From: Shigella virus Moo19
Sequence record: MZ358387
Strand: one strand, 5' to 3'
Length of the DNA stretch: 64,000 nt
Below, piece after piece: positions 1 through 64,000 of this stretch. The translations under genes were made by a program, and so were the position numbers. The notes under the pieces were generated by a model. It made no database searches, was not told the DNA's origin, and worked only from the letters and a program-made list of their open reading frames with translations. How positions within the stretch are numbered: position 1 is the first letter of the stretch; the number at the start of each line of letters is the position of its first letter.

Positions 1-129
1 CTGGAGAATGCTTTCTCAGATTTCAGCAATGTTATGCGTAATCGTGACCAGAAAGCTGACTTAACTCCGGCTGACAAAGACTTCCAGGCAATCCTCAATG
101 ACCTGAAGAAACCAGGCAAACTTCATTAA
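1..129 (+). CDS. 3' end of an upstream gene (partial, last 42 codons); possibly RNA polymerase II small subunit by position
   Basis: Open frame 1 from the window edge to TAA at 127-129; sits directly upstream of the RNAP II catalytic-subunit gene. Function inferred from synteny only. Confidence 0.3.
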   Translation: MENAFSDFSNVMRNRDQKADLTPADKDFQAILNDLKKPGKLH

Positions 130-178
130 TTAACCCATATGCGTGTTCCATACAGGAACCAGATGCAGGAGTAATAAA

Positions 179-1396
179 ATGCAAACTTTTACCGCTAAAC
201 AGTACCTGGCTATCGATATCGCTAACAACTTTGGTCTGGATAAGAAGACCTGGGATGAGCGTTTGGCCTGGTTCGATGAGAACAAAGACAACCTCATGAA
301 CCAGTTAGAAGCAGCAGAGGAACCTGCTCTGTATTATGCAGGCGTTAAAGCCTATGAAGACATGCTGGCTGGTAAGCCTATTGGTTATACCATTGCACTG
401 GATGCTACTGCATCTGGTCTGCAATTACTGGCATGTCTGACTGGTGACCGTAAGGCTGCTCAGTTGTGTAACGTAGTGAACTACTATGGTAGCGAAGGCA
501 AGGCTCGTCGTAGCGATGCCTACACCGTTATCTACCGTACCATGCTGGAAGCCGTAGGTCAGTCTTCTCGTGTTAAACGTGATGACTGTAAGCAGGCTGT
601 AATGACTGCATTCTATGGCTCAGAAGCTAAGCCTAAAGAAGTGTTCGGTGAAGGTATTCTGTTGAAGACCTTTGAACACGTAATGGGTATCGAAGCACCT
701 GGCCCGTGGGAACTGAACAAGTTCTATCTGCAATGTGGTAACCCGGATGCAACCTCATATTTATGGGTTCTGCCGGATAACTTCCATTGTCAGATTAAGG
801 TAATGGTTGACGAAGTACAGACCATTAACTTTATGAACAAGCCATATGACATCATTCGCAAAGTACAGGGTACTGAAGAGAAGACTCGTATGCTCTCTGC
901 TAATACCACTCACTCAATTGATGGAATGGTAGTGCGTGAGATGCTGCGTCGTTGTAACTATGATGCTGACCTGATTACCTATGTAAAACAGCTTTGCTAT
1001 GGCGTACAGGAATCAAATGTATTCCTGCCAGAAAACGCTGAAATGGTGCATGAGTTATGGAACCACTATGAACGTAGTGGTTTCCTGTCCATGCGTATCT
1101 GCGATTATCTGGATGCAGGCTCCATCGCTCTGGTTGACCGTCAGGTCATCCTTGAGATGCTGGAGACTCTGCCTAAGAAGCCATTCAAAGTACTGACTGT
1201 ACATGACTGCTTCCGTTGCCATCCTAATTATGGCAATGACCTGCGTCGTCAATACAATCAGATTCTGTCTGACATTGCTAAATCCAACCTGCTGTCATTC
1301 ATTCTGTCTCAGGTACTGGGACAAGAGTTCACTGCTGGTAAGCTGGACAATGACATGTGGAAAGATGTCTTAGACGCTGAGTACGCATTAAGCTAA
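179..1396 (+). CDS. T7-like single-subunit RNA polymerase, catalytic subunit (N4 RNAP II large-subunit-like)
   Basis: AGGAG at 167-171 then ATG at 179. Palm motifs of T7-type RNAP are present: motif A 'IALDATASGLQ', motif B 'KQAVMTAFYGS', motif C 'VHDCFRC'. About 405 aa. Confidence 0.8.
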   Translation: MQTFTAKQYLAIDIANNFGLDKKTWDERLAWFDENKDNLMNQLEAAEEPALYYAGVKAYEDMLAGKPIGYTIALDATASGLQLLACLTGDRKAAQLCNVVNYYGSEGKARRSDAYTVIYRTMLEAVGQSSRVKRDDCKQAVMTAFYGSEAKPKEVFGEGILLKTFEHVMGIEAPGPWELNKFYLQCGNPDATSYLWVLPDNFHCQIKVMVDEVQTINFMNKPYDIIRKVQGTEEKTRMLSANTTHSIDGMVVREMLRRCNYDADLITYVKQLCYGVQESNVFLPENAEMVHELWNHYERSGFLSMRICDYLDAGSIALVDRQVILEMLETLPKKPFKVLTVHDCFRCHPNYGNDLRRQYNQILSDIAKSNLLSFILSQVLGQEFTAGKLDNDMWKDVLDAEYALS

Positions 1397-1400
1397 TATG

Positions 1401-1436
1401 AGCCTCATACCTTCGGGTATGGGGCTTATTTTTTTC
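1401..1436 (+). terminator. rho-independent terminator after the RNAP II gene
   Basis: 11-bp stem agcctcatacc/ggtatggggct (one mismatch), loop ttcg, then TATTTTTTT. Confidence 0.7.
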
Positions 1437-1453
1437 GAATTGAGGACACAACT

Positions 1454-2275
1454 ATGCCTGAGTTAAAAGTTGCTTTTAACAAAGACACCTATGTAGCTAC
1501 CGTACTGGATGCCAGTGGTAGCGTTCCGAGTGGTTCTGTGAACGTAGGTACTTTCTTCCATCCTGATGAGACTTACCCTGATAGTTATGTTATCTATCAT
1601 GGTGTTCGTGAACTCCTGTATAAGCGTTCTGAAGTTGACCCGGCACAACCAGGCTTCTGGCCTGAGAACATTACCAACATGCAAGCTGTTACCATCGATA
1701 ACAAGGCTACTGCACGTCTGGTACTGAATACCTCCCTACCTCGTGTAGTATCTACCATCGAAGGTGGTAAGGTTACTCTGTCTGTTGTTGCTCTGGGTGG
1801 TAAGGCTCCTCTTAAATACAAGTGGGAGTTCCGTGCACCTAATGCTTCAACCTGGACTGCTGTATCTGGGCAGACTACTGCTAATCTGGTTCTGGATAAT
1901 ATCGATGCTGATAAAGCAGGTGAGTATAAAGTCACCGTTACCGATGCTGCCGGAACCAGTGTAGATAGTACTGCTCTGGTAGCTGTGGGTGCTTATCCAC
2001 CACCAGCACTGACGGGCATTAAGGCTACGCCTACTTCCCTGTCTCTGTCTGTAGCTACTGACGCTGCTGGTAAAACTGTAGCTCTGTCTGCTATCCCGAC
2101 TGATGCTGAACTGGGTACATTGTCTATTAAGACTGCTCCAGATTCTGCTCGTGCTACTGCTACTATTTCTGGTTCTACTCTGACTGTTAAACCAGTGGCT
2201 GCTGGTGCTGCAACTTCTGTTGTAGTAACCAACGGTAAAGTTGATGTGACTATCACTATCAACGTTGCAGCATAA
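1454..2275 (+). CDS. Ig-like domain protein, putative capsid decoration protein (N4 gp17-like by position)
   Basis: ATG 1454 after GAGGA. Ser/Thr/Val-rich beta-type sequence with Ig-like signature ('KYKWEF...GEYKVTVTDAAGTSV'). Follows the RNAP II gene as gp17 does in N4 (from memory). Confidence 0.45.
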   Translation: MPELKVAFNKDTYVATVLDASGSVPSGSVNVGTFFHPDETYPDSYVIYHGVRELLYKRSEVDPAQPGFWPENITNMQAVTIDNKATARLVLNTSLPRVVSTIEGGKVTLSVVALGGKAPLKYKWEFRAPNASTWTAVSGQTTANLVLDNIDADKAGEYKVTVTDAAGTSVDSTALVAVGAYPPPALTGIKATPTSLSLSVATDAAGKTVALSAIPTDAELGTLSIKTAPDSARATATISGSTLTVKPVAAGAATSVVVTNGKVDVTITINVAA

Positions 2276-2296
2276 GCTGATAGTTTTGTTTGGCTA

Positions 2297-2325
2297 AAGC
2301 CCTCCTTGTGAGGGCTTTCTTGTAT
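2297..2325 (+). terminator. terminator-like hairpin (weak U-tract)
   Basis: Stem aagccctc/gagggctt, loop cttgt, followed by 'tcttgtatc'. Confidence 0.35.
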
Positions 2326-2341
2326 CTATAGGAGAGTAAAA

Positions 2342-2656
2342 GTGACTAACAAATTACGTGTATGGCATATCCCGCAAGTGCCAATGAAAGCATTCTTTGT
2401 AGAATGCGATAGCATTCAGGAAGCTGTTAAAATTCGTAGTGCACTGGCAGATTACGACTTGTTCCAGTATGAGAACAATGTCAAAGGTGATTACTGTAAC
2501 GCCAGCGGTATTCATATCTGGGATGAAACTCTGTCTGACCAAGACCTCATCGATATGGAACTAGACGACCGTTGGGTTGACTGGTTCTATGAAGATGAAA
2601 ATGAATACTTCGATGACCCAGAAGAATATCTGGAATGGCTTGCTACGCAATCCTGA
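2342..2656 (+). CDS. small highly acidic protein (hypothetical; DNA-mimic candidate)
   Basis: GTG 2342 preceded by GGAG at 2331-2334. C-terminal half is dense in D/E and aromatic residues ('DMELDDRWVDWFYEDENEYFDDPEEYLEW'). Confidence 0.45.
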   Translation: MTNKLRVWHIPQVPMKAFFVECDSIQEAVKIRSALADYDLFQYENNVKGDYCNASGIHIWDETLSDQDLIDMELDDRWVDWFYEDENEYFDDPEEYLEWLATQS

Positions 2657-2703
2657 TTGCTTTTTTGGGTTGAGCAAACCCGTAACATTCCTTTGATATC
2701 CTT

Positions 2704-2731
2704 GACCTCCCTAAATGGGAGGTCTTTTTTT
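2704..2731 (+). terminator. rho-independent terminator
   Basis: Stem gacctccc/gggaggtc, loop taaat, then TTTTTTT. Confidence 0.75.
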
Positions 2732-2758
2732 GGTTGTTATCTACTTTGGAAAATAAAT

Positions 2759-2959
2759 ATGAAATTTTCTGATTTACTCTGGGCAATTCTATTCCTGTTA
2801 CTTACTGCCTTTATTTATGGGGTAGTACTGCCTAATGCAGTATCTGCTTCAGATAGTATAAGTGTAGTAATTGGATTGATTGTTTCTATTATGTGGCCTG
2901 TTATAGCAGGTCGTGTTGTTTACCTTATCGTTAAGAAACGGAAGAAGAAACATGCGTAA
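2759..2959 (+). CDS. small membrane protein with two predicted TM helices
   Basis: ATG 2759 downstream of terminator 2704-2731. Two hydrophobic helices ('LLWAILFLLLTAFIYGVVL', 'VVIGLIVSIMWPVIAG') and a basic tail. Overlaps the next gene by 8 nt. Confidence 0.45.
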   Translation: MKFSDLLWAILFLLLTAFIYGVVLPNAVSASDSISVVIGLIVSIMWPVIAGRVVYLIVKKRKKKHA

Positions 2960-3788
2960 ATTTATTATAGGTTGTTTACTGGCAATAGTTGCAATGGCTA
3001 GTCTTACTGGTTGTTATCAACGAGTAGAGCCAGGTAATGTAGGTATTATCGTTAACCGTTTGGGTGACGATAAGGGCGTTGACCAACAAGTAAAAGGCGT
3101 AGGCCGTTACTGGATTGGTTGGAATGAAGACCTGTATACGTTCCCGACATTCAAACAGATGAAAACCTACGACGATAAGTTTTACTTCCAACTGTCGGAC
3201 GGTACTCAAATTGGCCATCAACTGGCTATCAGCTATAAGGTCAACCCGACCAAAGTAGCGACCATCTTCCAGACCTACCGTAAAGGTGTCGATGAAATCA
3301 CTGACCAGGATTTACGTCAGCGTATTGCCGATATCCTGAACCGTCAGGGTAACCTGATTAACACTGACAAGTTCATTGACGGTGGTAAGTCACGTTTGCT
3401 GGATAGTGTAGCTGATGCAGTTAAAAAAGAGATGGAGCCAGTCGGTATCGACATTATGGCTATCTCCTGGGTAGGTGCACCGGAATACCCGGACAACGTG
3501 AAGCGTGCAATTAACGCGAAAGTTGAAGCTACCCAGAAAACCCTGCAACGTGAGCAAGAAGTGCAACAGCGTATCGCTGAAGCAAATATGGCTCGTGAGC
3601 AAGCCAAAGGTGAAGCTGATGCCGTAGTACTGAAAGCAAAAGCAGAAGCTGATGCTATTAAGCTGCGTGGTGATGCACTTCGTGAAAACCCTGGTGTAAT
3701 GGAACTGGAAGCAATCAACAAGTGGAATGGTGTATTACCAACCACAATGATTCCAGGTGCAGCCACACCATTTGTGCCTGTTAAATAA
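2952..3788 (+). CDS. SPFH/band-7 (HflC/prohibitin-like) domain lipoprotein
   Basis: ATG 2952. Signal peptide with canonical lipobox 'MRKFIIGCLLAIVAMASLTGC'. SPFH-type core followed by an Ala/Glu/Lys-rich coiled coil ('QREQEVQQRIAEANMAREQAKGEADAVVLKAKAEADAIKLRGDA'). Confidence 0.65.
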   Translation: MRKFIIGCLLAIVAMASLTGCYQRVEPGNVGIIVNRLGDDKGVDQQVKGVGRYWIGWNEDLYTFPTFKQMKTYDDKFYFQLSDGTQIGHQLAISYKVNPTKVATIFQTYRKGVDEITDQDLRQRIADILNRQGNLINTDKFIDGGKSRLLDSVADAVKKEMEPVGIDIMAISWVGAPEYPDNVKRAINAKVEATQKTLQREQEVQQRIAEANMAREQAKGEADAVVLKAKAEADAIKLRGDALRENPGVMELEAINKWNGVLPTTMIPGAATPFVPVK

Positions 3789-3794
3789 CAATAA

Positions 3795-3821
3795 AACCCC
3801 CAGACATTGCTGGGGGTTTTT
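3795..3821 (+). terminator. rho-independent terminator
   Basis: 9-bp GC-rich stem 'aacccccag'/'ctgggggtt' with loop 'acattg', followed by TTTTT. Confidence 0.75.
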
Positions 3822-3837
3822 ACGTCTGGAAAGTGTA

Positions 3838-4188
3838 ATGGAAAAGAACCGCAGGAAGACACTCATTGAGCGTCTGCTTGCCCGTATCAAGATAATGGAT
3901 ATGGGCTATACCGTTAATGGTCAGCCAAGCCTATGCCACATCTGGACTGGTTCCCACTCTGGGAATGGTCGAGGTGGTCAATATGGCAGGATTTCCGTGA
4001 ATGGAGTTACCTCTGCTACACATATTGTGGCCTATACCCACTATCACGGTTACATCCCTTGCAAAATGCAGGTAGACCATCTCTGTAATAACCGTCTGTG
4101 CTGTAACCCGGAACATCTCGAACTGGTGACTCACCAAGAGAACCAGAGAAGAAGAGCTGCACGCCAAACTAAAGGTAAAAAGAAATGA
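3838..4188 (+). CDS. HNH homing endonuclease
   Basis: Start placed at ATG 3838 because the upstream in-frame ATG lies across the terminator. Motif 'HIWTGSHSGNGRGGQYGRISVNG...VDHLCNNRLCCNPEHLELVTHQEN'. Confidence 0.7.
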   Translation: MEKNRRKTLIERLLARIKIMDMGYTVNGQPSLCHIWTGSHSGNGRGGQYGRISVNGVTSATHIVAYTHYHGYIPCKMQVDHLCNNRLCCNPEHLELVTHQENQRRRAARQTKGKKK

Positions 4189-4355
4189 TGAACTATTTAG
4201 GTGGTATTACTCTTGGTTGGCTTATTACCGCATTAGTTTTTGTATATCTGCCAGATGAGCATATTGCTAAAGCAAAAGCCATGAAAGAAACTTGCGAACA
4301 AAAACTTTCTCGTGAGCAGCAATGTGTAATGCAATTCGTACCGGAGAAAAAATGA
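4185..4355 (+). CDS. small membrane protein (56 aa), not in the ORF track
   Basis: ATGATG at 4185 overlaps the HNH stop codon (ATGA). One TM helix 'GGITLGWLITALVFVYL'. Ends TGA 4353-4355. Confidence 0.3.
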   Translation: MMNYLGGITLGWLITALVFVYLPDEHIAKAKAMKETCEQKLSREQQCVMQFVPEKK

Positions 4356-4549
4356 CCTTAACTCGTACTCAACAGTCTACCCTGCGAATGATTGCAGGTG
4401 GTTTAACTCGTGTTGCACCGAATAACAAAACAGCCCTTGCTTTGAAAAAAGCAGGGCTGATTACATTCAATCCACCTTTCGGGTGGGTATGTACTAAAGC
4501 TGGTCTTGAAAAGAACCAGGAACTGATAGGTATGCGTAAGCCTACCTGA
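4352..4549 (+). CDS. hypothetical protein
   Basis: ATG 4352 preceded by GGAG at 4343-4346; the ATG at 4322 in the ORF track has no RBS. Confidence 0.35.
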   Translation: MTLTRTQQSTLRMIAGGLTRVAPNNKTALALKKAGLITFNPPFGWVCTKAGLEKNQELIGMRKPT

Positions 4550-4577
4550 TAATTAATTCCCTAACAGGAGATGCAAA

Positions 4578-4922
4578 ATGAGTGACCGTACTCCCTCAAC
4601 TGATGCCCTGGAAACTCTCGGCATGATTCACTTCAAACCGGAACATCGTGACGCTATTCACTTAGCTGTTGAACCAGTTAAAGCAGGATTGCCACTGTCA
4701 CCCGGTGAACGCATTGGTATCGTGGATGGCTTTGCTTATCCGGCTGGTTATAAACTGGTACTGGAAAACAAAGCATTGGTAGTCCCTTACCACGGAATTG
4801 TTGACCCATTCCTGCCTAAAGGTGTTATTACACCAGGCAAATCCTTCTGGTTCGTAATGGCTCCACGTATGGTTACATCTCTACGTCATGTCTGGTCACA
4901 CCCGGAGTTCCCTGATGAGTGA
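4578..4922 (+). CDS. hypothetical protein
   Basis: Strong RBS AGGAG 4566-4570 with 7-nt spacer to ATG 4578. Confidence 0.5.
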   Translation: MSDRTPSTDALETLGMIHFKPEHRDAIHLAVEPVKAGLPLSPGERIGIVDGFAYPAGYKLVLENKALVVPYHGIVDPFLPKGVITPGKSFWFVMAPRMVTSLRHVWSHPEFPDE

Positions 4923-5274
4923 ACCATTAGATATTAATGATACCGGGCTGTGTGAAGCACTGCTCATCATGGGCGACGAAAAAGCCGTAGCCTGGGCATG
5001 GATTCGAGGTTATACCAAGAATCTGCTACAACAAATCGAAGAGTATCTCGGTGACACAGACTATAAATATCAGTCCAATGTCATTGAAGATGAATACGAC
5101 TTAATGGAACTCGCTGACGGTCACCAAAATGGTAACTGGGGCGATTACATGATTGTCGGTGGACTCTTTGAAGGTGAAAGAATTGACCCAACTTTTTGGA
5201 ACAAATATGCCCTCGTCCGTGGTATTCCTCGTGAAGAAATTTCAGAAAGTAATCTCTTCTCTTGCTCCTGTTAA
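4915..5274 (+). CDS. hypothetical protein
   Basis: ATG 4915 preceded by GGAG 4904-4907; overlaps the upstream stop by 8 nt. Acidic. Confidence 0.45.
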   Translation: MSEPLDINDTGLCEALLIMGDEKAVAWAWIRGYTKNLLQQIEEYLGDTDYKYQSNVIEDEYDLMELADGHQNGNWGDYMIVGGLFEGERIDPTFWNKYALVRGIPREEISESNLFSCSC

Positions 5275-5285
5275 GGAATGAAATA

Positions 5286-6341
5286 ATGTCAAACATCGAT
5301 TCACTTGTCGTGTGTAACTCAAGACAAGCTCGTAAATTTATCATCCGTGCATTGCAGGCAGGTAACGTACCGTTCCTGACCTCCTCACCCGGTATGGGTA
5401 AATCTGCAATGATTCATAGCATTGCAGAAGAATTTGGCATGAAGCTGATTGACCATCGTCTGTCTACTTCTGCCCCAGAAGACCTGTCTGGTCTGCCACG
5501 TTTCCGTCCAGATGGACGTGCAGAGTTTGCACCGTTTGCAGACCTGTTCCCACTGGAGGGTGACGAAGTACCCGAAGGTTATAACGGCTGGCTCCTATTC
5601 CTTGATGAGTTCAACTCAGCCAAGAAAGAAGTTGTTGCTGCTGCATACAAACTGATTCTCGACCGTATGACTGGTCAGAAGAAGCTGCATCCTCAAGTGA
5701 TGATTGTATGTGCTGGTAACAAACAAACTGACCGTGCAATCGTTAACCCAATGGGTACTGCAATGCAGTCTCGTGTTGTGCATCTGGAAATGGAAATCAA
5801 CTTCGACATCTTTGTCGAAGACGTAATGATTCCTCAGAAATGGGATGAGCGTTTAGTTGCATTCCTCCATGCTAATACGTCGTATCTGCATGACTTCGAC
5901 CCGGCACACAAGAACAAAACGTTCTGCTGTCCTCGTACCTGGGACTTCGTTAACGAAGACCTAAAGAACCAGCCTCCTGGTGCTCTGCCTGATGAAGATT
6001 CTATCTTCTATGCTGGTCACGTCACTGCTGGTAAGGCAACTGAGTTCGTTCAGTTTACTCAGGTATATAACCAACTGGTCACTATTGAGCAAGTGGTTAA
6101 AGACCCTAAAGAGGCACGTTTACCGAAAGATAACAACCTCTGCTGGGCAACTGTTACCTATCTGGCTAATAAGACCACGGTAGATAACTTCCCGGATGTA
6201 GTTGAGTATATCCAGCGTCTGGATAAGATGACTCACCGCATCCTGTACTTCCGTACTGTGCATAAAATCGTACCAGATGTTACTGGCCTCCCTGAATGGC
6301 GTAAAGCTGGTGCAGAACTGTCTCGCTACCTACACGGATAA
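5286..6341 (+). CDS. MoxR-like AAA+ ATPase
   Basis: ATG 5286 after AGGA. Walker A 'SSPGMGKSA'; MoxR-type Walker B/sensor 'LLFLDEFNSA'. Confidence 0.65.
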   Translation: MSNIDSLVVCNSRQARKFIIRALQAGNVPFLTSSPGMGKSAMIHSIAEEFGMKLIDHRLSTSAPEDLSGLPRFRPDGRAEFAPFADLFPLEGDEVPEGYNGWLLFLDEFNSAKKEVVAAAYKLILDRMTGQKKLHPQVMIVCAGNKQTDRAIVNPMGTAMQSRVVHLEMEINFDIFVEDVMIPQKWDERLVAFLHANTSYLHDFDPAHKNKTFCCPRTWDFVNEDLKNQPPGALPDEDSIFYAGHVTAGKATEFVQFTQVYNQLVTIEQVVKDPKEARLPKDNNLCWATVTYLANKTTVDNFPDVVEYIQRLDKMTHRILYFRTVHKIVPDVTGLPEWRKAGAELSRYLHG

Positions 6342-6344
6342 AAC

Positions 6345-7517
6345 ATGAACCAGATACCTCAGCACACTTTGACCGACGAGCAACTCATGCGAGAGTATGA
6401 CCGTACTCAGGCTCAGGCTTTTCTGGGCAAGAGTGCTGCGTTCTTTGGCTCACTACTGTGTAGTCTTAAATTCTCCTGGCAACGGGAGAATTGCGATACC
6501 GCTCAGACCGATGGTACTGAGCTTCAGTTTAACCCTGACTTCTTTGTCTGGTTAAAGCCTGAAACAAGAAAGACCGTGCTTATGCACGAGCTTTGGCATG
6601 TAGGTTATCTGCATGGTGTCCGTCAGGGTTCTCGTGACCCAGAGTTCTGGAACTATGCCTGTGACATCTACATTAACAACCAGTTAGAAGACGACGGCTA
6701 CTCCTTCGAGGGAGTAGAGAACTGCTGGAAAGACCCAAAATATAAAGGTTGGGTCGAAGAGGATATTTACGATGACCTTATGAAGAATCCCCACAAGAAG
6801 CCGAAGGCATTGGGGGCATTTGGAACAGGGTCTGGTGGAGATATGGTTAGCCCCACTTCGGGTTCATCTCCTGCAACTATCGTCAACAACGTAGTACGTG
6901 CACTGCAACAACAAAAACTGGCTGGTGGCACACTAGCTGGTACTGGTGCAGGCCGTATGCAAGAGGTGATTACCCAATTCCTCAAGCCAGTAGTTCCGTG
7001 GCAGCAAGTCCTGTTCGACTTCTTCACTGACATTGATGACACCAAGTACACCTGGGCAAGACCTAATCGTCGTTACCCGGATATGTACCTGCCATCTCTG
7101 GAAGATGATGAAGGTCGCTTACGACATCTGGCCTATTTCGAGGATGTCTCTGGTTCCATTAGCAATGCTGACTCTCTGCGTTTTAACTCAGAAGTGGCCT
7201 ATGTTAAGAGCCAGTTTAATCCGAAGAAAATGACCCTACTCACTTTCGATACTGTTATTCAGGACGAAATCGATATCACCGAAGAGGATACCTTTGAGGA
7301 GATTAAGATTACAGGCCGTGGAGGTACTTGCCTCAAGCCTGTTCGTGAGTGGATTATCAAGAACAAGCCAACTGCTGCTATCATCTTCTCTGATATGCAC
7401 GTTGCACCTATGGAAGAACTCCCGTTTGATATACCTATCATCTGGGTTTGTTTGGGAAACCGACATGCCACCGTGCCTTTCGGTGAAATCTTACATATTG
7501 ACCCAGGAATGAAATAA
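6345..7517 (+). CDS. VWA-like protein with N-terminal HExxH metallopeptidase-like motif (DUF2201-like partner of MoxR ATPases)
   Basis: Starts 4 nt after the ATPase gene. 'LMHELWHVGYLH' motif near the N-terminus; C-terminal half resembles a VWA/MIDAS-type domain ('YFEDVSGSIS'). Confidence 0.5.
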   Translation: MNQIPQHTLTDEQLMREYDRTQAQAFLGKSAAFFGSLLCSLKFSWQRENCDTAQTDGTELQFNPDFFVWLKPETRKTVLMHELWHVGYLHGVRQGSRDPEFWNYACDIYINNQLEDDGYSFEGVENCWKDPKYKGWVEEDIYDDLMKNPHKKPKALGAFGTGSGGDMVSPTSGSSPATIVNNVVRALQQQKLAGGTLAGTGAGRMQEVITQFLKPVVPWQQVLFDFFTDIDDTKYTWARPNRRYPDMYLPSLEDDEGRLRHLAYFEDVSGSISNADSLRFNSEVAYVKSQFNPKKMTLLTFDTVIQDEIDITEEDTFEEIKITGRGGTCLKPVREWIIKNKPTAAIIFSDMHVAPMEELPFDIPIIWVCLGNRHATVPFGEILHIDPGMK

Positions 7518-8023
7518 TGGTTTTAAACGGAAATGCTCTGTATCGTTCGTCTCAACTGCTGGATGTCCCAGACCGTAAGGTATCCGAGCATGGTGTAAGC
7601 TATGGATTGGGTGAAGCTGGTTATGATATTCGTATCAAACAAGACATCACCTTCTATCGCTTATTTGGGTTGATTCCAATGGTGAAAACTGTCGATGGTG
7701 AGACGGTAACTCGTCGCTTCGGTAAGTTCGCATTGGCTTCAGCAATTGAGAAGTTCAATATGTCTCCGTCCTGTGTAGCTATCGTTCACGATAAGTCTAC
7801 CTGGGCAAGACGTGCATTATCAGTGTTCAATACCGTGATTGAACCAGGATGGAAAGGGTATCTTACTCTCGAACTGGTCTATCATGGTCGTAAGAAACTG
7901 CATATCCCGGCTGGTGCTGGGATTGCACAAGTGCTGTTCCATCTGGTTCAAGAACCTGCCCATTACAATGGGAAGTATCAGAACCAGGAAAACCAACCTG
8001 TCGCTGCAAGAAGCAGCAAATAA
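7517..8023 (+). CDS. dCTP deaminase/dUTPase-fold protein
   Basis: TAATG overlap with the upstream gene. Motif 'VFNTVIEPGWKGYLTLELVYHG' matches the dCTP deaminase/dUTPase beta-barrel signature. Confidence 0.55.
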   Translation: MVLNGNALYRSSQLLDVPDRKVSEHGVSYGLGEAGYDIRIKQDITFYRLFGLIPMVKTVDGETVTRRFGKFALASAIEKFNMSPSCVAIVHDKSTWARRALSVFNTVIEPGWKGYLTLELVYHGRKKLHIPAGAGIAQVLFHLVQEPAHYNGKYQNQENQPVAARSSK

Positions 8024-8032
8024 GGAATTACC

Positions 8033-8230
8033 ATGTCTGTATTTACTACTAAAGTTGGCGGTGTAAAAGTTACTGTTGTTGCTGCAAATGTTGCATTTGT
8101 ACGCGATATCGAAGGTAAAGGTGAACTGAACTTCGTATCCGGTCTGCAACTGCAAACTGAAGTCGGTTATGACTCTGTACGTCGTAACGTAGCTAAAGCA
8201 CTGTCAGGGGCTGAAGCAGAAGCTGAATAA
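8033..8230 (+). CDS. hypothetical small protein
   Basis: AGGA then ATG 8033; 65 aa. Confidence 0.45.
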   Translation: MSVFTTKVGGVKVTVVAANVAFVRDIEGKGELNFVSGLQLQTEVGYDSVRRNVAKALSGAEAEAE

Positions 8231-8251
8231 GTAGCAAGTGCTTACCTTAAT

Positions 8252-8270
8252 AGCCCTGCAATGCAGGGCT
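8252..8270 (+). other. perfect hairpin (terminator-like, weak U-tract)
   Basis: 'agccctgca a tgcagggct' inverted repeat right after the 8033..8230 gene, followed by 'atttg'. Confidence 0.3.
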
Positions 8271-8272
8271 AT

Positions 8273-8288
8273 TTGTGGAAGTTCCTTC
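8273..8288 (+). promoter_or_regulatory. 16-nt repeated motif TTGTGGAAGTTCCTTC, copy 1 (candidate promoter/operator)
   Basis: Exact 16-nt match to 8597-8612. Contains the near-palindrome GGAAGTTCC. Lies 8 nt upstream of the SD (8296-8300) of the Imm-like gene. Confidence 0.35.
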
Positions 8289-8306
8289 AATAACTCAGGA
8301 GTCTTA

Positions 8307-8567
8307 ATGGAAGTTTTATCTGCATTACTGGTTCTGGTAATTGCTCTTACAGCTTATCTGTTACCAACTATCATCGCATTCGTTCGTGGTCATGCTTCTA
8401 AGTGGGGCATTTTTATCACTAATTTACTGTTGGGCTGGTCACTGATTTTCTGGATTGTTGCACTGATTTGGTCACTGTCCAATAAAGGACAATCTCAGAC
8501 TACAATCGTTAACGTTGGAAGTGGTAACAGCTACAACGTGTCTCAAACGAGTCAGTCTGATAAGTAA
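8307..8567 (+). CDS. superinfection-immunity-like small membrane protein (Imm_superinfect-type)
   Basis: AGGAG 8296-8300 then ATG 8307. Two TM helices with the family-typical pattern 'YLLPTIIAFVRGHASKWGIFITNLLLGWSLIFWIVALIWSL'. Confidence 0.55.
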   Translation: MEVLSALLVLVIALTAYLLPTIIAFVRGHASKWGIFITNLLLGWSLIFWIVALIWSLSNKGQSQTTIVNVGSGNSYNVSQTSQSDK

Positions 8568-8596
8568 CTAACCTAAGCATCATTTAAAAGTGGTGC

Positions 8597-8612
8597 TTGT
8601 GGAAGTTCCTTC
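8597..8612 (+). promoter_or_regulatory. 16-nt repeated motif TTGTGGAAGTTCCTTC, copy 2
   Basis: Exact repeat of 8273-8288; here a full 5-bp stem/3-nt loop 'GGAAG TTC CTTCC'. Lies between the Imm-like gene and terminator 8641-8667. Confidence 0.35.
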
Positions 8613-8640
8613 CAGCTCATTGCTTATCCATGCGTAACCC

Positions 8641-8667
8641 AAAGCCCACTTAATCGTGGGCTTTTTT
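8641..8667 (+). terminator. rho-independent terminator
   Basis: Stem 'aagcccac'/'gtgggctt', loop 'ttaatc', then TTTTTT. Confidence 0.7.
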
Positions 8668-8682
8668 AATTTAGGTACTCTT

Positions 8683-9144
8683 ATGTCAGTCGTTAAAGGT
8701 TCATGGTCTGCCCGATACCCTAACTTAATGAATATACCCCGTGGCTCAGGTAAGTCAGTACTAGTAGGAATGGACTTTTCTAGTTTGGAAGACCGTGCAG
8801 CAATAGCTATACGTGATGGTAAATCTGCAAGAGTTATATCAGTATCGCCTACAGGTCGTATAAAAGATGACGCTATAGATGCGATGCTTATGCAAGCTCT
8901 ACAACATAACCTGTCTGGAACAAAAGCTGACTGGTACACAGTAGATGACTTGTATACACCCCCTAAACCACACTGCATGTCCCAAGTGCATGACATTATT
9001 GATAGCTTCTGGTCTGCCCCGGCACTGGGATTATATGGGCAATATATTGCTCAGTTAGACAAGAAGCCAAAAACCAAAGATGTTTTTAAAGGAAAAAGCA
9101 CTACTCACCATTACCCCTGGTATAGAAGAGGAAGCAAATACTAA
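8683..9144 (+). CDS. hypothetical protein
   Basis: Start set at ATG 8683, downstream of the terminator that occupies the upstream part of the ORF. Confidence 0.45.
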   Translation: MSVVKGSWSARYPNLMNIPRGSGKSVLVGMDFSSLEDRAAIAIRDGKSARVISVSPTGRIKDDAIDAMLMQALQHNLSGTKADWYTVDDLYTPPKPHCMSQVHDIIDSFWSAPALGLYGQYIAQLDKKPKTKDVFKGKSTTHHYPWYRRGSKY

Positions 9145-9146
9145 TA

Positions 9147-9593
9147 ATGCGTATCCCATTCTTAAACAAAAGGAAAAGGGTTCCAACCCTGTTTCAAAAG
9201 GGAATTGAAGACGAGTTCGCTCTTAACCGTAAAGCACAGCAATACATCGTAACTTTGTTCACTGGTGCAAAGGTAGATGCAGAAATGCAGCTTACTTTCA
9301 TATTTGAACAGCTATTCATCGTGTACAATCTCGCCTTGTTTACTGGCTCTCACGAAGTGAGTGATTGTGCACGAGAAGCCCTCCGTAAGCTCCGTGGTGA
9401 GTTTGAAAGACTACATGCCAGCTTTCCCTTCACTATGGATGCAGTCGCCTCTGTGAACTGCTCAAAGGCTCTGGCAATGGGTATACCCATTTTGCAAGAA
9501 CTACCTCGTAGTGAATTTAAGTTGGCTTATGTGCAAGCCCGTAAGCTAACGGAGTCCAAACAAACCCTAATCTATTTAGAGAACCTACGATGA
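9147..9593 (+). CDS. hypothetical protein
   Basis: ATG 9147, 2 nt after the upstream stop; ATGA overlap with the next gene. Confidence 0.5.
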   Translation: MRIPFLNKRKRVPTLFQKGIEDEFALNRKAQQYIVTLFTGAKVDAEMQLTFIFEQLFIVYNLALFTGSHEVSDCAREALRKLRGEFERLHASFPFTMDAVASVNCSKALAMGIPILQELPRSEFKLAYVQARKLTESKQTLIYLENLR

Positions 9594-10534
9594 TTAAAGC
9601 AGAAGTAATTGCTGATAGTCTTCATGAGAAGACAGGCACTCGCATTACCACGTTTGAACTGGTTTACCCACGTTTCATTCACAGTGAGTTTATGACTCAC
9701 CGCATCTTCAACCGTAATGCTTCAAGCAGTCGTGCAATTCCTACCGACCGTTTTATTGAACAGGTGCGTACTGACCCTGTATTCCCAAGCTATTGGGGTA
9801 AGAACCAGAAAGGGATGCAGGCATTTGAAGAACTGTCTGAAGACCAACGTAGTGATGCAATGTTTATCTGGGACCAGGCTGCGTCCAGTGCTGCTACCTA
9901 TGCAGAAATGCTGCGTCGTGGACAAGTCCATAAGCAGATTGTTAACCGCATTCTGGAACCGTTCACCCATATCCGTGTGGTAGTTACATCCACTAGCTGG
10001 ACAAACTTCTATGGTTTACGTGACCATGAGGATGCCCAACCGGAAATCCGTTTACTGGCTCAGGCCATGAAGAAGGCTCATGAAGAATCTGTTCCGCAAA
10101 AACTCAAGAAAGGTGACTGGCATCTGCCTTATATTCGTGGTGCTGATTGTGCTAACGCTTACAATCATTGCAAATATCAACGAATTACAAGGGATGAACC
10201 AGGTAATGAGGAAATTTTAGGCTTACTGCTTAAAGTTTCTGCTGCTCGTTGTGCTCGTGCCTCCTATAACAACTTCGAAGGCAAGCCATCTACTATCAGT
10301 GATGACCTTGACCTCTTCGCTAAGTTGGTAGAGAAACAGCCAATTCATGCCTCACCTACTGAGCATCAGGCTACACCGATGGACTTCAGTACCAAGTACG
10401 TTAATAACTCAAACCCAGCAACCTGGGAACAGGGTGTTACCTCTATGGATAGGGAGGGTAATCTCTACTCCGGTAACCTGCTGCACTTCGTCCAATTCCG
10501 TAAACTCATCCCCGGCGAAACAATCACTGCGTGA
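9590..10534 (+). CDS. ThyX-like (flavin-dependent thymidylate synthase-like) protein, tentative
   Basis: Motif 'HSEFMTHRIFNRNASSSR' resembles the ThyX 'RHR-x7-S-x-R' signature. Motif-level only. Confidence 0.35.
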   Translation: MIKAEVIADSLHEKTGTRITTFELVYPRFIHSEFMTHRIFNRNASSSRAIPTDRFIEQVRTDPVFPSYWGKNQKGMQAFEELSEDQRSDAMFIWDQAASSAATYAEMLRRGQVHKQIVNRILEPFTHIRVVVTSTSWTNFYGLRDHEDAQPEIRLLAQAMKKAHEESVPQKLKKGDWHLPYIRGADCANAYNHCKYQRITRDEPGNEEILGLLLKVSAARCARASYNNFEGKPSTISDDLDLFAKLVEKQPIHASPTEHQATPMDFSTKYVNNSNPATWEQGVTSMDREGNLYSGNLLHFVQFRKLIPGETITA

Positions 10535-10570
10535 TTGTGTTGTTTGGTTTGAACAACTCTTAAGGCAAAT

Positions 10571-10843
10571 ATGAAAAAGCTCGCTTTGTACGCAATGATT
10601 GCTAGTTGCATCATTACACTGGTTTATGTAATTAAGCTCCAATGGTTCGTTGAAACAGACTATGCGTTCTGGCGAATCACAGCCATTACTGCACTAAGTG
10701 AAATTGGTCTGTGGTGCTTCTATTACTACGCTCGTGACTACGAAGGCATCAAAGCACACGAAGAAAATGCCAAGCGTATTGCACGGCACTTTACTATGAT
10801 GGTTCAGCCATCAGATGAAGACGACTCAGGACAAAAGCAGTAA
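10571..10843 (+). CDS. small membrane protein
   Basis: Two hydrophobic helices ('LALYAMIASCIITLVYVI', 'ITAITALSEIGLWCFYYY'). Confidence 0.5.
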   Translation: MKKLALYAMIASCIITLVYVIKLQWFVETDYAFWRITAITALSEIGLWCFYYYARDYEGIKAHEENAKRIARHFTMMVQPSDEDDSGQKQ

Positions 10844-10849
10844 ACTTAA

Positions 10850-10875
10850 AGACCTCCTACGGGAGGTCTTTTTTT
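10850..10875 (+). terminator. rho-independent terminator
   Basis: Stem 'gacctcc'/'ggaggtc' with loop 'tacg', then TTTTTTT. Same stem as the terminator at 2704-2731. Confidence 0.75.
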
Positions 10876-10901
10876 GAGTCTACTACTGTCCGGGAGGACT
10901 T

Positions 10902-11120
10902 ATGCCACATAAATACCGTATTAAAAGCTCTGGTGATTTCGTCTATGCGTTAGTTTACTCGGACTACGGAGCAGCTAAGTTAGACACCAATGCTACTGGC
11001 ATTGAGCACAAATCCGTAACCCTGGAAGAGAATGGAGGGTATCCATTCTTCACTGTACCAGTTAATCAGTTGGAAGAAATTTATGATGAATCCAAAGGTA
11101 ATACACAGCAAAACGGGTGA
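10902..11120 (+). CDS. hypothetical small protein
   Basis: GGGAGG then ATG 10902; 72 aa. Confidence 0.4.
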   Translation: MPHKYRIKSSGDFVYALVYSDYGAAKLDTNATGIEHKSVTLEENGGYPFFTVPVNQLEEIYDESKGNTQQNG

Positions 11121-11430
11121 AGCTGTAGAGCTTGATACCATTGCTAAAGTGGAAGATATTCTGGCTTGCCCTGCAAATATTGCATCACTTTGCCAGTGTA
11201 TTGTTGCACTGTCAGAGGAGCGTAAGCTATGGCTTGAACCAAACAAAGAGATGGTTCAGGCTGGGATTGCTGAAGTACATAGTACTTTAGAAAATATTTC
11301 TCAGGAAAACTACGAAGCTGGGGAATGTAGTCATGTTGGTCATATTGACCTTGATACAATGACTGATGACCAGGCTTCTGATTTAGCTGTATTCGTCCTG
11401 CAAGCTATGGCAGGTAAGCGTAGTGGTTGA
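11083..11430 (+). CDS. hypothetical protein
   Basis: ATGATG at 11083 after 'GGAAG'; overlaps the upstream ORF by 38 nt in another frame. Start uncertain. Confidence 0.4.
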   Translation: MMNPKVIHSKTGEAVELDTIAKVEDILACPANIASLCQCIVALSEERKLWLEPNKEMVQAGIAEVHSTLENISQENYEAGECSHVGHIDLDTMTDDQASDLAVFVLQAMAGKRSG

Positions 11431-11564
11431 GCTGTTCAACCTAATATCCCCACTGATGTATACCTTCAATGATTTTCTTGGAACATACGGCACTGCTTTA
11501 GGTAGTGCCGTAGTTCTATTCGCTCTTTTCTATTAAAAGCTGCATTCTATCTGGAGAGTTAAAA

Positions 11565-14189
11565 ATGCAAGTCGCAGACAATCAAGAATTAACTACCTCT
11601 GCTACCCTCGGTGGCAAACAAGCTATCTCATTCGGTATCTCGGATGACCCGGCATTCTTTCACGTACTGAGTTCATCTCTGTATAACAATCCAAATCTGG
11701 CTGTTGTACGTGAAACCATCTGTAATCAGTGGGATGCTCACATTGAAGCAGGTAAGACACACCTGCCCGTGCTAATCGTCATTGATAAAGACAACTTTAT
11801 TACCTTTCGTGACTACGGTAAAGGTATCCCATCCGATAAGATTGGTGCTGTATATGCCACTTATGGGGCATCCACCAAGAAAGCTAATTCCAGTGTAACT
11901 GGTGGCTTTGGTCTGGGATGTAAATCACCATTCGCTTATACAGACAGCTTCCAGGTTACTTCATGGAACCAGGGTAAGATGTCTATCTATAACGTTACTA
12001 AGTCCTCGGTAGAGACTGACGGTAAGCCGGGTGTAATCCCAATTATTACGGACGTTGCCTCTGACGATACTGGTCTGGAAGTTAAATTCCAGCTTCGTCC
12101 TGAAGATGTGAACGAGTTCATTCGTTACATCGAATCCATTGTTTATAACGGTGAGATTAAAGCAATCCTGCGTAGCCCTAAGATGGTACTCAATCCTGAT
12201 GGTAACCGTACCATCGAGCTGCAAGACCGTAGTCTGCCTGTACTAGGTATGTCCTTTGAACCTGGTTCATATGACATTAACGGTACATGGCATCGTAGCT
12301 ATATGGGCAGCAGTGCTGTTTATGTACGTTATGGTAACGTAATGTATCCGGCTGTTGAAAGTCCGGCTACAGAGGAAGCACTGGGAGTTATTCATAACTT
12401 CATGAACATCATTGGTGCTAACCGTATTGTTGTTCAAGCTGCTCCATCTACTCTGGCTATTGCCCCAAGCCGTGAAACACTGTCGAACCAGAAAATGACT
12501 GACGATGGTATCGTAGACATCTGTGTTGACCTCGTTGACCGTCTGGAAAAGGAAATCAAAGCAGGTATCCCAATAGCTTTGAAAGAAATTGAAGAAGGTA
12601 TTGCTAAGTCTAATCACTTTAGCATGTATGACTGGGAAAATTTCTTTGATTACGTATCTAACACTCGTGTTAGAGGCTACATGAAGTCAAGCCTGTGGCG
12701 TAAAGCATCTCGCCACTATCGTAAACACTGGAAAAAACTGTCTAATAAACGATTCTTTGAACAAGAAGAGTTTAAAGGTATTCACTTTAGTCGTAGTCGT
12801 GCAATGACTGCACTAAAGCAATCCCGTTCAAGCCAAAGACAGGATTATTTTCTGAGCTTCCTGCAACGCTATGTTGTACTGCCTAAGCTGTATGAATGGA
12901 AGTTGTGTAAGCTGAAATGGTCTGGTCACGTTGTTGGTCGTTATCACAACTGCATGTTAGTAAAGCATGGGTTACGTACCTATATGCGTACCTATTCTGA
13001 CCTGGCTGTGCTTCAGACACTGGTAACCAAAAACGTAATCATTACCCGTCGTATGTCAGATTGTCATGAATCGTTTTATTACCATCCTGATTATCATGGT
13101 TCAGCATGGGAAGCTAAATGTGGTGGCAATAGTGGTGTATACACTACTAAAACTGCTCATGTTATTCACATTGGAGCCAAGAAAGGCGAAGCTGAGGAGG
13201 TAGCTGCTAAGTATACTGCTCTGGGCTATCAAATCATTGACCTTACCAAGCAAAATGATTGGGATAAACCAGCAGAAATGCGACGTATTGCTACTGCATC
13301 GGCTAATGCTAAACGTGCCAAGAACAAAGCTGATTTATTAGCTGCTGGCATGAAAGGCTCTGAACCAAACCGTTTAATTTCAATTAACTGTGTGCTTAAT
13401 AAGCGTAGTGGTATTGACCGTGATACCAAAAAAATCTATGAGTTCGATTATATCGACCCTGATTTTGCTGCACCAGAAAAGTGGAAACAATATGGTCACG
13501 TTGACGTAGAGAATCCACTCTATTACGTAGAACTTAAAGAGATTCGTTCTGGGCGTCCTGAACAGAATCCTGACATTGGTTCTATGCACCAATGGACTGA
13601 TTTAACTGATGAAGTTAAAGCAGTAACCGTTGTCTGCCGTAATAAAATTGAGGTTAACAAAGCCATTAAACGTGGTGCTGTGCATCTCGATGACAAACGC
13701 TACAAGGAAGTGCTGGACATTGTTAAATCCAAAGAGTTCAAGAAATACGTTACTTATGAACGTATTGGTATTCTTGAATATCTGAACATGGAGGATGGTC
13801 AGTACCAAGAGTTGCTTAAGCTGCTCGGCATTAAAGCTAAGGTATTCGATAATCTGGTTCTAAGACCAGAGTTCGAGTGGGCATATAAATTCCTCAATTA
13901 CATGGACTCCAGTAAGAAACGCAAATTGGTTTCTCTGGGTTGCATGGAAAAAGAGGAAGATATTGACCAGTACCTACCATTAACTCACTTGAAGACGTTC
14001 AAAAACCTTCAATCGTTACTGGATATCAAGGGTATCTTCCAAGTAAGGGAAGTAAGTGGTCCTGCTATGTATTACTCATCTGTGCAGGATTTAATCAACT
14101 GGCTTACTGAACACCCAGAGGATATTCCTGGGTATAAGATACTCATCCGTAACTGTTTAACTAAACGTAAAGGTATATACACAAGATGA
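11565..14189 (+). CDS. rIIA-like protein with N-terminal GHKL-type ATPase fold
   Basis: GGAG then ATG 11565. Bergerat-fold boxes 'RDYGKGIP' and 'GGFGLGCKS'. 874 aa, followed by a partner gene with ATGA overlap. Confidence 0.55.
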   Translation: MQVADNQELTTSATLGGKQAISFGISDDPAFFHVLSSSLYNNPNLAVVRETICNQWDAHIEAGKTHLPVLIVIDKDNFITFRDYGKGIPSDKIGAVYATYGASTKKANSSVTGGFGLGCKSPFAYTDSFQVTSWNQGKMSIYNVTKSSVETDGKPGVIPIITDVASDDTGLEVKFQLRPEDVNEFIRYIESIVYNGEIKAILRSPKMVLNPDGNRTIELQDRSLPVLGMSFEPGSYDINGTWHRSYMGSSAVYVRYGNVMYPAVESPATEEALGVIHNFMNIIGANRIVVQAAPSTLAIAPSRETLSNQKMTDDGIVDICVDLVDRLEKEIKAGIPIALKEIEEGIAKSNHFSMYDWENFFDYVSNTRVRGYMKSSLWRKASRHYRKHWKKLSNKRFFEQEEFKGIHFSRSRAMTALKQSRSSQRQDYFLSFLQRYVVLPKLYEWKLCKLKWSGHVVGRYHNCMLVKHGLRTYMRTYSDLAVLQTLVTKNVIITRRMSDCHESFYYHPDYHGSAWEAKCGGNSGVYTTKTAHVIHIGAKKGEAEEVAAKYTALGYQIIDLTKQNDWDKPAEMRRIATASANAKRAKNKADLLAAGMKGSEPNRLISINCVLNKRSGIDRDTKKIYEFDYIDPDFAAPEKWKQYGHVDVENPLYYVELKEIRSGRPEQNPDIGSMHQWTDLTDEVKAVTVVCRNKIEVNKAIKRGAVHLDDKRYKEVLDIVKSKEFKKYVTYERIGILEYLNMEDGQYQELLKLLGIKAKVFDNLVLRPEFEWAYKFLNYMDSSKKRKLVSLGCMEKEEDIDQYLPLTHLKTFKNLQSLLDIKGIFQVREVSGPAMYYSSVQDLINWLTEHPEDIPGYKILIRNCLTKRKGIYTR

Positions 14190-16276
14190 AAATCGAGCTG
14201 ATTTCAATAATCGCACTCGCCGTAGACAGCCGTAACATCACGCTGTGGAAACCTGATGGTTCCACGGTAGTCTTCCCACAAGGCGACCTTCGTGTCGCCC
14301 GTATCGTTGCCGAAGCTAAAGCCAAAGGTCTTGAACCAGGCAAGGTAATTGAAGTGAATATCGCACCAGAAATCGCAGGTAAAACTGAGTTCACTGATGC
14401 AGAGAAACACACTAACGGCCTCGTTAAATTCTTCAAAGTGGCTAAAGCCAAACTCAAAGAGTTCTTTGAAGACGAAACCGAAGTCCGTCCTGCACCACAA
14501 GTACCTGATATCAAAATGGGTAGCCCATGTCAGGTAATGGTTGATAAAGCAATGGATACCTTCCTGGCTATCCAGGCTAATCAACCAGAGGTAACTGTAG
14601 AGTATGGGGATTACGACCGCTGTAATCACCTGCTGTGGATTACCGGGTATGACAAAGAGCATGACCGTGTTGGCTTAATTCGTTTCATTAGTGAGACTCT
14701 GAATTACAGCCCGGAACGTGCAACTACTCATGCCAATCTGGAATGGCCTATTGCCCTGAAAGCTGTGTCTGATGATGCACTGGTAGAATTTACCAATCGT
14801 CTACAACAACTTAAGGGTGTGCACTGGGCAGTTACTAATCGCAGTGTAACGCCGGATGCTTATGAAGAACCTAAAGTTACTCAGGACAAACCTGCTGAAC
14901 CAACTAAGCAAGAAAAACTGACTGCTGCGTCTGAGAAGCTGAAAGCACTGGGTGCTGTAAGTACCGATGATGCTTCCTTCCACGAAGATGTAAAAGAAGA
15001 CGAAGCAATCGTAGCTGTTACGAGTGCTGGTGTAGTCCCTGGTGTTGAAGGGCTGCAACGTCATCTGCGTCAGGCAAGTAAGCTGAAAGACTACAAGGGC
15101 TTTAACCGTTTCCTTGAGCGTCTGGCTCCGGTAGTTAAAGACCGTCGTCACTCAGTTGAAGACCTGATGAAATTCATGGAAAAAGCAGAACTTCCTATCG
15201 CTGATGATGGTTGTATTCTGTTCCTGAAACGCCTGAACTTCAAAGAGACTGGCGTAGATGGTCGTCGTGTATTCGTGGATTGTCACTCCGGTAAAATTAA
15301 ACAATGGGTTGGCATGAAGGTACAGGTTCGTGAAGACCTGGTAGACCCTGACCGTCGTAAAGACTGTTCTAACGGTCTGCACGTTGCTGCTATGAGCTAT
15401 ATTACTGGCTTCAGCGGTAATGTAACCATCCTGGGTAAAGTAGCACCTGAAGACGTATTTGCTGTTCCTGAGTACAGCACCAACAAGATGCGAGTAGCTG
15501 CATATCACATCATTGCTGAGTTGCCTGAAAAAGAACGTAGTAACGTCTGTAATGGCGTTTACCTGTCCAAAACGGACGTAGGTAAAAAACTACTTAACGA
15601 TGCAATTGTGGGCAACCACACTGCACCAACAGACCTGGTAATGGTTGGTGGTCATATGGGCAGCAACCTGAAATACACCCAGTTAACTGGCGGTACTGTA
15701 GAGCAAATCCGTACCACTGCATCGAAAGAAGCATTGGATATGGAAGAGTCTCTGTCACCAGAAGCTCTGAGTGCTGAACCAGTGAAAGCACTTGATGTCA
15801 AACCCGTAAACAAACCAGCGGTTGAAATTAAACCTGCTAAGGCTCCTACTGTGAAAGAACAAATCCTGGAACTGGTAAAAGAGTTCCAAAATGCAACTTC
15901 CCCGGAAGATAAGCTGGCTGCTGCTGACCTGCTGGTCGAACTACGTGGTAAGGCTAAGAAGCCGTGGGGTGCATTCGGCGTCGATAGCTCTATCGTCGAT
16001 GAGATTGCCAAAGTACGTTCCACTCAGGAACGTCTGGAAGAAGCTAAAGCCGAACCAGTGAAAGTAAGCAAGCCCGTTAAGGCTGCTGCTAAACCTGGTA
16101 AGGGCAAACATGCTGATACCATCCGTAGCTGGCTCAATGATAGTGGTATGTCTGACTATCAGAAAGCCCACTCTATTCATGACCTGAAACGTGCTGCTAA
16201 GAAATCTTATGCTGCACTGGGTCTTACTGAAGAAGAGTGCAAAGCTATTGACAAGCTTAAGCATCATCTGAAGTAA
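14186..16276 (+). CDS. rIIB-like protein (by size and position next to rIIA-like gene)
   Basis: ATGA-coupled to the upstream gene; 696 aa. No diagnostic motif recognised. Confidence 0.4.
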   Translation: MKIELISIIALAVDSRNITLWKPDGSTVVFPQGDLRVARIVAEAKAKGLEPGKVIEVNIAPEIAGKTEFTDAEKHTNGLVKFFKVAKAKLKEFFEDETEVRPAPQVPDIKMGSPCQVMVDKAMDTFLAIQANQPEVTVEYGDYDRCNHLLWITGYDKEHDRVGLIRFISETLNYSPERATTHANLEWPIALKAVSDDALVEFTNRLQQLKGVHWAVTNRSVTPDAYEEPKVTQDKPAEPTKQEKLTAASEKLKALGAVSTDDASFHEDVKEDEAIVAVTSAGVVPGVEGLQRHLRQASKLKDYKGFNRFLERLAPVVKDRRHSVEDLMKFMEKAELPIADDGCILFLKRLNFKETGVDGRRVFVDCHSGKIKQWVGMKVQVREDLVDPDRRKDCSNGLHVAAMSYITGFSGNVTILGKVAPEDVFAVPEYSTNKMRVAAYHIIAELPEKERSNVCNGVYLSKTDVGKKLLNDAIVGNHTAPTDLVMVGGHMGSNLKYTQLTGGTVEQIRTTASKEALDMEESLSPEALSAEPVKALDVKPVNKPAVEIKPAKAPTVKEQILELVKEFQNATSPEDKLAAADLLVELRGKAKKPWGAFGVDSSIVDEIAKVRSTQERLEEAKAEPVKVSKPVKAAAKPGKGKHADTIRSWLNDSGMSDYQKAHSIHDLKRAAKKSYAALGLTEEECKAIDKLKHHLK

Positions 16277-16287
16277 CCTGTTCAAGA

Positions 16288-16319
16288 ACCCTCAGTTGAA
16301 ATATACTGAGGGTATCTTT
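16288..16319 (+). terminator. terminator-like hairpin after the rIIB-like gene
   Basis: 9-bp stem accctcagt/actgagggt with 8-nt loop, followed by 'atctttg'. Confidence 0.35.
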
Positions 16320-16335
16320 GAAGAGGAAATGTACT

Positions 16336-16731
16336 ATGTCTAAAGTTTATCGTGTTAATCGCAAAGCAACTGATGAAGACATCATTAAGATGAATGCAGT
16401 TGGTTTATCCCTGGCAACTATTGCAAAGACGTTGGGGATTCATCCCACAACAGTTACTTTGCGATTGCGTTCTCTAAATATTGAACCTGCCGACACCCGT
16501 CGGACGTTCATGGAGAATGTACTAACACCACTGCCCACCCATGTGGTCGATTGGTTAGCCGAGCAAGTGGGTCCACAATATGAGATTCGCTCATATGTTC
16601 GTGACCTGCTTATGGAGGCTTACAACAATCGCCACCAATATCAAGAGAGTGCTCATGAGCGATTCCTCAAACGATACGCTGGTACAAACTCAGAACTGGT
16701 TTCTGAAAGCAGTACCAAACCCAACGAGTAA
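16336..16731 (+). CDS. helix-turn-helix DNA-binding protein
   Basis: AGAGGA 16322-16327 then ATG 16336. HTH segment 'LSLATIAKTLGIHPTTVTLRLRSL'. Confidence 0.5.
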   Translation: MSKVYRVNRKATDEDIIKMNAVGLSLATIAKTLGIHPTTVTLRLRSLNIEPADTRRTFMENVLTPLPTHVVDWLAEQVGPQYEIRSYVRDLLMEAYNNRHQYQESAHERFLKRYAGTNSELVSESSTKPNE

Positions 16732-17116
16732 AAATATCAGTACCCAAATTGGTTGCCATTTAGAAGAAGTTCTAGAAATGGTAGATGTATTAATGGGGGA
16801 AGATTCATTTTCCCAGATGGCTCTTACCGATTTACGCCATGCACTACGAACTGTGTCAGAGCGTATGAAAAACAATTCAGATGCCATTTATATTAATCAG
16901 GAAGACAGGGAAGAACTTCTGGACAGTCTTGCTGACCAGATTGTTACAGCGACTGGTGTCGGTGTTTTCCTGGGTATGAATGTACCCGGTGCTCTCGATG
17001 AAGTTAACCGTTCGAACTACTCTAAGTTCGAGAATGGGGAACCAGTATTCAACGAGAACAAAAAGGTCATGAAAGGCAAAGACTATACGCCACCTGACCT
17101 GAGCAAATTTATCTAA
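16655..17116 (+). CDS. MazG-like nucleotide pyrophosphohydrolase-like protein, tentative
   Basis: 'EEVLEMVDVLMGE' resembles the MazG EExxE metal-binding motif. Start uncertain (16655 or 16778); overlaps the upstream gene by 77 nt if 16655. Confidence 0.35.
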   Translation: MSDSSNDTLVQTQNWFLKAVPNPTSKNISTQIGCHLEEVLEMVDVLMGEDSFSQMALTDLRHALRTVSERMKNNSDAIYINQEDREELLDSLADQIVTATGVGVFLGMNVPGALDEVNRSNYSKFENGEPVFNENKKVMKGKDYTPPDLSKFI

Positions 17117-17136
17117 CCCTCTACGGAGGGTTTTTT
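17117..17136 (+). terminator. rho-independent terminator
   Basis: Stem 'ccctc'/'gaggg' with loop 'tacg', then TTTTTT. Confidence 0.7.
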
Positions 17137-17149
17137 ACTGGAGAAATTG

Positions 17150-18460
17150 ATGTTTTCTAAACCTACCAAGTCCCCGTTGAACCAGGGGCAGAATGCTGTC
17201 GCAGACGCTTTCTTTGACTTCCTGCTTGACCCTAATCAGTCAGAGTTCAATATCAGTGGACCTGGGGGTACTGGTAAGACTTACCTCATGTCTCACCTGA
17301 TTGATGACACGATGCCACGTTACATGGAAACATGTGAACTGATGGGTACTAAACCCATGTATCAGGAAGTTGTCATGACAGCGACGACTAACAAGGCTGC
17401 TGAAGTACTGGCTCGTGCTACTGGGCGTCCTACGTCTACGTATCACTCATTCCAGGGACTGACTGTTAAGAACGACTTTAAGACTGGTGACAGTAATGTA
17501 ATTCCGTCCAAGTCATTCAGTGTTAAACGAAACAAAATCATCTTTATTGATGAAGCGTCAATGATTGACCGTCAGTTACTGAAGTATGCCCGTGAGGGAA
17601 CTCATAACAGTAAGCTGGTATTCGTAGGTGATGCAAGTCAGCTACTGCCAGTAAAAGAAAACAAGTCACCAGTATATGCTGGTAACATCCCGACTCACTA
17701 TCTGACCCAGCAGATGCGTACCGACCAGCCAGAACTGAAAGCATTGCACCAGCAACTGCGAGATACAGTTAACGGCGTAACGGGATTCCTGCCAATCAAA
17801 TGTGTACCGGGAGTTATCGACTGGGTACAAGGCGAGGAGATGGAGAAGCTGGTACTTGACCACTTCACCCAACCTACTGATAGCCGTATTGTGGCCTACA
17901 CGAATGACCAGGTTATTAATTACAATAACTACATTCGTGGTGCTAATGGTCACACTGGCGAATACAAAGTAGGTGAGAAACTCGTTTCTAACTCTGCTGT
18001 AGCAGTTACTGCCGAAGACCGTCTGTCTATTGAACAGGAAGTCGAAATCATCGACCAAGACAGTGCAACTCGTATGATTCGTGTCGTTAACGACATTGAA
18101 TTAGAAGTACGGGATAGCACTCTTGACCTGGGTTACGGTGGTATCGTCAGCAGTGTACCTGTTCCGACTGACCCAGATTATTTCAACCGTTTGGTTAAAT
18201 GGCTGGGTAAGGATAAGAACTGGGAACCCTATTTCCGTATGAAGGAAACTATCCCAGACCTCCGTGCTCTACATGCCTGTACTGTTCACAAGTCACAAGG
18301 CTCGACTTACGACACTATCTTCATTGATGCTTCCGACCTCTCAAGCTGTCGCCAACCTGACATGGTTGCCCGTCTGCTTTATGTCGCAGTATCCCGTGCT
18401 CGTAAACGAGTTGTGTTCTATGGTGACCTGGCTCAGAAATACGGTGGCCTTACCTACTAG
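17150..18460 (+). CDS. SF1 DNA helicase (Dda/RecD-like)
   Basis: GGAG then ATG 17150. Walker A 'GPGGTGKT', Walker B 'IIFIDEASM', motif 'VGDASQL'. Confidence 0.7.
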   Translation: MFSKPTKSPLNQGQNAVADAFFDFLLDPNQSEFNISGPGGTGKTYLMSHLIDDTMPRYMETCELMGTKPMYQEVVMTATTNKAAEVLARATGRPTSTYHSFQGLTVKNDFKTGDSNVIPSKSFSVKRNKIIFIDEASMIDRQLLKYAREGTHNSKLVFVGDASQLLPVKENKSPVYAGNIPTHYLTQQMRTDQPELKALHQQLRDTVNGVTGFLPIKCVPGVIDWVQGEEMEKLVLDHFTQPTDSRIVAYTNDQVINYNNYIRGANGHTGEYKVGEKLVSNSAVAVTAEDRLSIEQEVEIIDQDSATRMIRVVNDIELEVRDSTLDLGYGGIVSSVPVPTDPDYFNRLVKWLGKDKNWEPYFRMKETIPDLRALHACTVHKSQGSTYDTIFIDASDLSSCRQPDMVARLLYVAVSRARKRVVFYGDLAQKYGGLTY

Positions 18461-18468
18461 GAGGAACT

Positions 18469-18999
18469 ATGGCACAGATAGGAACCAGAACGATTAACGA
18501 CATTTCCAACAGTAGTGAAATCGTTAAACATTTGTTCTTCGCTGAATTAACCCGTCTGGATGATGTGCTTAACAAGCTCATTGACCAGAATGACCGTATT
18601 CACGGTATAGATATATCAGCAGGATTCATGTATCAGGGGGAGTATTACCTACGTTCCAACGCAAGCCGTGCACCAACCTACGGTGAGAGACTCATGCTTA
18701 ACCCAGAACTCTGGGAAAAGATGAATAATTATCTCAAAGCTGCTAGTCGTCTGGTCATGGAAGTGCATCTGGTAAACCAGACCGTATTCCGTCTGGTTCG
18801 TGGTTGTATGACCTATCAGGATGTACGTGATGCTCTACCTGAATGTCTGGTAGCGCAAGACCAGTCAGGACGTTATAAAGGGCTGGAGCGTACTCGTGAG
18901 GCTGCTTGGACACTGGCTGGTGACAAACGTGCACTAGAACAGTACGAAAAGATTTTGCCTTCGATTGAATATTACGCTGCTGCCCACTTAATCTTCTAA
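18469..18999 (+). CDS. hypothetical protein
   Basis: AGGAGG then ATG 18469. Confidence 0.5.
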   Translation: MAQIGTRTINDISNSSEIVKHLFFAELTRLDDVLNKLIDQNDRIHGIDISAGFMYQGEYYLRSNASRAPTYGERLMLNPELWEKMNNYLKAASRLVMEVHLVNQTVFRLVRGCMTYQDVRDALPECLVAQDQSGRYKGLERTREAAWTLAGDKRALEQYEKILPSIEYYAAAHLIF

Positions 19000-19009
19000 G
19001 AGGGAAGCT

Positions 19010-21589
19010 ATGCGTCATATCGTATCCCATGATTCCGGCAAGTATCCTATTGCCATTCTGTCTACCCGACTCAACAGGGAAGACATGATAAAAACCTATC
19101 TGCACCCCGACCAGTTATCTATGGAAGATTTTATCTTCCTGGAACTGCATTCTGCACCGGGTAAAAAGAAAACTCCTGCCAAGGAAATGAAGGAGTTTAT
19201 TCAGTCAGAGTTGCAGCAAGTGCTCGACACTGCTGAGACTAAGTACGTTATCTGTACTGACTCTGACTACTTTAAGGTGCTGACTAAGGAAACTAAAGCT
19301 GAAGCCAACTTAGGCTACATCGTTGATTCCATCTGGGGTGACCAGAAAGTTATCTATGTGCCTAACTACAGACAGGTCTTTTATGACCCACCTGTGGTTA
19401 AGGCCAAGATTAAACAAGGGATGGATGCTTTACTCAACCATATCCGGGGGCAGTATGCTGAACCAGGACAAGGAATAATTGAGTTTGAAGCCTATCCCCG
19501 TACTAACCAGGAAATCAAAGCATGGCTTGACCAGTTGCTTGAGATGAATAAGCCATTGGCAATAGACATCGAAGCATTCGGTTTAAAGCACTATAACGCA
19601 GGCATAGGAACGATTACGTTCTGCTGGAGTAAGACACAGGGCATTGCCTTCAACGTCGATTACGAGCCGATTGTAGGGGCTACACAGCCACCTTACGGAC
19701 GAGTTAACCGTAACGACATTGTTCGTAACCTGTTACGTGACTTCTTCATGAAGTACATGCAACGGCAGATATATCACAATATCAGCTATGACGTGTATGT
19801 CCTCATCTATCAGTTGTTCATGGACAACCTGATTGATACAGGAGGACTGCTTGACGGCATGGACGTAATGCTTCGTAACTGGGACTGTACAAAACTGATT
19901 ACCTATCTGGCTACAAATAGCTGTGCTGGTAATCACCTTAGCTTGAAGGAACAAGCTCAAGAATACGCTGGTAACTATGCTCAGGATGACATTAAAGACA
20001 TCTGTCAGATTCCTAATGACCAACTGCTGCGTTACAACCTCATAGATGGTCTATGTACCTGGTACACCTATGAGAAGCACTGGGATACTCTGGTAGCTGA
20101 TGACCAACTGGATGTTTACAACAACATCTTTAAGCCAGCATGTGAGGATATTATTCAGATGCAGCTTACGGGTATGCCCATGAACATGGACACCGTAAAT
20201 GAAGTTGCAACTGAGATGGAACAAGACCGGAACCGGGCAATGAAGACTATCCAGAGTAGCACTCTGGTTAAGAACTTCACCCTGCATCTTCGTCAGAAGT
20301 GGGTAGACGAAAAGAATCAGAAGCTGAAAAAGAAACGAGTAACACTGGCTGATTGTAACCTTGAGTTTAATCCAAACTCTGGGCCACAACTGCAAGATTT
20401 GTTATTCGAATTCATAGGCTTACCTGTATTAGGTCTGACTAAGAGCAAGCAACCTGCTACCGATGGTGACACCATTAAAGCTCTACGAAGTCACACCAAA
20501 AATGACGACGTTAAGGAACTGCTCAATGCACTTATCGACTATAAGCTTGTGGATAAGATTATCACTAGCTTCATCCCAGCCTTCCGTAATGCTCAGCCAG
20601 GGCCAGATGGATGGCACTACTTATTCGGCAACCTCAACCTTGGGGGAACTGTATCTGGACGGCTGTCGGCAAGCGAGCCTAACCTTCAGACAATACCATC
20701 TGGTTCGAAATATGCTAAGGCAATAAAACGTTGCTTCCAAGCACCACCGGGATGGATATTCTGTGGATTAGACTTTGCCTCACTGGAGGACAGAATCTCT
20801 GCACTGACTACGAAAGACCCTCAGAAACTTAAGGTATATACCGATGGTTACGATGGTCATAGTCTTCGTGCATATGCTTACTTCGGTGAGCAAATGCCCG
20901 ACATCGTAGACACAGTTGAGTCAATTAATTCCATTCAAGAGAAGTACAAACACTTGCGTGGTGACTCTAAAGCCCCAACATTCTTGCTTACTTATGGTGG
21001 CACGTATATGGGCTTGATGAAAAACTGTGGATTCTCGGAAGAGAAAGCTAAGACAACAGAGAAACGTTATCACGACCTCTATACGGTCAGTGATGCGTGG
21101 GTACAGGCTAAGCTGGACGAAGCTGCCAAAACTGGTTATGTTACTGCCGCATTCGGTTTGAGAGTGCGTACTCCTTTACTGGCTCAGGTATTACGTGGGA
21201 CATGTAAGACTCCGTATGAGGCAGAAGCTGAAGGCCGAACTGCTGGTAATGCTTTAGGGCAAAGCTGGTGTCTGCTTAATAACCGTGCTGGTTCAGAGTT
21301 CATGCGTAAAGTCAGAACCAGTGAGTTCAGGCTGGATATCCGACCGAGTATTCATATTCATGATGCTCAGTACTTCATGATTCGTGACAACATGGACACG
21401 TTGCAGTTTACCAACAAGCACCTCGTTGATGCAGTTAACTGGCAGAATCACCCGGATATTGCCCATCCAGATGTTGGTCTGGGTGGAGAGCTATCTTTAT
21501 TCTACCCAACGTGGGCTAACGAGATTGTCATTCCAAATCACGCTACCCCGGAAGAAGTTCATTCAACAATTCAAAAGGCATTTTCATGA
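19010..21589 (+). CDS. family A DNA polymerase
   Basis: 859 aa in the replication module. Pol I-type motif 'RLSASEPNLQ' and a candidate exonuclease motif 'LAIDIEAFG'. Confidence 0.75.
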   Translation: MRHIVSHDSGKYPIAILSTRLNREDMIKTYLHPDQLSMEDFIFLELHSAPGKKKTPAKEMKEFIQSELQQVLDTAETKYVICTDSDYFKVLTKETKAEANLGYIVDSIWGDQKVIYVPNYRQVFYDPPVVKAKIKQGMDALLNHIRGQYAEPGQGIIEFEAYPRTNQEIKAWLDQLLEMNKPLAIDIEAFGLKHYNAGIGTITFCWSKTQGIAFNVDYEPIVGATQPPYGRVNRNDIVRNLLRDFFMKYMQRQIYHNISYDVYVLIYQLFMDNLIDTGGLLDGMDVMLRNWDCTKLITYLATNSCAGNHLSLKEQAQEYAGNYAQDDIKDICQIPNDQLLRYNLIDGLCTWYTYEKHWDTLVADDQLDVYNNIFKPACEDIIQMQLTGMPMNMDTVNEVATEMEQDRNRAMKTIQSSTLVKNFTLHLRQKWVDEKNQKLKKKRVTLADCNLEFNPNSGPQLQDLLFEFIGLPVLGLTKSKQPATDGDTIKALRSHTKNDDVKELLNALIDYKLVDKIITSFIPAFRNAQPGPDGWHYLFGNLNLGGTVSGRLSASEPNLQTIPSGSKYAKAIKRCFQAPPGWIFCGLDFASLEDRISALTTKDPQKLKVYTDGYDGHSLRAYAYFGEQMPDIVDTVESINSIQEKYKHLRGDSKAPTFLLTYGGTYMGLMKNCGFSEEKAKTTEKRYHDLYTVSDAWVQAKLDEAAKTGYVTAAFGLRVRTPLLAQVLRGTCKTPYEAEAEGRTAGNALGQSWCLLNNRAGSEFMRKVRTSEFRLDIRPSIHIHDAQYFMIRDNMDTLQFTNKHLVDAVNWQNHPDIAHPDVGLGGELSLFYPTWANEIVIPNHATPEEVHSTIQKAFS

Positions 21590-21897
21590 CCAAAGAAACC
21601 CAAAAAGAAGATAAAGCCATGCACCACTGGATGGTATCTGCACAGGTTGTATTTACCAACAAAGATGCCAGTGATGGTGGCGTACTTCCAATGAATGCCA
21701 TTCTGCTGACCGAGCAACAGTATGTTAACGCTGCTTCTCTGGCACAGGCTCAACGTACTCTGACAGCAAATACGATGGAACGTATGCAAGCCCCAGATAT
21801 GGGTATTGTTGATATCGTATTTATGGGTATCAGCTATCTGGGTCACATGACTCAGGCAGGCTTCAACCCGGATAACTCAGTTAAGCCGGGGGTCTGA
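21586..21897 (+). CDS. hypothetical protein
   Basis: ATGA overlap with the DNA polymerase gene. Confidence 0.5.
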   Translation: MTKETQKEDKAMHHWMVSAQVVFTNKDASDGGVLPMNAILLTEQQYVNAASLAQAQRTLTANTMERMQAPDMGIVDIVFMGISYLGHMTQAGFNPDNSVKPGV

Positions 21898-21898
21898 T

Positions 21899-22177
21899 AT
21901 GACTAAGCTCTCCGGTGGTCTTAATAACTGGTATGTAGTACCAGTAAAAAATCCCCAACGGAAAGAGCAAGAGCCATATCAGGCAGAGTGTGAGGATATT
22001 ATCCAGGCACTGGGCATGACCTTCGATGAAGGTTGTGCCTTTAAAGCCTTATGGCGAAATGCTGCTGCTCGTATGGGTAATGGTAAACCAGGCAACACTG
22101 CTGTTTACGATGCTCAAAAAATGGTGCATTACACCACTCGTGTATTGAATAAGGAGTTAGCTGATGAAGATAACTAA
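21899..22177 (+). CDS. hypothetical protein
   Basis: ATG 21899, 1 nt after the upstream stop. Confidence 0.45.
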   Translation: MTKLSGGLNNWYVVPVKNPQRKEQEPYQAECEDIIQALGMTFDEGCAFKALWRNAAARMGNGKPGNTAVYDAQKMVHYTTRVLNKELADEDN

Positions 22178-23144
22178 TGAACATGACGTAAGTCTGGCCT
22201 TAGCTGTCTGGCTCCTGTACGACGAATATGACTATGTGGATAATCCGAAGTATCTTTCGGCTACCACACTGCTTAAACCACTTAAGCAGATTGTCATGAA
22301 GCACCGTGTTGACTTCAGCAATGAGTCAATCGATGTGATGGACTTTGCTCAGGCTTCGATGGGTACTGGTTTACACGACTCTATCGAGAAAGCATGGAAG
22401 TTAGGCCATAAGTCTGCACTCAAGAAACTGGGATACCCAGACCGTGTTGTTAATGCTGTAGTCATTAACCCTACCAAAGAAGATTTCGATAAGAACCCGA
22501 ATTTAATTCCGGTGTATATCGAACGTCGTGGAACCAAGAACCTCAGAGGCTGGCTCATTGGGGGTAAGTTCGACATTGTAACAGAAGGTCTGTTGCAGGA
22601 CTTTAAGTCCACCTCAACCTATTCCTGGGTTGCAGGTTCCCGTGACGACGAACATAAAATGCAAGGTAGCATCTACCGTTGGATTCACGATGATGTAATC
22701 ACAGAGGATGTGATTCGCATTAACTACATTTTTACCGACTTCGTTAAGTACATGGCAGCAAATAATCCGAAGTATCCTGCCCGTCGCATTATGCACAAAG
22801 ATATTCCGTTGCTGTCTTACGAACGTACTGAAGCCTGGCTAAATGAAAAGCTACAGCTTATTGAGAAGTACTGGGATGCTCCTGAAAGTGAAATCCCTGA
22901 GTGTACTGACGAAGAGCTGTGGCGAACTGAGCCACAGTTTAAGTATTTTTCTGACCCAACAAAGGTAGATGTACCCGGAGCGAGAAGTACTAAGAACTTT
23001 GATGACATGATTTCTGCTCGCAAATTCATGGCTGAAAAAGGTGGTAAGGGTGCAATCAAAGTAGTCGAGGGACAAGTTAAACGCTGCGAGTATTGTGCCG
23101 TAGCACCTATTTGTAAACAAAGAGAGAGATATTTCCCATCATGA
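22164..23144 (+). CDS. PD-(D/E)xK nuclease with C-terminal Cys cluster (RecB/Cas4-like)
   Basis: AAGGAG then ATG 22164. 'GKFDIVTEGLLQDFKST' fits a D...D-x-K active site; C-terminal 'CEYCAVAPIC' cysteine cluster. Confidence 0.55.
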   Translation: MKITNEHDVSLALAVWLLYDEYDYVDNPKYLSATTLLKPLKQIVMKHRVDFSNESIDVMDFAQASMGTGLHDSIEKAWKLGHKSALKKLGYPDRVVNAVVINPTKEDFDKNPNLIPVYIERRGTKNLRGWLIGGKFDIVTEGLLQDFKSTSTYSWVAGSRDDEHKMQGSIYRWIHDDVITEDVIRINYIFTDFVKYMAANNPKYPARRIMHKDIPLLSYERTEAWLNEKLQLIEKYWDAPESEIPECTDEELWRTEPQFKYFSDPTKVDVPGARSTKNFDDMISARKFMAEKGGKGAIKVVEGQVKRCEYCAVAPICKQRERYFPS

Positions 23145-23656
23145 GTAAGCTGACTCAGCAACGGCTGAAAGAGTTGCTGCATTATGACCCATTAACTGGG
23201 ATATTCACTCGCCGCATTTCTTTAAGCAACCGCACACCAGTAGGTAGCGTTGCTGGGTCACTTAATAAAAGTGACGGCTACGTCTACATAACTGTTGATT
23301 CAATACGTGAATCTGCACATAGATTGGCTTGGTTGTATGAAAAAGGTGTTTGGCCTAAAGGTCTTATAGACCATAGGGATACAATACGTCATCACAACTG
23401 GATAGCAAATTTAAGGGAAGCAGATAAAAGTACTAATGGTGCTAACCGTGGACTGAATATAAACAACACCACTGGTTTTATGGGTGTTGCAAAATTCAGA
23501 AAGGGATACCGAGCAGCAATAAAGGTAAACCATAAATCATATTTTTTAGGCGTGTTTCCAAAGGCAAACGATGCAGCAAAAGTCTATGACCAAGCAGCTA
23601 TTGAACACTTTGGTGAATTTGCTGTCACTAACATGAGTTTAGGATTAATTACATGA
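23141..23656 (+). CDS. HNH endonuclease with AP2-type DNA-binding domain (homing endonuclease)
   Basis: HNH region 'GLIDHRDTIRHHNWIANL' followed by an AP2-like segment 'GFMGVAKFRKGYRAAIKVNHKSYFLGVFPKANDAAKVYDQAAIEHFGEFAVTN'. Confidence 0.7.
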   Translation: MSKLTQQRLKELLHYDPLTGIFTRRISLSNRTPVGSVAGSLNKSDGYVYITVDSIRESAHRLAWLYEKGVWPKGLIDHRDTIRHHNWIANLREADKSTNGANRGLNINNTTGFMGVAKFRKGYRAAIKVNHKSYFLGVFPKANDAAKVYDQAAIEHFGEFAVTNMSLGLIT

Positions 23657-25809
23657 GTATCGACCTTACTGGTATAAGCCACCATCCTGCAATTGAAGAA
23701 ATTGTGGATGTGTTGTGTAACAAGACACAAAATAACGACCGGGGGTTCTTCCGTGTCGAAGTAGCTTACTTCCTGGCTAAAATGGCATCCTGTATGGGTG
23801 CAACCATCGTCACTAAAGACCGTGGTGACCTGCCAGTAAACATCTATGCTATGGCGTTAGCTACGTCTGGCTTCGGTAAAGGTCACTCGGTAAATATCAT
23901 TGAAGATGGGTTCATGTCTGGATTCCGTAAACGTTTTATGGAAGACACCATGCCCGTCATCTCTAACGACCGTCTATGGCGTATTGCCAATGACCGTTCT
24001 GCAAGGAATGGTACTGACCAACAGGAAGAGTTTGATAAAGTTGAAGCTGAGTATAAACGTGCTGGTGCATATCCATTTACGTTTGACTCAGGTACTCCAC
24101 CAGCAGTTAAGCAATTACGCCATAAACTGTTAATGGCTGGCTGTGGTTCTATCAACCTACAGATTGACGAAATTGGTTCCAACTTGTTAGCCAACGTCGA
24201 TGTGCTGAATCTGTTCCTGGAGTTATATGACCAGGGTAAGGTTAAGCAGAAGCTGACCAAGAACACTGCCGAGAGCCAGCGAGGTGAGGAACTGGACGGT
24301 AAGACTCCAACTAATCTGCTGCTTTTTGGTACGCCAAGTAAACTGCTGGATGGTGGTCAGACCGAAGACCAGTACTATGACTTCCTGGACACTGGTTACG
24401 CACGTCGTTGTATCTTTGCTATCGGTCAAGTTGACCGTAAAGCCTATAACACAATGACTCCTGAAGAAATCTACCATAACCTGACTAAGCAGGATAATAC
24501 GGCATCGTTAAGTAAGTGGGCTAATAAGTTTCACGACTTAGCTGACCCAAATTTATTCGGCTTTAAGATGGTAGTAGAAGACGATGTAGGTATTGCCCTG
24601 ATTGCTTATAAAATTGACTGTGAAAGACAAGCTGAAGCTATGGCTGACCACGAAGAAATTCGTAAAGCTGAAATCTCTCACCGTTACTTTAAAGCACTCA
24701 AACTGGCTGGTGCATTGGCCTTTGTTGACCAAAGTTCATTTATTGAAATGGGTCACTTACAGCAAGCCATTCTGTTAGTAGAAGAGTCTGGTGCAGCATT
24801 CCAAACAATTCTGAATCGTGAGAAAGCTTACGTTAAGCTGGCTCGTTACATTGCCTCTGTAGGCAAGGAAGTAACTCACGCAGATTTGCTGGAGTCATTG
24901 CCATTCTATAAGAGTGGTAATGCAGCTCGTAATGAGATGATGACCCTTGCTACTGCATGGGGCTACAAACAGCACATTATTATTAAGAAGACCTTCAACG
25001 AAGGAATTGAGTTCTTCCGTGGGGAAACTCTGAAAGAAACCAATACTGATGAAATGGTAATCGCCTACAGTGATAACTTTGCTTATAACTACATTGGCGA
25101 AAAAGTACCATTCGACCAGCTTCATGTGCTGACCCAGCATGAGGGTATGCACTGGATTAACCACCACGTTAAGAACGGTCATCGTTCTGAAGAAAACGTT
25201 ATCGCTGGCTTTAACATGATTGTTATTGACTGTGATGGTGGCATTCCACTGAATACGTGCCATGAACTGATGAAAGATTATAAGTTCATGACGTATACCA
25301 CCAAACGTCACACAGATGACGAAAACCGTTTCCGTCTCATTCTGCCAATGAACTACCAACTCGAACTGGACACAGAAGAGTACAAGGAGTTCATGAATAA
25401 CGTTATGGCCTGGCTCCCGTTTGATACGGATGAATCAGCCAACCAACGTGCTAAGAAATGGATGTCTTGTGAGACAGGAACGTATCACTACAACCTTGAA
25501 GCTCCACTTCTGGATGTACGTGATTTCATTCCTCGAACCAGTAAGAACGAGCAATTCCGTCAGCATATGCAACAGGTTCAATCATTGGATAACCTGGAAC
25601 GTTGGTTTGCTGGGCGTATTGCCTCTGGCAACCGTAACAACCAGATGATTAAGTATGCCCTGGCTCTCGTAGACAGTGGCTGGGACTTTAATCAGGTTCA
25701 TAAGTCAGTGATGGAATTTAACAAGAAATTGTCTAATCCATTGCCAGACGATGAACTTAACTCAACTGTTATGGTCACTGTAGCGAAGAAATTCGCAGGC
25801 AGTAAGTAA
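23653..25809 (+). CDS. putative DNA primase (N4 gp43-like by size and position)
   Basis: 718-aa protein between the nuclease and ATPase/SSB genes; P-loop-like 'ATSGFGKGH'. Assignment rests on synteny. Confidence 0.4.
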   Translation: MSIDLTGISHHPAIEEIVDVLCNKTQNNDRGFFRVEVAYFLAKMASCMGATIVTKDRGDLPVNIYAMALATSGFGKGHSVNIIEDGFMSGFRKRFMEDTMPVISNDRLWRIANDRSARNGTDQQEEFDKVEAEYKRAGAYPFTFDSGTPPAVKQLRHKLLMAGCGSINLQIDEIGSNLLANVDVLNLFLELYDQGKVKQKLTKNTAESQRGEELDGKTPTNLLLFGTPSKLLDGGQTEDQYYDFLDTGYARRCIFAIGQVDRKAYNTMTPEEIYHNLTKQDNTASLSKWANKFHDLADPNLFGFKMVVEDDVGIALIAYKIDCERQAEAMADHEEIRKAEISHRYFKALKLAGALAFVDQSSFIEMGHLQQAILLVEESGAAFQTILNREKAYVKLARYIASVGKEVTHADLLESLPFYKSGNAARNEMMTLATAWGYKQHIIIKKTFNEGIEFFRGETLKETNTDEMVIAYSDNFAYNYIGEKVPFDQLHVLTQHEGMHWINHHVKNGHRSEENVIAGFNMIVIDCDGGIPLNTCHELMKDYKFMTYTTKRHTDDENRFRLILPMNYQLELDTEEYKEFMNNVMAWLPFDTDESANQRAKKWMSCETGTYHYNLEAPLLDVRDFIPRTSKNEQFRQHMQQVQSLDNLERWFAGRIASGNRNNQMIKYALALVDSGWDFNQVHKSVMEFNKKLSNPLPDDELNSTVMVTVAKKFAGSK

Positions 25810-25864
25810 GAAACCGGGAGTCTTTCTTTGGTTTGAAGGACTCCCAATTAACCGAGGAAAAGTA

Positions 25865-26620
25865 ATGTCCGAAGAATTAGTCGCCAATGACATGAACACA
25901 CAATTGATTCTGATTGCTGGGTTCTCTGCGAGTGGTAAATCAGCGTCACTCCGTAACTTACGGAACCAAGAACGCTGGTTGTATCTGAATACCGAAGCAG
26001 GTAAACGTCTGCCATTCCGTAACAAGTTTCAGTCCTACAACATCGAAGACCCGTATCAAATCTGGGAAGCGTTCGATGCTGCATCACCTGGTGGTGATAT
26101 GGCTAATGACATTGATGGCATCATCATTGACTCAGCCACATTTATGATGGATATGCTGGAATCCCAGTATGTACTTCCATCAGCAAACACCCAGAAAGCC
26201 TGGGGGGACTTTGCTCAGTTCTTCAAAATTCTGCTTCAGCAGAAGGTTGTTAAGTTTGGTAAGCCAGTGATTATCACGGCTCATGCCAAAGACGAACTGG
26301 ACGAAGCAGCAGGTATCATGAAGACGTTCATTCCAGTGAAAGGTTCGCTGAAGAATAACGGCCTGGAAGCATACTTCTCAACTGTCGTTTACGCAGAGCG
26401 TGTAGACATTAAGGAACTAGAGAAGTATGGCAATAAGATGCTGGAGATTACGGAAGAAGAACGTGACTTAGGTTATAAACACGTATTCCAGACTCGCCCG
26501 ACTAAGAAATCTGTCGGTAAGCGTCTTCGTTCACCAATGGGTATGTTCGAGAAGTCAGAGACTTATATCGATAACGATGCCCAGAAACTGCTCGACCACC
26601 TGGCTGAATACTACGCTTAA
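25865..26620 (+). CDS. RecA-fold P-loop ATPase (Sak4-like)
   Basis: GAGGA then ATG 25865. Walker A 'GFSASGKS', Walker B-like 'GIIIDSA'. Confidence 0.5.
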   Translation: MSEELVANDMNTQLILIAGFSASGKSASLRNLRNQERWLYLNTEAGKRLPFRNKFQSYNIEDPYQIWEAFDAASPGGDMANDIDGIIIDSATFMMDMLESQYVLPSANTQKAWGDFAQFFKILLQQKVVKFGKPVIITAHAKDELDEAAGIMKTFIPVKGSLKNNGLEAYFSTVVYAERVDIKELEKYGNKMLEITEEERDLGYKHVFQTRPTKKSVGKRLRSPMGMFEKSETYIDNDAQKLLDHLAEYYA

Positions 26621-26659
26621 GCGTTTGCCTGGTTGTTAATAACTTATTAGGAAAATCAC

Positions 26660-27451
26660 ATGTCAAATCTGTTTGGTAATCTGAAAGACAAAACCAAAAA
26701 CGCTGAAGCTACTAAAGACTCCCTGGGTGGTGGCTTCGGTGCTAAAGAAACTGACATCTACACTGGTGTTGTGAAAGTTGCCTACGTAGGCAAAGCTGAC
26801 TCCGGTGCTGACTGGATGCAGCTTATCATCGAAGAACTGAAGAACTCTGACGGTGCACCTGCTGGTGAATACCGTGAGCAAGTCTACTTCACTTCCGGTA
26901 AAGAAAAAGGCAACAAGCCTACTTACGAGAAGAACGGTAAGGAATACTTCCTGCCTGGTTACACCACCATCAACGATATGATGTTGATGACTACTGGCAA
27001 AGAACTGTTCGAAGCTGACTTCGAAGAGAAGATTGTCAAAGTGTATGACTTCGACCAGCAAGCCGAAGTTAACAAGTCTGTCATGGTTCCAGTCGAAATG
27101 ATTGGTCAGCCAATCACCATTGCGATTGAAAAAGTTCTGGAGAACAAACAGTCCAAAGGTGACGACGGTAAGTACTACGACAACGGTGAAACCCGTGAAG
27201 TAAACAACATCCAGAAAGTGTTCCACCCGGAACTGTTGGTTACTGTTGTTGAAGCTCGTGAAGCCGAAAAAGCAGAGAAAGACCTGACGCCTGAACTGGC
27301 TCAGTTCCATGCTGCATGGCTGGATAAGAACAAAGGTAAAACCCGTGATAAAACCAGCAAGACTGGTGGCAAAGCGGGTACTCCACCTAAACCAGGTTCT
27401 ACTGGTGGTTCTGCTCCGGCTGGTGGTAAGTCTCTGTTCGGTAAGAAATAA
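26660..27451 (+). CDS. putative single-stranded DNA-binding protein (N4 gp45-like by size and position)
   Basis: 263 aa with a Gly/Lys/Thr-rich flexible C-terminus ('KTGGKAGTPPKPGSTGGSAPAGGKSLFGKK'). Confidence 0.45.
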   Translation: MSNLFGNLKDKTKNAEATKDSLGGGFGAKETDIYTGVVKVAYVGKADSGADWMQLIIEELKNSDGAPAGEYREQVYFTSGKEKGNKPTYEKNGKEYFLPGYTTINDMMLMTTGKELFEADFEEKIVKVYDFDQQAEVNKSVMVPVEMIGQPITIAIEKVLENKQSKGDDGKYYDNGETREVNNIQKVFHPELLVTVVEAREAEKAEKDLTPELAQFHAAWLDKNKGKTRDKTSKTGGKAGTPPKPGSTGGSAPAGGKSLFGKK

Positions 27452-28011
27452 TGCAAATCCCAATTCTCGGAGCAGACATCTCTCTTCGGAATTGGGGATT
27501 AGCAAGGGGTATGCTGGACATTGAGTCCGGCGTGTTTGAGAAGGTAGAACTCAAACTGGTTCAGACTGAAGTTGACCACAACAAGCAAGTCCGAACCAAC
27601 TCCAAAGACATTCAAGCTGCCCATGATATCTTCATTGGCGTTAAGGACTGGTTCATTGAAGACAAGCCCAAAGCTGTATTCATTGAAGTGCCTGTAGGCT
27701 CTCAGTCTGCTAATGGCATGAAGTCATATGGCTTGTGTGTCGGACTCGTTGGGGCATTCCGTGCATTGGGATGCCCCGTCTTCGAGGTATCCCCTACCGA
27801 AAACAAAATTGCACTGGCTGGTAATAAAACAGCCTCCAAAGACGTAATGATACGTACTGCCTACGAAATCTATCCTGAAGCTAACTGGCTCAAGGATAGT
27901 AAGGGTAAGTTGCTCAATAAGAATGAGCACTTAGCTGATGCAATCGGTGCAATCCATGCTGGTGTAAATCTGCCAGCGTTTCAAAACTTACTGAAAATGT
28001 TAAAGGCTTAA
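27451..28011 (+). CDS. RuvC-like Holliday junction resolvase
   Basis: TAATG overlap. RNase H-fold acidic residues in 'ILGADIS', 'VFIEVPVGS' and 'EHLADAIGAIHAG'. Confidence 0.5.
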   Translation: MQIPILGADISLRNWGLARGMLDIESGVFEKVELKLVQTEVDHNKQVRTNSKDIQAAHDIFIGVKDWFIEDKPKAVFIEVPVGSQSANGMKSYGLCVGLVGAFRALGCPVFEVSPTENKIALAGNKTASKDVMIRTAYEIYPEANWLKDSKGKLLNKNEHLADAIGAIHAGVNLPAFQNLLKMLKA

Positions 28012-28012
28012 C

Positions 28013-28510
28013 ATGCAAATCACACTGAACCAAGAAGAAGTACAGGCTGCGTTGCAGGCTCACGTTGACACACTTGTTAACGTAGCAGGTGATGCTCATA
28101 TCACCGTCAACGAAGATGGTACTGCCCTGGTTATTATCGGGGAGGAACATCATGAAGATACTCCACCCGTGGTAGATAAGCCAAAACGTACCCGTGGTCC
28201 GAACAAACGCAACCCTGCTGAAGCTAAGCATGTTCCTGTAGAAGCAAAAAAGGAACTGGAACAGCCTGCCGAAACCCAGACCTCGACTGGTGGTCAGAAC
28301 GAGAGTTCTACGCAGGAAGCTAAAGAATCCGAGCAGGAAAAGGATACTGAATCAACCGAGCAACTGAAAGAAGAAGCTACCGAGCAAGCTGAAGAAGCAG
28401 CATCGAAAGGGGCTTCTCAGGAAGCTGAAGTAAAACAGGAAGTTCAGGAAGAGAAGGCTGCTGAAGCTCCGGCTGCAAAACCTTCCCTGTTTGCTAACCT
28501 GAAACGTTAA
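28013..28510 (+). CDS. hypothetical protein with acidic low-complexity C-terminus
   Basis: ATG 28013. C-terminal half is rich in E/Q/K/A/T. Confidence 0.5.
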   Translation: MQITLNQEEVQAALQAHVDTLVNVAGDAHITVNEDGTALVIIGEEHHEDTPPVVDKPKRTRGPNKRNPAEAKHVPVEAKKELEQPAETQTSTGGQNESSTQEAKESEQEKDTESTEQLKEEATEQAEEAASKGASQEAEVKQEVQEEKAAEAPAAKPSLFANLKR

Positions 28511-28645
28511 TCTGGTAGGTGGCTCAGAAGCTGCTGCTATTTGTGGTAGTGTTCATAATTCTGATGCTATTGCTTATCAGGATTCTGGACGTGTCGGCTC
28601 CATACATAGCCTTTATCATCACTGTGATTATCCTCTGGAAATGCA

Positions 28646-28987
28646 GTGAAAAGTCCGGTGGTGACAAGCCGCCAGATTAATAACAACCGAACCAGTGTGC
28701 AGGAATACTCTCCCCTGTGCATTGGTTCAACTCGGATAAGTAATATGACTGTTCATCCTATGGAAGAGTACATTGATGCTCTTGTTACCTGTGAAATTGC
28801 CATGTTGATGGCCATCAAACACAAGGAGAATCCGAATGTTTCTGTAGCTTTGTGTGCTGCAAGGCAGTCACTTAAGTGCACTAACAGAATGAACAGGGAT
28901 TTGTTTCGTGAAGTCAGTAAATCTGAATTACCTGCTGTAATGGTCTATAGTTTCAGGACTATGCTGGATGAAGCAATTAGTAAATAG
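28646..28987 (+). CDS. hypothetical protein (start uncertain: GTG 28646 or ATG 28745)
   Basis: Open frame ahead of the tRNA array; no clear RBS at either start. Confidence 0.3.
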   Translation: MKSPVVTSRQINNNRTSVQEYSPLCIGSTRISNMTVHPMEEYIDALVTCEIAMLMAIKHKENPNVSVALCAARQSLKCTNRMNRDLFREVSKSELPAVMVYSFRTMLDEAISK

Positions 28988-29026
28988 TTGCACAAGCAGA
29001 TAAGTTTGTAGTATAAAGATTTCCAC

Positions 29027-29108
29027 GGGGGAGTAGTCAAGCGGTCGAAGACGGCAGACTGTAAATCTGTTATCCCACACGGTAGTTCGAATCTACCCTC
29101 CCCCACCA
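29027..29108 (+). tRNA. tRNA-Tyr (anticodon GUA)
   Basis: 7-bp acceptor stem gggggag/ctccccc, T-loop TTCGAAT, anticodon arm 'gcagaCTGTAAAtctgt', encoded CCA. Anticodon arm resembles E. coli tRNA-Tyr as I recall it. Confidence 0.7.
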
Positions 29109-29109
29109 C

Positions 29110-29184
29110 GGTAAGTTAGCTAATTGGTGAAGCGGCTGACTGTTAATCAGTGATAGAGTGGTTCGAGTCCACTACTTACCGCCA
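29110..29184 (+). tRNA. tRNA-Asn (anticodon GUU)
   Basis: Acceptor ggtaagt/acttacc, anticodon loop 'ctGTTaa', T-arm agtgg-ttcgagt-ccact, encoded CCA. Starts 1 nt after tRNA-Tyr. Confidence 0.75.
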
Positions 29185-29189
29185 CATTA

Positions 29190-29266
29190 CGGAGTTTAGC
29201 TCAGTCTGGTAGAGCATCTGCTTTGGGAGCAGAGGGTCGTAGGTTCGAGTCCTGCAATTCCGACCA
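29190..29266 (+). tRNA. tRNA-Pro (anticodon UGG)
   Basis: Acceptor cggagtt/aattccg (one G-U), D-arm gctc...gagc, anticodon loop 'ttTGGga', T-loop ttcgagt, encoded CCA. Confidence 0.75.
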
Positions 29267-29272
29267 AACAAT

Positions 29273-29348
29273 TAGGGGTTAGTTCAGTTGGTAGAACATC
29301 GGACTTTGATTCCGAATGTCACAGGTTCGAATCCTGTACCCCTTGCCA
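29273..29348 (+). tRNA. tRNA-Gln (anticodon UUG)
   Basis: Acceptor taggggt/acccctt (1:72 mismatched), anticodon stem tcgga/tccga, loop 'ctTTGat', T-arm acagg-ttcgaat-cctgt, encoded CCA. Confidence 0.7.
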
Positions 29349-29350
29349 AA

Positions 29351-29426
29351 TGCTTCATAGCTTAGTAGGTAGAGCACACCCCTGATAAGGGTGAGGTCAT
29401 TGGTTCAAATCCAATAACGGACGCCC
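29351..29426 (+). tRNA. tRNA-Ile(GAU)-like element with no acceptor stem (possible pseudo-tRNA or non-canonical tRNA)
   Basis: Intact D-arm, anticodon arm 'cacccCTGATAAgggtg' and T-arm 'attgg-ttcaaat-ccaat', but 5' tgcttca cannot pair with 3' aacggac. Starts 2 nt after tRNA-Gln. Confidence 0.35.
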
Positions 29427-29653
29427 AATTTGGCAGTAACATAGTCCTGATTGTATAGCACTCTAAAGACAACACTGGTAAGACAGTCCAGTGGCTGCTA
29501 ATATATTGTTATTCCCCTCGACGGGAATTTCGCTGGAGAATAGGAACTCCTTAAATCCTAGCCCTGATGAAGTAGTGGACTATCAATCCATCCTCGCTCT
29601 AGTGATGAGTACTACTGAATCTGCAAGCCTCCCAGCTATGGGTAAATAGTACT

Positions 29654-29689
29654 AAGCCCCTCAGAGCCGTCACTCTGGGGGGCTTTTTT
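29654..29689 (+). terminator. rho-independent terminator closing the tRNA/ncRNA region
   Basis: About 11-bp stem ('gcccctcagag'/'ctctggggggc') followed by TTTTTT. Confidence 0.7.
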
Positions 29690-29718
29690 ATTCGAACAAT
29701 ACAAACACTGAGGAACCT

Positions 29719-30141
29719 ATGGAACTCGAACAAAAGATTAAAGAAGCTGGTGCTGATAAAGCTCCACGTATTACCCCTGACCATATCCAGAGCAAAGTAA
29801 TTGCTAAGCACTTCTTCACAGCATTAGATGGTGCATCCACTCAGATGCGTAGCGAAGATAAGTTCTCGAACCAGGAAGTACAGTCACTGTCTCTACTGAC
29901 TTTCTGTGTACTGGTTCTGGAGAATGGCTTTACTGTTACTGGTGAGTCTGCCTGTGCATCCCCGGAAAATTTCAATGAGGAAATTGGACGTAAGATTGCC
30001 TATGACAATGCAATCGATAAAGTCTGGTTGCTGGAAGGTTACCTGCTTAAGCAGAATCTCCATGAGCAAGCTCAGAGCCAGGAAATGCTGAAGGGTTTTC
30101 TGGAAAACAATGAATGTGAGGGTGGGGGCTGTAAAATATAA
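29719..30141 (+). CDS. hypothetical protein (N4 gp49-like by position)
   Basis: GAGGAA then ATG 29719. Last substantial rightward gene before the strand switch. Confidence 0.4.
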   Translation: MELEQKIKEAGADKAPRITPDHIQSKVIAKHFFTALDGASTQMRSEDKFSNQEVQSLSLLTFCVLVLENGFTVTGESACASPENFNEEIGRKIAYDNAIDKVWLLEGYLLKQNLHEQAQSQEMLKGFLENNECEGGGCKI

Positions 30142-30377
30142 TGTCGTTAACTGAAATCATCCGAAATTCTATTATCGAAACGGATACCCGTGGCAAAGCC
30201 TTTGACTTTATTCAACGCGAAGCAGGTGTACCCCGTATCGTAGCTAAGAGACTACTGTTCTCTTTCCTCTGGTTCCCTACTGAGGAAACACTCCAGAAGA
30301 TTAAAGATAGTGGTGGTGATGATTTACCTGCCGATATCAAAAGCAACCTGGAAAGTGCAGTAGCAGCAAAGCTGTAA
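30141..30377 (+). CDS. hypothetical small protein
   Basis: TAATG overlap; 78 aa. Confidence 0.45.
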   Translation: MSLTEIIRNSIIETDTRGKAFDFIQREAGVPRIVAKRLLFSFLWFPTEETLQKIKDSGGDDLPADIKSNLESAVAAKL

Positions 30378-30383
30378 AAATTA

Positions 30384-30412
30384 AAGCCCCTCTAATGAGG
30401 GGCTTTTTTATT
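30384..30412. terminator. bidirectional rho-independent terminator at the strand switch
   Basis: Stem 'aagcccctc'/'gaggggctt', loop 'taat', flanked by A-run upstream and T-run downstream. Sits between convergent genes. Confidence 0.65.
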
Positions 30413-33400
30413 TTAGTTTACCAGATTCATCCAAGGGTTGAGGTTATGAGCACGTAAGCCCTGACCCAATCCGATAGAGTAATCCAGTCTACCATCAGCA
30501 GCAGCCGAGAACAGGTTATCCTGTAATGGCAGACCAACGTTACCAAACATGGTAGGAGTTGGAGCCAGCATAGCCATAGCTGCATGAACAGGGTTATTAC
30601 GAATCATGGACACTGCAACTTTAGTAGAACGAATCTTAAAGTTATAGAACCACATCAGACCCATGCTTTCCATGTAACCACGGAAACGACCCGGCAGACG
30701 GTCATAGTTAATGAACTCTTCGGTAACACGACCCAGAGCTTCTTCCTTACTCTTACCTTTACGCTTAGTCAGTTCATCATAGATGATTGCTTTAGCAATA
30801 AAGTCAGAGTACTCAACCGTCTTCTGGATACCCTGGAACAGAGCAGTATCCTTAGTGATAAGTGCATAACGACCAGCAGTTTGCAGCTTCTTAGGCAGCT
30901 TATCTGCTAAACGCTGCATGTACTCCTGTACCTTACCATCCGGGATTAACAGGTCATCACGAGAGATACCAGCATCAGCAATAGAAGAGAACTCACCAGC
31001 TTCCAGCAAAGGCCAGATACTCATACGCTTATAGCTATCATTGATGGACTGAATCTCAGCTTTCAGTTTACGAGCCTGGTTCGGATTAGTAGTTGCACGA
31101 AGTTCTGCTTCAGCATCAACCTGGCGAAGACGAGACTTCATATACTGGTTAATCTCAGCAGTCTTCTGAGGGATACCTTTAGCAATATCCTTAACTGGAA
31201 CACCACGGGCAACCATCTGATAGAGGTTAGCCAGGAAGTTCACAGCAGGAACCACGAGAGACTTGACCACGATTAAGGTCTTAGCCTCACGTACAACCGT
31301 CTGAGTGATATTCTCACCCTGCATAAAGTATTTGTATGCACGGTTGCCAAATACGCCCAGCATTGCTTTCTTGAAGGTATCCAAAGTCTCAGGTGACCAA
31401 CGAGAGTTACCAGTCCATACATCACCAACAGAAGCAGCACGATAACCAAGTGCATCATTCAACATGTCACGACGTACCCACAGTTCACCATTACCAAACA
31501 GTGACTCAGCTTTCTGACGAGTTTCTGCATTCATCAGACGCATAGCATCAGCAGTAACTGGGTCAAGTTTAGAACCAAGAAGGTTAATGTACTGGCTCTT
31601 ATTGCTGGTAGAATCTGCCATGTCCTTCTCGTACATAGCGTGAAGATTTTCAATCAGAGCATCGTTAAACTTCTGGGCTTTAGCTTCTTCTACCTGACGA
31701 CCTCGCCATACACCAATTGCTTTAGCAAGGTTATCCTCACCAGCAATGTGAGTCAGCATGTTAGGGTCAATAGAGTGCTCATAAGCAACCACACGACCAT
31801 TGCCATCATAGATAGGCATCAGTGGTTCATTACCACGTTCACCCTTCGCCAGAGCTTTGGTGATACGGTCAACGGAAGGCTTGTCAGTAATACGACCAGC
31901 AACCATTGTTCCCATTGTGAAGCCAGTACCAACATCCACACCACCAGCAGTATTACGAACGTTCTGGAGAATACCCTGTGAGTATGGAGCACGAGCAGCA
32001 ACCGGGCTGAAGTAGTAACCACGACTACGAGTACGTTCACCAGAGCTACCCTGATAACCAGCAATACGAGTGAATGACTTCTCACTCAGTTCGTTAAACT
32101 GGCTGTCTTCTGCAACAATCAGGTTAACACCCTGCTTAGTCTCAGAAGGAATGTAGCCTTTGTAGTGGTTCAAACGAGCACGGTCATCATTCTGTGCTTT
32201 ACGTTTCTCTTCCACACGCTGGCCTACCAGATAGGAAGTGACAAAGTCCATACCTTCGGTTTCAGTCTGAGCCAGGGAAGCTAATGCCTCACGGTCAGCC
32301 TGACTCATTGCTTCGATGGCATACAGAGTAATCAGCTTGTCTAAGGTGTCCACATCAACGGTAGATTTAACGCTGGTACGCTCACCTAACAGACGGGAGA
32401 TTGCCTCAGCATTACGCAGCAGGTTGTTACCGACAGTACCATTAATCATGTACTGAGCCAGTTGCTTAGACTTACGGTTAATCAAAGGCCAGTTACGTCC
32501 TGCCTGATTCTGGAGGTCAGCTTCCAGCTTATTAACCAGCTTATCCATTTCTTTCTGTGAAGACAGCAGGTCACGAATTTCACCCAGACTCATGGTGTCA
32601 CGCAGTACAGCAAGGTCAGTTTTACCCATACCAGTGTGCATAGCTTTCCACTCTGCATCAGTCAGCTTACGGCTGAACTTAGAAGCAATAGTGGTAGGCA
32701 GATGCTCACGGAATTGCTGACGGTCAGCCTGTACCTGAGAGCGAACAGCTTTAATCATGTCATAGACAGAAGCATTCGACTTAGTACGACCTACGATGTC
32801 ATTAACCAGGTCATAGAAAGGTTGCCATGCTTTTCCCTGGTTCATTGCAGCCATAACACCCTGTGCAACTTTCTCACCGTTCTTCTCAGTAGCAATAGCA
32901 GCTACCAATTGAGCAGCATGAGCAGTTGCCTTAACCAGTGGGTTCTTAGCATTAGCAGCAACATCACGAGCAGTATCCAGTGTGGCATCAGCCAGACGTT
33001 CTACACCATCAACAATATATTGGTTAGCACGGTCAATCATATTCCCAGTTGGGGTAGCAACAGAGTCATAGAAGGACTGAGCATTCAGGCTGGATTCCAT
33101 AATAGTTTCTGCCAGAGCATCAATACCTTCCTGAACGTTAGTTGCTTTGGTATCACCAGCAACACGCTTGTTCAGGCTATCCATTGCAGCTACGCCAATG
33201 TTAGTCAGCATTGCATCAATAGTATTACCGGATGCTTTATCTGCTTTCATAACAGGCATGTCAGTCAGTACGTTACGTACCTCTTCGCTTACCATTGCCA
33301 GACCAACAAAGGTAGGCAGTAAGGAAGAACGACCCTGAGCATCAAACTCAATATTGTTAGCACCCATCAACGTATCGAACTTCTGTTGAGCATAGTAACG

Positions 33401-36400
33401 GTCAGCAGGGTTAGTGCTGTTCGGGTCTGCCATGAAGTCTTCTACTTTCAGGTTCTTGGTAACGTGAGTGTAATACTCCTGAGCACGAGCCAGAGCAGCA
33501 GGATGAATTGCAGCCTCAGTTGCTAGTGCAGCAACAATGTTGGTGAACAGACGACGTTCTTGCATGTTCATAGTAAAACCATGCCCCTGAACATCACGAG
33601 TTACCTTAACTGCATTCACTACTGCGTCAGAGAATTTACCCTTACGCATATGTTGCTGTACCGGGTCATTACCCAGGTAGTTCGTAATGAGACGGTCAAA
33701 GGTTTGACCCAGTGAAGTAAGACGGTCATTGTTGCCATAAGCAGTGCTATGGAACAGGGTAGCCTCAGCAGTAACCGGAGCAACCGGAGGCTGTGAACGC
33801 ATCACTACAGCAGAGTTAAACAGCAGACCGGAGAACATATCTTCACCGTAAGCAGGGGCTTTCTTACGACCAAAAATGAGGCGTTTAATTGCTTCATAAA
33901 CATCTTTAACCATCCTGGTAAGAGCAGTGGTTTTCTTCTGCTTCTTAATCAGTTCATGGTTGGTTAAGCCCCATGCCATGTACTCATTCAGTGCAGCAGC
34001 TTTAGCCATTGCTGGGTCAATGAAACCGTTGGACAGATGACCATTGATAGTATCCAGTGCATCAGCGTAAGCCTCACGCATAGCCGGAGTATCTTTGGAT
34101 ACATCCAGACTACGGAACTGTTCCATCAGATTCTCGATGTTCTGTACAGCTTCATTGGTCTGGCCTTGATAGTGGTCAAGTACAGTCTCAAAAGTAGAAG
34201 CATGAACCAGTTCATGAATCAAGGTTTCCATTGATGGGCTAACCAGGTAGACAGTCTTATCTGCAAAGTTAGTCCAACCATAGATATTACCTGCATTTGC
34301 AGCTTCAATATCTTCTGGAGCAGGACGCTCTACGTTACGTTCCATTGCATACTGGTCAATCTGGTTCACGTTACCGTAAACAACCTTGTAGCCTTTAGCA
34401 GCCAGTGACTTCTGAATCTCATTCAGTACAGCAGCCTGTTCAACAGGAAGGTTGGACTCTTTAGCCAGTTTGTTAATAGCAGTCTGAGACAGCACACGAA
34501 CACCAGACTTCAGAGCACGGCCTACAGTATCAAACTTATTAGTATCGGCTACTGGAGTCTTCTCAGCTTTACGAGCCTCTTTACGAGCCTGCAATTCAGC
34601 ATCGAATAGCTCATTCAGTTTTGCTACTTGCTGGTCAACAGTCAGACCATCCAGAGAGATATTACCGTTGTTCACATAAGGGGAACCAACAGCAGCCATC
34701 TGGTCAACAGTAGTCTGTACCTGGTTCATTACCTTGTGACGGATATCGACACCCAGAGCAATGTTACGCAGGTTACGCTCAATAAGATTAACACCTGCTT
34801 TCTCAATCATATCAATCTTATACTGCCTGTCACCATCAACACGACTGATATGAGAAAGTTGTTCAAAATCCAAAGCAGAACGGGCAATACTATCAATTGC
34901 TTCATCTGATAACTTATTGAAATCTACATTTTTTACAAACTTAGAGAAGGAGTCATACACATTCTTGATAGGGTTACCCTGCCATGAAGTGTATACAGCT
35001 TCGTTAGCCTTACGGCTTGCATCAGTGATGTCATTGATACCGATGTTCATACCATCAAAGATTTTGAGAGTATTTTTCGGTGCACCTTTCATAATAGAAA
35101 GGGTCTGCATCATCATGCCGTCACCAGTACCAATCGTCATGAAAGGAATACCAGCAACACCAGCTTGTGACGGTGCATAGATGCTCATTGGCACACGCAT
35201 ACGGTCATCAAAGTTGGTAGCCAGAACCTGGTTAGCAACATCAGTATTCTCAGAACCAGCAATGTAGAAAGTCTGGGAACCAGTCTCAATCATTGGAGCT
35301 AAGTCAGACAGTGAAGCCTGAATATCGTTAAGCTCTTTCTGAGTTAAGAAGTCACCCTTCTTCCAGTTAGGGTCTTTTTCTTTTTCTGCCAGCTTCTCCT
35401 GGACACGTTGCTGGAACATGTCTTGCAGAACCAGAGACTGAATCTGGGTAGCTTTCTGAAGCTGTTCAGTGGAGTGCATCAGCCCTTCACCAACAGTATT
35501 CTGAATACCCTGTCTCATTGGTTCAACGAAAAAGTGCAGCATGTTCTCTTGCAGAGACTTCAGTTGCTCACCTTTGACAGTGAACTTCTGAGGGTCAATC
35601 TTGCCAGACATAGCAGTACCAGTGTCTTCAAGAGACAGTTTACCTTTACGCATAACTGGAACAGTACCAGTCAATGCTTTCATGTCTTCAATGAAACGAC
35701 CGAGCATAGCCTCAGCATCGGCCTCAGATGCTGCCTGCTTGCCGAACATTGCCATAGCCGGGGAAATGTCCGGGTTCTGTGCACGGGCTTGCAGAACGTC
35801 GCTGAAGCGTTCGTAGATGGCATCAGTAATTGCACTCACCATCTTGCCTGCAATACCACGAGCACCGGAACCATAAATGGTAATGGTCAGTGGGTTCTTG
35901 GCAATGCCACGTTTCAGTTCGAGGTTGCCTTCTTCATTGATGTTATAGTCAGGAATGAACAAGTCCATCAGAGAGGACAGATGATTCATCTGAGTATTAA
36001 CAGCCGGGTTATTGGCATAGGTATTTCGCAGGTTAGTCAGTGCAGCTTTCAGACCGTTAGTGGATGCTTCGTACAGGTCAACGCTATCGTCAATAGAACG
36101 ATGTTCGTTCATCGTCTTACCAGCACGACCAAAGAATAGACCACCCTTAGCAGTATTCTGTACCCATTCTTTGGTGAACTTACCACCAGTCATCAGCATC
36201 ATTGCGTTAATCGGACCGTTGGTTACACCATCAGCCTCAACGTACAGTGGAGTGTTGAACTTAGACTTGTCTTCAGCATTCAGGTAACGGGCATACTCCA
36301 TCAGAGCCATGAGAGCTACGAAGGATTTATCACCACCCAATGCAGTATTCAGAATCTCAACAGAGTTATCTGGCAGGTTCCCAGTTTTATCGAAATCAAC

Positions 36401-39400
36401 CATCATATCGACAGCAGGTTTCAAATTGCCTTCCAGTGCAGCAGTCAGTTTTGCTGACATTGCCTCACGAGACATGTTGTGAACCTTGATGCCCAATGCC
36501 TGAGCCAAGCCAACCTGGAAATCAGAGAAGGTCTGTGAGTTTTCATTGGACAGGTCAATAGTAGAAAACGTAGGCAGAATAGCTTCACGAACCAGCTTAC
36601 TGGACTGAGGATTATTCTTACCAAGCATCTGCATACGACCAACACGAGTCATGTTGTAGGCATAGTGGATTGGAGTTTCCAGTCCGTTTTCCTGTGCACG
36701 AGTTTGCTCTACCACACTAAACAAGGAATCATAAGCCATAGCTACTGACAGGTTTTTACCTTCCAGTGACTTAGCAGTATTCACATTCAGCAGTTCAGGA
36801 TTAAGCGTACCAGCACCCATCAATTCCAGAATCTTGTCACGACCCATAGCCTCATAGAAGTTAACCATAGGTTCATGAATACGGAACTCAGTAGCCTGTT
36901 CTGCTTTCAGAGCAGCTTTCTGTTCCGGGGTATTCTTAACAGCAGGGTTGCGTAACTGAGTCTGAGCCACAGAAGGTACGTCGTCACCGAAGTACATTTT
37001 CTCTTCTGGTTCTACCAACACAGCTTCTTCAATTGCTGTAGGGAATTTATTGATAGGGTCATTGTCTGCCAGCTTATCAATGGTATACAGACCAACAGTC
37101 TTAGTGGAGTCTGGGTCAATTTCAGAGACATCTAGCATAGTCTCAGTAACTTCACCTGCTTCAATAAGAGCAGACAGAATCTCAGTTGCCATAGCAACAG
37201 GGATACCTTTGGTATAACCCAGTGGTGCATTAGGGTTACGGTCAAAGCCCCAGTAAGATTCAATTTTCTGAGCCAGTGAGTTAGTAGCTTCAACGAGAGT
37301 CTGAGCATTCTCAAACATCTCAACTACACCTTCCGGTAACAGAGCCTGTTCAATACCAGTAATAGCAGCCACGTCTTTAGCATCTTTAACGGCAGCATTC
37401 TGAGTAGCAGTCAGTCGCCATTGCAGACCAGCAAGTACGGCAGTTTCAAGCAGAGAATCGTTGAACTTAAAGCTATTGCCATCTGGTTCAACAATATTCA
37501 GCAGCTTACCACCAACCCAACGGTTAGCTTCAGTGCCCTCAGCAAAACGCTTACCTACGTTCTTGTTAGACAGGAACTTAGCCAGTCGGTCATTCAGAAT
37601 GGATTTAATGTTTTCACCCGTGTTCATCAGGTCTTTATAACGACCAGATACATCAGGGGTAAGAGCAGTATTCTCACTCTGAGTAAACGTTTCGAAACGT
37701 GCATTAGAAGACAGAGCCTGACCAATATCTTTCATTGGAGACTCGGAACCAGTGGTACGAGACTTAGGTTCAGCAGGTAATGAGTAAGCAATCTTGAGGT
37801 AATTTTTTACCCCAGGCTGGCTGACATCAGTACTCCCAACCAAATCAGGATAAGCAGCGTCAATACCACTACGAGTGGATTCCACTTCATTAGTAGTTTC
37901 CTCAGTATTTTCAGTAACATCCTCGATGCTACCCTCATTGATGAGGGTAGCATCCTTTGCCTTTTCGGATTGAGGCTTAGTTACTTTCTCTGGTTCTGCC
38001 TTAGACTCAGTAAAAGGAGCACTATTTTCTACCGTCGATTCCCTATTAGGAGTTACAGTAGGTGCAGCCTCCTGAGTTTGTGCAGGAGTTTCGTCAACTT
38101 GATTCACTGGTTCATTAGTCTGTTGGGATTGAGCAGCGTCAAGATTGCCCTGACGGAACTCTTTAACCACCTGGGCAGCAGGCTTGTCCAGACGTGAATC
38201 CAATGAGGTAACATTGATATGAGAAACGTTAAGCTCCGGGTAAGCCGTAGCAAGTGCATTAGCAATATCAGCTACGGTTTTGGCTTCCAGTCCTACTTGC
38301 TGGGCAAACTTAACCGACTTGGTATCGTAAGGATTAACACCGAGTCCAGTACGACTTCTTACCCATTCACGGGAAGGGGTGAGGGCTTGGTAATGGACAG
38401 ACTTATTCTTATCCGCATTCCCAGAAATCAGATGTTCATTCAACGCTCCGACCTTGTTCTGCATGTGCTGGGCGAACTGCATAAAGTCGCTCAAATAAGC
38501 GGAAGCCAAATCGAAGTTACCAGAGTTATACGCAGACCGAATGCGTTTAGCATGTTGCAACGCAGAGTACTGGCCTTCATTAGAACGAGACTCGTCGGTT
38601 TTAATCTGTTTACCCACAATGTCTTGAGGCCGTAAACCAAGCTGTTCAGCTTTGGTATCAAACTCACGTGCTCCCTGTAATAGAGCAGCAGCGGATTGCA
38701 GGGCAGCACGTTGACGATTGTTCAACGTAATCTTGCCTTCACTCGCATGTTTCAGAACCATGTTCACTGAATCAGCGTCCAGTACTTCCGGGCTTACGTC
38801 AGCAGCCATTGCTACGTTGTTAGCCTGATTCTGGTCTGCTACATCTTCGGTCACATTCAGATTACCTTGTTCAGCTTGTTCCTGAATCATGGAATGAATG
38901 GCACGGAATGCACGAAGTACCTTTGGAGTATTCTGGATGTTAGCCATCAGACCCGAATACTGGTCGAGCACAGCATTAGCAGGACTATCTTTAGGCAGAT
39001 TGTTCAGTGCAGCAGGGTCACGGTTAACGAAGTCTTCCATCTGCATAACCATGTCGTACATATTGGCAGCAGCTTCCATCATCTGGTTCGGGTCTTCAGT
39101 AGTGTTAACTACATCAGCCAGTTTCTGGATTACCTGAACTCGGTCAGTGGAACCGTTAACAGCTTCCTGAACCACAGGAGAAGCATCAGCAAATTCTTCC
39201 GGGTTAATACGGGTAGCATTAACCAAATCACTTGCATACTGGTGTGCAGCAGCCTTCTCTTCAGGAGAGATGTCCATTGCTTCAACAGCATCAGCCATAG
39301 TTGCCTGAGCAGTATCTGCTTGTGCAGCAGCTTCCTGAGCAGCCTCAGCTACTTTAGCGTCAGCAACAGGAGAAGCCTCTTCATTGCGTCGTGCAACTTC

Positions 39401-40852
39401 TTCACCACGTTGAACCAGGATATTGGTAATAGGTGAAGCAGCTTTAGCTACGACATTACCAGCAGCGTTAAGACCAGCCAGGGTAGTACGCAGAGCAGGA
39501 CCAGCAGCAGCACTTGCAGCTTTAACAGCAGAGCCAGGAGCTTGAGCAACTCCAGCAGAGCCGAAGCCATAGAGTGCACCCAGACCAGCTTGCTCACCCA
39601 CACCTTTGAGTGTGTCACGGGTAGCATCAACGTTACTCCGAATTGCACGGTTCTGTGCATACTGACCAGTACCAGACTGAATACCTTCTTCCACAGTCTC
39701 ACGAAGCATGTTGGAACCAGCACCAGCAAGTGAACCTACTTTCAGTGGATTCAGTTCAAACTTGGATACCAGTGGACCCGTTGCAGCAGCAACCGGAGCA
39801 GTGATAGCAGCAGCATCAATACCTGTTTCAGAAGCAGTCTGACGACGAGCTTCATCTGGAGAAAGACCATCTTTGATATGTTGCTGATAAACAGGAGACT
39901 TAGCAGCCAGTTCTTCATGAGACATTTTCATAATCTCAGAAGCAGTTTGCTGATAAGCACCACCAGCTTCCATTGTGCCAATAGCAATGGCAGCAGGAGC
40001 AACCTTAGAGGCAGCATTAACCAACTGTGCAGGACGATGGCCTAATTCAGCAGCAAGTGCAATTGCACGAGCAGCTTTTTCACCACCCATTACAGCACGA
40101 CCTAATGCAGCAACCCCTTTAATAAGAGGACCACCCGTAAACAGTGAGCCTACTCCTTCGCTCAATCCATCTGTTGCAGCCATACCAGTGTCAAGAGTGT
40201 TGGCAACAGAATCATAAGCGTCACGGCCAATACGAGAAAGAGAAGCGACCAAATCACTCTCGCCATCTTTAATATCCTGTTCGTATAAACGCTGGTTTTT
40301 CTGAGCAGATAGCTGGTTCTGGTTCTGAACTACTTTACGGGAAAGATTTAAAGCATCAGACTGAAGACCATGAACACCTTCATTCAACCAGTCCATGCCA
40401 CTAGCTATGGTAGCACCAGCATTATCGTTGATAAGACCTGTTCCAAGAGAAGCAATGCCCCCAAGGGTATTAGCAACACCAAGACCAACACCAGAAAGAG
40501 AATCACCAATTGCTTCTGCATTCGTTCTCTCTCTGGATAAGTCCTGACGAACAGAATCGGCTGCATTAGCACGGCTATTAAGAATACGAAGACCTTCTTC
40601 GGTTCCATACTTAGCAATAAGTTCCATTGGGGAGGCTTGAGTAAAATCAGCCTGAAGTGAACCTGGTTCGAATGCACCAATGCCGAGATTACCTACCCGA
40701 CCTGTTTGAAGGTTATAGGCAGTATCTGGGGTGAGTTGGAAAGGGTTATACCCTTCAGCAGCTTGCTTCTGGGAGGTTGCAGTAGAGACATCGACTTGCT
40801 TAGCATTAGTGATGCTGTCTGCGAAACCTGCCAGTCTGTCAAATGTTGACAT
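30413..40852 (-). CDS. giant virion RNA polymerase (N4 gp50-like)
   Basis: ~10.4-kb ORF. Central region carries T7-like motifs ('YVEADGVTNGPINA', 'KNPLTITIYGSGARG'). ATG at 40852 has AGGAAA RBS; ORF-track start 40894 is GTG. Confidence 0.8.
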   Translation of the reverse strand: MSTFDRLAGFADSITNAKQVDVSTATSQKQAAEGYNPFQLTPDTAYNLQTGRVGNLGIGAFEPGSLQADFTQASPMELIAKYGTEEGLRILNSRANAADSVRQDLSRERTNAEAIGDSLSGVGLGVANTLGGIASLGTGLINDNAGATIASGMDWLNEGVHGLQSDALNLSRKVVQNQNQLSAQKNQRLYEQDIKDGESDLVASLSRIGRDAYDSVANTLDTGMAATDGLSEGVGSLFTGGPLIKGVAALGRAVMGGEKAARAIALAAELGHRPAQLVNAASKVAPAAIAIGTMEAGGAYQQTASEIMKMSHEELAAKSPVYQQHIKDGLSPDEARRQTASETGIDAAAITAPVAAATGPLVSKFELNPLKVGSLAGAGSNMLRETVEEGIQSGTGQYAQNRAIRSNVDATRDTLKGVGEQAGLGALYGFGSAGVAQAPGSAVKAASAAAGPALRTTLAGLNAAGNVVAKAASPITNILVQRGEEVARRNEEASPVADAKVAEAAQEAAAQADTAQATMADAVEAMDISPEEKAAAHQYASDLVNATRINPEEFADASPVVQEAVNGSTDRVQVIQKLADVVNTTEDPNQMMEAAANMYDMVMQMEDFVNRDPAALNNLPKDSPANAVLDQYSGLMANIQNTPKVLRAFRAIHSMIQEQAEQGNLNVTEDVADQNQANNVAMAADVSPEVLDADSVNMVLKHASEGKITLNNRQRAALQSAAALLQGAREFDTKAEQLGLRPQDIVGKQIKTDESRSNEGQYSALQHAKRIRSAYNSGNFDLASAYLSDFMQFAQHMQNKVGALNEHLISGNADKNKSVHYQALTPSREWVRSRTGLGVNPYDTKSVKFAQQVGLEAKTVADIANALATAYPELNVSHINVTSLDSRLDKPAAQVVKEFRQGNLDAAQSQQTNEPVNQVDETPAQTQEAAPTVTPNRESTVENSAPFTESKAEPEKVTKPQSEKAKDATLINEGSIEDVTENTEETTNEVESTRSGIDAAYPDLVGSTDVSQPGVKNYLKIAYSLPAEPKSRTTGSESPMKDIGQALSSNARFETFTQSENTALTPDVSGRYKDLMNTGENIKSILNDRLAKFLSNKNVGKRFAEGTEANRWVGGKLLNIVEPDGNSFKFNDSLLETAVLAGLQWRLTATQNAAVKDAKDVAAITGIEQALLPEGVVEMFENAQTLVEATNSLAQKIESYWGFDRNPNAPLGYTKGIPVAMATEILSALIEAGEVTETMLDVSEIDPDSTKTVGLYTIDKLADNDPINKFPTAIEEAVLVEPEEKMYFGDDVPSVAQTQLRNPAVKNTPEQKAALKAEQATEFRIHEPMVNFYEAMGRDKILELMGAGTLNPELLNVNTAKSLEGKNLSVAMAYDSLFSVVEQTRAQENGLETPIHYAYNMTRVGRMQMLGKNNPQSSKLVREAILPTFSTIDLSNENSQTFSDFQVGLAQALGIKVHNMSREAMSAKLTAALEGNLKPAVDMMVDFDKTGNLPDNSVEILNTALGGDKSFVALMALMEYARYLNAEDKSKFNTPLYVEADGVTNGPINAMMLMTGGKFTKEWVQNTAKGGLFFGRAGKTMNEHRSIDDSVDLYEASTNGLKAALTNLRNTYANNPAVNTQMNHLSSLMDLFIPDYNINEEGNLELKRGIAKNPLTITIYGSGARGIAGKMVSAITDAIYERFSDVLQARAQNPDISPAMAMFGKQAASEADAEAMLGRFIEDMKALTGTVPVMRKGKLSLEDTGTAMSGKIDPQKFTVKGEQLKSLQENMLHFFVEPMRQGIQNTVGEGLMHSTEQLQKATQIQSLVLQDMFQQRVQEKLAEKEKDPNWKKGDFLTQKELNDIQASLSDLAPMIETGSQTFYIAGSENTDVANQVLATNFDDRMRVPMSIYAPSQAGVAGIPFMTIGTGDGMMMQTLSIMKGAPKNTLKIFDGMNIGINDITDASRKANEAVYTSWQGNPIKNVYDSFSKFVKNVDFNKLSDEAIDSIARSALDFEQLSHISRVDGDRQYKIDMIEKAGVNLIERNLRNIALGVDIRHKVMNQVQTTVDQMAAVGSPYVNNGNISLDGLTVDQQVAKLNELFDAELQARKEARKAEKTPVADTNKFDTVGRALKSGVRVLSQTAINKLAKESNLPVEQAAVLNEIQKSLAAKGYKVVYGNVNQIDQYAMERNVERPAPEDIEAANAGNIYGWTNFADKTVYLVSPSMETLIHELVHASTFETVLDHYQGQTNEAVQNIENLMEQFRSLDVSKDTPAMREAYADALDTINGHLSNGFIDPAMAKAAALNEYMAWGLTNHELIKKQKKTTALTRMVKDVYEAIKRLIFGRKKAPAYGEDMFSGLLFNSAVVMRSQPPVAPVTAEATLFHSTAYGNNDRLTSLGQTFDRLITNYLGNDPVQQHMRKGKFSDAVVNAVKVTRDVQGHGFTMNMQERRLFTNIVAALATEAAIHPAALARAQEYYTHVTKNLKVEDFMADPNSTNPADRYYAQQKFDTLMGANNIEFDAQGRSSLLPTFVGLAMVSEEVRNVLTDMPVMKADKASGNTIDAMLTNIGVAAMDSLNKRVAGDTKATNVQEGIDALAETIMESSLNAQSFYDSVATPTGNMIDRANQYIVDGVERLADATLDTARDVAANAKNPLVKATAHAAQLVAAIATEKNGEKVAQGVMAAMNQGKAWQPFYDLVNDIVGRTKSNASVYDMIKAVRSQVQADRQQFREHLPTTIASKFSRKLTDAEWKAMHTGMGKTDLAVLRDTMSLGEIRDLLSSQKEMDKLVNKLEADLQNQAGRNWPLINRKSKQLAQYMINGTVGNNLLRNAEAISRLLGERTSVKSTVDVDTLDKLITLYAIEAMSQADREALASLAQTETEGMDFVTSYLVGQRVEEKRKAQNDDRARLNHYKGYIPSETKQGVNLIVAEDSQFNELSEKSFTRIAGYQGSSGERTRSRGYYFSPVAARAPYSQGILQNVRNTAGGVDVGTGFTMGTMVAGRITDKPSVDRITKALAKGERGNEPLMPIYDGNGRVVAYEHSIDPNMLTHIAGEDNLAKAIGVWRGRQVEEAKAQKFNDALIENLHAMYEKDMADSTSNKSQYINLLGSKLDPVTADAMRLMNAETRQKAESLFGNGELWVRRDMLNDALGYRAASVGDVWTGNSRWSPETLDTFKKAMLGVFGNRAYKYFMQGENITQTVVREAKTLIVVKSLVVPAVNFLANLYQMVARGVPVKDIAKGIPQKTAEINQYMKSRLRQVDAEAELRATTNPNQARKLKAEIQSINDSYKRMSIWPLLEAGEFSSIADAGISRDDLLIPDGKVQEYMQRLADKLPKKLQTAGRYALITKDTALFQGIQKTVEYSDFIAKAIIYDELTKRKGKSKEEALGRVTEEFINYDRLPGRFRGYMESMGLMWFYNFKIRSTKVAVSMIRNNPVHAAMAMLAPTPTMFGNVGLPLQDNLFSAAADGRLDYSIGLGQGLRAHNLNPWMNLVN

Positions 40853-40919
40853 AGCTTGTTTCCTGTTCAAACTTATATCTATAAGAGAACTCACTGTACA
40901 TTAAGTGAGGGTAAGAAAA

Positions 40920-40937
40920 AAGCCCCGAAGGGCTTTT
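40920..40937 (-). terminator. terminator-like hairpin downstream of the 654-aa virion protein gene
   Basis: Stem aagccc/gggctt with loop cgaa; on the minus strand it is followed by a U-run. Confidence 0.5.
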
Positions 40938-40943
40938 ATAGTA

Positions 40944-42908
40944 TTACTGATTTTGTCTTGGTTGCATATACTCTGGCAACCCTTGTGCTTGTCTCATATA
41001 TCGAGCAGCACGCTCTCTGTTTTCTTTCTCAACTGCCCGGTCTACGGAAGCCTGAGATTGAAAGTTTCTCGGAGCCAGATTCTGTGGGTCAGCTTGAACC
41101 TGTCCTTGTGCAGCTTGCAACATTGCAGCAGCTTTCTGTACTGCTTCCTGACGTGATGGAAGCAACGCAGTGAGTGCAGTCTGACCTGTAGCAATCTTAT
41201 TCTGAGTGTTATTGAGTTGAGCAACAGCAGCGTCATAAGCTGTCTGTGCAGCCTGGATATTTTGAATAGCCTGAGCATTACCCAGATTACGAACACTTGC
41301 TTCCAGTGGTTCACCACGCTTCAATCCCTCAACCATCTGGTCTACAGCACGGTCATTAAGACGCAAGCCATTACCAGCTTCATTACTAATGAATGGGTTT
41401 AGTGCATCAATACCACGACTAATATAGCCTTCCGGTACGTTGGTCATTGCACGTTGAATAACGTTAGCAGCCATCGCCGGGGACACATTAGCACGTTGAC
41501 TAATATCATTGATACGAGCCACAACCCAATTCTTATCAGCACCCTTAAAGTCACCTTCCAGAAGTTTGGAAGCAACTTCACCTACAGTAGAGGTGTCATT
41601 CAGAGAACGTAAATAATCAGGGGTAATACCACCTGCATTATTCTCCATCAGACGAGTACCAATCATACCAGAAGCAAGAGTAGATACAGCCTGATTACCC
41701 TGAGCATCCTGAACCAGAGCAAGAGGATTAGCTCCTACTTCAGCCTGAGCAATCACAGGTTTAATCTGTTCCCAGGTCATATCTTTGTAAGCACCTGGAG
41801 AAGAGTTAGGCAGAGCAGCCCAGGTATCTTTCAAGTTGCCATTCTTACGAGCTTCAAAGATAGCCTTACCAATCTTCTCCTGATTCTCAGCAGACATTGG
41901 CTGACTAGCCCAGTTATCTCCCAGTACTTTAGGTGCAAAGTCCTGAAGAGTAGCCTGATTAATCTGGAATGCACCAACAGGGGAAGCACCCAGATTAGTC
42001 TTCATACCATCCTGATGTTTGACCACATCACCAATGCTCATCTGAGTAATTGGAGTAGAGGTTGGGGTAAAACCATACGTTGTATCATATGGAGAACCAG
42101 CACGAGTACCAGCAGTTCCTGGGGCAGAAGGAGCACCAACCCCATTGCCATAGACACCTGGGTAAGCCTGAGCAAGTAAACCTTGCAGACGAGCCTGAGC
42201 TACTGGGGACAGTTGCTTACTATATGCCTCAGCCAGGATACGAGCATCGTTGGGGTTCTCAGCACCACGAGTAATCTGAGACATAACACCCATAGCAGCC
42301 TGAGCATCAGCATCATTACGCATCTGAGTACCCAAGTTGAAACGAGATTGGTTGTTACCAATACCACCCCGTTCCTGACCTTGCAGACGACCCATAATAT
42401 CAAGAGCCTGGTCAGCAGGAAGAGTAGACAGAGCATCCCCTACCTGACTTTGTGCAGCCTGAATCTGTTTAGGGTCACCAGACTGGTAAGCCATAGCCAG
42501 TTGACGAACAGCAGGGGAAGCAGCATCCATTGCAGCGTCAGTAGTCTTAAGACGACCAAAACGGTAATCATTATAGGCATTAGTCCCAGCCTGACCTTCC
42601 TGGTTCAACAGAGTGCCAGCACGGTTATCCAGATTTTCCAGAGTACGGGTACTAATCAGATTGGGGTCAACACCCTCAAACAGAGCACCAGATGCCAGAG
42701 CATTACGGTACGCTGTAGGGTCTTGATAACGCATAGCGTTCATCATGACAGCACTGCCAGCATCCTGACGAGCAGCGTTCTGGAAGTTACCCAGTGCATC
42801 ACTCAAGCCAGTAGTGGCATTACCAATCATGTTGCCAAATGTGCGAATGCTATCACCAACTCCAGAGAAGTTAGGTGTATCAACATTACGCCAAGTAATT
42901 TGAGCCAT
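40944..42908 (-). CDS. virion structural protein, Q/A/N-rich (N4 gp51-like by position)
   Basis: AGGAA RBS before ATG 42908; 654 aa, low-complexity Gln/Ala-rich. Confidence 0.45.
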   Translation of the reverse strand: MAQITWRNVDTPNFSGVGDSIRTFGNMIGNATTGLSDALGNFQNAARQDAGSAVMMNAMRYQDPTAYRNALASGALFEGVDPNLISTRTLENLDNRAGTLLNQEGQAGTNAYNDYRFGRLKTTDAAMDAASPAVRQLAMAYQSGDPKQIQAAQSQVGDALSTLPADQALDIMGRLQGQERGGIGNNQSRFNLGTQMRNDADAQAAMGVMSQITRGAENPNDARILAEAYSKQLSPVAQARLQGLLAQAYPGVYGNGVGAPSAPGTAGTRAGSPYDTTYGFTPTSTPITQMSIGDVVKHQDGMKTNLGASPVGAFQINQATLQDFAPKVLGDNWASQPMSAENQEKIGKAIFEARKNGNLKDTWAALPNSSPGAYKDMTWEQIKPVIAQAEVGANPLALVQDAQGNQAVSTLASGMIGTRLMENNAGGITPDYLRSLNDTSTVGEVASKLLEGDFKGADKNWVVARINDISQRANVSPAMAANVIQRAMTNVPEGYISRGIDALNPFISNEAGNGLRLNDRAVDQMVEGLKRGEPLEASVRNLGNAQAIQNIQAAQTAYDAAVAQLNNTQNKIATGQTALTALLPSRQEAVQKAAAMLQAAQGQVQADPQNLAPRNFQSQASVDRAVEKENRERAARYMRQAQGLPEYMQPRQNQ

Positions 42909-42920
42909 GATGGTTTCCTA

Positions 42921-43376
42921 TTAGCGAGAAAGTTTATTCTTCTCAATGTACTCGTCAGCAGTAGATTGGTCACGGTTTTCTGCAACAGCACGACTACGTG
43001 CACGGTCTTCTAACGCAGTGTTATAAGACTTAATCGAGTTATTAAGGTTCGTGTTAGTAATGTCCTTAGTAAAGGACAACTGGTCTTTGGCTAACTTGTT
43101 AGCCTGGAAACCACCATAGATATTAGCCAATGAACCAAGAGCACCAAGTCCCAATTGGAAGGTTGGAATATTCAAGCCTAAGCCCTGAGATGCCCCACCA
43201 AACAGAGAGGTATTACCAGCAGAGGAAGTACCTGGGGAAGTGTAATCTCCCAAAGTCATGCCCGGCTGATAATTCATTGCTGGAGTATTAAAGTTTTGGT
43301 TCTGGTTGTTACCAGATAACCAGGACATCCCACCAGCATTTTGAGAGGGATTCCCTGTAAGGAAGTTCAAATCCAT
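42921..43376 (-). CDS. Gly/Asn-rich small virion protein (hypothetical)
   Basis: 151 aa, Gly/Asn/Ser-rich; packed between structural genes. Confidence 0.4.
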   Translation of the reverse strand: MDLNFLTGNPSQNAGGMSWLSGNNQNQNFNTPAMNYQPGMTLGDYTSPGTSSAGNTSLFGGASQGLGLNIPTFQLGLGALGSLANIYGGFQANKLAKDQLSFTKDITNTNLNNSIKSYNTALEDRARSRAVAENRDQSTADEYIEKNKLSR

Positions 43377-43389
43377 AAGGATTCTCCTG

Positions 43390-46032
43390 TTAATCTTTCA
43401 GTGTTAAGTCTAAGGTCATGTCAGAGAAATTGGTAATCATATCCAGAGACATACCAGCAATATCGGAACCAGTTAAGGTAGTACGAGAGAGGAAGGTATC
43501 CAGCGACTCGATAGAGACAAACTGCATTGGGTCAATTACACCCATACCATCTGTACCGAACATCTCTTCATACTTCTTATTAACAGCCATCATATCAGTA
43601 TTGTACTGCTGCATGGTTTGCTCTGCCTGACGAATGATATCAGCAGTAGAGGCATTAATGTACTGAGTAATCCCATTACCTACAGCAGAGGTAAGCTGCA
43701 TGATATTCTGAGCATTCATCATGTTAGCTGCCATAGTAGACATAGTAGTACCTGTAGCCATTGCAGTACCCACGTTCATTGCAACTACAGAGGCAATAGC
43801 AGCTACGATGAAACCAATCTTATCACCGAACAGTTGAGTAGAAGCCAACTGAAGAATAGAGATAAGAACCATTGCAGCAATGGCATTTGCCACAGCACCT
43901 ACAATTACAGCAGCTAAGCCAGCAAAGCCTAATGCAGCCCCTACAGCACCGTAAGCACCCAGGATACCAGCACCACCTGCACCAGCAGTAAATACTGATA
44001 CAACCACAGCAACCACAACTACTACGATTTTAAATGTCCCAGTTTGATACCACTTCTGCTTAACCTTCTTGTATGAGTTCATTACAAGATAGGAGCAAGC
44101 AGTAGCTAACTGAGTACTATGAGTCAGTGACATAGCACGATAAATATTGGTATGCAGTGGGATAAGGAATCCTGACTCCTCAGCATCACCCATAGCCTCT
44201 GCTACATCAATGCCAACAGACTTGTTCTTATACACCCGGTTATTATGATACAGACCCAGAACACGAAGACGGCGATAGGTGTTCTTACCATCCTGCCATA
44301 ACATTTCATACTCCTGCATGTTATAGACAGTATTGGTTTTTACTAAGTCACCCGTTTGATTATCTTTACGGAAATTGCTACGAGTAAGCTGAACATCACC
44401 AGCATAGCGAGTTCTTAGCTGGCTCTGCTTTGCACCTTCCCATGCTTGACCTGTATGAATAGTTTCAAATACGAAGTTCCACTCAATGGTCATATCATAC
44501 TTGTAACCCTTATCACTGCTAACCCTAAAGCTACGCTTAGGAATTACAGGATACTGTGGGGGTTCTGGTGGATTACCAGCAGAATGGTCACCCTCTTTCC
44601 ACCACTTATAATATGCCTCAGCAGCGGCATTAGCATCAGCAAACCCCTGGATAACAGCTTCCAATGTCGGATATTCTGGGTCAGGTGGGAATGACTCAGT
44701 AGCCATCTGGAAGAATCGATAAATATACTCTTTAGCCGTATCTTCCGGTGTATTGAGTGCACAACCGAATGTACCGTAGATGTATTGAATATCCCCAATT
44801 TTGTCGTTCTTTTTTAATTCAGTAACGACATCATCAAGCTTCCCTCCGGTTGCCTTCTTCATTGCTTTTTTGCAATCAGGGTAGATAGGGTCATTCTCTA
44901 CCCAACGTTTATCATTACGAATAGGAATGAATGGATAGAAGCGGTTATCAGACGCTGGGGTATCAAATAAAGCGTCCAGCACAGGATTACCATCCCCCTG
45001 CTTATAGATAAACAAATGAGGTTCATCAGTAGCAGTCATGGTTGTGTTGTTACTGGTGGACTGAGATACATAGAAGTTAACCAAAGATTCTTTGGTCACT
45101 TCAGTAATTGTAGTAATGGTTACCCCACCAACAGTTTCAGTCTTAGTATCGGTAGTGGTTTGCTTATCCACTCTCCCACGTTTAGATTGAGTCATCACAC
45201 GGTTATCAATGATGATAGTAGTGCCATCAGTGTTAAGAGTGAAGCCTCGTTTATAAACATTGACCCAGGAAGTCCAGTTCTGGGTAGTAGTAACAGGAGT
45301 AGTTGTTACTTCATCGGGACGACCATCACTGTACTTCTTAGTTACCTTGGTGGTGGTAGTCAGGGAAGTACTTTCTGCCTTATCTGTTTCAGACACAGTA
45401 GACCATAGAAAGGTAGACGGTAAATCACCCTCAGTAGGATAAATATCTTCTGGTCTTACTACAGGTGGTTCAACAGTAGGTTGCCTGTAATAGCTGTAAT
45501 CCACATAGAGGTAAAGAGCACCCGGAACAAAGTTCTCAGGGAAGAAGGAGATATCCGTTCCCCCATCCTGAGAAATCATGGTGATTTCGTTGGTATCCTC
45601 ATCAATATCAATTTCGAATTGTTCCATAATTCGTTCCGGATAATTTTCGTAAAGATACTGGTCACACCAATACTCAAAGTCAGCAAACCCAATCTCAGCA
45701 GATTGCACGAAAGTAGTGCTGTCTGCCTGAGTAGGTAACTGGCTGGCAACCACATCTGGGTCAACCTTAGCCAGTACACCTAATGAACTTGCTGCCATGC
45801 CTACCTTGTCATCGTAATGGTCTTTGCTCCATGAAGAGAACAAACGCATACGTACACCCGGACCATTCAGATAACTGCTTTGAATAGTGTCTGCCATAGT
45901 AAATCCTGTGTTGGAAACAATGTTCCCAATCACCACGGTCTTCATATAGTTAGGACGTTGGGCAATATCCCCAGCCAGGTTATACACTGAGGATGCTACG
46001 TAAATTTTTGTTTTCCTACTGAACAATCCCAT
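43390..46032 (-). CDS. large virion protein with Gly/Ala-rich hydrophobic segment (candidate ejection/channel protein)
   Basis: 880 aa. C-terminal third has a long hydrophobic Gly/Ala/Val tract ('KIVVVVVAVVVSVFTAGAGGAGILGAYGAVGAALGFAGLAAVIVGAVANAIAAMVLISIL'). Confidence 0.45.
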   Translation of the reverse strand: MGLFSRKTKIYVASSVYNLAGDIAQRPNYMKTVVIGNIVSNTGFTMADTIQSSYLNGPGVRMRLFSSWSKDHYDDKVGMAASSLGVLAKVDPDVVASQLPTQADSTTFVQSAEIGFADFEYWCDQYLYENYPERIMEQFEIDIDEDTNEITMISQDGGTDISFFPENFVPGALYLYVDYSYYRQPTVEPPVVRPEDIYPTEGDLPSTFLWSTVSETDKAESTSLTTTTKVTKKYSDGRPDEVTTTPVTTTQNWTSWVNVYKRGFTLNTDGTTIIIDNRVMTQSKRGRVDKQTTTDTKTETVGGVTITTITEVTKESLVNFYVSQSTSNNTTMTATDEPHLFIYKQGDGNPVLDALFDTPASDNRFYPFIPIRNDKRWVENDPIYPDCKKAMKKATGGKLDDVVTELKKNDKIGDIQYIYGTFGCALNTPEDTAKEYIYRFFQMATESFPPDPEYPTLEAVIQGFADANAAAEAYYKWWKEGDHSAGNPPEPPQYPVIPKRSFRVSSDKGYKYDMTIEWNFVFETIHTGQAWEGAKQSQLRTRYAGDVQLTRSNFRKDNQTGDLVKTNTVYNMQEYEMLWQDGKNTYRRLRVLGLYHNNRVYKNKSVGIDVAEAMGDAEESGFLIPLHTNIYRAMSLTHSTQLATACSYLVMNSYKKVKQKWYQTGTFKIVVVVVAVVVSVFTAGAGGAGILGAYGAVGAALGFAGLAAVIVGAVANAIAAMVLISILQLASTQLFGDKIGFIVAAIASVVAMNVGTAMATGTTMSTMAANMMNAQNIMQLTSAVGNGITQYINASTADIIRQAEQTMQQYNTDMMAVNKKYEEMFGTDGMGVIDPMQFVSIESLDTFLSRTTLTGSDIAGMSLDMITNFSDMTLDLTLKD

Positions 46033-46037
46033 GTTAC

Positions 46038-46877
46038 TTACCCGTTAAGATTATTGTTACGTTTCAGGGTAGTCAGAACATCATCGATGCTGGAGTTAGT
46101 GAATCCATTAGGTGGAGTCAGACCTTCATCAATGGTTTTCTGAGTAATCCATGCGTCAGTAAACAGCTTGGATGCTTTAACTTCTGCATCACGCTGGTAG
46201 CTAGTAATCTGCTGAGTATACAGTTCTTTCTGTTTACCAATAGAACCAGAAACAGTAGCACCGTCAGACCGTTTATCCAGAGTCTGTGCACGTTGTGCTT
46301 CAGTCTGCTCGATAAGCAGTTTGAGTTGCTGAGGCAGAGTCTGTTCTACATTGAACAATGCAGCACAGTAAGTCTCAGATTCAGTAGAGAGTTTGAGCTT
46401 GGTAAGAGCATATTCACTCTTAGCATTCAGTGCCTGGAACTTAGCCAGCACGTACTGAGCTTTAGAAGTAGCCAATGCAACACGAGCACTAACAGCCTGA
46501 ATCTGTGCCATAGCAGCAGCCCAGTAAGCCTGGTCACGACCTAACAGATACTGAGTGGCATTGCCCATACAGGTCTCTACAATAGCAATATATGCTTTGG
46601 TGTATTCACCACCAGTAATACGACCTTCCTTGAACTCCTGCTTAAGGTGAGCAGCAGCAGAAGCCATCAGTGCATCGAATGTACCGGAACCACCAACAAC
46701 ACGGGTAGTCAGGTCTTCATTAGTAAGTCGGGTTACTTCTGCAAAGATAGGGGAACCGTCCCCACCTGGGATATCCCATTCAGGACCGGACATATCAATA
46801 TCGGGTAGGGCAAAGTCCTCGCCCTCAGTTAATGCTAACAACAGTCGGTTAGCTTCTACCTCTGCACCACATGACAT
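46038..46877 (-). CDS. virion structural protein (N4 gp54-like by position)
   Basis: Start set at ATG 46877 (GAGGAAA RBS) because the hairpin and U-run abut the first ATG at 46892. Confidence 0.45.
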
Positions 46878-46895
46878 GATGTATTTCCTCATGGT

Positions 46896-46933
46896 TCAAA
46901 AAGAAACGGCTCACGGAATTAACCAGTGAGCCG
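46896..46933 (-). terminator. hairpin plus U-run between structural genes (terminator/attenuator)
   Basis: Minus-strand stem cggctcac/gtgagccg, 11-nt loop, then UUUCUUUUU. Confidence 0.4.
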
Positions 46934-46954
46934 TGTTATCGGTCAGCTTACAAC

Positions 46955-47593
46955 TTAATCGTTGTTTGTGCTACCAGCAGCAGTCTGGGCAGCAGCTAAC
47001 TTATCCAGGTCTTCCTGGGTCAGTGGTGGGAGTTCTTCAATTGCAAACTCACGCACCCATGCCTGTTCAATCTTTTTACCCTTATTCGATACACGAATGT
47101 TCAGGAATTTACGATTCTTCAGGAACTCATAAATACAGTAAGGGATATGGTATCCATTATCAGTTGCTTCACCGAATGGAACGAACTTACGAATCGTACC
47201 CATGTATTCGTTAGCAACAGTGATAATCTCACCCGGTAGGTCTTTCTTCTTAGGGTCGAGATTCTGGATACGAACACGAATCAGACGGGTTTGTTCCAGA
47301 CGAATGCGTTGACGCATTTGTGCTTCAGTCTCTTTGACTGGAGCTTTTTTAGTATCTTCGAGTGGATTCACTTCCGGTTCTTCCTGTTCTGGTTCAGATG
47401 CTTTACCTTCCTGTGCATCTGCAATTTTCTGACGCAACTTCTCAAGACTAATGTTGTTTGAGAATGAAATGTTCATCAGCTTGGCACGTTGCTTCAGTAC
47501 TGTCAGTTCATCTGGCATTGGTACATCATCAACAGTGTCGTTGCTCTGAATGACTTCTTCTTGTTCAGGAGTCGGCTTGTCGTTAATGCTCAT
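46955..47593 (-). CDS. hypothetical virion-module protein
   Basis: 212 aa, acidic N-terminus; immediately downstream of the capsid gene. Confidence 0.4.
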   Translation of the reverse strand: MSINDKPTPEQEEVIQSNDTVDDVPMPDELTVLKQRAKLMNISFSNNISLEKLRQKIADAQEGKASEPEQEEPEVNPLEDTKKAPVKETEAQMRQRIRLEQTRLIRVRIQNLDPKKKDLPGEIITVANEYMGTIRKFVPFGEATDNGYHIPYCIYEFLKNRKFLNIRVSNKGKKIEQAWVREFAIEELPPLTQEDLDKLAAAQTAAGSTNND

Positions 47594-47611
47594 GTTAATA
47601 ATTCCTGTGGT

Positions 47612-47641
47612 TCATAAATAAGGGGGAGGTTCCCCTCCCCG
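47612..47641 (-). terminator. terminator-like hairpin downstream of the major capsid gene
   Basis: 7-bp G/C stem ggggagg/cctcccc, 14 nt after the capsid stop codon. Confidence 0.5.
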
Positions 47642-47653
47642 TTAGGTTAGCTA

Positions 47654-48859
47654 TTACAGAGGTGCAACAGCTTTCATTACGGCAATACGTTCTGGACGTT
47701 TAACCAGGATACCGTAGTACCACTTGATGCTGGAGAAGCCAGTCTCACCGTAAGGGTCATTACGGTCAGCAGTTTCTTTACCAGGCATCTTGGTCATAAC
47801 ATTGAACTTAACAGACTTACCGTCAGTCTGGAAGCCAATAGTGGTGAAGGAATCATCACCAACAACCAGTACTGGGTAGACATCGTAGTGCTCAGTACCG
47901 TTAACGGTAGAAGTACGATAACCAGGGTTAGCATCAGTAGCTGCTGCACCTGCACCTGCCCAGTGGAGCATCTCTGGAACCTGGATGATACGGAACTTAT
48001 CGATAGTACCGATTTCACCGTTCATCAGAGTACCAGCATCACCGTAGTGCTGAATCTCGATGAATGCTTTGTTACCGAACAGGTCTTTCATTGCCTTCAG
48101 GTCAGGAACCAGTTCAGAACCAACGTACATTACACGAGTACCACCAATCACTTTGGTATCAACCAGACGGGAACCAGTGATGATAGTAGTTTGAGTAGGA
48201 GTACGGTTATCGGTCAGGATGGCATCCAGACGCATCAGGTTTTTATAGGTGATAACAGAAGGGGTAGAACCTTCACCAGTGATGGTTGCATCAGAGGTAG
48301 CAGCGCCTGCATACAGTACTGTACCAGCAGCAGCCAGAAGGTCTTTCTGGAGAACAGCTTCGGTAATCTGTACTGCACCGTTCATCAGTTCACGGGACAG
48401 GTGTTCTTTCAGTTGGTCATCAGAGTCGAAGTCCAGAGATTCCTGGGTGAACTCGTAGAAGAAACCGAACTTATGGATGGAACCTTCACGAGACAGACGG
48501 GTGAAGCCAACACGGTTAACACGACCACCGTTCTCGGTCAGCAGAGGCAGCTTGGAGGTAATAGTACCGATGTCTTTACTTGAACCATACAGGTTACCGT
48601 TTACGATGTGTGCACCGTTAGCATCGATACCCTGGTCGTTAATGTTACGGTCATCCAGCAGAGGAACATATTCGTAAACCTTAATGGTTTTACCCATGTT
48701 CTTCGGCATGTTAGTAACGGAAGCCAGGGGCATAAAGTATTGGTCTTTACGAGCCTGGATAATAGCTTTCTTGAGCCAGTAGAAGGTATTCATCTGGTCA
48801 GAGCCAGCACCATCGATACTGGATTTCTGACCGTCAATTGGAGCGTTATAGTTCAACAT
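47654..48859 (-). CDS. major capsid protein (N4 gp56-like)
   Basis: 401 aa, which is the size I recall for N4 major capsid protein; sits between scaffold-like and downstream virion genes and is followed by a strong hairpin. Confidence 0.65.
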
Positions 48860-48871
48860 AATAATTTCCTG

Positions 48872-50107
48872 TTAAAGTCCACCGGGATTCGGCAGTTTAG
48901 CGAACTCTTCATCACTCATAGCGAGTGGATTAATGAAACGTTCTACTTTTTTAGGTGCAGCTCGACTTGGCGAAGCAGCACTTGCTTGTTCAGAGTGGGT
49001 CACCGTAGGTTTCGGTTTAACCACTCGTGTTGCTACTGCTGCACGTTGAGCAGTAACTTCCGGCTTAGGTTCAACAGGTTTACCAGCCAGATGGTTAAAT
49101 GCACCTTGTTTAGCAAGAGCATCACCAACATAGTTATAAGCCTGAATAAACGGTGTTCCGGCTGGAATCTGACCTAACATCTGAAGACGGTTAATCTCAT
49201 TCGAGATAATGTCATAAATGCCATTTTCACGTTGAGACTGAATCGTCTGGATTAAGCCACGATTCTCAAACAGTGCATTCTTACTGGCTTCATCCCATGT
49301 CTGAGAAATTACACCTAAAGTAGCTTGTCCTTCTGGGGTAGACTTTAAATCGTCCAGTTCGGTTGCAAATGCTGCTTCAGTGTCAGATACACGGTGATTG
49401 CCTTTCTGGTAATTGATTTCCTCATCCATATTAATATCGAGAGGGTCAGTACCAGAATCTTTAAGCAACTTACGAATGGCTTCTGGGTTCTTCTTATCTA
49501 AGTCAATTAGATAAGACAGCTTGTCCTCATCCATCAGTCCGTTGTTTTCTAACATCAGCATCACCTTACGGTAAGGCTGTAATGCTTGCATCTTACGAGT
49601 GTAGTTAGCACCCATCTGCATCAGGCTAATGGCCTCCTCCGGTGATTGGGGAGTAATCATTTTACCGTTAGCTTTAAATGGAGCCATCAAACGTTCGTAA
49701 CCAGCTTTATAGTCGAAGTCGGTTGGCAGACCTTCAGACTGTTTATCCTCTTCTGTCTTACTCTGGCCGGAGTCTTCAGTAGCAGGAGCAGCTTTAGTAA
49801 TCGGCTTACCGTTACTATCAACTTCATTGGCGTCAACTTTATCATCAACTTTATCAGAAGTTAAATTTTTTGCTGCATCTTCATCTACTTCAGACTGCTC
49901 AGAGTTATCTTCTTCTGGTTCGTCCGTTGTGGTTGTTTCTTCAGATTGGGTAGTAACTACTTCTTCTTGTTCAGTAGTAACGTCTTCTTCTGGGTTGTTC
50001 TGAGTGTCTTGCTCAACTTCCTCTGAAGGAGGAACAGACATATTCAGAATCTCATCATCCGACATTGCGAGAATGTCGGAAGCCTGTTTAGTGGCTTCCG
50101 TAGTCAT
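48872..50107 (-). CDS. putative scaffolding protein
   Basis: 411 aa, highly acidic N-terminal half; located between portal and capsid genes. Confidence 0.4.
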   Translation of the reverse strand: MTTEATKQASDILAMSDDEILNMSVPPSEEVEQDTQNNPEEDVTTEQEEVVTTQSEETTTTDEPEEDNSEQSEVDEDAAKNLTSDKVDDKVDANEVDSNGKPITKAAPATEDSGQSKTEEDKQSEGLPTDFDYKAGYERLMAPFKANGKMITPQSPEEAISLMQMGANYTRKMQALQPYRKVMLMLENNGLMDEDKLSYLIDLDKKNPEAIRKLLKDSGTDPLDINMDEEINYQKGNHRVSDTEAAFATELDDLKSTPEGQATLGVISQTWDEASKNALFENRGLIQTIQSQRENGIYDIISNEINRLQMLGQIPAGTPFIQAYNYVGDALAKQGAFNHLAGKPVEPKPEVTAQRAAVATRVVKPKPTVTHSEQASAASPSRAAPKKVERFINPLAMSDEEFAKLPNPGGL

Positions 50108-50125
50108 GGGGAGTATCTCCGGTTA

Positions 50126-50488
50126 TTAGTCTTGAATTACTTCTTCGTCTTCATCCGGTTCTGCACGAACCGTATCCAGCATTTCCTGAACACGTTCGAT
50201 AGTACCGATAGCCTGGTCACCCAGACGCAAGGAGATATCCAGCCAACGACGGATATGACCAGCAGCTTGTGCCATTGCCAGAGCATCAGCACGTTGTTCT
50301 GCTGTCAGCAGAGGGTCGCCTGATTCCTGAACGTAGCGAGCACATTCTTTCTCACAGAACTGTTCCAGAATTACTTTACGGAACAGACGGTTTTCACACA
50401 GTTTGCGAACGTCTTCTGCACGGGCAACAATTTCTTTGTTGCCAGCCAGTTGATATTCCAGTCCTGCGATTTCTTGTTCTTTACTCAT
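50126..50488 (-). CDS. hypothetical protein
   Basis: 120 aa between the portal and scaffold-like genes. Confidence 0.4.
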   Translation of the reverse strand: MSKEQEIAGLEYQLAGNKEIVARAEDVRKLCENRLFRKVILEQFCEKECARYVQESGDPLLTAEQRADALAMAQAAGHIRRWLDISLRLGDQAIGTIERVQEMLDTVRAEPDEDEEVIQD

Positions 50489-50502
50489 GAAGGTCTGCCT
50501 TA

Positions 50503-52785
50503 TTAAAGGTTCATGCCGGGACTCAATGCTGGGTCACGACTTGGGTCAAAATACTGGGAACCAATGGAAAGAGATGGGTCTTGGGGTGCAAGAGCATCAC
50601 GTTCTAATTCATTGTTCACCTGGTTGTTACCATCGGTAATTGCATTATATCCGATAGCAGCAGATATGTTAGGGGAAGTTTCGCCTTCTTTTACTGGTTG
50701 TGTCAATGCTTTAGTTACTTGAAGGTTCTGGTTACCCTGAGATTGTGCTTTTTGTTTTTCCATTTCACGAGCATGTTTAGTGCCGGATTCCTGTTCCAGA
50801 TAATCCAGATTAGTCATATCTTTCTTAGCATCTTCTGCACGAACCTTAGCTTCGTTCAATGCAATCTCAGATTGCAGCTTTTGGTTTTCCAGTTGAGCTT
50901 TCTGAATAGCCAGTTGCTTAAGTTGTTCTTCCATTGGGTCTGGTTCTGGTTTCCAGGTACGTAACTCGTGTGCCAGTTCAGGCATACGTTTAAGTTCTGC
51001 AATACGTGCAACCAGTTTAAGAGTAACTTGCTGGTCAACCGTGTTACCAATAGTCTGAACCATGAAGCCCAGGTCTTGGGATTTCTGGTTATCGACTTCA
51101 GCAGTGTTGATATCTACTTCAATATCAAAGTTGCCTTTCAGGTCTTCACGGTTAATAGTCACGTATTCCTCATTGGTAATACGAACGACTTCTGTCTCAG
51201 AAAGGAATACGGCATTCATTGCACAAATCTTTGTACCAATGTCAGCCATACCTTTTGCCAGACGACGAAGGATTGCCATCTCACGTTTAGAAGCTGCATC
51301 CAGTGCACCACGAATACCAGCAGCAACATCACCATAAGCTGAACCAGTAACACCACCTGCAAATGCCTTTACCCCGGTAAGTGCTTCTGCTTCTTGGTTC
51401 TGCATCTGAGACATTACAATTGCAGACTGAGGTAACTCAGGGAATTTATGTTCGATAATTGCCTGAGAAGGATTACCCGTCTGGGGATTGTATTCATAGT
51501 CCAGACCATCTTCGAAACGACGACGGTTAAGAGTATCCAGCATACCTTTAGGGTAAGCACGTTGACCATTGGCACTACGACCAAGTAAGTCAATCATGCC
51601 ACGCATGGTAGCACCCAGGATTTTCTGGTTATCACCTAACAGTTCTGCATCTGCTTCGCCATACAATTCACGTTTACGTGGCATATATGGAACCAGTACG
51701 AATGGTAGCTTACCATCTGGGTATGGATTCTCTTCCATACGGATAAGAGTTGTACCAATCCAGGTAGCTACAATTGGCTTAAGTTCACCGTCACCGTTAG
51801 TATCCCAGAATCCCCAGTATTCATATGCAATGACACGTTTACGCATAGCATCACGGAACTGGAAGTCACCAGGAGTTTTACTCTCATGGTCTGGGTCAGT
51901 AAGTGGGGAAGAACTTTCCCAATCAATTTTATCCAGATTGTGATAACGGTCTGGGGTCTTTAACAAATCTGCTTTACAGGTTTCGAATGAGACAACTGCA
52001 AACAGTGCTCGGTCGAGGTCACCATTACAGGACGGGTCGATAACAACGTTGTTTGGGTCGAGCATTTCAACCGTTGGCCTGTTAACCACAGCCTTCTCGA
52101 CTTCAACTTCCGTAGTACCCGTCTGGATAGCATAAGTAGCTTCACCCGTTTCATTGAAATAGTTAACAGCTTCCTTAACGTCATCTGCTACTTGTTCCTC
52201 ATATCCACGGGGGTTTTGTGCCTGAAGGTCTAAGGCTTGTTGCAGAATCTGAACTTGTTCTTCTGTTTCAACAGGGTACATCTGGAAGACAGGGGCGTCC
52301 TGTTTAACCTTAACTACCTTGCGTTCCCAACCAACACGAGCAATGCCAGTACCGTCATCGCAGACAGAGTGAACGTAATCATCCACCAGCTTCACACGGT
52401 TAAGCTGAGTACGGAACTGGTAATTAAGTACAAGTTCGTTCTGACGTGCAGCTTGTTCATCTTCCCAGGTAACCGGGGTAAGTTTGAATAACTTAGGGGA
52501 TGACAGAAACGGCTCAGACAATGGGGCATAACGCCACTCTGCCTGACGTCGAACCAGTTTAGGCTGGACCTGGGAACGGCCTTTTACCTTTGGGGGCTTA
52601 GCCGAACCTTCTGCTTTCATGAGGTCATTCCATTTCTGGATTTCTTTCATGATTGCATCATGGGCTGGTTTACCTGCTTCAAGGTCAGCCTTCAGTGTCT
52701 GAATACTTGGCTCTTTCTTCCAGTTAGTCAGCTTATCTGATTGCCCTGGGTCTGGAAGAGGAGTCATAGAATCTTGATGTTCCAT
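50503..52785 (-). CDS. portal protein (N4 gp59-like)
   Basis: 760 aa (N4 portal about 763 aa as I recall); position between lysis cassette and scaffold/capsid genes. Confidence 0.6.
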
Positions 52786-52793
52786 AGTAATTC

Positions 52794-53294
52794 CTATTGT
52801 AAAAGTTTCCGGTCGGCCTTGATTTGGTTCCCCAACTCAATCAATTGGTTGTCACGGAGTCTAACAGTTGCCCTGAGTTCTTCAACCACTCGTCTGCCTT
52901 GTTCAAGACTGGAGTCGAGTTCGGCTGCATGGCTTGCAAGACTTCTGCACTCAAAGGTTCCGGCTTCGGCTTGACGTTTATATACGTCGGCTCTTTTGCT
53001 TGATTGCTGCATCCGGCTGTCGTAATCACTGCTAAGGCGAGCAAGCTCGCCTGCGTAATTACTCTCAGCCGTCTGCAATCTGGTAGTGAGCATACCGACT
53101 TCATAGCTGTGTTGTCTGTTAAGGACATCGTATTCACCCTTAAGTTTATTGTAGGCTTTCTGGTCTTCTACTTTCTGAGCATCCCACTTGGCCTGAACTT
53201 TATCCTGACCATTACTGGAACCCCAAAAGTAAATGGTGGCTCCCAAAGCCACCACTACCAGATAAGGCCAACCTTTAGAGATTAGCGTCATCAT
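52794..53294 (-). CDS. i-spanin (Rz-like)
   Basis: GGAGG RBS then ATG 53294. N-terminal TM '[17 protein letters not shown]' followed by a coiled coil. Confidence 0.55.
52841..53128 (-). CDS. o-spanin (Rz1-like lipoprotein) embedded in the i-spanin gene in another frame
   Basis: Hydrophobic signal '[14 protein letters not shown]' with lipobox Cys, then a Pro-rich mature part ('[11 protein letters not shown]...'). Start uncertain (53128 or 53104). Confidence 0.5.
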   Translation of the reverse strand: MSLTDNTAMKSVCSLPDCRRLRVITQASLLALAVITTAGCSNQAKEPTYINVKPKPEPLSAEVLQAMQPNSTPVLNKADEWLKNSGQLLDSVTTN

Positions 53295-53910
53295 TACATG
53301 CCTCCAGAGGCACATTACCAATACGGTTTGATATCCAGCCATACGTATAGTCAGGCATGTTTAACGAGGTGTAGTGATTAAGTTGTTTACCATCCAATAG
53401 CTTAATCATAGTCTTACAGGCTTCTACTTTGCCTCGTTTTTTCTGGAGTGCCCTATACGAGTTAATGGTTGCTGTACCAACTTTACCATCAACTTGTATT
53501 TTAGGGTAGTCTTTGCCATTACGACTAACGTCATTCAAAGACTCTTGAAGCCAACGTGCTGGACGTGGTGTCCCAGTGTTTACTCCAGCATCCACCAGCT
53601 TGTGGGTCACAGCAGGACTAATAGAAGCGAACTCAATAAAGTTTGGCTTGATAATGTAGTCATCAACATAAACTTCAGCAGCCATCTCTTTAGTAAGTCC
53701 TTTCATAGTCCCATCCCATCCGTATTTCTTTGCTAAGACTTCCTTGTGGGACTGGGCTACTTTCTTAGTTATCCCGTGATTAGTTTCCCCTCCTGGGTCT
53801 TTGGGGTCATTTACATAACCACCTTCCAGCATAAAAACGGAACCAAGAATGGCAGCAACTACTGCTCCCACTGCACCACCCCTGGTTGCTAGTTTTTTAT
53901 TTATTGCCAT
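53275..53910 (-). CDS. SAR endolysin, GH108-type N-acetylmuramidase
   Basis: AGAGGAGG RBS then ATG 53910. N-terminal Gly/Ala-rich weak TM 'GGAVGAVVAAILGSVFML' followed by 'EGGYVNDPKDPGGETNHGIT'. Confidence 0.7.
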   Translation of the reverse strand: MAINKKLATRGGAVGAVVAAILGSVFMLEGGYVNDPKDPGGETNHGITKKVAQSHKEVLAKKYGWDGTMKGLTKEMAAEVYVDDYIIKPNFIEFASISPAVTHKLVDAGVNTGTPRPARWLQESLNDVSRNGKDYPKIQVDGKVGTATINSYRALQKKRGKVEACKTMIKLLDGKQLNHYTSLNMPDYTYGWISNRIGNVPLEACNDDANL

Positions 53911-54163
53911 GATAGTCCTCCTCTTTAGGCTTTAAACGAATAAGCCTGCCAACGATGTTCAAGGCAAATAAGCCAATGGCAACACCTGAACCATGTGGAA
54001 TCTGGTCAAGCAGATGTCTTGGCAAACCTGAGAACATTGGCTGGATTATATCGACGGCAGAGAAGAGAATCAGACCAATAGTACTAATCTGGATAGAAGC
54101 CCATTTCCAGGCTCGTTTCCAGTTAGGTACTAGTTCAACCCTTTTGGTTAACCTGCGAACCAT
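53897..54163 (-). CDS. holin (two TM helices; pinholin candidate)
   Basis: TAAGGAGA RBS then ATG 54163. Two hydrophobic helices and a charged C-terminus; overlaps the endolysin start by 14 nt. Confidence 0.5.
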   Translation of the reverse strand: MVRRLTKRVELVPNWKRAWKWASIQISTIGLILFSAVDIIQPMFSGLPRHLLDQIPHGSGVAIGLFALNIVGRLIRLKPKEEDYHGNK

Positions 54164-54477
54164 GCGAAAATCTCCTTACGTGCTGCAACCAACAGACTTA
54201 AGATTGCACCTGCTGCTGCCCATACCCACTTACCAAAGATTCCTGCACCAACTACCTTGTGCTTAATGGTAATGAACTCTTCGATGGTAGGCTCATTTTT
54301 AGCAAGACTCTCTTCAACATTCTTAAGTCTGTTACTAACTTCAGCAACTGAGTCCTTAAGATTGGTGATGGAGTTTTCCAGCTTTGCTCGGTCATTCCTT
54401 TCACGTTCCTGGTTCTCGAACATGGTTTTAAATCGTTCCTCCAGTCGAGCCAGTAATACATCAGTGGGTTCAGACAT
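54148..54477 (-). CDS. C-terminally membrane-anchored coiled-coil protein (antiholin/lysis-regulator candidate)
   Basis: Cytoplasmic coiled coil then one C-terminal TM 'VVGAGIFGKWVWAAAGAILSLLVAA'. Start at ATG 54477; ORF-track start 54507 is GTG. Confidence 0.35.
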   Translation of the reverse strand: MSEPTDVLLARLEERFKTMFENQERERNDRAKLENSITNLKDSVAEVSNRLKNVEESLAKNEPTIEEFITIKHKVVGAGIFGKWVWAAAGAILSLLVAARKEIFAWFAG

Positions 54478-54535
54478 AATAATTTTCCACGTAGTAATAA
54501 TATGCACCAGGAATAATACTTATAAACGCTAGCCT

Positions 54536-54567
54536 ACGAAAGGAAAAAGCCCCCATTAAGGAGGCTT
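54536..54567 (-). terminator. terminator-like hairpin downstream of the tail-spike gene
   Basis: Stem aagcccc/gaggctt (one mismatch) with U-rich flank on both strands. Confidence 0.45.
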
Positions 54568-54573
54568 ACTTTT

Positions 54574-57204
54574 TTAAAGCTGGGAGATGCTCCAGTATGC
54601 ACTACGTGATTTTGTCAGTGGTGGTCTAGTGGTAAGTGGTTCGGTTGCCCGAATACGAGTACCTGCCGGAACTGCTGTCTGAATAGGATGAGCAATGTCC
54701 ATCGTAATCGGAGCAGAGATGTTTGTAGCAGGTGTCTGATAAGGAGCCTTAGTAATATAAGTCTCAAGGTCAGCACCTCCAGCCCCAGCACCCGGAATTG
54801 TAATACGAGTACCTGGTGAGAACTGGCAAACGTACAACCATGCTGAACCCTTAGACGTACCATCTGGAGTCAGATTCTGGGTAATGGTTTTAGTCCCAAC
54901 AGCAGCAGCTTTAATATCTGCTTCTTCGGTATCCGGGATAAACACACCAGGGGAAGTAACTACGAATGGGCTGTTAACGTAAACGTCAGCAGCAACAAAC
55001 TTAGTCTTATCCCTCATGTTGTCACGACCAGAGAGTGACGTGTTAGGAACCATCATGGAACGTTGAAGCTCCATAACAAACACCGTATCCCCATAGTTAA
55101 ACTGACGACCAGTAGGGAAACGAGTACCATTCTGACCGTGGTCAGCTTCACCAGGGAAGTAGACACGACCAGCAGAACCAACAGGCACACCGTTAGAACC
55201 AATGAAGTTAGCGTATGGTACAGACGTAACGTTAGAACCAGTGATGCTCACCTCAGAGTAACGGCAACGTAACCAGCCCTGACTAATTGCAATACGGTCA
55301 CCGTGGGTAGCGTTAACGTTAGTCATGTTCAGGACAGAACGTTGGAACGTAAACCAACCATCACCAGTAAAGCCATCAGCAGAAGAATACTGACCAACAC
55401 AGTTAAATACCTGAGTCAGTACGTTGGACATGTTCAACTCAGATGCTACACCGAACACAGTGAACTTGTAGGCATCAATGTTATCCAGTGTCACACGGTT
55501 ATTGTGCTCAACCAGATTGCCGTCCAGACCAGCAGATACACCTGCATAGAAACGACCAGTCTTAGTCACAACGTTACGTACTGTGAAGTTGTGGCAAGGA
55601 CAAGCCGGACCATATACGAAACCTGGGTCGGGTGGAATCAAAGTACCACTCTCATCATACTTAGGAGCATTGTTACCCCACTCCAGAGAAATAAGGCGTA
55701 CATCCTCAGCACTGGCAATTTCCTGGAATTTACCCGGTTCAAGCGGGAACTCAATACGTTCAGTCGCTAAGTCCGGTTCGCCGTATACACCGTTAATAGC
55801 AAAGTCTTTACAGCCATACATGAAGACTGCACCCAGAGACAAACCAGTACCCACAGATACTTTGTTACATGGGTCAGCATGAATGTTCTCGATAACAAGG
55901 TTACGACCAAGCTCAAAGTGAACCACCTGACGAACACGGTCTGCATAGACATTACGGATGGTAACGTTCTTACAGTATTGGTCTTGAGTAGCAGCCCAAC
56001 CATATGGACCCTTACCAGCAACACCGATACCGATACCCCAGTTGGATACAGGGATTGGAGCCAGGGAACCATCAATGTCAAAGATGGTGATGTTCTCAAT
56101 AACACAGCCATCATCGAAGCAGTTCTGTACAACGTTAAGCTCAATGGCATCGCCCTTCATAGAATGGAATGTAAGGTTACGAAGAACCATACGGTCAATC
56201 TTGCCACCAGAACCTTGCTGAAGAATACCGAAGTAACCACCACGGAAAATACAACCTTCCATCTGGAAAGTACCTGCATCAGTGAAAGAAGCATTAGCAG
56301 CTTTCTCTGCATCAGTAGCACCAGGGATAGAAGTGTCATAATGCCATAAGTGCTGGAATACAACGGAGCCAGCTTGACCAGCACGAGGAGGACCATCGAA
56401 CAGACAATCGGTCATAACAATGTCACCACCCTTTGGCATTACACGCGTGTTCTTAAACGTAGTGCCACGGAAGATAGTGTTATGAATCCAGAAGTCACGG
56501 TCACCCTCAAACTCACCATTCAGTACAGTGATGTTTTCAGCAAGCAGACGCCCTACGTTAAGCCAACCGGACTGGAATCCAGTACAGTCAATAACGTGTG
56601 GTGCATTGTCACGAGCATATTTAAACGCATCGTTAACTGCATCAGTCATGGTTGCATATGGACGGTTAGTAAATTCACGAATGTGAGGTACGTTCATCCA
56701 GTCAGAGATATTACCACCAGCAGGAGTAGTAATAGTCTCAGCAGGAATAAGAACCCATGCACCAGGTTTAATGCCACCAGCATTAATTGGGTTGTCCGTG
56801 GCAGACATCTGCTTAGGTAATGCCCCAGTCCAACGGTAACGACCAGCACCGAACAGAATAGTTTGGTTATGGGTTTCCAATGTGTAATTCATACCAAAAG
56901 CAAAACCAGTATGAAAATACTCACCACGTTTAGCAGCATACTCACCAAGGTCTATAGAACCAGCAGAATGTGTAAGTACCCCAGAAGTAGCTAAACCTAC
57001 TGCCGTGGTTCCAGATGGTAGACCACTAGGTAGATAATAAGCACGTTCTGTACGCTGGTCATAAATCACACGAATGGCAGAAATATCCATACCAGCTTTA
57101 AAGTAAGCTACCTGTTTTTCTGTTACCCCGAAATTACGGGCAATTGATTGCATATTTACAAGGATACTAGTTGAACCCTTTCCTTGTGCAAACAAGTTGT
57201 TCAT
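54574..57204 (-). CDS. tail spike protein with predicted right-handed beta-helix (polysaccharide-depolymerase-like)
   Basis: AGAGG RBS then ATG 57204. 876 aa with recurring beta-helix rungs ('IENITIFDIDGS', 'VTIRNVYADRV', 'LVIENIHADP'). Confidence 0.5.
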   Translation of the reverse strand: MNNLFAQGKGSTSILVNMQSIARNFGVTEKQVAYFKAGMDISAIRVIYDQRTERAYYLPSGLPSGTTAVGLATSGVLTHSAGSIDLGEYAAKRGEYFHTGFAFGMNYTLETHNQTILFGAGRYRWTGALPKQMSATDNPINAGGIKPGAWVLIPAETITTPAGGNISDWMNVPHIREFTNRPYATMTDAVNDAFKYARDNAPHVIDCTGFQSGWLNVGRLLAENITVLNGEFEGDRDFWIHNTIFRGTTFKNTRVMPKGGDIVMTDCLFDGPPRAGQAGSVVFQHLWHYDTSIPGATDAEKAANASFTDAGTFQMEGCIFRGGYFGILQQGSGGKIDRMVLRNLTFHSMKGDAIELNVVQNCFDDGCVIENITIFDIDGSLAPIPVSNWGIGIGVAGKGPYGWAATQDQYCKNVTIRNVYADRVRQVVHFELGRNLVIENIHADPCNKVSVGTGLSLGAVFMYGCKDFAINGVYGEPDLATERIEFPLEPGKFQEIASAEDVRLISLEWGNNAPKYDESGTLIPPDPGFVYGPACPCHNFTVRNVVTKTGRFYAGVSAGLDGNLVEHNNRVTLDNIDAYKFTVFGVASELNMSNVLTQVFNCVGQYSSADGFTGDGWFTFQRSVLNMTNVNATHGDRIAISQGWLRCRYSEVSITGSNVTSVPYANFIGSNGVPVGSAGRVYFPGEADHGQNGTRFPTGRQFNYGDTVFVMELQRSMMVPNTSLSGRDNMRDKTKFVAADVYVNSPFVVTSPGVFIPDTEEADIKAAAVGTKTITQNLTPDGTSKGSAWLYVCQFSPGTRITIPGAGAGGADLETYITKAPYQTPATNISAPITMDIAHPIQTAVPAGTRIRATEPLTTRPPLTKSRSAYWSISQL

Positions 57205-57212
57205 AAGAACCT

Positions 57213-57240
57213 CTTTAAAAAGCCCTACCTAAGTAGGGCA
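57213..57240 (-). terminator. rho-independent terminator downstream of the SGNH tail-fibre gene
   Basis: Stem gccctac/gtagggc, loop 'ttag' on the minus strand, then UUUUU. Confidence 0.6.
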
Positions 57241-57260
57241 TTAAATGAAAATTGGAGAGG

Positions 57261-60200
57261 TTAGAAGCAACCTACAGCAGACTCAGAGTTACCAAACCAA
57301 TCACTACCCTCAAGCTCAATGGTCCAATAACCAGTTGGAGCAGTGCTAGGCCATGCCAGAGTAAATACCAGATAAATACCACCTTTCCAGGAAAGGTCAG
57401 TAGATGGGTTACCTGTTTGTTCTTGCAAACCTGCATTGTAGTCATAAATATTTTCCAATGGTTGGTTTGCACCAGAACTACCCGCTGCCACAATAACGTT
57501 TTGTTTAGCTGTACCCATGTATGCAGTTAAGGTTGGTACAGAGGCAACATCAGCAAAACTGTGGGTAAGAACTTTGCCTTTCCACTTAAGACCAGACGAA
57601 CCATCCTTGTAGACAAGCCACTCGATGTAGTCGCCTTTCTCGTTATATACCTTCAGTTTGCCTGGAACCGTATTGTAGAAATAAGGAGCAGGAACTGCAT
57701 TCGTACCCGGACCAGTACCCAAGAAGCTCTGAGGTGCTCTCATTTGGAAGCCAGTCAATGCTACTGCCACAGGTAGCGTACCACCCTGCCCAGATGGAGA
57801 AGGCATACGACGAGTGTGTACTACACGATAACGGCGTTCTTCATCCTGTCCCCACATCTGCTCAGTTGACAGACCAATTGGGATTGGCTGAACAGTAATG
57901 CTGTTAACAAAAGCATCTTTCAGTGCTTCACCTTGCAAATTGGTAAACAGAGTAATAGTGTGCCAACCACGACCAATCAAACGACCCACAAACTTACGTG
58001 AGCCTGGCATTCCCTCGTAGTTGTTAGCTGACTTATTAACACGCTGTAAAGATGCACCAAAAGAGTTATCAATATCTACTGCATACTGGTAATAAGGCTT
58101 GTTGCCGTTATTCCACCAGTATCCATTGGTGTAAATGGTATTAATTAAACCATCCAGCTTACCGTAGATATGTGCAGCTTCTGCATCCAGATAGAAGCTA
58201 AAGGTACAGATGGTTGCTTTACCCGCCTGGAGTACACCAGTAACTTTGTCACGAGTGTACGCTCCGTCAGAACGACCAGTACCAATATTACCTCGTGCAT
58301 CACACCAACCAATATGGTCAGACATCATACCCGTCCACACAGTAGTTTCATTAACCACTGGTTTATAGGTATCCAGGAGTCCACCTGCCATAAGCATGGA
58401 TGCCAGCTTCTCACCGTGAATTGCATAACCCATAGAGTTGTAGTGAGTACCATCAGACTGAACAGCAGCATAGTGACGGTTAAGCATTACTTCATGAGCA
58501 TCAAATACAGGGCAACCGTAAACACGAGCTACCATCTGCATACGTTTAGCCCAATGCAGCCACGCTGGGTTACCAGCACCCTGACCACCACCAGATGGAC
58601 GTTGAACAACTACAGCACAGCCCCAGTCGATATAACGACGAATGAGCTTCTCCATGTATTCCATGTAGAGGTCAAGAGTTGCACCAGCTACACCACCGGA
58701 ATCGTTAATTGCATACATGATGAACACAATGTCGCAGTTTGGATTAGACTGCCACAGTGCCTCTTCATAAGCCTGTTTCGCCGTGTAACCTGAAATTGCT
58801 CTCATAGTAATATAGACGGAACAACCAGACTGTTCAGGCAAGTAACTAGCAAAACGGTATGGGTAGTTCATAGAAGCACGGGTAGCCCAGTCACCATCCT
58901 GAGCAGGAATAGTATCTGAGGAAGTACGGTCAAACCCAGCAGTCATGGAGTCACCCAGGAAGCAGCACTTCAGGGAACCACGGTTATGAACTTGATAATC
59001 GCACCATGCCAGCTTAGCCATGTTCTTTGCACGGAAAGATGCAGAGTCAGACTGAACAAGCCATTGCTCAACAGTACGCCCGTCAGAGGCTTTAACCATT
59101 GCAGCACCACCAGTACTTGCAAGCTGGCTGCGTAAAGTTGCATTAGTAATCTCTACCCACTTACCAGAACCAATTCCACCAGAAGAAGATGGAGTATCCC
59201 CGGCACGTACAGTCTTAGGTAATGCACCTTCCCAACGATATAGCTTACCTTCCATAGTAGAACCAACTGACTTAGCAGCAGAGTCAACAGTTGCACCTTT
59301 CTCGAAAGTACCAGCCATTGGATTACCAGTCTCAGCCCCCAGACGGGAAAGAACAGGCTCAACGATTACCAGTGGGTTTGCTGGTTCTAACAGGTCAATA
59401 ACAACAGCACCTGGGTTATAAATCAGCTTGTTACCTTCTACCTTAACGATATAAACGTTAGGTGGCAGGTTAGGCAAATCCCAGTACTTCTGAGCATTCA
59501 CATCGTAAAGAACTTTCTTGTCAGTAATCACTACATTAGTAGAGGAAGACAGAACAACATCAGTATCCTTTACGTTGTTTGCACGAGCTACTTCTTGCGT
59601 GGTTCGGTCAGTAATCTCAAGACTGGCAGATTCACCACCCAGAGTAATAATCACACGGTCACCCTGAGCAAGAAGCTCAGTCATAGTAACAGTACGAGTA
59701 CTTGGGTCATAAACGTAAGACTTGGTTTGCAGGTTCTTATAGTAACGTTCACCATTTTTATAAACGGCAGGAACATCTTTAAAGTTATAAGGAACAGTAA
59801 TTACCTGTTCGCCACCTACAGCAGCACCGTTGTTATAGAGCCAGTTAACCTGAACCCAGTTGGATACATTAGGGTTATCCGGGCTTGCTGGAGCAGCAGA
59901 AGTCAGTGCAATAACTTCATCACCCTGAACCAGTGGGTTACTAAGGGTAACGGTGGAGTTAGCTGGGTTAAAGCTGAAGCCATAACCAATGTACTGAACC
60001 GAGCCGTTAATGATAATGAAGGGTACACCCAGTGCTTCAGCAGGAACTTTAAATGAAGTCTCCCCACCCAATGCAGAGCCATTAGCATAAACGTATGGAA
60101 TGTAGGAACCGGAACCACCACCTGTACCACCACTGCCGGAACCAGAGGTAGATACTTTAATCCAGGAGCCTGTAGCAGTTTGGTCATCTGGGCGAATACC

Positions 60201-60521
60201 AGAAGTATCATCAGGTACGTACAGGTAATCAGTTACCTGACGGTCACCTGTATCAGCGAAGCCATAGACACGGGCATACTTAGCCAACTTGTTCAGCTTC
60301 TTTAATTCAGCTTCTGACTTAACACCCAGAACCATACCGTAGGTATTCAGGAAGTCATACAGTAACTTCAGGTTACCCAGGTTACAGTAGACTGCACGAA
60401 CCACGGCATAGGCATTACCAATCACCTTATCGACAAGTGGGTCGTTGGAGCGATTGCAATGATATGGGTCGAGAGTCCAGTCATTGTCTGCATCAAATGG
60501 AATGTGAGAGTTCATACCCAT
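57261..60521 (-). CDS. tail fibre/spike protein with SGNH (GDSL) esterase domain
   Basis: 1086 aa. All three SGNH blocks present: '[11 protein letters not shown]', 'MYAINDSGG', 'SDGTHYN'. GAGGA RBS favours the third codon (ATG 60515). Confidence 0.65.
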
Positions 60522-61216
60522 CCTCGTTTTTCAAATAAAACATTTGTATTAGACATGCTTCCATTAGCAAGGTCGAAATCTACGACTTCACCACAGATGC
60601 TTTCATATAGCTGTAAGTATTCAGCAGCTTTTGCTGTGCTGCCCTCAGTATTGAGTCCAGTATGGTAACGATAACCAACCCAGTTCTCTAATGCTGAGTA
60701 AAGAGTCTCAGGGAGGTCAATCTCCTGATTCTCATCCCCGGTAAGCTCAGGATGTTTAGCCTGATAAAGTACGTTCAATGCTTCAAAGTGACGAGGCCAC
60801 ATACACTGCAAAACGTCAGGTCGAGGTGTAAACAAACCGTTCTTATCATGGTCGTCGTTGAGTTTACGACGAATACCTTTACTATCATAGACATTCAGGA
60901 TTTTAATTACATCTTCCTGGAATGGTTCTTGTGGGGTATCCATGATGTATGGGTAAGGAGCCTTAGCTGGGTCAAACCGTTCATATGAATAGCGAGCCAG
61001 TAAAGGGTAGTCAGTACGTCCCTCTTTCATTTCCACAATACAGTTATTCGTTCTCAGTACGAATCGACTGTGCAGACGAGTAAGACCTTCATTGATATGG
61101 GCAAGCACTTCAGGCTTACCCCATGCTTCAATGTTAACCTTATCGTCAGTAATAAAGCCTGCACTCTTTAAAGAGGTAAGAGCCAGCACCTTATAAACGT
61201 CGGATAACTTACGCAT
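60512..61216 (-). CDS. hypothetical virion/tail-associated protein (N4 gp67-like by position)
   Basis: 234 aa between terminase and tail-fibre genes. Confidence 0.4.
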
Positions 61217-61222
61217 AGTTCC

Positions 61223-62815
61223 TCACACGATGTACGAAGATAATGGGTTTGAGTTGTCGATGTCATCATCGTCATCCCACATAGGGTCACCCTTCGCATC
61301 CACCATAACCATACCTGCTTGTGGTTTCCACGGGTTAAGATAACCGAGCATCGAAATGGTATCGATACAGTCATCCTTACCTTTAATACCGTTAATGGTA
61401 GCCAGCTTAAGCTGACCCATGAACAGACCCATGATTGTAGTATCTCGCATTTCCTCCGGGAAATACATCTTACCTGTTTTGAACCAAGGAACTACGAGGT
61501 TAAAGCGAGCAAGTTTAGAGGTAACTGGACGGATACCCGGTTGTCCACCCTGAGAGGATGCAAAGTTAAAGAACACATTACGGTTAATCATTTCTTTCTG
61601 TAAGAGTGAAATGAAACCACCTTGCTGTCCTGTGACTTCAACACCAACCTGTTGTGGCTGATACTCCTGAACCAGACGGAACAAATCATCGAAATTCTTA
61701 TCCATAGTCTGGCGAGCACAGATACCATCCATCCAGAACCAATCACCATTAGAACCATAAGCCCAAACTGAAATGACAGAGTAGTCACTGGTTTGTTTCT
61801 CACTGGTAGCAAAGTCGGTTGTAATGTAATAGTTGTAGCAACTCTTCATACGAAGTAACTGCTGACGACTAAACCATTTGATTTCACTGTCCTGTACCAG
61901 ACGTTCATCTTCAGAACTAATACGAAGCATAAGTTCCTGATAGAAGCCAGCCAGCTTCCCGGTCTTCTTAGCCATCTGGTATTGGTCATTGATATAGTCA
62001 TAGGAGAAACGGTCATCCCATGCACCCTGGAACTCTTCACGAGTACAGGGGAACTTCTCACATACAGGCCATACGTTGACATCCCATGCCCCGGATTCAA
62101 CTGCTTCAATCAGAATATCTTCCTTGTTAAAGGGAGTACCATTGAAGATTACTTTACGACGAGTAGGGTCAAGTGCGTGGTTCACGCCCTTATAGACTGT
62201 ATCCTTAATGGCTTCCATGCTTGTTTTAGAACGAGCATCATCATCACTAACCAAGTCATCAAGAATGCAGAGTGTTGGACGCTTACCGAAAATCTTCGTA
62301 CCACGAAGACCTGTTTTAGCACCAAACATCTTAACACCCAGTCGGTGTCCTTCGGCATTGAAGAACTCCAGGTAGTTATCAGTAAAGGTTGCTTTAGGAA
62401 TCCATTGCTGAAGAAACTCACTGTTCTGATAACGGAACTCGATGTTCTTACGTGCAGATTTAACGCCGTTATCCATTGAGTCAGATACGTAAATCATTCC
62501 CTCAACTTTACCCAGACCAGGCAAGTGACCAAACACTGCCAGGAACAGGGTGAAGTATTCCATAAACAAAGTGGTCTTAGCTGCACCACGGAAACACAGG
62601 TTAGCAATGTACTGGTGAGGGGAAGTCACCTTATCCAGCATCTTCAAATGAACAGGGGGAGTCTTGTTTGACTCCCCTTCCTTGCCATTCACCAGCTTAA
62701 TAAAGTTGGCAAAGGTCAGAGCGAATGTGCTGGGCAGGTAGTTCGGTGTGTTAAGTACCGAGTAGTCTACACTGTCCAGCCATTCATCTAGCTCCTGCTT
62801 CTTTAATTCAGACAT
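61223..62815 (-). CDS. terminase large subunit
   Basis: 530 aa. Deviant Walker A 'CFRGAAKTT', Walker B 'LCILDDL', C-terminal RNase-H-like nuclease region. Confidence 0.6.
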   Translation of the reverse strand: MSELKKQELDEWLDSVDYSVLNTPNYLPSTFALTFANFIKLVNGKEGESNKTPPVHLKMLDKVTSPHQYIANLCFRGAAKTTLFMEYFTLFLAVFGHLPGLGKVEGMIYVSDSMDNGVKSARKNIEFRYQNSEFLQQWIPKATFTDNYLEFFNAEGHRLGVKMFGAKTGLRGTKIFGKRPTLCILDDLVSDDDARSKTSMEAIKDTVYKGVNHALDPTRRKVIFNGTPFNKEDILIEAVESGAWDVNVWPVCEKFPCTREEFQGAWDDRFSYDYINDQYQMAKKTGKLAGFYQELMLRISSEDERLVQDSEIKWFSRQQLLRMKSCYNYYITTDFATSEKQTSDYSVISVWAYGSNGDWFWMDGICARQTMDKNFDDLFRLVQEYQPQQVGVEVTGQQGGFISLLQKEMINRNVFFNFASSQGGQPGIRPVTSKLARFNLVVPWFKTGKMYFPEEMRDTTIMGLFMGQLKLATINGIKGKDDCIDTISMLGYLNPWKPQAGMVMVDAKGDPMWDDDDDIDNSNPLSSYIV

Positions 62816-63497
62816 CAGTAATATCCTCGTCTGCCCTGATTAGAGCACTGCCAGCTATTTCCTTGGTTGAAGTGCCTCCTTGAATTGCTTCAATCTGCTT
62901 CTCAGCCAAGGCTTGCAGTGTGTTCTTGAGGTCAGTCAACCCAGAGCTTTCACGCACATCAATGTTGATATTCGTTGAGGCATCCTTCGGCTTAGCCAAG
63001 TGAGTAAGGATTGAGTTAGCTGCATCACAGCGAACTTTCTCACTAACGGCTGTATTCATCAACTCTACCTGAACGTTTATAGCCTTTTGATAGTTGTCTT
63101 GGTTTACAATCCACACTGGAACCAAACTTTGTTCCATGATGAGGTTAACCAGCTTGCCTCGGTGGTAAGCAGACACGTAAGCACTGATATCTTTCTCACT
63201 GGTTCCACGAGCTACTAATTCAGCTTGTCGATTCGGGAATGTCTTGAAGTAAGCATCCTTGTTACTGTACCCCATGTGCTTATAGGTTACATACTGAACT
63301 GCACTGATGTAGTCAGCAGTCTTGAACTTTCCTTCCTTCATTACCCCAGAGTATGAGATGAAATTCTCACGGAAGGTCTGAGCGAGTAACTCATCCTGGG
63401 TCACGTTGTTAATTGTATCGACCAACTCCTGAGTAACACTGTTCTTGAAGTTGGATGGCAATGCGTTGATTACCTGTTGTTTAGTAAGTTCACTCAT
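62808..63497 (-). CDS. putative terminase small subunit (by position)
   Basis: 229 aa, immediately upstream of and overlapping the large terminase gene; first gene of the leftward late block. Confidence 0.35.
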   Translation of the reverse strand: MSELTKQQVINALPSNFKNSVTQELVDTINNVTQDELLAQTFRENFISYSGVMKEGKFKTADYISAVQYVTYKHMGYSNKDAYFKTFPNRQAELVARGTSEKDISAYVSAYHRGKLVNLIMEQSLVPVWIVNQDNYQKAINVQVELMNTAVSEKVRCDAANSILTHLAKPKDASTNINIDVRESSGLTDLKNTLQALAEKQIEAIQGGTSTKEIAGSALIRADEDITDV

Positions 63498-63642
63498 AGT
63501 TATCTCGCTACAAAGTTATGTCTAGATACATGGATTCTTTTTCTGGGGTGAGTTACCCCCTTGAAGAAACCGTACCACACAGTTACACTTTAGTCATGAT
63601 ATAGAAAAAGTTCATGATACTACAATAGTATGTAATGTTCCC

Positions 63643-63960
63643 ATGACCCTATTCCCAAAGGAGAGTACCTTGAGACTCTTTACCAGAAGTGATGATAATC
63701 ATGACAGATACGTAGAACTCGACCACAAGAAGGCTGGGTTCATGCCTGGAGATATCATTATTACTACGACCGAGCAGGAATACCATGAGTTGTCTGGTAT
63801 GCTCCTCTTTGAAAATGTTTCAGGAGTTACGGTCAAAGAACCAGCAGAAAGTTACTCTTTAGAAAAATCCGTTTCTGCTATTGTGTTTTTCACTAAGTTA
63901 CCTCATAGTGTCTCTATCAAACGAAGCCGCGATGCTGTTCGGATGATGGTGACGATGTGA
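63643..63960 (+). CDS. hypothetical protein (alternative TTG start at 63670)
   Basis: Rightward ORF divergent from the late operon. AAGGAGAG at 63657-63665 inside the ORF favours the in-frame TTG at 63670. Confidence 0.35.
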   Translation: MTLFPKESTLRLFTRSDDNHDRYVELDHKKAGFMPGDIIITTTEQEYHELSGMLLFENVSGVTVKEPAESYSLEKSVSAIVFFTKLPHSVSIKRSRDAVRMMVTM

Positions 63961-64000
63961 TTCTTGCTGTACCCCGCCCAGTGGCTAGTGGCGGGACCGG

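What the first reader, a model, noticed from the sequence alone, without database searches (positions are those of the whole stretch)
30413..40894. Giant virion RNA polymerase gene identifies an N4-like phage; start codon ambiguous
A single ORF of about 10.4 kb encodes a ~3,480-aa protein with T7-like polymerase motifs in its central part, the hallmark of N4-type phages that inject their own RNAP. The longest ORF starts at GTG 40894, but the ATG at 40852 has a well-spaced AGGAAA RBS. A terminator-like hairpin at 40920-40937 lies just upstream, implying the gene has its own promoter or is expressed by read-through.
Basis: partly seen in the sequence, partly recalled or inferred. Interest (0 to 1): 0.45.

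Follow-up and report, generated by a model that had tools for sequence, protein, structure and literature searches.

The report
Known N4-type virion RNA polymerase gene
This 10.4-kb gene encodes the giant RNA polymerase that N4-type phages pack into the virion and inject with their DNA; its product is residue-for-residue the already annotated and published gp67 of Shigella phage Moo19, so it is a correct but ordinary call.

Summary
One uninterrupted minus-strand ORF runs from 40894 to 30413, giving 3,493 aa from the GTG or 3,479 aa from ATG 40852. The protein aligns end to end with coliphage N4 gp50, the virion RNA polymerase (E = 0, 68% identity). It hits all four Pfam vRNAP domains and keeps every catalytic and promoter-hairpin-reading residue I checked. 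The neighbouring genes are those of an N4-type phage.

The start-codon question resolves to ATG 40852:
- It matches N4 Met1, and the N-terminus MSTFDRLAGFAD is conserved out to relatives about 45% identical.
- An invariant AGGAA lies 8 nt upstream of it.
- The N4 equivalent of the GTG is followed at once by an in-frame TGA, and G7C-like phages have a 2-nt indel in between.
- The GTG has no ribosome-binding site and sits inside a stem-loop.

The ATG-start product is identical to gp67 of Shigella virus Moo19 (YP_010657789.1). That protein was published in 2024 and detected in purified virions by mass spectrometry, so the finding is already known.

The terminator-like hairpin upstream is real and conserved but weak (-11 kcal/mol). 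Whether the gene is expressed from its own late promoter or by read-through is still open. A second stem-loop and an invariant 12-mer (GATATAAGTTTG) between the terminator and the ribosome-binding site are the only unexplained items.

The parts
30413..40852 (-). Virion RNA polymerase (vRNAP) gene, 3,479 codons plus TAA stop. By alignment to N4 gp50: N-terminal membrane-associating domain at about residues 1-900, low-complexity linker at about 903-990, T7-like RNA polymerase domain at about 991-2098, short linker, then C-terminal domain at about 2110-3479.
   Evidence: The product is identical to Moo19 gp67. N4 domain boundaries are taken from PMC13434306.
40850..40852 (-). True start codon (ATG), equivalent to Met1 of N4 gp50.
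   Evidence: The deposited Moo19 protein starts here.
40859..40864 (-). Shine-Dalgarno sequence AGGAAA, 8 nt upstream of the ATG. AGGAA is invariant in 11 Enquatrovirinae sequences.
40892..40894 (-). GTG that opens the longest ORF. It is not the start: it has no ribosome-binding site, lies in the 3' arm of stem-loop 2, and is not conserved as an open in-frame start in relatives.
   Evidence: The GTG-start product is absent from the protein collection.
40868..40879 (-). Invariant 12-mer GATATAAGTTTG, containing the -10-like TATAAG. It is a candidate late-promoter element or translation-initiation element; its function is not shown.
40890..40909 (-). Stem-loop 2, CTCACT-TAATGTAC-AGTGAG (-6.5 kcal/mol). 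A stem is present at this place in all 14 relatives examined, but with shifting register.
   Evidence: RNAalifold on the sequence alignment did not recover it.
40916..40937 (-). Intrinsic-terminator-like hairpin T1 after the gp51-like gene: AAAAGCCC-UUCG-GGGCUUUU plus a U-tract, -11.1 kcal/mol.
30383..30406 (.). Bidirectional terminator hairpin with a 10-bp stem (-18 kcal/mol on either strand). It lies between the end of the vRNAP gene and the convergent plus-strand middle genes.
   Evidence: The homologous site is annotated as a terminator on both strands in phage SP5M.
40944..42908 (-). gp51-like ejection/virion protein gene immediately upstream (654 aa, 51% identical to N4 gp51).
   Evidence: The role of N4 gp51 is taken from PMC13434306.

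Best explanation
The ORF is the virion-encapsidated RNA polymerase of an N4-type podophage. Its product is residue-for-residue gp67 of Shigella phage Moo19.

Mechanism, by homology with N4 gp50:
- The roughly 378-kDa single-chain protein is made late in infection and a few copies are packaged into the capsid.
- It is ejected through the tail together with the gp51- and gp52-like proteins.
- Its N-terminal domain anchors it at the membrane.
- Its central T7-like domain recognises small DNA hairpin promoters, extruded at the left end of the injected genome, and transcribes the early genes.
- Its C-terminal domain modulates (autoinhibits) the polymerase.

Translation starts at ATG 40852, not at GTG 40894.

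The gene is the last one of the leftward late transcription unit. It is most likely transcribed by host sigma-70 RNA polymerase activated by the phage SSB. Transcripts either read through the weak terminator T1 from upstream late promoters, start at a weak non-consensus late promoter in the 60 nt between T1 and the ribosome-binding site, or both.

Shown here: gene integrity, homology, motifs, start codon, genomic context and conservation of the upstream elements. Shown in the literature: the Moo19 protein is present in virions. Inferred: ejection, hairpin-promoter use, and the route of late expression.
For: **Homology.**
- The protein aligns end to end with N4 gp50 chains of 3,500 aa (11gp, 9pnq, 9pnr) at E = 0, residues 1-3478 against 1-3499. 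It also matches the mini-vRNAP crystal structures 2po4, 3c2p and 3q0a.
- Four Pfam vRNAP domains are hit, with E-values from 1e-28 to 1e-98. PHROG 2206 is hit at E = 0.
- Identity to N4 is 68% overall: 61% in the N-terminal part, 72% in the polymerase domain and 70% in the C-terminal part. Identity to G7C-like phages is 81-82%.

**Conserved residues.**
- Catalytic residues R424, K437, R440, E557, D559, R666, K670, Y678 and D951 (N4 mini-vRNAP numbering) are all kept.
- Hairpin-promoter readers K114, R119, W129, D901 and R904 are all kept. Their roles are described in PMC4496689.

**Identity with Moo19.**
- The product is an exact match to Moo19 gp67.
- gp67 was detected by mass spectrometry in CsCl-purified virions and reported as 67.1% identical to N4 vRNAP (PMC11654681).

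**Start codon.**

**Context.**
- The RNAPII large subunit, DNA polymerase, Sak4-like protein, gp51/52/53-like proteins, capsid protein and portal are all present.
- An SSB 61% identical to N4SSB is present, with the same C-terminal KSLFGKK.
- Late genes read leftward and converge on the middle genes, as in N4 (PMC4496689).

**Promoter scan.** A scan for hairpin promoters finds the three in the N4 left end and six in the closest relative, Jgk1. It finds none of that kind in the window, which begins at the end of the gene upstream of the gp16-like gene, so past the early region.
Against: Nothing contradicts the identification. The weak points are these:
- Nothing in the window tests ejection or hairpin-promoter use, because the early region lies outside it.
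- The N-terminus of the virion protein has not been determined directly. The Moo19 mass spectrometry was a tryptic identification.
- The route of transcription is unknown. No sigma-70 consensus promoter lies in the spacer, T1 strength has not been measured, and in the N4-like phage LUZ7 long-read transcriptomics could not assign the vRNAP gene to any operon.
Confidence: 0.97

Rival explanations
1. The protein starts at GTG 40894, the longest ORF, which would add 14 residues (VSSLIDISLNRKQA) to the N-terminus.
For: It is the first start codon after the upstream in-frame stop. A similar in-frame GTG exists in the relative Jgk1.
Against: - There is no purine-rich ribosome-binding site upstream of the GTG.
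- The GTG lies in the 3' arm of stem-loop 2.
- In N4 the equivalent GTG is followed directly by TGA. In G7C-like phages a 2-nt indel and an in-frame stop separate it from the ATG.
- The ATG and its AGGAA are invariant.
- The N-terminus MSTFDRLAG is conserved in relatives that are only 41-46% identical.
- The GTG-start protein is not in a collection of 15 billion sequences, whereas the ATG-start protein is the deposited one.
Confidence: 0.02
2. The vRNAP gene has its own late promoter in the 60 nt between terminator T1 and the ribosome-binding site. The invariant GATATAAGTTTG would supply a -10-like TATAAG, and the stem-loop 2 region would sit where a -35 element would be. T1 would insulate the gene from upstream transcription.
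For: - The 12-mer is invariant in 11 distinct Enquatrovirinae sequences whose spacers are otherwise 83% identical on average.
- A near-copy, GACATAACTTTG, sits 13 nt before the ATG of the first late gene, at 63522-63511. N4 has TAGATAATTTG at the equivalent place.
- N4 late promoters are reported to resemble sigma-70 promoters only weakly and to need N4SSB (PMC9163698; PMC4496689).
- The terminator-plus-spacer arrangement is kept even in relatives 41-46% identical.
Against: - TATAAG lacks the critical final T of the -10 hexamer.
- No site passes the sigma-70 scan in the window, N4 or Bas96.
- The degenerate pattern was derived after seeing the two sites, so its low chance expectation is not an independent test.
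- The 12-mer abuts the ribosome-binding site and could instead be a translation element.
- The more distant relatives lack the 12-mer.
Confidence: 0.4
3. The vRNAP gene has no promoter of its own. It is expressed only by partial read-through of the weak terminator T1 from promoters upstream of the gp53-gp51 genes. That would keep synthesis of a very costly protein, needed at about four copies per virion, below that of its neighbours.
For: - T1 is short, with 4 G-C and 4 A-U pairs at -11.1 kcal/mol, against -18 kcal/mol for the terminator that ends the unit.
- Terminator-like hairpins also sit in four other late intergenic spacers, which suggests stepwise attenuation.
- In LUZ7 more than 60% of terminators let most transcripts through.
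- No consensus promoter lies in the spacer.
- N4 virions hold about four vRNAP copies (PMC4496689).
Against: This does not explain the invariant 12-mer or the conserved stem-loop 2 downstream of T1. Terminator efficiency cannot be read from sequence.
Confidence: 0.4

Closest known systems
Shigella virus Moo19 gp67 (YP_010657789.1 / UEN68863.1; genome MZ358387)
   Same: The two are identical over all 3,479 residues, with the same ATG start. gp67 is published as a 378-kDa virion RNA polymerase found in purified virions by mass spectrometry (PMC11654681).
   Different: Nothing differs at the protein level. I did not compare the rest of the window with the Moo19 record, which is not in the phage collection I could search.
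Coliphage N4 gp50 virion RNA polymerase (YP_950528.1; PDB 2PO4, 3C2P, 3Q22, 9PNQ, 9PNR, 11GP)
   Same: - It has the same three-part architecture and aligns end to end.
- The catalytic and hairpin-promoter-reading residues are identical.
- The neighbours are the same (gp51/gp52/gp53 upstream, convergent terminator downstream).
- The upstream spacer has the same layout of T1, stem-loop 2, 12-mer and AGGAA.
   Different: - Identity is 68% overall.
- The window's protein is 21 residues shorter.
- The weakest conservation is at N4 residues 101-300 (42-44%), in the NTD-RNAP linker (43%) and at 2001-2200 (52-53%, including the RNAP-CTD linker).
G7C-like Gamaleyavirus vRNAPs (for example Bas96, SP5M) and Escherichia phage Jgk1
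   Same: These are the closest sequences in the searchable phage collection, at 81-82% amino-acid and about 80% nucleotide identity over 96-99% of the gene.
   Different: - Bas96 carries about 128 extra residues in the linker.
- Across the rest of the window, the best-matching phages in the collection cover only 58-74% at 77-82% nucleotide identity. This agrees with the published view that Moo19 is a separate lineage within Enquatrovirinae.
T7-like single-subunit RNA polymerases
   Same: The central domain carries motifs TxxGR, A, B and C and the right-hand fold, through its identity with the N4 mini-vRNAP structures (PMC4496689).
   Different: - It is embedded in a polypeptide about four times larger.
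- It is packaged and ejected.
- It recognises single-stranded DNA hairpins rather than duplex promoters (PMC4496689).

Membership tests
N4-type (Schitoviridae) virion RNA polymerase | A single giant polypeptide of about 3,400-3,600 aa, homologous over its whole length to N4 gp50. | tested here: met
   The protein is 3,479 aa. phmmer gives E = 0 with residues 1-3478 against 1-3499 of the N4 chain. PHROG 2206 covers residues 25-3478.
N4-type (Schitoviridae) virion RNA polymerase | A central T7-like single-subunit RNAP domain with motifs TxxGR, A, B and C and both catalytic aspartates. | tested here: met
   PF21894, PF21867, PF21769 and PF21624 are all far above their cut-offs. R1406, D1541, R1648, K1652, Y1660 and D1933 lie in contexts identical to N4.
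N4-type (Schitoviridae) virion RNA polymerase | Residues that read the DNA-hairpin promoter (N4 mini-vRNAP K114, R119, W129, D901, R904). | tested here: met
   All five are conserved in the window's protein and in three other relatives. Their roles are taken from PMC4496689.
N4-type (Schitoviridae) virion RNA polymerase | Cognate hairpin promoters (5-7 bp stem, CGRAG-type 3-nt loop, template +1 C) at the left end of the same genome. | not testable with these tools
   The window begins at the 3' end of the gene upstream of the gp16-like gene, so the early region is missing. The scan finds none of that kind in the window, but three in the N4 left end and six in the relative Jgk1. Exact-protein look-ups meant to fetch the left end found nothing.
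N4-type (Schitoviridae) virion RNA polymerase | The protein is present in mature virions. | not testable with these tools
   This cannot be tested from sequence. The literature reports Moo19 gp67, the identical protein, detected by mass spectrometry in CsCl-purified virions (PMC11654681).
N4-type (Schitoviridae) virion RNA polymerase | N4-type genomic context: last gene of the leftward late unit, preceded by the gp53, gp52 and gp51 ejection/plug genes; second RNAP (gp15/16) and N4SSB elsewhere in the genome. | tested here: met
   See, compared with the N4 annotation.
Intrinsic (rho-independent) terminator, for hairpin 40937-40916 | A G+C-rich stem-loop followed directly by a U-tract, placed after a stop codon and conserved among relatives. 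| tested here: met
   The GCCC-UUCG-GGGC core is extended by four A-U pairs and followed by six U's, at -11.1 kcal/mol and z = -2.8. It is present in all 14 relatives, with longer stems in the distant ones. The homologous hairpin is flagged in Bas96. Termination activity itself was not tested.
Sigma-70-type promoter in the 40853-40943 spacer | -35 and -10 hexamers with 16-18 nt spacing, at least 9 of 12 matches, and A2/T6 in the -10. | tested here: not met
   No site on the gene's strand lies within the spacer in the window, and none is called in the scanned stretch around the N4 and Bas96 spacers. Only the -10-like TATAAG is present. N4 late promoters are known to be poor matches to the consensus, so failing this test does not exclude a late promoter.

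The most novel reading that the evidence does not exclude
The conserved module between terminator T1 and the ribosome-binding site could be a dedicated, undescribed control element for synthesis of the giant polymerase. The module is a stem-loop present in all 14 relatives (with one clean compensatory C:G to T:A change but a shifting register) plus an invariant GATATAAGTTTG. It might be an N4SSB-dependent late promoter with a structured upstream part, or an RNA processing or translation element that sets vRNAP dosage relative to gp51 and gp52.
Probability: 0.25. Interest if true: 0.35.

Novelty: already known. Interest (0 to 1): 0.1.

Why it matters
The call itself adds nothing new. The gene is annotated in GenBank as Moo19 gp67, its product has been found in virions, and the homologous N4 enzyme has crystal and cryo-EM structures.

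Its practical value is as an anchor. It fixes the window as an Enquatrovirinae genome and orients the early, middle and late modules. It also shows that the longest-ORF rule over-extends this gene by 14 codons; the gp16-like gene at 143/179 is over-extended in the same way.

One small open point has some general interest. It is still unclear how N4-type phages transcribe and dose a 10-kb late gene needed at only about four copies per virion. That question could be tested directly on the 91-nt spacer described here.

Tried and rejected
1. **GTG 40894 as start.** Rejected, as set out under the rival explanations.
2. **In-frame TTG at 40870-40868 as start.** It lies six codons upstream of the ATG, inside the invariant 12-mer. 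Rejected because it has no ribosome-binding site upstream and the invariant AGGAA would then fall inside the coding sequence.
3. **Split or frameshifted gene.** Rejected. There is one frame with no stops, collinear with N4 gp50.
4. **vRNAP-type hairpin promoters in the window.** GCGRAGC is not enriched, with 5 matches against 6.1 expected. The structured scan finds only one 5-bp hairpin, at 9353, on the wrong strand and with template +1 = T.
5. **Fetching the Moo19 left end.** Exact look-ups of the gp16-like protein and the next protein were not on record.
6. **Formal covariation for stem-loop 2.** RNAalifold on the MAFFT alignment gives a different, weak consensus of -7.5 kcal/mol with an unfavourable covariation term, and does not recover the stem. 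Re-aligning only the hairpin segments still aligns by sequence, not by structure. The support is therefore per-sequence stems, each only weakly better than shuffles, with 30 to 1,219 of 2,000 shuffles doing as well.
7. **Supplementary TSS tables for the N4-like phage LUZ7.** These are not held.
8. **Rfam.** Only tRNAs were found in the window.
9. **The pattern GAYATAASTTTG as a late-promoter signature.** It gives 2 hits against 0.08 expected, but it was derived from those same two sites, so I treat it as a lead only.


Full report
**Observation**

The ORF list gives one minus-strand ORF at 30413..40894, 3,493 aa from a GTG, with only short ORFs overlapping it. Translated from ATG 40852 it yields 3,479 residues and one terminal stop.

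Reading the upstream sequence places the features as follows:
- GTG is at 40894-40892 and ATG at 40852-40850.
- AGGAAA is at 40864-40859, leaving 8 nt between AGGA and the ATG.
- A hairpin AAAAGCCC-TTCG-GGGCTTTT spans 40937-40918 and runs into a six-T tract.
- The stop codon of the upstream gene is at 40946-40944.

**Identity of the protein**

The protein aligns over its whole length with the 3,500-aa N4 virion RNA polymerase chains now in the PDB (11gp, 9pnq, 9pnr). The E-value is 0, with residues 1-3478 against 1-3499. It also matches the mini-vRNAP crystal structures 2po4, 3c2p and 3q0a.
- Pfam finds four vRNAP-specific domains between residues 1310 and 2053, all far above threshold.
- PHROG 2206, 'virion RNA polymerase', matches residues 25-3478 at E = 0.

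In a five-way alignment, identity to N4 gp50 is 68% overall:

| Region (N4 numbering) | Identity to N4 |
|---|---|
| 1-997 | 61% |
| 998-2103 (polymerase domain) | 72% |
| 2104-3500 | 70% |

Identity to the G7C-like proteins and Jgk1 is 81-82%.

The residues that define the enzyme lie in contexts identical to N4:
- TRVGR (R1406);
- VEADG (E1539, D1541);
- RGIAKNPLTITIYG (R1648, K1652, Y1660);
- IFDG (D1933);
- the initiating-nucleotide contacts K1419 and R1422.

The five residues the N4 literature assigns to reading the promoter hairpin are also kept: K114, R119, W129, D901 and R904 in mini-vRNAP numbering (roles from PMC4496689).

The domain plan reported for N4 maps onto this protein. That plan is NTD, about 100 residues of low-complexity linker, RNAP 1007-2101, a 23-residue linker, then the CTD (PMC13434306). 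The linkers are among the least conserved and most length-variable parts. Phage Bas96 carries about 128 extra residues in the first linker.

**It is a known gene**

An exact-sequence look-up finds the 3,479-aa ATG-start product in NCBI as gp67 of Shigella virus Moo19 (YP_010657789.1, UEN68863.1). The GTG-start version is absent from the collection.

The Moo19 paper (PMC11654681) reports:
- a 72,458-bp genome (MZ358387);
- gp67 as a 378-kDa RNA polymerase;
- its detection by mass spectrometry in CsCl-purified virions;
- 67.1% identity to N4's polymerase, which agrees with my 68%.

The phage collection I could search does not hold Moo19. This explains why the best nucleotide matches are only 77-82% identical over 58-74% of the flanking regions. 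It also fits the paper's statement that Moo19 stands apart from the three genera of Enquatrovirinae.

**Context**

The window has the N4 layout.
- Plus-strand middle and replication genes include a gp16-like RNAPII subunit at 179-1396, DNA polymerase, a Sak4-like protein, and an SSB at 26660-27451. The SSB is 61% identical to N4SSB and has the same C-terminal KSLFGKK.
- A tRNA cluster follows these genes.
- A strong bidirectional terminator sits at 30383-30406.
- The minus-strand late genes then follow in the N4 order: vRNAP, gp51-like (51% identical), gp52-like, gp53-like, capsid protein, portal and so on.

This rests, compared with the N4 annotation.

According to the N4 literature, late genes are read leftward by host sigma-70 RNA polymerase activated by N4SSB (PMC4496689). 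[quoted passage not shown] My scan for such hairpins recovers three in the first 4.6 kb of N4 and six in the first 6.3 kb of Jgk1. All lie on the template strand with C at +1. The scan finds none of that kind in the window, which starts past the early region.

**Start codon**

Five lines of evidence point to ATG 40852:
1. It aligns with Met1 of N4 gp50 (MSVFDRLAGF against MSTFDRLAGF). The motif persists in relatives only 41-46% identical over the N-terminal 400 residues (MSTFDRLAGY, M..STFDRLAGFADA).
2. AGGAA at the right spacing, and the ATG itself, are invariant in 11 distinct Enquatrovirinae spacers.
3. The 42 nt between GTG and ATG do not behave as coding sequence. In N4 the equivalent GTG is followed directly by TGA. 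In the G7C group a 2-nt indel shifts the frame and an in-frame stop intervenes.
4. The GTG has no ribosome-binding site and lies in the 3' arm of a stem-loop.
5. The deposited Moo19 protein uses the ATG.

Direct N-terminal protein data are still lacking.

**The upstream spacer**

The 91-nt spacer has a conserved four-part layout.
- **T1 (40937-40916).** This is a terminator-like hairpin with a UUCG loop, at -11.1 kcal/mol. It is kept in all relatives and has much longer stems in the distant ones.
- **Stem-loop 2 (40909-40890).** It folds at -6.5 kcal/mol.
- **The invariant 12-mer.** GATATAAGTTTG lies at 40879-40868.
- **The ribosome-binding site.** It follows the 12-mer directly.

T1 is clearly weaker than the -18 kcal/mol hairpin that closes the unit. 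Similar hairpins sit in four other late spacers. Together these are compatible with stepwise attenuation, as measured in the N4-like phage LUZ7, where most terminators are leaky. In that study the 10.2-kb vRNAP gene could not be assigned to an operon (PMC9163698).

No consensus sigma-70 promoter is found in the spacer in the window, N4 or Bas96. The 12-mer does contain the -10-like TATAAG. A near-copy sits at the same distance from the ATG of the first late gene, at 63522-63511, and N4 has TAGATAATTTG at the equivalent place. N4 late promoters are described as only weakly sigma-70-like.

I therefore rate 'own weak late promoter' and 'read-through only' as about equally likely, and they are not mutually exclusive.

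**Stem-loop 2**

Each of the 14 relatives has a 5-9-bp stem at this place.
- One change is cleanly compensatory: C:G in Jgk1/L009 becomes T:A in L011/L012, in the same alignment columns.
- L017 turns a G·T wobble of the G7C group into G:C.
- The 5' arm sits at different distances in different lineages, giving loops of 4 to 8 nt.
- RNAalifold on the sequence alignment does not recover the stem.
- Each stem taken alone is only modestly better than shuffled sequence.

I regard it as a plausible conserved structure of unknown role, not as an established element.

**Verdict**

The finding is correct in observation and interpretation, and the start-codon ambiguity is resolved in favour of the ATG. 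It describes a gene that is already annotated and published, belonging to one of the best-studied phage enzyme families. Interest is low. The only residual question is how the gene is transcribed and dosed, and the conserved spacer gives a defined target for that experiment.

Noticed in passing
window 40890-40909 (-): A second stem-loop, CTCACT-TAATGTAC-AGTGAG, lies between terminator T1 and the ribosome-binding site, and the spurious GTG start sits in its 3' arm. A stem exists at this place in all 14 relatives, with one clean compensatory change. The register shifts between lineages and RNAalifold does not recover it. Its function is unknown.
   Followed up: partly
window 40868-40879 (-) and 63511-63522 (-): GATATAAGTTTG is invariant upstream of the vRNAP gene in 11 Enquatrovirinae sequences. 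A near-copy, GACATAACTTTG, sits 13 nt before the ATG of the first late gene (62808-63497). It may be a late-promoter -10 region or a translation element. The shared pattern was derived after seeing both sites.
   Followed up: partly
window 30383-30406: A perfect 10-bp hairpin (-18 kcal/mol on either strand), flanked by A- and T-runs, lies between the convergent vRNAP gene and the plus-strand gene ending at 30377. It looks like a bidirectional terminator separating the late and middle transcription units. The homologous site is annotated as a terminator on both strands in phage SP5M.
   Followed up: yes
window 46893-46954, 47594-47653, 54508-54573, 57205-57260 (-): Four more late intergenic spacers carry G+C-rich hairpins followed by T-runs. 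This suggests stepwise attenuation along the late unit. The spacer at 54508-54573 also has TATAAGT downstream of its hairpin.
   Followed up: no
window 29027-29415 (+): A cluster of four tRNA genes (Tyr-GTA, Asn-GTT, Pro-TGG, Gln-TTG) lies here. A fifth, partial tRNA-like match at 29358-29415 is seen by Rfam only. The cluster sits just before the end of the plus-strand unit. Relatives carry different tRNAs at this place (Val in Bas96, Ile in SP5M).
   Followed up: partly
window 143-1396 (+): The longest ORF of the gp16-like RNAPII subunit starts at GTG 143. The family match begins at residue 13, where ATG 179 follows a GGAG. This is the same longest-ORF over-extension as at the vRNAP gene. The ATG-start protein was not found by exact look-up.
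   Followed up: partly
window 26663-27505 (-): A 280-aa antisense ORF lies exactly over the SSB gene (26660-27451, +). It is almost certainly a shadow ORF, since the plus-strand product is 61% identical to N4SSB.
   Followed up: partly
vRNAP residues about 903-990 (window about 37880-38145, -): The low-complexity linker between the N-terminal domain and the polymerase domain is only about 43% identical to N4. It varies in length among close relatives, and Bas96 has about 128 extra residues there. This fits the 'beads on a string' model proposed for N4 gp50.
   Followed up: partly
L030 (Jgk1 1-7400) positions 96 and 596: The closest relative in the collection, Jgk1, carries six N4-type hairpin promoters (CGGAG loops, template +1 C) in its first 6.3 kb. 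Two of them, about 500 bp apart, are identical together with their flanks, which suggests a direct repeat at the left end of that genome.
   Followed up: no

Follow-up and report, generated by a model that had tools for sequence, protein, structure and literature searches.

A hydrophobic tract in an N4 gp53 ortholog of Shigella virus Moo19 very probably forms part of a tail plug

Introduction

In the genome of Shigella virus Moo19 (sequence record MZ358387), an open reading frame (ORF) of 880 residues encodes a protein with a long hydrophobic tract rich in Gly, Ala, and Val, which raises the question of what such a tract does in a phage that has to deliver a 380-kDa virion RNA polymerase (vRNAP). 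An earlier note, made from the sequence alone, had likened the tract to the membrane-inserting segments of ejection proteins and proposed that the protein forms a channel. We examined the locus within a window of 64,000 nucleotides, which is the whole stretch of DNA that was analyzed and to which all coordinates refer. Our analysis leads to a different answer: the protein is very probably the monomeric tail plug of an N4-like podophage (family Schitoviridae), in which the tract and the helices at residues 29-56 cork the tail tube while the rest of the C-terminal region lies in the lumen. A feature of this kind is already known from the structures of N4 and DEV, which were published in 2025-2026, and nothing about the Moo19 feature is new in kind.

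Results

Sequence comparison identifies an ortholog of N4 gp53

The ORF is intact, begins with ATG, and encodes a protein with a computed mass of 97.5 kDa (Table 1). A Pfam search with the 880-aa sequence gave no match. PHROG 2220, which carries the label 'unknown function', matched it end to end (E 2e-300), and a PDB sequence search aligned residues 1-878 with 9YFT 'Gp53' (885 aa; E=0). Global alignment with N4 gp53 from NC_008720 gave 55.1% identity. The PDB search also found 9ZE4_M, 'N4 gp53-like protein' (E=2e-18), in a match that includes the hydrophobic tract. It returned plug proteins only, and no ejection protein with proven pore activity was among them. The core fold is that of the Schitoviridae tail-plug family (N4 gp53 / DEV gp74, PHROG 2220).

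The surroundings of the gene were also those of the family. The order vRNAP, gp51, gp52, plug ORF, gp54 tube, gp55, and capsid is the same as in N4 and Bp4, with the plug ORF between the tail-tube gene and the gp52-gp51-vRNAP cassette, all on one strand. Upstream, the tail-tube gene ends 5 nt before its ATG, and the downstream gene begins 13 nt past its own stop, so that tail tube, plug, and next ORF form a tightly packed trio. The tail-tube ORF matched N4 Gp54 (9LC0/9YF4/9YFT) with E 3e-117, and the 151-aa ORF downstream of the plug ORF matched the 9YF4 '16.5 kDa protein' (E 3e-45) and the 8VXQ 'N4 gp52-like protein' (E 7e-6). A promoter scan around the plug ORF found fewer sigma-70-like sites than in shuffles, and a terminator scan found none between the plug ORF and its neighbors, the sole strong terminator being 3' of the capsid gene (47623-47640). 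Based on homology and shared gene position, which the neighbors confirm, we conclude that ORF 43390..46032 is an ortholog of the N4 gp53 tail plug. The closest records in the phage collection, all Gamaleyavirus and relatives, had only ~77% DNA identity. Where related GenBank records use the label 'tape measure protein', it refers to the gp57 homolog and not to the plug gene.

Table 1. Coordinates in the window of the proposed plug gene, its parts, and the neighboring genes of the cassette.
Feature	Position	Strand	Basis
Tail plug gene (assigned), 880 aa, N4 gp53 ortholog, corresponding to Moo19 gp70	43390..46032	-	Full-length homology and gene order
N-terminal helices, aa 29-56, first knot half in N4	45865..45948	-	Gap-free alignment to N4 29-56, 68% identity
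'Beta-feather' protrusion, Thr/Ser-rich long beta-hairpins, aa ~211-333	45034..45402	-	AF2 strands
Gly/Ala/Val-rich helices, aa 669-715, second knot half, core of the tract described in the earlier note	43888..44028	-	Gap-free alignment to N4 670-716, 72% identity
Two more apolar helices, aa 716-760	43753..43887	-	AF2 706-735 and 737-760; Hessa -0.7, +1.9; moment about 0.03-0.17
Met-rich conserved C-terminal tail, aa 761-880	43393..43752	-	Met count, conservation
Tail-tube protein, N4 gp54 homolog, Moo19 gp71; 12-mer, proposed to be sealed by the plug	46038..46892	-	279/279 identical to 9D80_C
N4 gp52 / DEV gp73 homolog, 151 aa, small pore-forming ejection protein	42921..43376	-	PDB sequence matches
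N4 gp51 homolog, 654 aa, ejection protein of the periplasmic tunnel	40944..42908	-	11MN '66 kDa protein' E 3e-140; PHROG 6126
vRNAP, 3493 aa, 380 kDa	30413..40894	-	ORF list, molecular weight, synteny with Bp4 and N4 gp50

The tract is uniformly apolar and of membrane grade

The tract proved to be real and larger than the roughly 60 residues originally described. A Gly/Ala/Val-rich run of 68 residues (aa 669-736) contains no D, E, K, or R, and charged or strongly polar residues are absent from aa 669-715. A single Asp-Lys pair ends the run and is followed by another apolar helix (aa 739-760). Together, the run and this third apolar helix occupy nucleotides 43753..44028 (-), or 76-86% of the chain, which places the tract toward the C-terminus as had been stated, but in the last quarter of the protein rather than near its C-terminal third. 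Kyte-Doolittle values in 19-residue windows reached 2.56, and G, A, and V made up 41/60 positions in the richest 60-residue window. When the plug protein was shuffled 20,000 times, no shuffle equalled the charge-free run (shuffle mean 25, max 67; z = 8.0), the 60-residue hydrophobicity (z = 8.4), or the G/A/V density (z = 11.5).

With the scale values of the published table, Hessa sums over 19-residue windows were about +0.2 (669-687), -0.7 (706-724), and +1.9 kcal/mol (741-759), which by sequence calculation makes these three windows within 669-760 membrane-grade hydrophobic helices. They were the only such segments by Hessa sums in the vRNAP-gp51-gp52-gp53-gp54 cassette, in which the minimum for the gp52-like protein was 6.9 and no vRNAP window fell below 3. 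The tract helices are uniformly apolar, with a hydrophobic moment of at most 0.23, and are not amphipathic. In this respect the earlier note was right: the segments have the hydrophobicity that a place in a membrane would require.

The tract aligns with one half of the N4 hydrophobic knot

In N4, cryo-EM identified gp53 as a monomeric tail plug, of which each virion has one copy (Bellis et al., Nat Commun 2026, PMC13434306). Residues 29-56 and 670-716 of that protein build a knot of six short alpha-helices in the mouth of the tail tube, and the model covers residues 9-724 only, with the last ~160 residues in the tail lumen (PMC13434306). Both knot segments align with the Moo19 protein without gaps, and both are more similar to N4 gp53 (68% and 72% identity) than the protein as a whole. 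Based on this gap-free mapping, the tract corresponds to the second knot half together with the next two apolar helices, which lie largely past the last modeled N4 residue (724). The two proteins also resemble each other in length (880 vs 885 aa), gene position, bipartite knot, beta-feather, and conserved C-terminal tail.

We also obtained an AF2 model from a 73-sequence alignment. This model was confident for aa ~7-660, which include the core and four feather strands of ~30 residues each (211-234, 241-270, 272-301, and 304-333; pLDDT mostly 85-93), and it placed helices at aa 29-39 and 46-55. The beta-feather, which has been described for N4 gp53 and is missing from DEV gp74 (PMC13434306), is the least conserved part of the protein (38% identical to N4). 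Helices were predicted throughout 665-760, with pLDDT below 50 across 663-880, and the knot was not reproduced by the model. These low-confidence helices argue weakly against a buried beta-structure for the tract, and the six short alpha-helices of the N4 knot (PMC13434306) point the same way. The tail beyond the apolar helices is rich in Met, with 13 in aa 750-840 (14% vs 3.9% overall).

The tract and the C-terminal tail are conserved across the family

We compared 241 relatives with a length of 650 aa or more. Their longest charge-free run had a median length of 62 aa, consisted to ~50% of G/A/V, and ended a median of 154 aa before the C-terminus. The tract is also present in a short class of proteins that have no feather and in gp33 of Shigella phage B2. 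This conservation across relatives indicates that the hydrophobic tract is a family feature and not a local accident. Within the 73-sequence set, the near-invariant positions were G689, L691, G692, V697, G698, G702, G705, A708, G712, N716, A719, A720, G736, and G740, a glycine pattern that fits tight, specific packing of the predicted helices. In the C-terminal tail of the same relatives, E842, R850, T851, and G855 were invariant, and F847 and L848 nearly so. With relatives down to 31% identity, mean column identity was 0.59-0.64 for the tract and 0.43-0.55 for most of the core; it was higher than in the tract at aa 1-28 (0.76) and aa 601-668 (0.69).

A search of 1.84 billion representatives with the C-terminal 226 residues gave 955 matches. 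In the full-length relatives listed among them, this module stands at the extreme C-terminus of proteins of ~700-930 aa, and no other protein context appeared among the matches listed. The matches listed fall into two length classes: proteins of ~890 aa have the feather, and those of ~740 aa lack it.

The protein is apparently Moo19 gp70, a virion component

The earlier note had also held that the product is a virion protein, and this view is borne out by data on Moo19 particles. The tail-tube ORF is identical at 279/279 positions to the Moo19 'Tail protein' of PDB 9D80, and an ORF of 1086 aa matches the tailspike of 9D80/9D81 over 1086/1086 positions (2528 bits). Among the proteins that mass spectrometry identified in virions purified with CsCl is Moo19 gp70, a hypothetical protein of 96 kDa described as 'similar to N4 gp53' (PMC11654681, Table 1). 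The gene order and masses in the window fit that table, and together with the tube and the tailspike they indicate that gp70 (PMC11654681) and the product of ORF 43390..46032 are apparently the same protein. The Moo19 map contains a weak density at the tube's distal end, at the site expected for a plug, which its authors did not assign (PMC11654681).

The tail around the plug differs from that of N4. In N4, the plug core binds domains D9-D10 of one copy of the sheath protein gp65, with a 12:6:1 symmetry mismatch (PMC13434306). A tblastn search with N4 proteins of the window, which holds all but ~8 kb of the genome, found no homolog of gp64 or gp65 at E <=1e-3. N4 gp66 matched over its first ~50 aa only, at the N-terminus of the 1086-aa tailspike, and the large tail ORFs encode G7C/CBA120-type tailspikes. 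In contrast to N4, where gp65 D9-D10 holds the plug, Moo19 thus has G7C-type tailspikes and no gp64/gp65 homolog in the window, which indicates that N4-type anchoring of the plug cannot apply and that the gating contact must differ.

Discussion

What is known and what is extended from N4 can be told apart. The position of the plug, its monomeric state, its knot, and its retention on empty particles are known for N4 by cryo-EM; by analogy, the same arrangement and trigger would be expected in Moo19. For the Moo19 phage itself, comparison of sequences can be regarded as having established that the protein is an ortholog, which of its residues map to those of N4, how far it is conserved across the family, and in what gene context it lies.

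On the N4 precedent, one plug copy would cap the dodecameric tail tube at its distal end, with the confidently folded residues ~1-660, which comprise the globular core and the beta-feather, outside the tube. Residues 29-56 and 669-715 would intertwine to form a compact 'hydrophobic knot' that is shielded from solvent and pushed cork-like into the tube mouth, in which small Gly and Ala side chains would permit very tight packing of the helices. The remaining ~160 residues, with the two apolar helices and the Met-rich tail, would run up the lumen beside the stored gp52-like protein. Engagement of the receptor by a tail fiber or spike would then dislodge the plug sideways, after which the gp52-like pore former would exit, followed in turn by the gp51-like protein that forms the periplasmic tunnel, by vRNAP (380 kDa), and by the DNA. 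This sequence of events follows the proposal for N4, in which receptor binding displaces the plug and gp52, gp51, vRNAP, and DNA leave thereafter (PMC13434306).

The assignment turns a protein annotated as 'hypothetical protein' into a likely tail plug and names gp70 as the candidate for the tail-tip density of Moo19. It also moves the channel-forming role from the plug to the adjacent homologs of gp52 and gp51. Pore activity in bilayers has been measured for the gp52 and gp51 class in DEV and N4, without gp53 (PMC11445570, PMC13434306), and their homologs in the window are the two ORFs directly downstream of the plug gene. The N4 residues homologous to the tract are a knot in the tube mouth, present in a single copy and kept on empty particles, which argues against the suggested channel-forming, membrane-inserting ejection protein. 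A part in ejection can be retained, as that of a gate if the N4 ortholog is a guide, but not as that of a channel.

Some observations sit less easily with a plug. Membrane-grade helices are not obviously needed by a cork alone, the AF2 model gives no independent reproduction of the knot, the authors of the Moo19 map left the distal density without an assignment, and the N4 anchoring partner is without a homolog in the window.

We considered whether the protein might be both cork and membrane-active element. In such a scheme, the uncorked knot would unravel, and helices 669-760 with the Met-rich tail would insert into the outer membrane to pilot or nucleate the gp52 pore. These helices are the only membrane-grade segments in the cassette from vRNAP to tube and are uniformly apolar; in addition, the conserved 160 lumenal residues have no assigned role, and in N4 the C-terminal residues of gp53 adjoin gp52 in the lumen (PMC13434306). 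However, the N4 plug gives strong density and is seated on full and empty particles alike (PMC13434306), a single copy cannot line a channel of ~35 A, the pore activity of gp52 and gp51 needed no gp53, and no experiment puts gp53 in a membrane. The empty N4 particles had lost their DNA in vitro and not during infection, which tempers the argument from retention. On balance, we regard this dual role as unlikely. A version in which helices 669-760 and the C-terminal tail leave the lumen first and seed the gp52 pore in the outer membrane, and in which insertion could also shift the plug off the tube axis in phages without a sheath such as Moo19, where no counterpart of N4 gp65 is known to hold the plug, appears similarly doubtful.

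It is very improbable that the helices serve during assembly instead, entering the inner membrane of the producing cell as the protein is synthesized and only staging or chaperoning the plug before tail addition. Judging from the Hessa sums, segments this hydrophobic would be recognized by SRP/YidC, and some related records label homologs 'TMhelix containing protein'. In N4, however, the segment is an integral and ordered part of the mature virion, and the glycines and N716, which hardly vary among relatives, speak for a specific packed fold and not for a generic anchor. It is scarcely conceivable that the C-terminal ~210 residues act chiefly as a lumenal ruler or sensor that contacts gp52 or the DNA end and couples plug release to the release of the ejection proteins, with corking secondary: the ~160 residues and an unassigned double ring of density in the N4 lumen (PMC13434306), the strong conservation of the extreme C-terminus (E842, F847, L848, R850, T851, G855), and the invariably C-terminal position of the module among the full-length relatives listed would suit such a role, yet this region is resolved in no structure and has low AF2 confidence, and such a role would fit within the plug model instead of competing with it.

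The tail plug therefore remains our preferred reading, and it can be set beside other phage proteins. DEV gp74 is a conserved homologous plug that is held by a different receptor-binding fiber, the loss of which leads to DNA leakage (PMC12892993). The hydrophobic tract and the C-terminal motif are common to DEV gp74 (9ZE4 chain M) and the Moo19 protein, whereas the DEV protein has 740 aa, is without the feather, shows 12-14% identity over the aligned structure, and is stabilized by the gp56-gp55-gp54 receptor-binding fiber. T7 gp14, P22 gp7, DEV gp73, and N4 gp52 share with the plug that they are virion-borne and hydrophobic and that they belong to the first step of envelope penetration. These pore formers are small, multi-copy, ejected proteins that form channel oligomers and have no sequence relationship to the plug, whereas the plug family is large and, judging by copy number and retention in N4, single-copy and kept on the particle. 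The tail needle gp26 of P22 and Sf6, a trimeric coiled coil in the channel, is a functional analog, also discussed in PMC12892993: it closes a podophage tail channel and is displaced on receptor engagement. In contrast to gp26, the plug would be a monomer that meets the tube with a 12:1 mismatch and uses a hydrophobic helical knot as its cork.

The plug is conserved in its C-terminal tail and in phage B2

The plug, the 880-residue ortholog of N4 gp53 that very probably seals the tail tube, ends in a lumenal C-terminal tail that is rich in methionine (13 of 91 residues, or 14%, vs 3.9% overall). This tail is closed by a strongly conserved motif, ES.D.FLSRT..TG, which lies around E842, F847, L848, R850, T851 and G855 and is still recognizable in gp74, the plug of the Pseudomonas phage DEV. 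Using hhalign, we found a clear plug homolog of the gp53 family in Shigella phage B2 (gp33; probability 100%, E 3e-70), which contains a charge-free tract of 62 residues (aa 563-624). This match is at odds with Table 1 of the Moo19/B2 paper, where the gp53 homolog of B2 is entered as 'N/A' (PMC11654681).

In the RefSeq record of Escherichia phage Bp4 (NC_024142), the gp53 homolog is divided between two CDS (L001:3349-6002) and the gp51 homolog among three, a pattern suggestive of frameshifts or of errors in the sequencing. The match region in Shigella phage pSb-1 likewise covers two 'hypothetical proteins'.

Assignment of the ejection proteins and the adaptor

The N4 cryo-EM paper contradicts itself on how the outer-membrane complex and the periplasmic tunnel are divided between gp51 and gp52, and on the DEV equivalents of the two proteins, with the abstract and one Results sentence set against Fig. 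8 and Methods (PMC13434306). Protein sizes and PDB matches support gp52 (150 aa), the equivalent of DEV gp73, as the outer-membrane pore and gp51 as the tunnel.

Table 1 of the Moo19/B2 paper labels the 70-kDa Moo19 gp68 'Adaptor' (PMC11654681). We rejected this label, since the 654-aa ORF is a homolog of the N4 gp51 ejection protein. The candidate ORF listed below instead fits the modelled 234-residue adaptor (PMC11654681).

Features of the tail and ejection gene regions
Feature	Position	Strand	Details
N4 gp51 ejection-protein homolog	40944-42908	-	654 aa, 69.5 kDa; 11MN match, E 3e-140
Met-rich lumenal C-terminal tail of plug	43393-43782	-	aa 750-880
Strong terminator-like hairpin	47623-47640	-	7-bp stem, 6 G-C pairs, T-rich tail
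Endolysin	53275-53910	-	In place of sheath genes, region 52800-61300
G7C gp66-like protein	54574-57204	-	876 aa; region 52800-61300
Esterase tailspike	57261-60521	-	1086 aa; region 52800-61300
Adaptor candidate ORF	60512-61216	-	234 aa, 27 kDa; PHROG 2125
B2 gp33	L002:33418-35745	-	775 aa; gp53-family plug homolog by hhalign

Tail region and gene layout

A tblastn search of the window with the N4 sheath proteins gp64 and gp65 detected no homolog of either, in 52800-61300 (-) or elsewhere. N4 gp66 resembles the esterase tailspike only over the first ~50 aa of the latter.

The terminator-like hairpin listed above lies directly 3' of the major capsid gene. The terminator scan revealed no such hairpin separating the genes for gp55, the tube, the plug, gp52 and gp51, a layout that fits an attenuated read-through to the low-copy genes of the tail and ejection proteins.

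Follow-up and report, generated by a model that had tools for sequence, protein, structure and literature searches.

An embedded two-component spanin of the N4 family in the lysis cassette of Shigella virus Moo19

Does the gene that follows the endolysin in the lysis cassette of Shigella virus Moo19 encode one protein or two? In the window (the whole stretch of 64,000 nucleotides of record MZ358387 that was analysed), the first-pass annotation had assigned positions 52794-53294 to an i-spanin and had proposed that a lipoprotein o-spanin was entirely contained in it. We are highly confident that an N4-like podophage (Schitoviridae, Enquatrovirinae) here encodes its two-component spanin in the embedded form. 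The feature is not new: it is the orthologue of a catalogued spanin family with a functionally tested type member. The comparative set consisted of 81 loci from GenBank phages and IMG/VR which, together with the window, gave 82 sequences, 51 of them distinct.

The genes of the cassette are ordered on the minus strand as gp63-like, gp62-like, endolysin with GH108 and PG_binding_3 domains, spanins and portal, and this order matches that of N4, G7C, St11Ph5 and others, gene for gene. The gp63-like protein (54148..54477, minus strand) is made of a coiled coil and a C-terminal TMD. It matched phrog_5211 (3.1e-47, residues 11-119) and is syntenic with N4 gp63, which was termed a pinholin (PMC12642591). 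The corresponding ORF is open from 54507, and the homology starts at Met-11. The gp62-like protein (53897..54163, minus strand), syntenic with N4 gp62, possesses two TMDs and is of the kind usually annotated as "holin" (phrog_1356 holin, 3.2e-28; Pfam DUF7940). The endolysin (53275..53910, minus strand) is a homologue of N4 gp61 (Glyco_hydro_108, 3.4e-20; PG_binding_3, 6.3e-8; phrog_315). Its N-terminus contains a Gly/Ala-rich hydrophobic segment of the SAR type, with the hydropathy peak at GAVGAVVAAILGSVFML, and in N4 the SAR nature of the endolysin gp61 has been demonstrated (PMC12642591). The last 20 nt of the endolysin gene overlap the start of the i-spanin gene. On the other side lies the gene at 50503-52785 (minus strand), called portal in the syntenic relatives. 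The spanins adjoin the endolysin, downstream of the gp62 and gp63 homologues, and this is the location expected for embedded spanins.

The outer gene (52794..53294, minus strand) encodes 166 aa followed by a stop codon and was identified as an N4 gp60 homologue from its ORF, phrog_6197 and BLASTP. The mechanical listing of ORFs showed a longer enclosing frame of 182 aa (52794..53342, minus strand). Judging from the sequence, ATG 53294 is the real i-spanin start, as the first-pass annotation had it. A Shine-Dalgarno (SD) sequence GGAGG (53301..53305, minus strand) is present 6 nt upstream of this ATG, within the 3' end of the endolysin gene, with an anti-SD duplex energy of -9.3 kcal/mol. The upstream ATG 53315 in the same frame has an SD duplex of only -2.8 kcal/mol. 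The Gamaleyavirus relatives carry a stop in the i-spanin frame 8-12 codons before the aligned Met, and the longer form is consequently not conserved. The 182-aa product starting at ATG 53342 was rejected in view of this upstream stop, and its SD was not evident by eye.

An N-terminal TM segment (residues ~9-25; 53220..53270, minus strand) corresponded to the hydropathy maximum (17-mer) and to an AF2 helix at residues 10-22, in agreement with the first-pass annotation. The 140 residues beyond it include one Cys and no Pro. The AF2 model, computed from a single sequence (mean pLDDT 75, pTM 0.42), showed helices at residues 10-22, 27-110 and 116-165, with a break at 111-115. According to hydropathy and AF2, the protein thus has the single N-terminal TMD and the largely helical periplasmic domain expected of an embedded i-spanin. 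The sole periplasmic Cys, C116 (52947..52949, minus strand), opens the second long helix, immediately past the inter-helix break. A Cys occupies this column in 37 of the 51 distinct relatives, and C116 is a candidate for a homodimer disulfide. In 8 of the 51, neither spanin subunit possesses a periplasmic Cys, so that covalent homodimerisation may not be general in the N4 spanin family.

The inner ORF lies in the +1 frame of the i-spanin. The o-spanin precursor (52841..53128, minus strand) is 95 aa long from ATG 53128, with a 39-aa signal; the alternative start at ATG 53104 gives 87 aa and a 31-aa signal. The maximal ORF begins at GTG 53137 (52841..53137, 98 codons). Inside the i-spanin gene, the open run is 108 codons in the +1 frame versus 20 in the +2 frame. 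The o-spanin stop codon (52841-52843) precedes that of the i-spanin by 47 nt, and the inner gene is therefore fully embedded, in a different frame, as had been claimed. The lipoprotein-type signal quoted by the first-pass annotation is present exactly. Its lipobox T-A-G-C (53009..53020, minus strand), located with a PROSITE-type regular expression, comprises the Cys codon 53009-53011 and is followed by Ser at +2, and the segment ...ALAVITTAG↓C fits the PROSITE PS51257 pattern. By this pattern match, the inner protein has what is expected of an embedded o-spanin: a lipobox Cys, followed at +2 by a residue that permits sorting to the outer membrane.

The predicted mature o-spanin of 56 aa (52844..53011, minus strand) was delimited by composition, homologue alignment and wobble suppression. 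It begins after the lipid Cys with SNQAKEP and contains six Pro (10.7%), no proline run and no Cys beyond the lipidated one. In an alignment of 13 diverse o-spanin homologues the mean column identity was 68%, and the window o-spanin has all 13 invariant columns. No useful match to the o-spanin was obtained in the Pfam, PHROG or NCBIfam models, and the family assignment consequently rests on pairwise and multiple alignment. The model phrog_20026 (74 positions, "Rz-like spanin") was considered for the o-spanin and rejected, as it matches residues 95-165 of the i-frame.

Both proteins belong to the N4 spanin family by sequence similarity. The i-spanin matched phrog_6197 "Rz-like spanin" over residues 1-166 (E=1.6e-72) and N4 gp60 with 58% identity over 164 aa (BLASTP, E=9e-65), and the mature o-spanin aligned with N4 gp60a at 74% identity (E=1e-30). 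The comparison with a curated spanin set, suggested by the first-pass annotation, led to the same family: Kongari 2018 (PMC6139136) has a family "N4 (12)" in its list of embedded i-spanin families and again in that of o-spanin families, with N4, G7C, Bp4, EC1-UPM, ECBP1, pSb-1, PhAPEC5, PhAPEC7, JWAlpha, JWDelta, RG-2014 and EamP-S6 as members. A 2025 preprint (PMC12642591) described N4 gp60 as an N-terminal TMD followed by 140 periplasmic residues and gp60a as maturing to a 56-residue lipoprotein. In the same work, gp60 and gp60a complemented outer-membrane disruption in lambda Rz-am Rz1-am lysogens. The N4 pair and that of the window share the position in the lysis cassette, the embedding in the +1 frame, the 47 nt of i-spanin past the o-spanin stop, the lengths of 140 periplasmic residues and 56 residues for the mature lipoprotein, and a single i-spanin Cys in the same column. 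They differ in the signal-peptide region, which is wholly divergent (N4 has KSLMKSLLILLLTSTIVGC), and the N-terminal half of the i-spanin is far less conserved between them than the dual-coded half.

The nearest relatives of the window pair are the spanins of Gamaleyavirus (G7C gp60/gp60', St11Ph5 gp60.2/gp60.1, Mimir124), with 82-84% DNA identity over the spanin gene and 78-83% identity for the i-spanin protein. The h-region and the lipobox are almost identical, and the ATGs at -39 and -31 exist in most of them. The first eight residues after the lipid Cys differ, SNQAKEPT in the window versus NSLKDEHR in Gamaleyavirus. At the genome scale, megablast aligned the window with Gamaleyavirus genomes at ~77% identity across 74% of 24 kb, and as no record in the collection came closer than this, the window phage represents a distinct lineage. 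The embedded partner is annotated in G7C (gp60'), St11Ph5 (gp60.1), AlfredRasser, Mimir124, Piffle and Holyagarpour, and the Gamaleyavirus records disagree on the o-spanin length (123, 95 or 85 aa).

The inner ORF could be a chance open frame permitted by the i-spanin sequence and remaining unexpressed, the outer protein acting alone or with a partner encoded elsewhere. The lack of recognition of the o-spanin by any profile library would agree with this explanation. The effect of chance was estimated with 20,000 synonymous-codon shuffles of the i-spanin, scored for a lipobox, an upstream ATG and a mature protein of at least 25 aa. Such a lipobox ORF was still produced by 4% of the shuffles (p~0.04), and 6.5% of the shuffles kept an uninterrupted frame of 108 codons or more, values which leave some room for chance. 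Since the shuffling leaves two thirds of the +1-frame bases in place, the null is conservative; the test is also weak, as the overlap has itself shaped the protein sequence of the i-spanin. In the six frames of the 64-kb window, six candidates combined a lipobox, an ATG and at least 25 aa. The case against chance that can be made from the single sequence is thus modest, and the comparative evidence decides. The o-spanin core motif was found in 68 of the 82 sequences, and in all 68 the enclosing ORF contained it in the +1 frame, so that the embedded frame is conserved in the related phages, as the first-pass annotation had required of them. In the 51 distinct relatives, whose hosts range from Enterobacteria to Burkholderiales and Xanthomonadales, the lipobox Cys and the +1 frame are always kept, with a mature part of 53-63 aa, which a chance frame does not account for.

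The distribution of substitutions along the gene points in the same direction. From residue 27 to the C-terminal region, the 51 i-spanin sequences aligned without gaps, and the wobble position of the i-frame is the second position of the o-frame. The i-frame wobble diversity was 0.64 in the i-only region and threefold lower, 0.20, within the mature o-spanin (i-codons 114-150), where the first position of the i-frame showed 0.29. It rose again to 0.60 in the 14 codons past the o-spanin stop. The suppression started at approximately i-codon 83, corresponding to the hydrophobic core of the o-spanin signal. This pattern, with its sharp boundaries, is that of purifying selection on the second frame, in addition to that on the i-frame. 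Phages of Achromobacter, Pseudomonas, Stenotrophomonas, Burkholderia, Xanthomonas, Erwinia and Delftia matched by blastn only at query positions ~290-540, a dual-coded stretch in which they are 68-83% identical; the restriction of the matches to this stretch is explained by the dual-coding constraint on the mature o-spanin region. Finally, spanin function is restored by a clone of the N4 homologue gp60 that also contains gp60a (PMC12642591). An unexpressed chance frame is, on this evidence, hardly credible.

The start codon of the o-spanin was said by the first-pass annotation to be uncertain, and it is: the GenBank annotations of close relatives give four lengths (123, 95, 87 and 85 aa), and the evidence from SD sequences, conservation and signal structure conflicts. 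The mature o-spanin is identical whichever start is used. We lean slightly towards ATG 53128. An SD-like AAGGGTG (53135..53141, minus strand) lies 8 nt upstream of it, with a duplex of -5.0 kcal/mol, and the SD of the -39/-40 ATG amounts to -4.0 to -5.0 kcal/mol in every Gamaleyavirus-like or KP8-like relative and to -2.4 in N4 and AlfredRasser. This ATG is kept in 21 of 21 Enquatrovirinae-like sequences, in which the i-frame residues across it vary (DV, NA, DA). The signal that it would produce is peculiar, with the Cys as residue 40 and no Lys or Arg in the first seven residues. PROSITE PS51257 carries side conditions, among them a Cys within residues 15-35. The precursor starting at ATG 53104, with its Cys at 32 and a Lys at 2, passes all of them, and that starting at 53128 fails. 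Neither start yields a textbook lipoprotein signal. Both ATGs could be changed to ACG silently in the i-frame, by T53127C (Asp) and T53103C (Tyr), respectively.

Translation from ATG 53104 with a 31-aa signal is a possibility to be taken seriously, to which we give less credit than to ATG 53128. Besides the agreement with PROSITE, the annotation of AlfredRasser (N4) takes the equivalent ATG, which in N4 has the best SD among the candidates (-4.3 kcal/mol). The wobble diversity gives no sign of protein-level constraint upstream of ~-15, and residues -39 to -32 need not be translated. Codon-position diversity does not separate the -39 from the -31 start, since the signal n-regions are unconstrained and the constraint begins around i-codon 83, in the h-region. 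Against this start, the SD is absent in the window (+0.4 kcal/mol) and in the Gamaleyavirus relatives (-0.9), and the codon is ACG in ECBP1, in one IMG/VR relative and in the KP8 group, where -39/-40 is the only canonical start left. The perfect retention of the -39/-40 ATG over differing i-frame residues also speaks for the upstream codon. It is improbable that initiation takes place at a non-canonical codon near the hydrophobic core, for example CTG 53068, the long upstream open stretch being untranslated. Such a start would provide a textbook 19-aa signal, the length found in lambda Rz1 (19 aa; PMC5295617), and short signals are the norm in the family, as seen in the other Schitoviridae and in N4, which has an extra ATG at -15, lacking in the window, that gives a short canonical signal. 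Nevertheless, no SD-like sequence was seen by eye before CTG 53068 or ATT 53059, and TTG at -11, the sole canonical codon in the vicinity of the core, gives a signal without a charged n-region. CTG and ATT starts are moreover rare in E. coli phages.

Most non-Enquatrovirinae Schitoviridae have an ATG or GTG at -24 (some at -20), giving a signal of normal length, and the SD of these -24/-20 starts is mostly between -4 and -8.8 kcal/mol. The -24 start is absent from the window and from all 20 other Enquatrovirinae-like sequences. We tentatively propose, as a scenario that falls short of being the probable one, that the Enquatrovirinae (N4, Gamaleyavirus, the KP8 group and the window phage) lost the SD-preceded -24 start and that their o-spanin is now translated from the conserved ATG with a 39-40-aa signal. 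If this were true, the signal would be among the longest signal peptides of any phage lipoprotein, and its long unconstrained n-region might govern the amount or the speed of o-spanin export.

Starting from the complementation by N4 gp60/gp60a and from the lambda Rz/Rz1 paradigm, the following sequence of events may be envisaged. The i-spanin would be a type-II inner-membrane protein, with the N-terminus in and the C-terminus out. The o-spanin would be exported and cut at TAG↓C, its Cys being lipidated, and with Ser at +2 the Lol system would deliver it to the inner leaflet of the outer membrane. Bound to each other by their C-terminal regions, the two subunits would span the periplasm across the mesh of the peptidoglycan. 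Degradation of the wall by the upstream endolysin, with its SAR-like N-terminus, would free the spanin complexes, which would then fuse the inner and outer membranes and remove the last barrier to phage release.

The main value of these observations is in annotation, as automatic gene callers usually miss embedded o-spanins. Many GenBank relatives annotate a single "Rz-like spanin", and where the inner gene is also annotated, its start differs between records. For these reasons, the segment 52841-53128 (or from 53104) needs to be annotated by hand. The mildly new elements are the clean dual-coding signature and the proposal that the Enquatrovirinae lost the -24 start and have a long signal as a result. 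Across Schitoviridae of very different hosts, the gene is recognisable at the DNA level only in the ~170 nt that code at once for the mature o-spanin and for the second helix of the i-spanin. The window spanin pair does not alter any biological principle.

The embedded two-component spanin is a described architecture (Summer 2007; Kongari 2018), in which outer-membrane disruption at lysis depends on both products, and the first-pass annotation had called the present arrangement a classic embedded Rz/Rz1. This holds for the architecture and does not hold for sequence homology, the window pair belonging to the separate N4 family. As in lambda, the o-spanin is wholly within the i-spanin in the +1 frame, and the two are the last genes of the lysis cassette. 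The i-spanin resembles lambda Rz in its succession of TMD, helix, linker and helix (PMC5295617), and the o-spanin, like Rz1, is a small predicted lipoprotein with a non-Asp residue at +2. Members of the N4 family can substitute functionally for lambda Rz/Rz1 (PMC12642591). The Pfam Rz/Rz1 profiles did not match the window pair, and the o-spanin had no Pfam match at all. The only Pfam model matched by the i-spanin was DUF2570, with 18.8 bits, below the cut-off of 26.6 bits, and there were weak PHROG matches. The window pair is an analogue of Rz/Rz1 and lies outside the Rz/Rz1 sequence families.

Several features separate the two systems. The mature part of the o-spanin, called Pro-rich in the first-pass annotation, deserves this term only moderately, with six Pro in 56 aa and no penta-proline, compared to 10 Pro in 40 aa (25%) in lambda Rz1 (PMC5295617). 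Lambda has the cysteines C29 in Rz1 and C99/C152 in Rz (PMC5295617), whereas the window i-spanin has a single Cys and its o-spanin no free one. The window o-spanin therefore lacks both Rz1-type marks, the proline-rich region or penta-proline and the free Cys. Covalent homodimerisation is required by the lambda spanins (PMC5295617). The signal is 31-39 aa long in the window versus 19 aa in lambda (PMC5295617). A u-spanin of the T1 gp11 type has in common with the window pair the role in outer-membrane disruption and a lipoprotein N-terminus. It is, however, one polypeptide with an N-terminal lipobox and a C-terminal TMD, whereas in the window these elements are distributed over two proteins encoded in two frames of the same DNA.

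The part of the spanin gene that is read in both the i-spanin and the o-spanin frames was the only one still detectable by blastn in Schitoviridae from diverse hosts. The matches, with 68–83% identity, were limited to positions 52,803–53,053 of the window and came from phages of Achromobacter, Pseudomonas, Stenotrophomonas, Burkholderia, Xanthomonas, Erwinia and Delftia (spanin loci L018–L025 contain the matching parts). Outside this dual-coded part, the gene had diverged beyond recognition by blastn at the DNA level in these phages.

In profile searches, no model in PHROG, Pfam or NCBIfam recognised the true o-spanin. The family phrog_20026, labelled "Rz-like spanin" (74 positions), was rejected as an o-spanin model because its match falls in the i-spanin frame (residues 95–165, E = 1.5e-41), and it was apparently assembled from ORF calls in that frame that had been cut short. 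The labels of the two neighbouring lysis genes are probably misleading as well. For the gp62 homologue (53,897–54,163, minus strand), the PHROG family that matches is "holin"; in GenBank, many relatives have their gp63 homologue (54,148–54,507 in the window, minus strand) labelled as either "hypothetical" or "tail length tape-measure protein". A 2025 preprint on N4, however, assigned the pinholin role to gp63 and that of a non-essential lysis regulator to gp62 (PMC12642591). As this assignment reverses the roles, many database labels for homologues of these two proteins are probably wrong. The GH108/PG_binding_3 endolysin (53,275–53,910, minus strand) starts with MAINKKLATRGGAVGAVVAAILGSVFMLEGG, a Gly/Ala-rich, weakly hydrophobic segment with charges on both flanks, which is predicted to be a signal-anchor-release (SAR) type domain. 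It resembles the SAR domain of N4 gp61, a SAR endolysin by experiment (PMC12642591).

Besides the o-spanin, the sole convincing lipoprotein of the window was a 278-aa ORF (2952–3788, plus strand), in which a textbook lipoprotein signal, MRKFIIGCLLAIVAMASLTG followed by C, precedes a domain that Pfam assigns to SPFH/Band_7 (1.2e-22). What such a protein might do in an N4-like phage can only be guessed, for instance superinfection exclusion or membrane remodelling. The best matches of the 24 kb from 40,000 to 64,000 in the phage collection were the Gamaleyavirus members Bp4, PE007 and PhAPEC5, with about 77% identity over 74%, and the lineage therefore has no close representative there; two further records matched at 95–99%, presumably over short stretches only. 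The source phage possibly lies outside the current Gamaleyavirus species.

Eight of the 51 distinct N4-family spanin pairs (loci L019, L044, L046, L055, L056, L060, L063 and L076) lacked a periplasmic Cys in both subunits. The disulfide-linked homodimerisation required in lambda Rz/Rz1 is thus impossible in these pairs.

Follow-up and report, generated by a model that had tools for sequence, protein, structure and literature searches.

This locus raises the question of which protein would open the inner membrane and time lysis in Shigella virus Moo19 (sequence record MZ358387), and what a small membrane-anchored coiled-coil protein does next to a two-TMD holin and an endolysin. The window, which is the whole stretch of DNA analysed, is 64,000 nucleotides long. 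A sequence-only reading of it had placed a lysis cassette at 53275-54507, consisting of a GH108 endolysin of the signal-anchor-release (SAR) type, a two-TM holin and an extra coiled-coil protein, thought to be an antiholin or a lysis-timing regulator. The three minus-strand ORFs are all present at these coordinates, and all three encoded proteins are exact matches to Moo19 RefSeq entries, namely YP_010657802.1 (gp80), YP_010657801.1 ('holin') and YP_010657800.1 (gp78). Moo19 belongs to Moovirus, Schitoviridae. As judged from its sequence, the interval makes up the upstream three-fifths of a five-gene late lysis cassette of this N4-like Shigella phage. The cassette extends beyond 53275: further downstream come an i-spanin gene (53294..52794) and an embedded o-spanin gene (53128..52841), both of which had been missed. 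The features of the locus are listed in the direction of transcription of the cassette.

54547..54567, minus strand: intrinsic-terminator-like hairpin between the tailspike gene and the lysis cassette (8 pairs, 5 of them GC, T-run)
54497..54526, minus strand: weak match to a sigma-70-like promoter ahead of the first lysis gene, TTTATA-18-TATTAT (9/12 match)
54148..54477, minus strand: predicted gp63-type tail-anchored pinholin, Moo19 gp80, 109 aa (homology, heptads, AF2, hydropathy)
53897..54163, minus strand: predicted gp62-type two-TMD holin of class II topology, 88 aa (Pfam, PHROG, N4 orthology)
53275..53910, minus strand: predicted SAR endolysin, an N-acetylmuramidase with GH108 and PG_binding_3, Moo19 gp78, 211 aa (Pfam, PDB, N4 orthology)
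53232..53256, minus strand: conserved 11-bp hairpin with T-rich tail inside the i-spanin TMD codons (covariation, terminator scan)
52794..53294, minus strand: i-spanin (Rz-like), 166 aa, ATG at 53294 (phrog_6197, N4 gp60 homology)
52841..53128, minus strand: o-spanin (Rz1-like lipoprotein), lying wholly within the i-spanin gene but in a different frame (lipobox, alignment to St11Ph5 gp60.1)

Plus-strand ORFs of 80-103 aa within the interval lie opposite well-supported genes and were dismissed, by position only, as shadow ORFs. Across 52500-54800 no Rfam family is found above its gathering score, and three weak hits are attributed to chance.

A comparison with phage N4 shows the same five genes in the same order, with 57-70% amino acid identity to Moo19. 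The cassette is flanked by a tailspike gene upstream and the portal gene downstream, corresponding to the tail and portal flanks of N4, except that the upstream neighbour in N4 is gp64/gp65. The overlapping starts and stops seen in the earlier reading are real and are kept to the nucleotide relative to N4 (gp63/gp62 16 nt, gp62/gp61 14 nt, gp61/i-spanin 20 nt), and each downstream start has its Shine-Dalgarno sequence inside the upstream gene. Both phages share the SAR segment, the EGGY motif, the LIN-domain block and the C-terminal TMD, and the mature part of the o-spanin has 56 residues in both. The Moo19 cassette is thus very probably of the N4 gp63-gp62-gp61-gp60/60a type, its functional steps being carried over from N4 by orthology. 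For N4 it is already worked out how the genes of the cassette are ordered and what each protein does, and in this sense the Moo19 case is already known. The N4 cassette was also treated by Stojkovic & Rothman-Denes 2007, and Table S3 of Awuah et al. (bioRxiv 10.1101/2025.11.12.688109) enters YP_010657801.1 and YP_010657802.1 as gp62/gp63 homologues. The structural paper on Moo19 has no wording on lysis, holin, endolysin, muramidase or burst/latent/one-step.

The endolysin gp78 contains a Glyco_hydro_108 domain (PF05838, E=3.4e-20, 72.8 bits, cutoff 21.2) and a PG_binding_3 domain (PF09374, E=6.3e-8, 33.1 bits, cutoff 24.6). It also matches the holin-associated N-acetylmuramidase model NF040573 (E=3e-15) with 56.5 bits, below the 240-bit cutoff. 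The motif EGGYVNDPKDPGG is formed by residues 29-41, and its EGGY glutamate, E29, does not vary among 12 orthologues. Among solved structures, the GH108 and PG_binding_3 fold of the endolysin recurs in Salmonella Sen1395 (6v3z, E=9e-27) and in the PG_binding_3 protein 6v40 (E=4e-19), and their EGGYVN.P.D.GG motif aligns with that of the endolysin. However, both are bacterial proteins outside any phage pinholin cassette, and their alignments start at or past the hydrophobic segment of the endolysin (residue 23 for 6v3z).

This hydrophobic segment, GGAVGAVVAAILGSVFML, has 18 residues (11-28, 53880..53827), of which nine are Gly, Ala or Ser, and it follows the N-terminus MAINKKLATR with a charge of +3. 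The SAR-like pattern is kept in 12/12 endolysin orthologues. Topology and SAR features were judged here by hydropathy (including Hessa scale values), charge and -3/-1 heuristics. Alternatively, the N-terminus might be cleaved off as a Sec signal peptide or act as a permanent anchor, for which the fairly high Kyte-Doolittle mean of 2.1 and the V-A-A at residues 18-20 could speak. By the heuristic, however, -3/-1-compatible sites are found only in this mid-core position (19-20), with 8 further hydrophobic residues after it, while the C-terminal end of the segment (FML/EGG) is -3/-1 incompatible and carries no AXA-type site. The SAR-like Gly/Ala/Ser composition in all orthologues also argues against a signal peptide, as does the behaviour of N4 gp61, which is 70% identical to the Moo19 endolysin. 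N4 gp61 is a membrane-associated SAR endolysin that works with a pinholin; alone it leaks slowly, a negative charge in its SAR segment leads to rapid lysis, and it works in a phage 21 hybrid (Awuah et al., bioRxiv 10.1101/2025.11.12.688109). G12 of N4 gp61, the site of the rapid-lysis G12E mutation, aligns with the conserved G15 of the Moo19 protein. A signal peptide or a permanent anchor is very improbable on these grounds. The GH108 endolysin with SAR-type N-terminus is therefore borne out by Pfam, by the Gly/Ala-rich segment and by the identity to gp61. The SAR endolysin and holin calls both stand because the N4 orthologues gp61 and gp62 have been shown by experiment, and the Moo19 endolysin should be annotated as a SAR endolysin.

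The coiled-coil protein gp80 is 60.6% identical to N4 gp63 over 109 aligned residues, which is the full length (tblastn E=2e-38; phrog_5211 E=3e-47). An unbroken heptad repeat is formed by residues 5-62 (54465..54292), with core hydrophobics at 71% of the a/d positions versus 7% of the other positions, which is reached by 0/5000 shuffles. Hydropathy reveals one hydrophobic segment, located C-terminally at about residues 80-98 (54240..54184). In the single-sequence AF2 model helices are found at residues 3-61, 65-77 and 82-108; its pLDDT is about 50 in the TMD region, and because of this low confidence the model was used for secondary structure only. From the charge and the missing signal sequence only, the coiled coil would be cytoplasmic. 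The LIN-domain helix corresponds to residues 61-71 (54297..54265). The sequence PTIEEFITIKHKVVGAG is identical to N4, and the block PTIEEFITIKHKVVGAG..GKWVW is conserved throughout a set of 12 Schitoviridae. Of the five LIN-domain positions of N4 (S62-I72), four are identical in gp80 (T65, I70, T71 and I72), while S62 is replaced by Asn. The predicted coiled coil with a single C-terminal TM is thus confirmed, whereas of the proposed length of 110-119 aa the 119-aa form is not supported and the protein has 109 aa. A 119-aa form would start at GTG 54507. We rejected this start: the homologues all start at the equivalent ATG, the GTG has no Shine-Dalgarno sequence, its upstream sequence is unconserved, and it would overlap the only promoter-like -10 element. 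The promoter at 54497..54526, if real, would also argue against the 119-aa form, since transcription would start downstream of GTG 54507.

The role of gp80 is best read from N4 gp63, which was shown by experiment to be the pinholin and the main lysis timer, with a 'LIN domain' beside the TMD (bioRxiv 10.1101/2025.11.12.688109). It is lethal alone and can stand in for the S21 pinholin, though not for lambda S105, and its small holes let out a SAR endolysin but no soluble one; lysis is delayed by 20 min when it is removed from the plasmid cassette, and the gp63 deletion in the phage gained suppressor mutations and could not be complemented (same preprint). This assignment comes from one preprint and from plasmid or lambda-hybrid complementation, and in an earlier thesis gp63 was called an 'activator of gp61'. 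The competing explanation takes the two-TMD protein as the main holin and the coiled-coil protein with the C-terminal TMD as an antiholin or a pure timing regulator. It would account for the N4 rapid-lysis (LIN-defective) mutations, which cluster in the cytoplasmic helix of gp63 beside the TMD, for the synergistic effect of co-expression with the SAR endolysin, and for the joint occurrence of gp62 and gp63 in 60/65 N4-like genomes (bioRxiv 10.1101/2025.11.12.688109) and in 31/31 loci of our census. Of the 60 viral contigs in this census that encode a related endolysin, 31 have homologues of both immediately upstream and in the same order. However, gp63 by itself kills cells and replaces S21, and its loss delays lysis, where the loss of an antiholin would advance it; for this reason gp63 is not taken as an antiholin. 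Furthermore, gp62 can be deleted from the plasmid system with no change in lysis and is non-essential in the phage, and gp63 homologues exist without gp62 in Delftia phage RG-2014, where the endolysin follows directly, and in Sinorhizobium phage ort11, beside the portal gene. An antiholin is therefore very improbable. The orthologue of the protein that had been called 'extra' is the lethal hole-forming pinholin, and it is gp62 that is dispensable. The 'lysis-timing regulator' of the sequence-only reading holds only in the sense that a pinholin is the timer and bears the LIN-domain mutation cluster; because the rapid-lysis mutations cluster there, gp63 is a point of regulation.

By orthology gp80 would be pinholin-like, yet its sequence places it outside the S21-type (class II) family. 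No Pfam or PHROG match to holin class II families is found for it, and a search of NCBIfam gave nothing for gp62 or the spanins and only sub-threshold coiled-coil noise for gp63. In many N4-like records the 109-aa protein is labelled as 'tail length tape-measure protein', and its gene comes directly after the tailspike genes, so that a virion or tail component might be considered. Against this stand its length of only 109 aa with a C-terminal TMD and the outcome of the family searches, in which no tape-measure or virion family matches and the hits in Pfam and NCBIfam are just weak, sub-cutoff ones to coiled coils. In addition, its gene shares 16 nt with the holin gene and is parted from the tailspike gene by the terminator-like hairpin, the 'tail length tape measure' label is borne in St11Ph5 by the gp57 homologue instead, and a role in lysis has been demonstrated for the N4 orthologue. 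We give a tail component next to no probability. The 109-aa gene is widely mislabelled in this way or as 'hypothetical', and should be annotated as a gp63-type pinholin. Remnants of gp63 genes were also observed in myophage tailspike loci.

The two-TM holin of the earlier reading is likewise supported. The 88-aa protein matches DUF7940 (PF25612, E=1e-15, 58.5 bits versus a cutoff of 27) and PHROG 1356 'holin' (E=3e-28), and is 65.5% identical to N4 gp62, an orthologue with holin activity. Its two hydrophobic segments are TMD1 at residues 23-40 (54097..54044) and TMD2 at residues 60-77 (53986..53933), and the flanking charges (N +6, loop 0, C +2) suggest an N-in/C-in orientation. N4 gp62 is a dispensable holin with late CCCP-triggered lethality; its deletion leaves lysis in the plasmid system unchanged, and it is non-essential in the phage (bioRxiv 10.1101/2025.11.12.688109). 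In N4 a long gp62 of 109 aa arises from a 22-codon upstream extension, which is closed by a TAA in Moo19. This TAA, 4 codons ahead of the ATG, is created by a Lys codon of the overlapping gp63 gene, while the same frame is open in N4, St11Ph5, Jgk1 and KP8. Because of the TAA no longer form of gp62 is possible in Moo19, and a dual start of the lambda S107/S105 type is absent from the gp62-like gene. Such a dual start is not found in the gp63-like gene either, where GTG 54507 is unconserved and without a Shine-Dalgarno sequence and the internal alternative start of N4 gp63, Met17, is not conserved; Moo19 has Phe at this position and Met at 19.

The downstream part of the cassette encodes the spanins. 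The i-spanin belongs to phrog_6197, Rz-like spanin (E=2e-72), has an N-terminal TMD and a helical periplasmic domain, and is 57.2% identical to N4 gp60 and 79.5% to St11Ph5 gp60.2. Its ATG at 53294 is backed by the starts of the homologues, a GGAGG 6-9 nt upstream and the RefSeq length of 166 aa; on the same grounds a 182-aa form starting at 53342 was rejected. The o-spanin ORF has a lipobox (...VITTAG/C) and aligns with the annotated gp60.1 of St11Ph5. An inner-membrane type II protein and a lipoprotein ORF in another frame of its gene are thus present, as in a two-component embedded spanin system. The N4 spanins gp60/60a complement lambda Rz/Rz1 (bioRxiv 10.1101/2025.11.12.688109). The embedded o-spanin is often missing from annotations.

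Two hairpins are found at the locus. The hairpin at 54547..54567, 7 nt past the tailspike stop, is formed by AAGCCTCC-TTAAT-GGGGGCTT followed by TTTCCTTT, and Salmonella phage SKML-39 has this stretch at 97% identity. The promoter scan gave 2 sigma-70-like matches in the region versus 3.2 in shuffles, and since there is no excess over this expectation, the scan is not taken as evidence. The second hairpin, 53232..53256, lies 19 nt past the endolysin stop, is terminator-like, and has counterparts at the same place in N4, G7C, St11Ph5 and Jgk1 as well as in metagenomic contigs. In the alignment 98% of the cells are paired, versus 38-63% in slid controls, and compensatory changes are found in 4 of the 11 pairs; 0/500 shuffles reach this. 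It is possibly an attenuator or an mRNA 3'-end element, and if regulatory, it would be an undescribed element of the cassette. The hairpin is also present in other Enquatrovirinae.

From the orthology with N4, the following course of lysis may be proposed. gp80 would be held in the inner membrane by its C-terminal TMD, with the coiled coil and the LIN-domain helix in the cytoplasm, and at a critical concentration it would form small lethal holes that depolarise the membrane. Until then the Gly/Ala-rich SAR segment would keep the Sec-exported endolysin at the membrane in an inactive state, its EGGY glutamate being placed directly at the membrane face. Depolarisation would free the enzyme, and the GH108 muramidase would degrade the murein around the whole cell, after which the i-spanin/o-spanin pair would fuse the inner and outer membranes. 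The 88-aa protein would be a second, late-triggering and dispensable holin, which may serve as a back-up or an exit route.

Phage 21 with S21/R21 (and P1 with Lyz) follows the same logic, in which depolarisation by small holes frees a SAR endolysin and the spanins act afterwards, but there is no sequence relationship. The endolysins R21 and P1 Lyz are of the T4-lysozyme type (GH24), whereas that of Moo19 is a GH108 enzyme. The pinholins also differ: S21 belongs to the class II holins and has two TMDs, the first of which is itself a SAR domain, whereas gp63/gp80 has one C-terminal TMD and a cytoplasmic coiled coil of 70 residues. The gp63-type protein resembles the T4 holin T, which has a single TMD and is the control point of delayed lysis, and in N4, as in T4, the r mutants map to the holin. 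However, the large domain of T is periplasmic and is the binding partner of the periplasmic antiholin RI, while in the gp63 type the large domain is cytoplasmic and the C-terminal tail has only ~10 residues. The gp63-type protein has no sequence similarity to T4 T, and no RI or RIII homologues were found.

The closest sequenced relatives in the phage collection belong to Gamaleyavirus (G7C, St11Ph5, Bp4), a genus different from Moovirus. They carry the gp63-gp60 cassette with the tailspike gene gp63.1 upstream, and their identity to Moo19 is about 77-79% at the nucleotide level over the cassette, about 78% over 24 kb and 73-80% at the amino acid level. By megablast of the collection the best cassette-wide matches are at about 79%, and matches of 95-99% are only short (SKML-39). 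These relatives keep the upstream extension of gp62 open, in contrast to Moo19. G7C has been reported without lysis inhibition.

The practical value of these results lies in annotation, and they carry little weight as a discovery. Since a long gp62 isoform is impossible in Moo19, its regulation may differ from that of N4. Moo19-type phages could be variants of the N4 system that lack the long gp62 isoform and have the hairpin as a possible attenuator that would set the ratio of endolysin to spanins, a view that we hold to be rather unlikely. If the long gp62 is antiholin-like in N4, Moo19 would be a natural knockout for tests of lysis inhibition. With this missing isoform and the S62N exchange in the LIN domain, Moo19 would be a handy comparator for lysis inhibition of the N4 type.

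In our ORF reading of the window, every gene of the lysis region is carried on the minus strand. The features are as follows:

3′ end at 54574, minus strand: tailspike gene, 876 aa
54567..54547, minus strand: terminator-like hairpin directly after the tailspike gene
54477..54148, minus strand: gp80 ORF, 109 aa, ATG start
54163..53897, minus strand: gp79 ORF, 88 aa
53910..53275, minus strand: gp78 endolysin ORF, 211 aa
53294..52794, minus strand: i-spanin ORF, 166 aa, Rz-like (phrog_6197, E=2e-72)
53128..52841, minus strand: o-spanin ORF, 95 aa, a lipoprotein with a lipobox, embedded in the i-spanin ORF in a different frame
start at 52785, minus strand: portal gene, 760 aa

An in-frame GTG at 54507 gives a 119-aa version of the gp80 ORF. 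Consecutive lysis genes overlap by 16, 14 and 20 nt, and the Shine-Dalgarno sequence of each overlapping start (AAGGAG, GAGGAGG and GGAGG) sits inside the previous gene. Re-reading the ORFs and overlaps shows that the sequence-only reading located and described the interval 53275-54507 correctly; the interval ends two genes before the end of the cassette, with the i-spanin and embedded o-spanin beyond it.

The three proteins of the interval are identical to YP_010657802.1 (gp80), YP_010657801.1 (gp79, 'holin') and YP_010657800.1 (gp78) of Shigella virus Moo19 (GenBank MZ358387; PMC11654681), a 72,458-bp record classified as Schitoviridae, Enquatrovirinae, Moovirus. The nearest relatives in the phage collection are Gamaleyavirus members (G7C, St11Ph5, Bp4 and others), with about 77-79% nucleotide identity to the window across the cassette and about 78% over 24 kb. 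By sequence, the Moo19 cassette is the gene-for-gene counterpart of coliphage N4 gp63-gp62-gp61-gp60/60a. Amino acid identities to N4 are 60.6% (gp63), 65.5% (gp62), 70.0% (gp61) and 57.2% (gp60), the neighbours are the same, and all three overlap lengths are equal to the nucleotide. This instance and its lysis system are already known: Table S3 of Awuah et al. (bioRxiv 10.1101/2025.11.12.688109) lists Moo19 YP_010657801.1 and YP_010657802.1 as gp62/gp63 homologues. Among 60 viral contigs encoding a related endolysin, gp63 and gp62 homologues are found directly upstream in the same order in 31.

The endolysin gp78 matches Glyco_hydro_108 (E=3.4e-20) and PG_binding_3 (E=6.3e-8) in Pfam and the solved GH108 proteins Sen1395 (6v3z, E=9e-27) and 6v40. 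Its N-terminus starts with MAINKKLATR (net +3), followed by GGAVGAVVAAILGSVFML, in which 9 of 18 residues are Gly, Ala or Ser. Immediately after this hydrophobic segment comes Glu29 of the EGGY motif, invariant in the 12 endolysins aligned, and all 12 keep the pattern of basic residues, Gly/Ala-rich hydrophobic stretch and EGGY. A heuristic −3/−1 scan, which is not a formal predictor, found nothing resembling a signal-peptidase site where the stretch ends. The preferred reading is a signal-anchor-release (SAR) segment; that the stretch is a cleavable signal peptide or anchors the enzyme permanently is unlikely. N4 gp61 is a SAR endolysin that functions with a pinholin as well as with a large-hole holin, and it leaks slowly when expressed by itself; its rapid-lysis mutants, such as G12E, bring a negative charge into the SAR segment (Awuah et al.). 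Gly12 of N4 gp61 corresponds to the conserved Gly15 of the Moo19 endolysin. For the spanins, the Moo19 o-spanin lipobox reads TTAG|C and leaves a mature portion of 56 residues, and N4 gp60/60a complements lambda Rz/Rz1 (Awuah et al.).

Two hydrophobic segments are observed in gp79 (residues 23-40 and 60-77), with flank charges of +6, 0 and +2 that indicate an N-in/C-in topology. Its family matches are Pfam DUF7940 (58.5 bits, cutoff 27) and PHROG 1356, a 'holin' family. In gp80, an unbroken heptad repeat spans residues 5-62, with core hydrophobics at 71% of a/d positions vs 7% elsewhere (0 of 5000 shuffles as high), and the only hydrophobic segment is C-terminal. A single-sequence AF2 model places helices at 3-61 (pLDDT >90 over most), 65-77 and 82-108. 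Alignment of gp63 homologues from 12 Schitoviridae shows that the coiled coil varies and that the block PTIEEFITIKHKVVGAG..GKWVW, which leads into the transmembrane segment, is highly conserved.

The sequence-only reading had taken this coiled-coil protein for a possible antiholin. Its observations hold; the antiholin role conflicts with the N4 data, and the interpretation is supported in part. N4 gp63 alone is lethal and complements the phage 21 pinholin, not lambda S105; its deletion from the plasmid cassette makes lysis 20 min later (Awuah et al.). The dispensable partner is gp62, a canonical holin that triggers very late and received no hits in the r-mutant screen (Awuah et al.). The antiholin role also conflicts with Delftia phage RG-2014 and Sinorhizobium phage ort11, which have gp63 but lack a gp62 homologue; of all cassette members, gp63 therefore seems to persist most. 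In RG-2014 the endolysin directly follows gp63; in ort11 the next gene downstream of gp63 is the portal gene, and neither an endolysin nor a spanin gene separates the two.

The common database label of the 109-aa gene, 'tail length tape-measure protein', is without support. It is widespread among records of gp63-type homologues; one record reads 'tail needle protein', and one Klebsiella phage record labels the region 'RIIA/RIIB lysis inhibitor'. All these labels look like mis-annotations that have spread from record to record. The 91-aa cluster members come from gene callers that choose a Met19 start.

The N4 '109-aa gp62' with two starts has been likened to the dual-start motif of lambda. In N4, St11Ph5, Jgk1 and KP8, about 22 codons ahead of gp62 are open in its frame, and in N4 this extension underlies the proposed long isoform. 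In Moo19 it is closed by a TAA four codons upstream of the gp79 ATG (54164-54178, minus strand). This stop is created by the codon for Lys100 in the overlapping gp80; N4 and St11Ph5 have Arg at this residue. The short-only form also occurs in three metagenomic loci (L018-L020). Since the extension is closed and the internal Met17 of N4 gp63 is not conserved in the window, the putative dual-start features are not general to the family.

Among the i-spanin transmembrane codons, 19 nt beyond the endolysin stop, is an 11-bp hairpin with a T-rich tail (53256..53232, minus strand). It is found at the equal place in nine Enquatrovirinae sequences (the window, N4 (L002), and loci L001, L006, L007, L016-L018 and L027), with 98% of alignment cells paired and compensatory changes in 4 of 11 pairs, mostly at third codon positions. 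None of 500 shuffles reaches this pairing, and the value is 38-63% in slid controls. Near the same place, different hairpins occur in KP8-type and Rothmandenesvirinae phages. Because it comes from only nine related sequences in a coding region, this conservation is suggestive only. The hairpin could set how much spanin is made relative to endolysin, either as an attenuator or as an element of an mRNA 3′ end.

The terminator, the intergenic DNA and codons 1-88 of gp80 together form a 356-bp stretch (54567..54213, minus strand) that shares 97% identity with DNA lying between tailspike genes of the Salmonella phage SKML-39 (Ackermannviridae, Agtrevirus), across the record origin (loci L004 and L003). 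The SKML-39 ORF diverges within the transmembrane segment and loses it, so that only a truncated remnant is left. Beside tail genes of a Phapecoctavirus (Escherichia phage vB_Ec-G1, L005:3001-3444) lies a similar remnant that is joined to unrelated sequence, and phage AV101 has a weaker one. N4-like podophages and large myophages have probably exchanged tailspike modules, with these remnants as the scars. Over its N-terminal part (56942-57216, minus strand), the Moo19 tailspike has about 66% nucleotide identity to the N-terminus of the SKML-39 'tail protein' gp002, which fits anchoring modules common to N4-like and Ackermannviridae tailspikes.

The plasmid-borne N4 gp60-63 cluster is sufficient for rapid lysis at about 25 min, and six rapid-lysis alleles cluster at S62-I72 of gp63, named the 'LIN domain' (Awuah et al.). 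Four of five LIN-domain positions are identical in gp80; S62 is Asn in Moo19 and likewise in St11Ph5. The anatomy and orthology of the Moo19 cassette are direct observations, and we infer every functional step by homology. From the N4 experiments and this orthology, Moo19 most likely lyses its host by an N4-type mechanism in which the pinholin gp80 acts first. It would build up in the inner membrane, trigger and depolarise it; the SAR-tethered GH108 muramidase would then be set free and activated, murein broken down and the two membranes fused by the spanins, with gp79 as a secondary, late holin.
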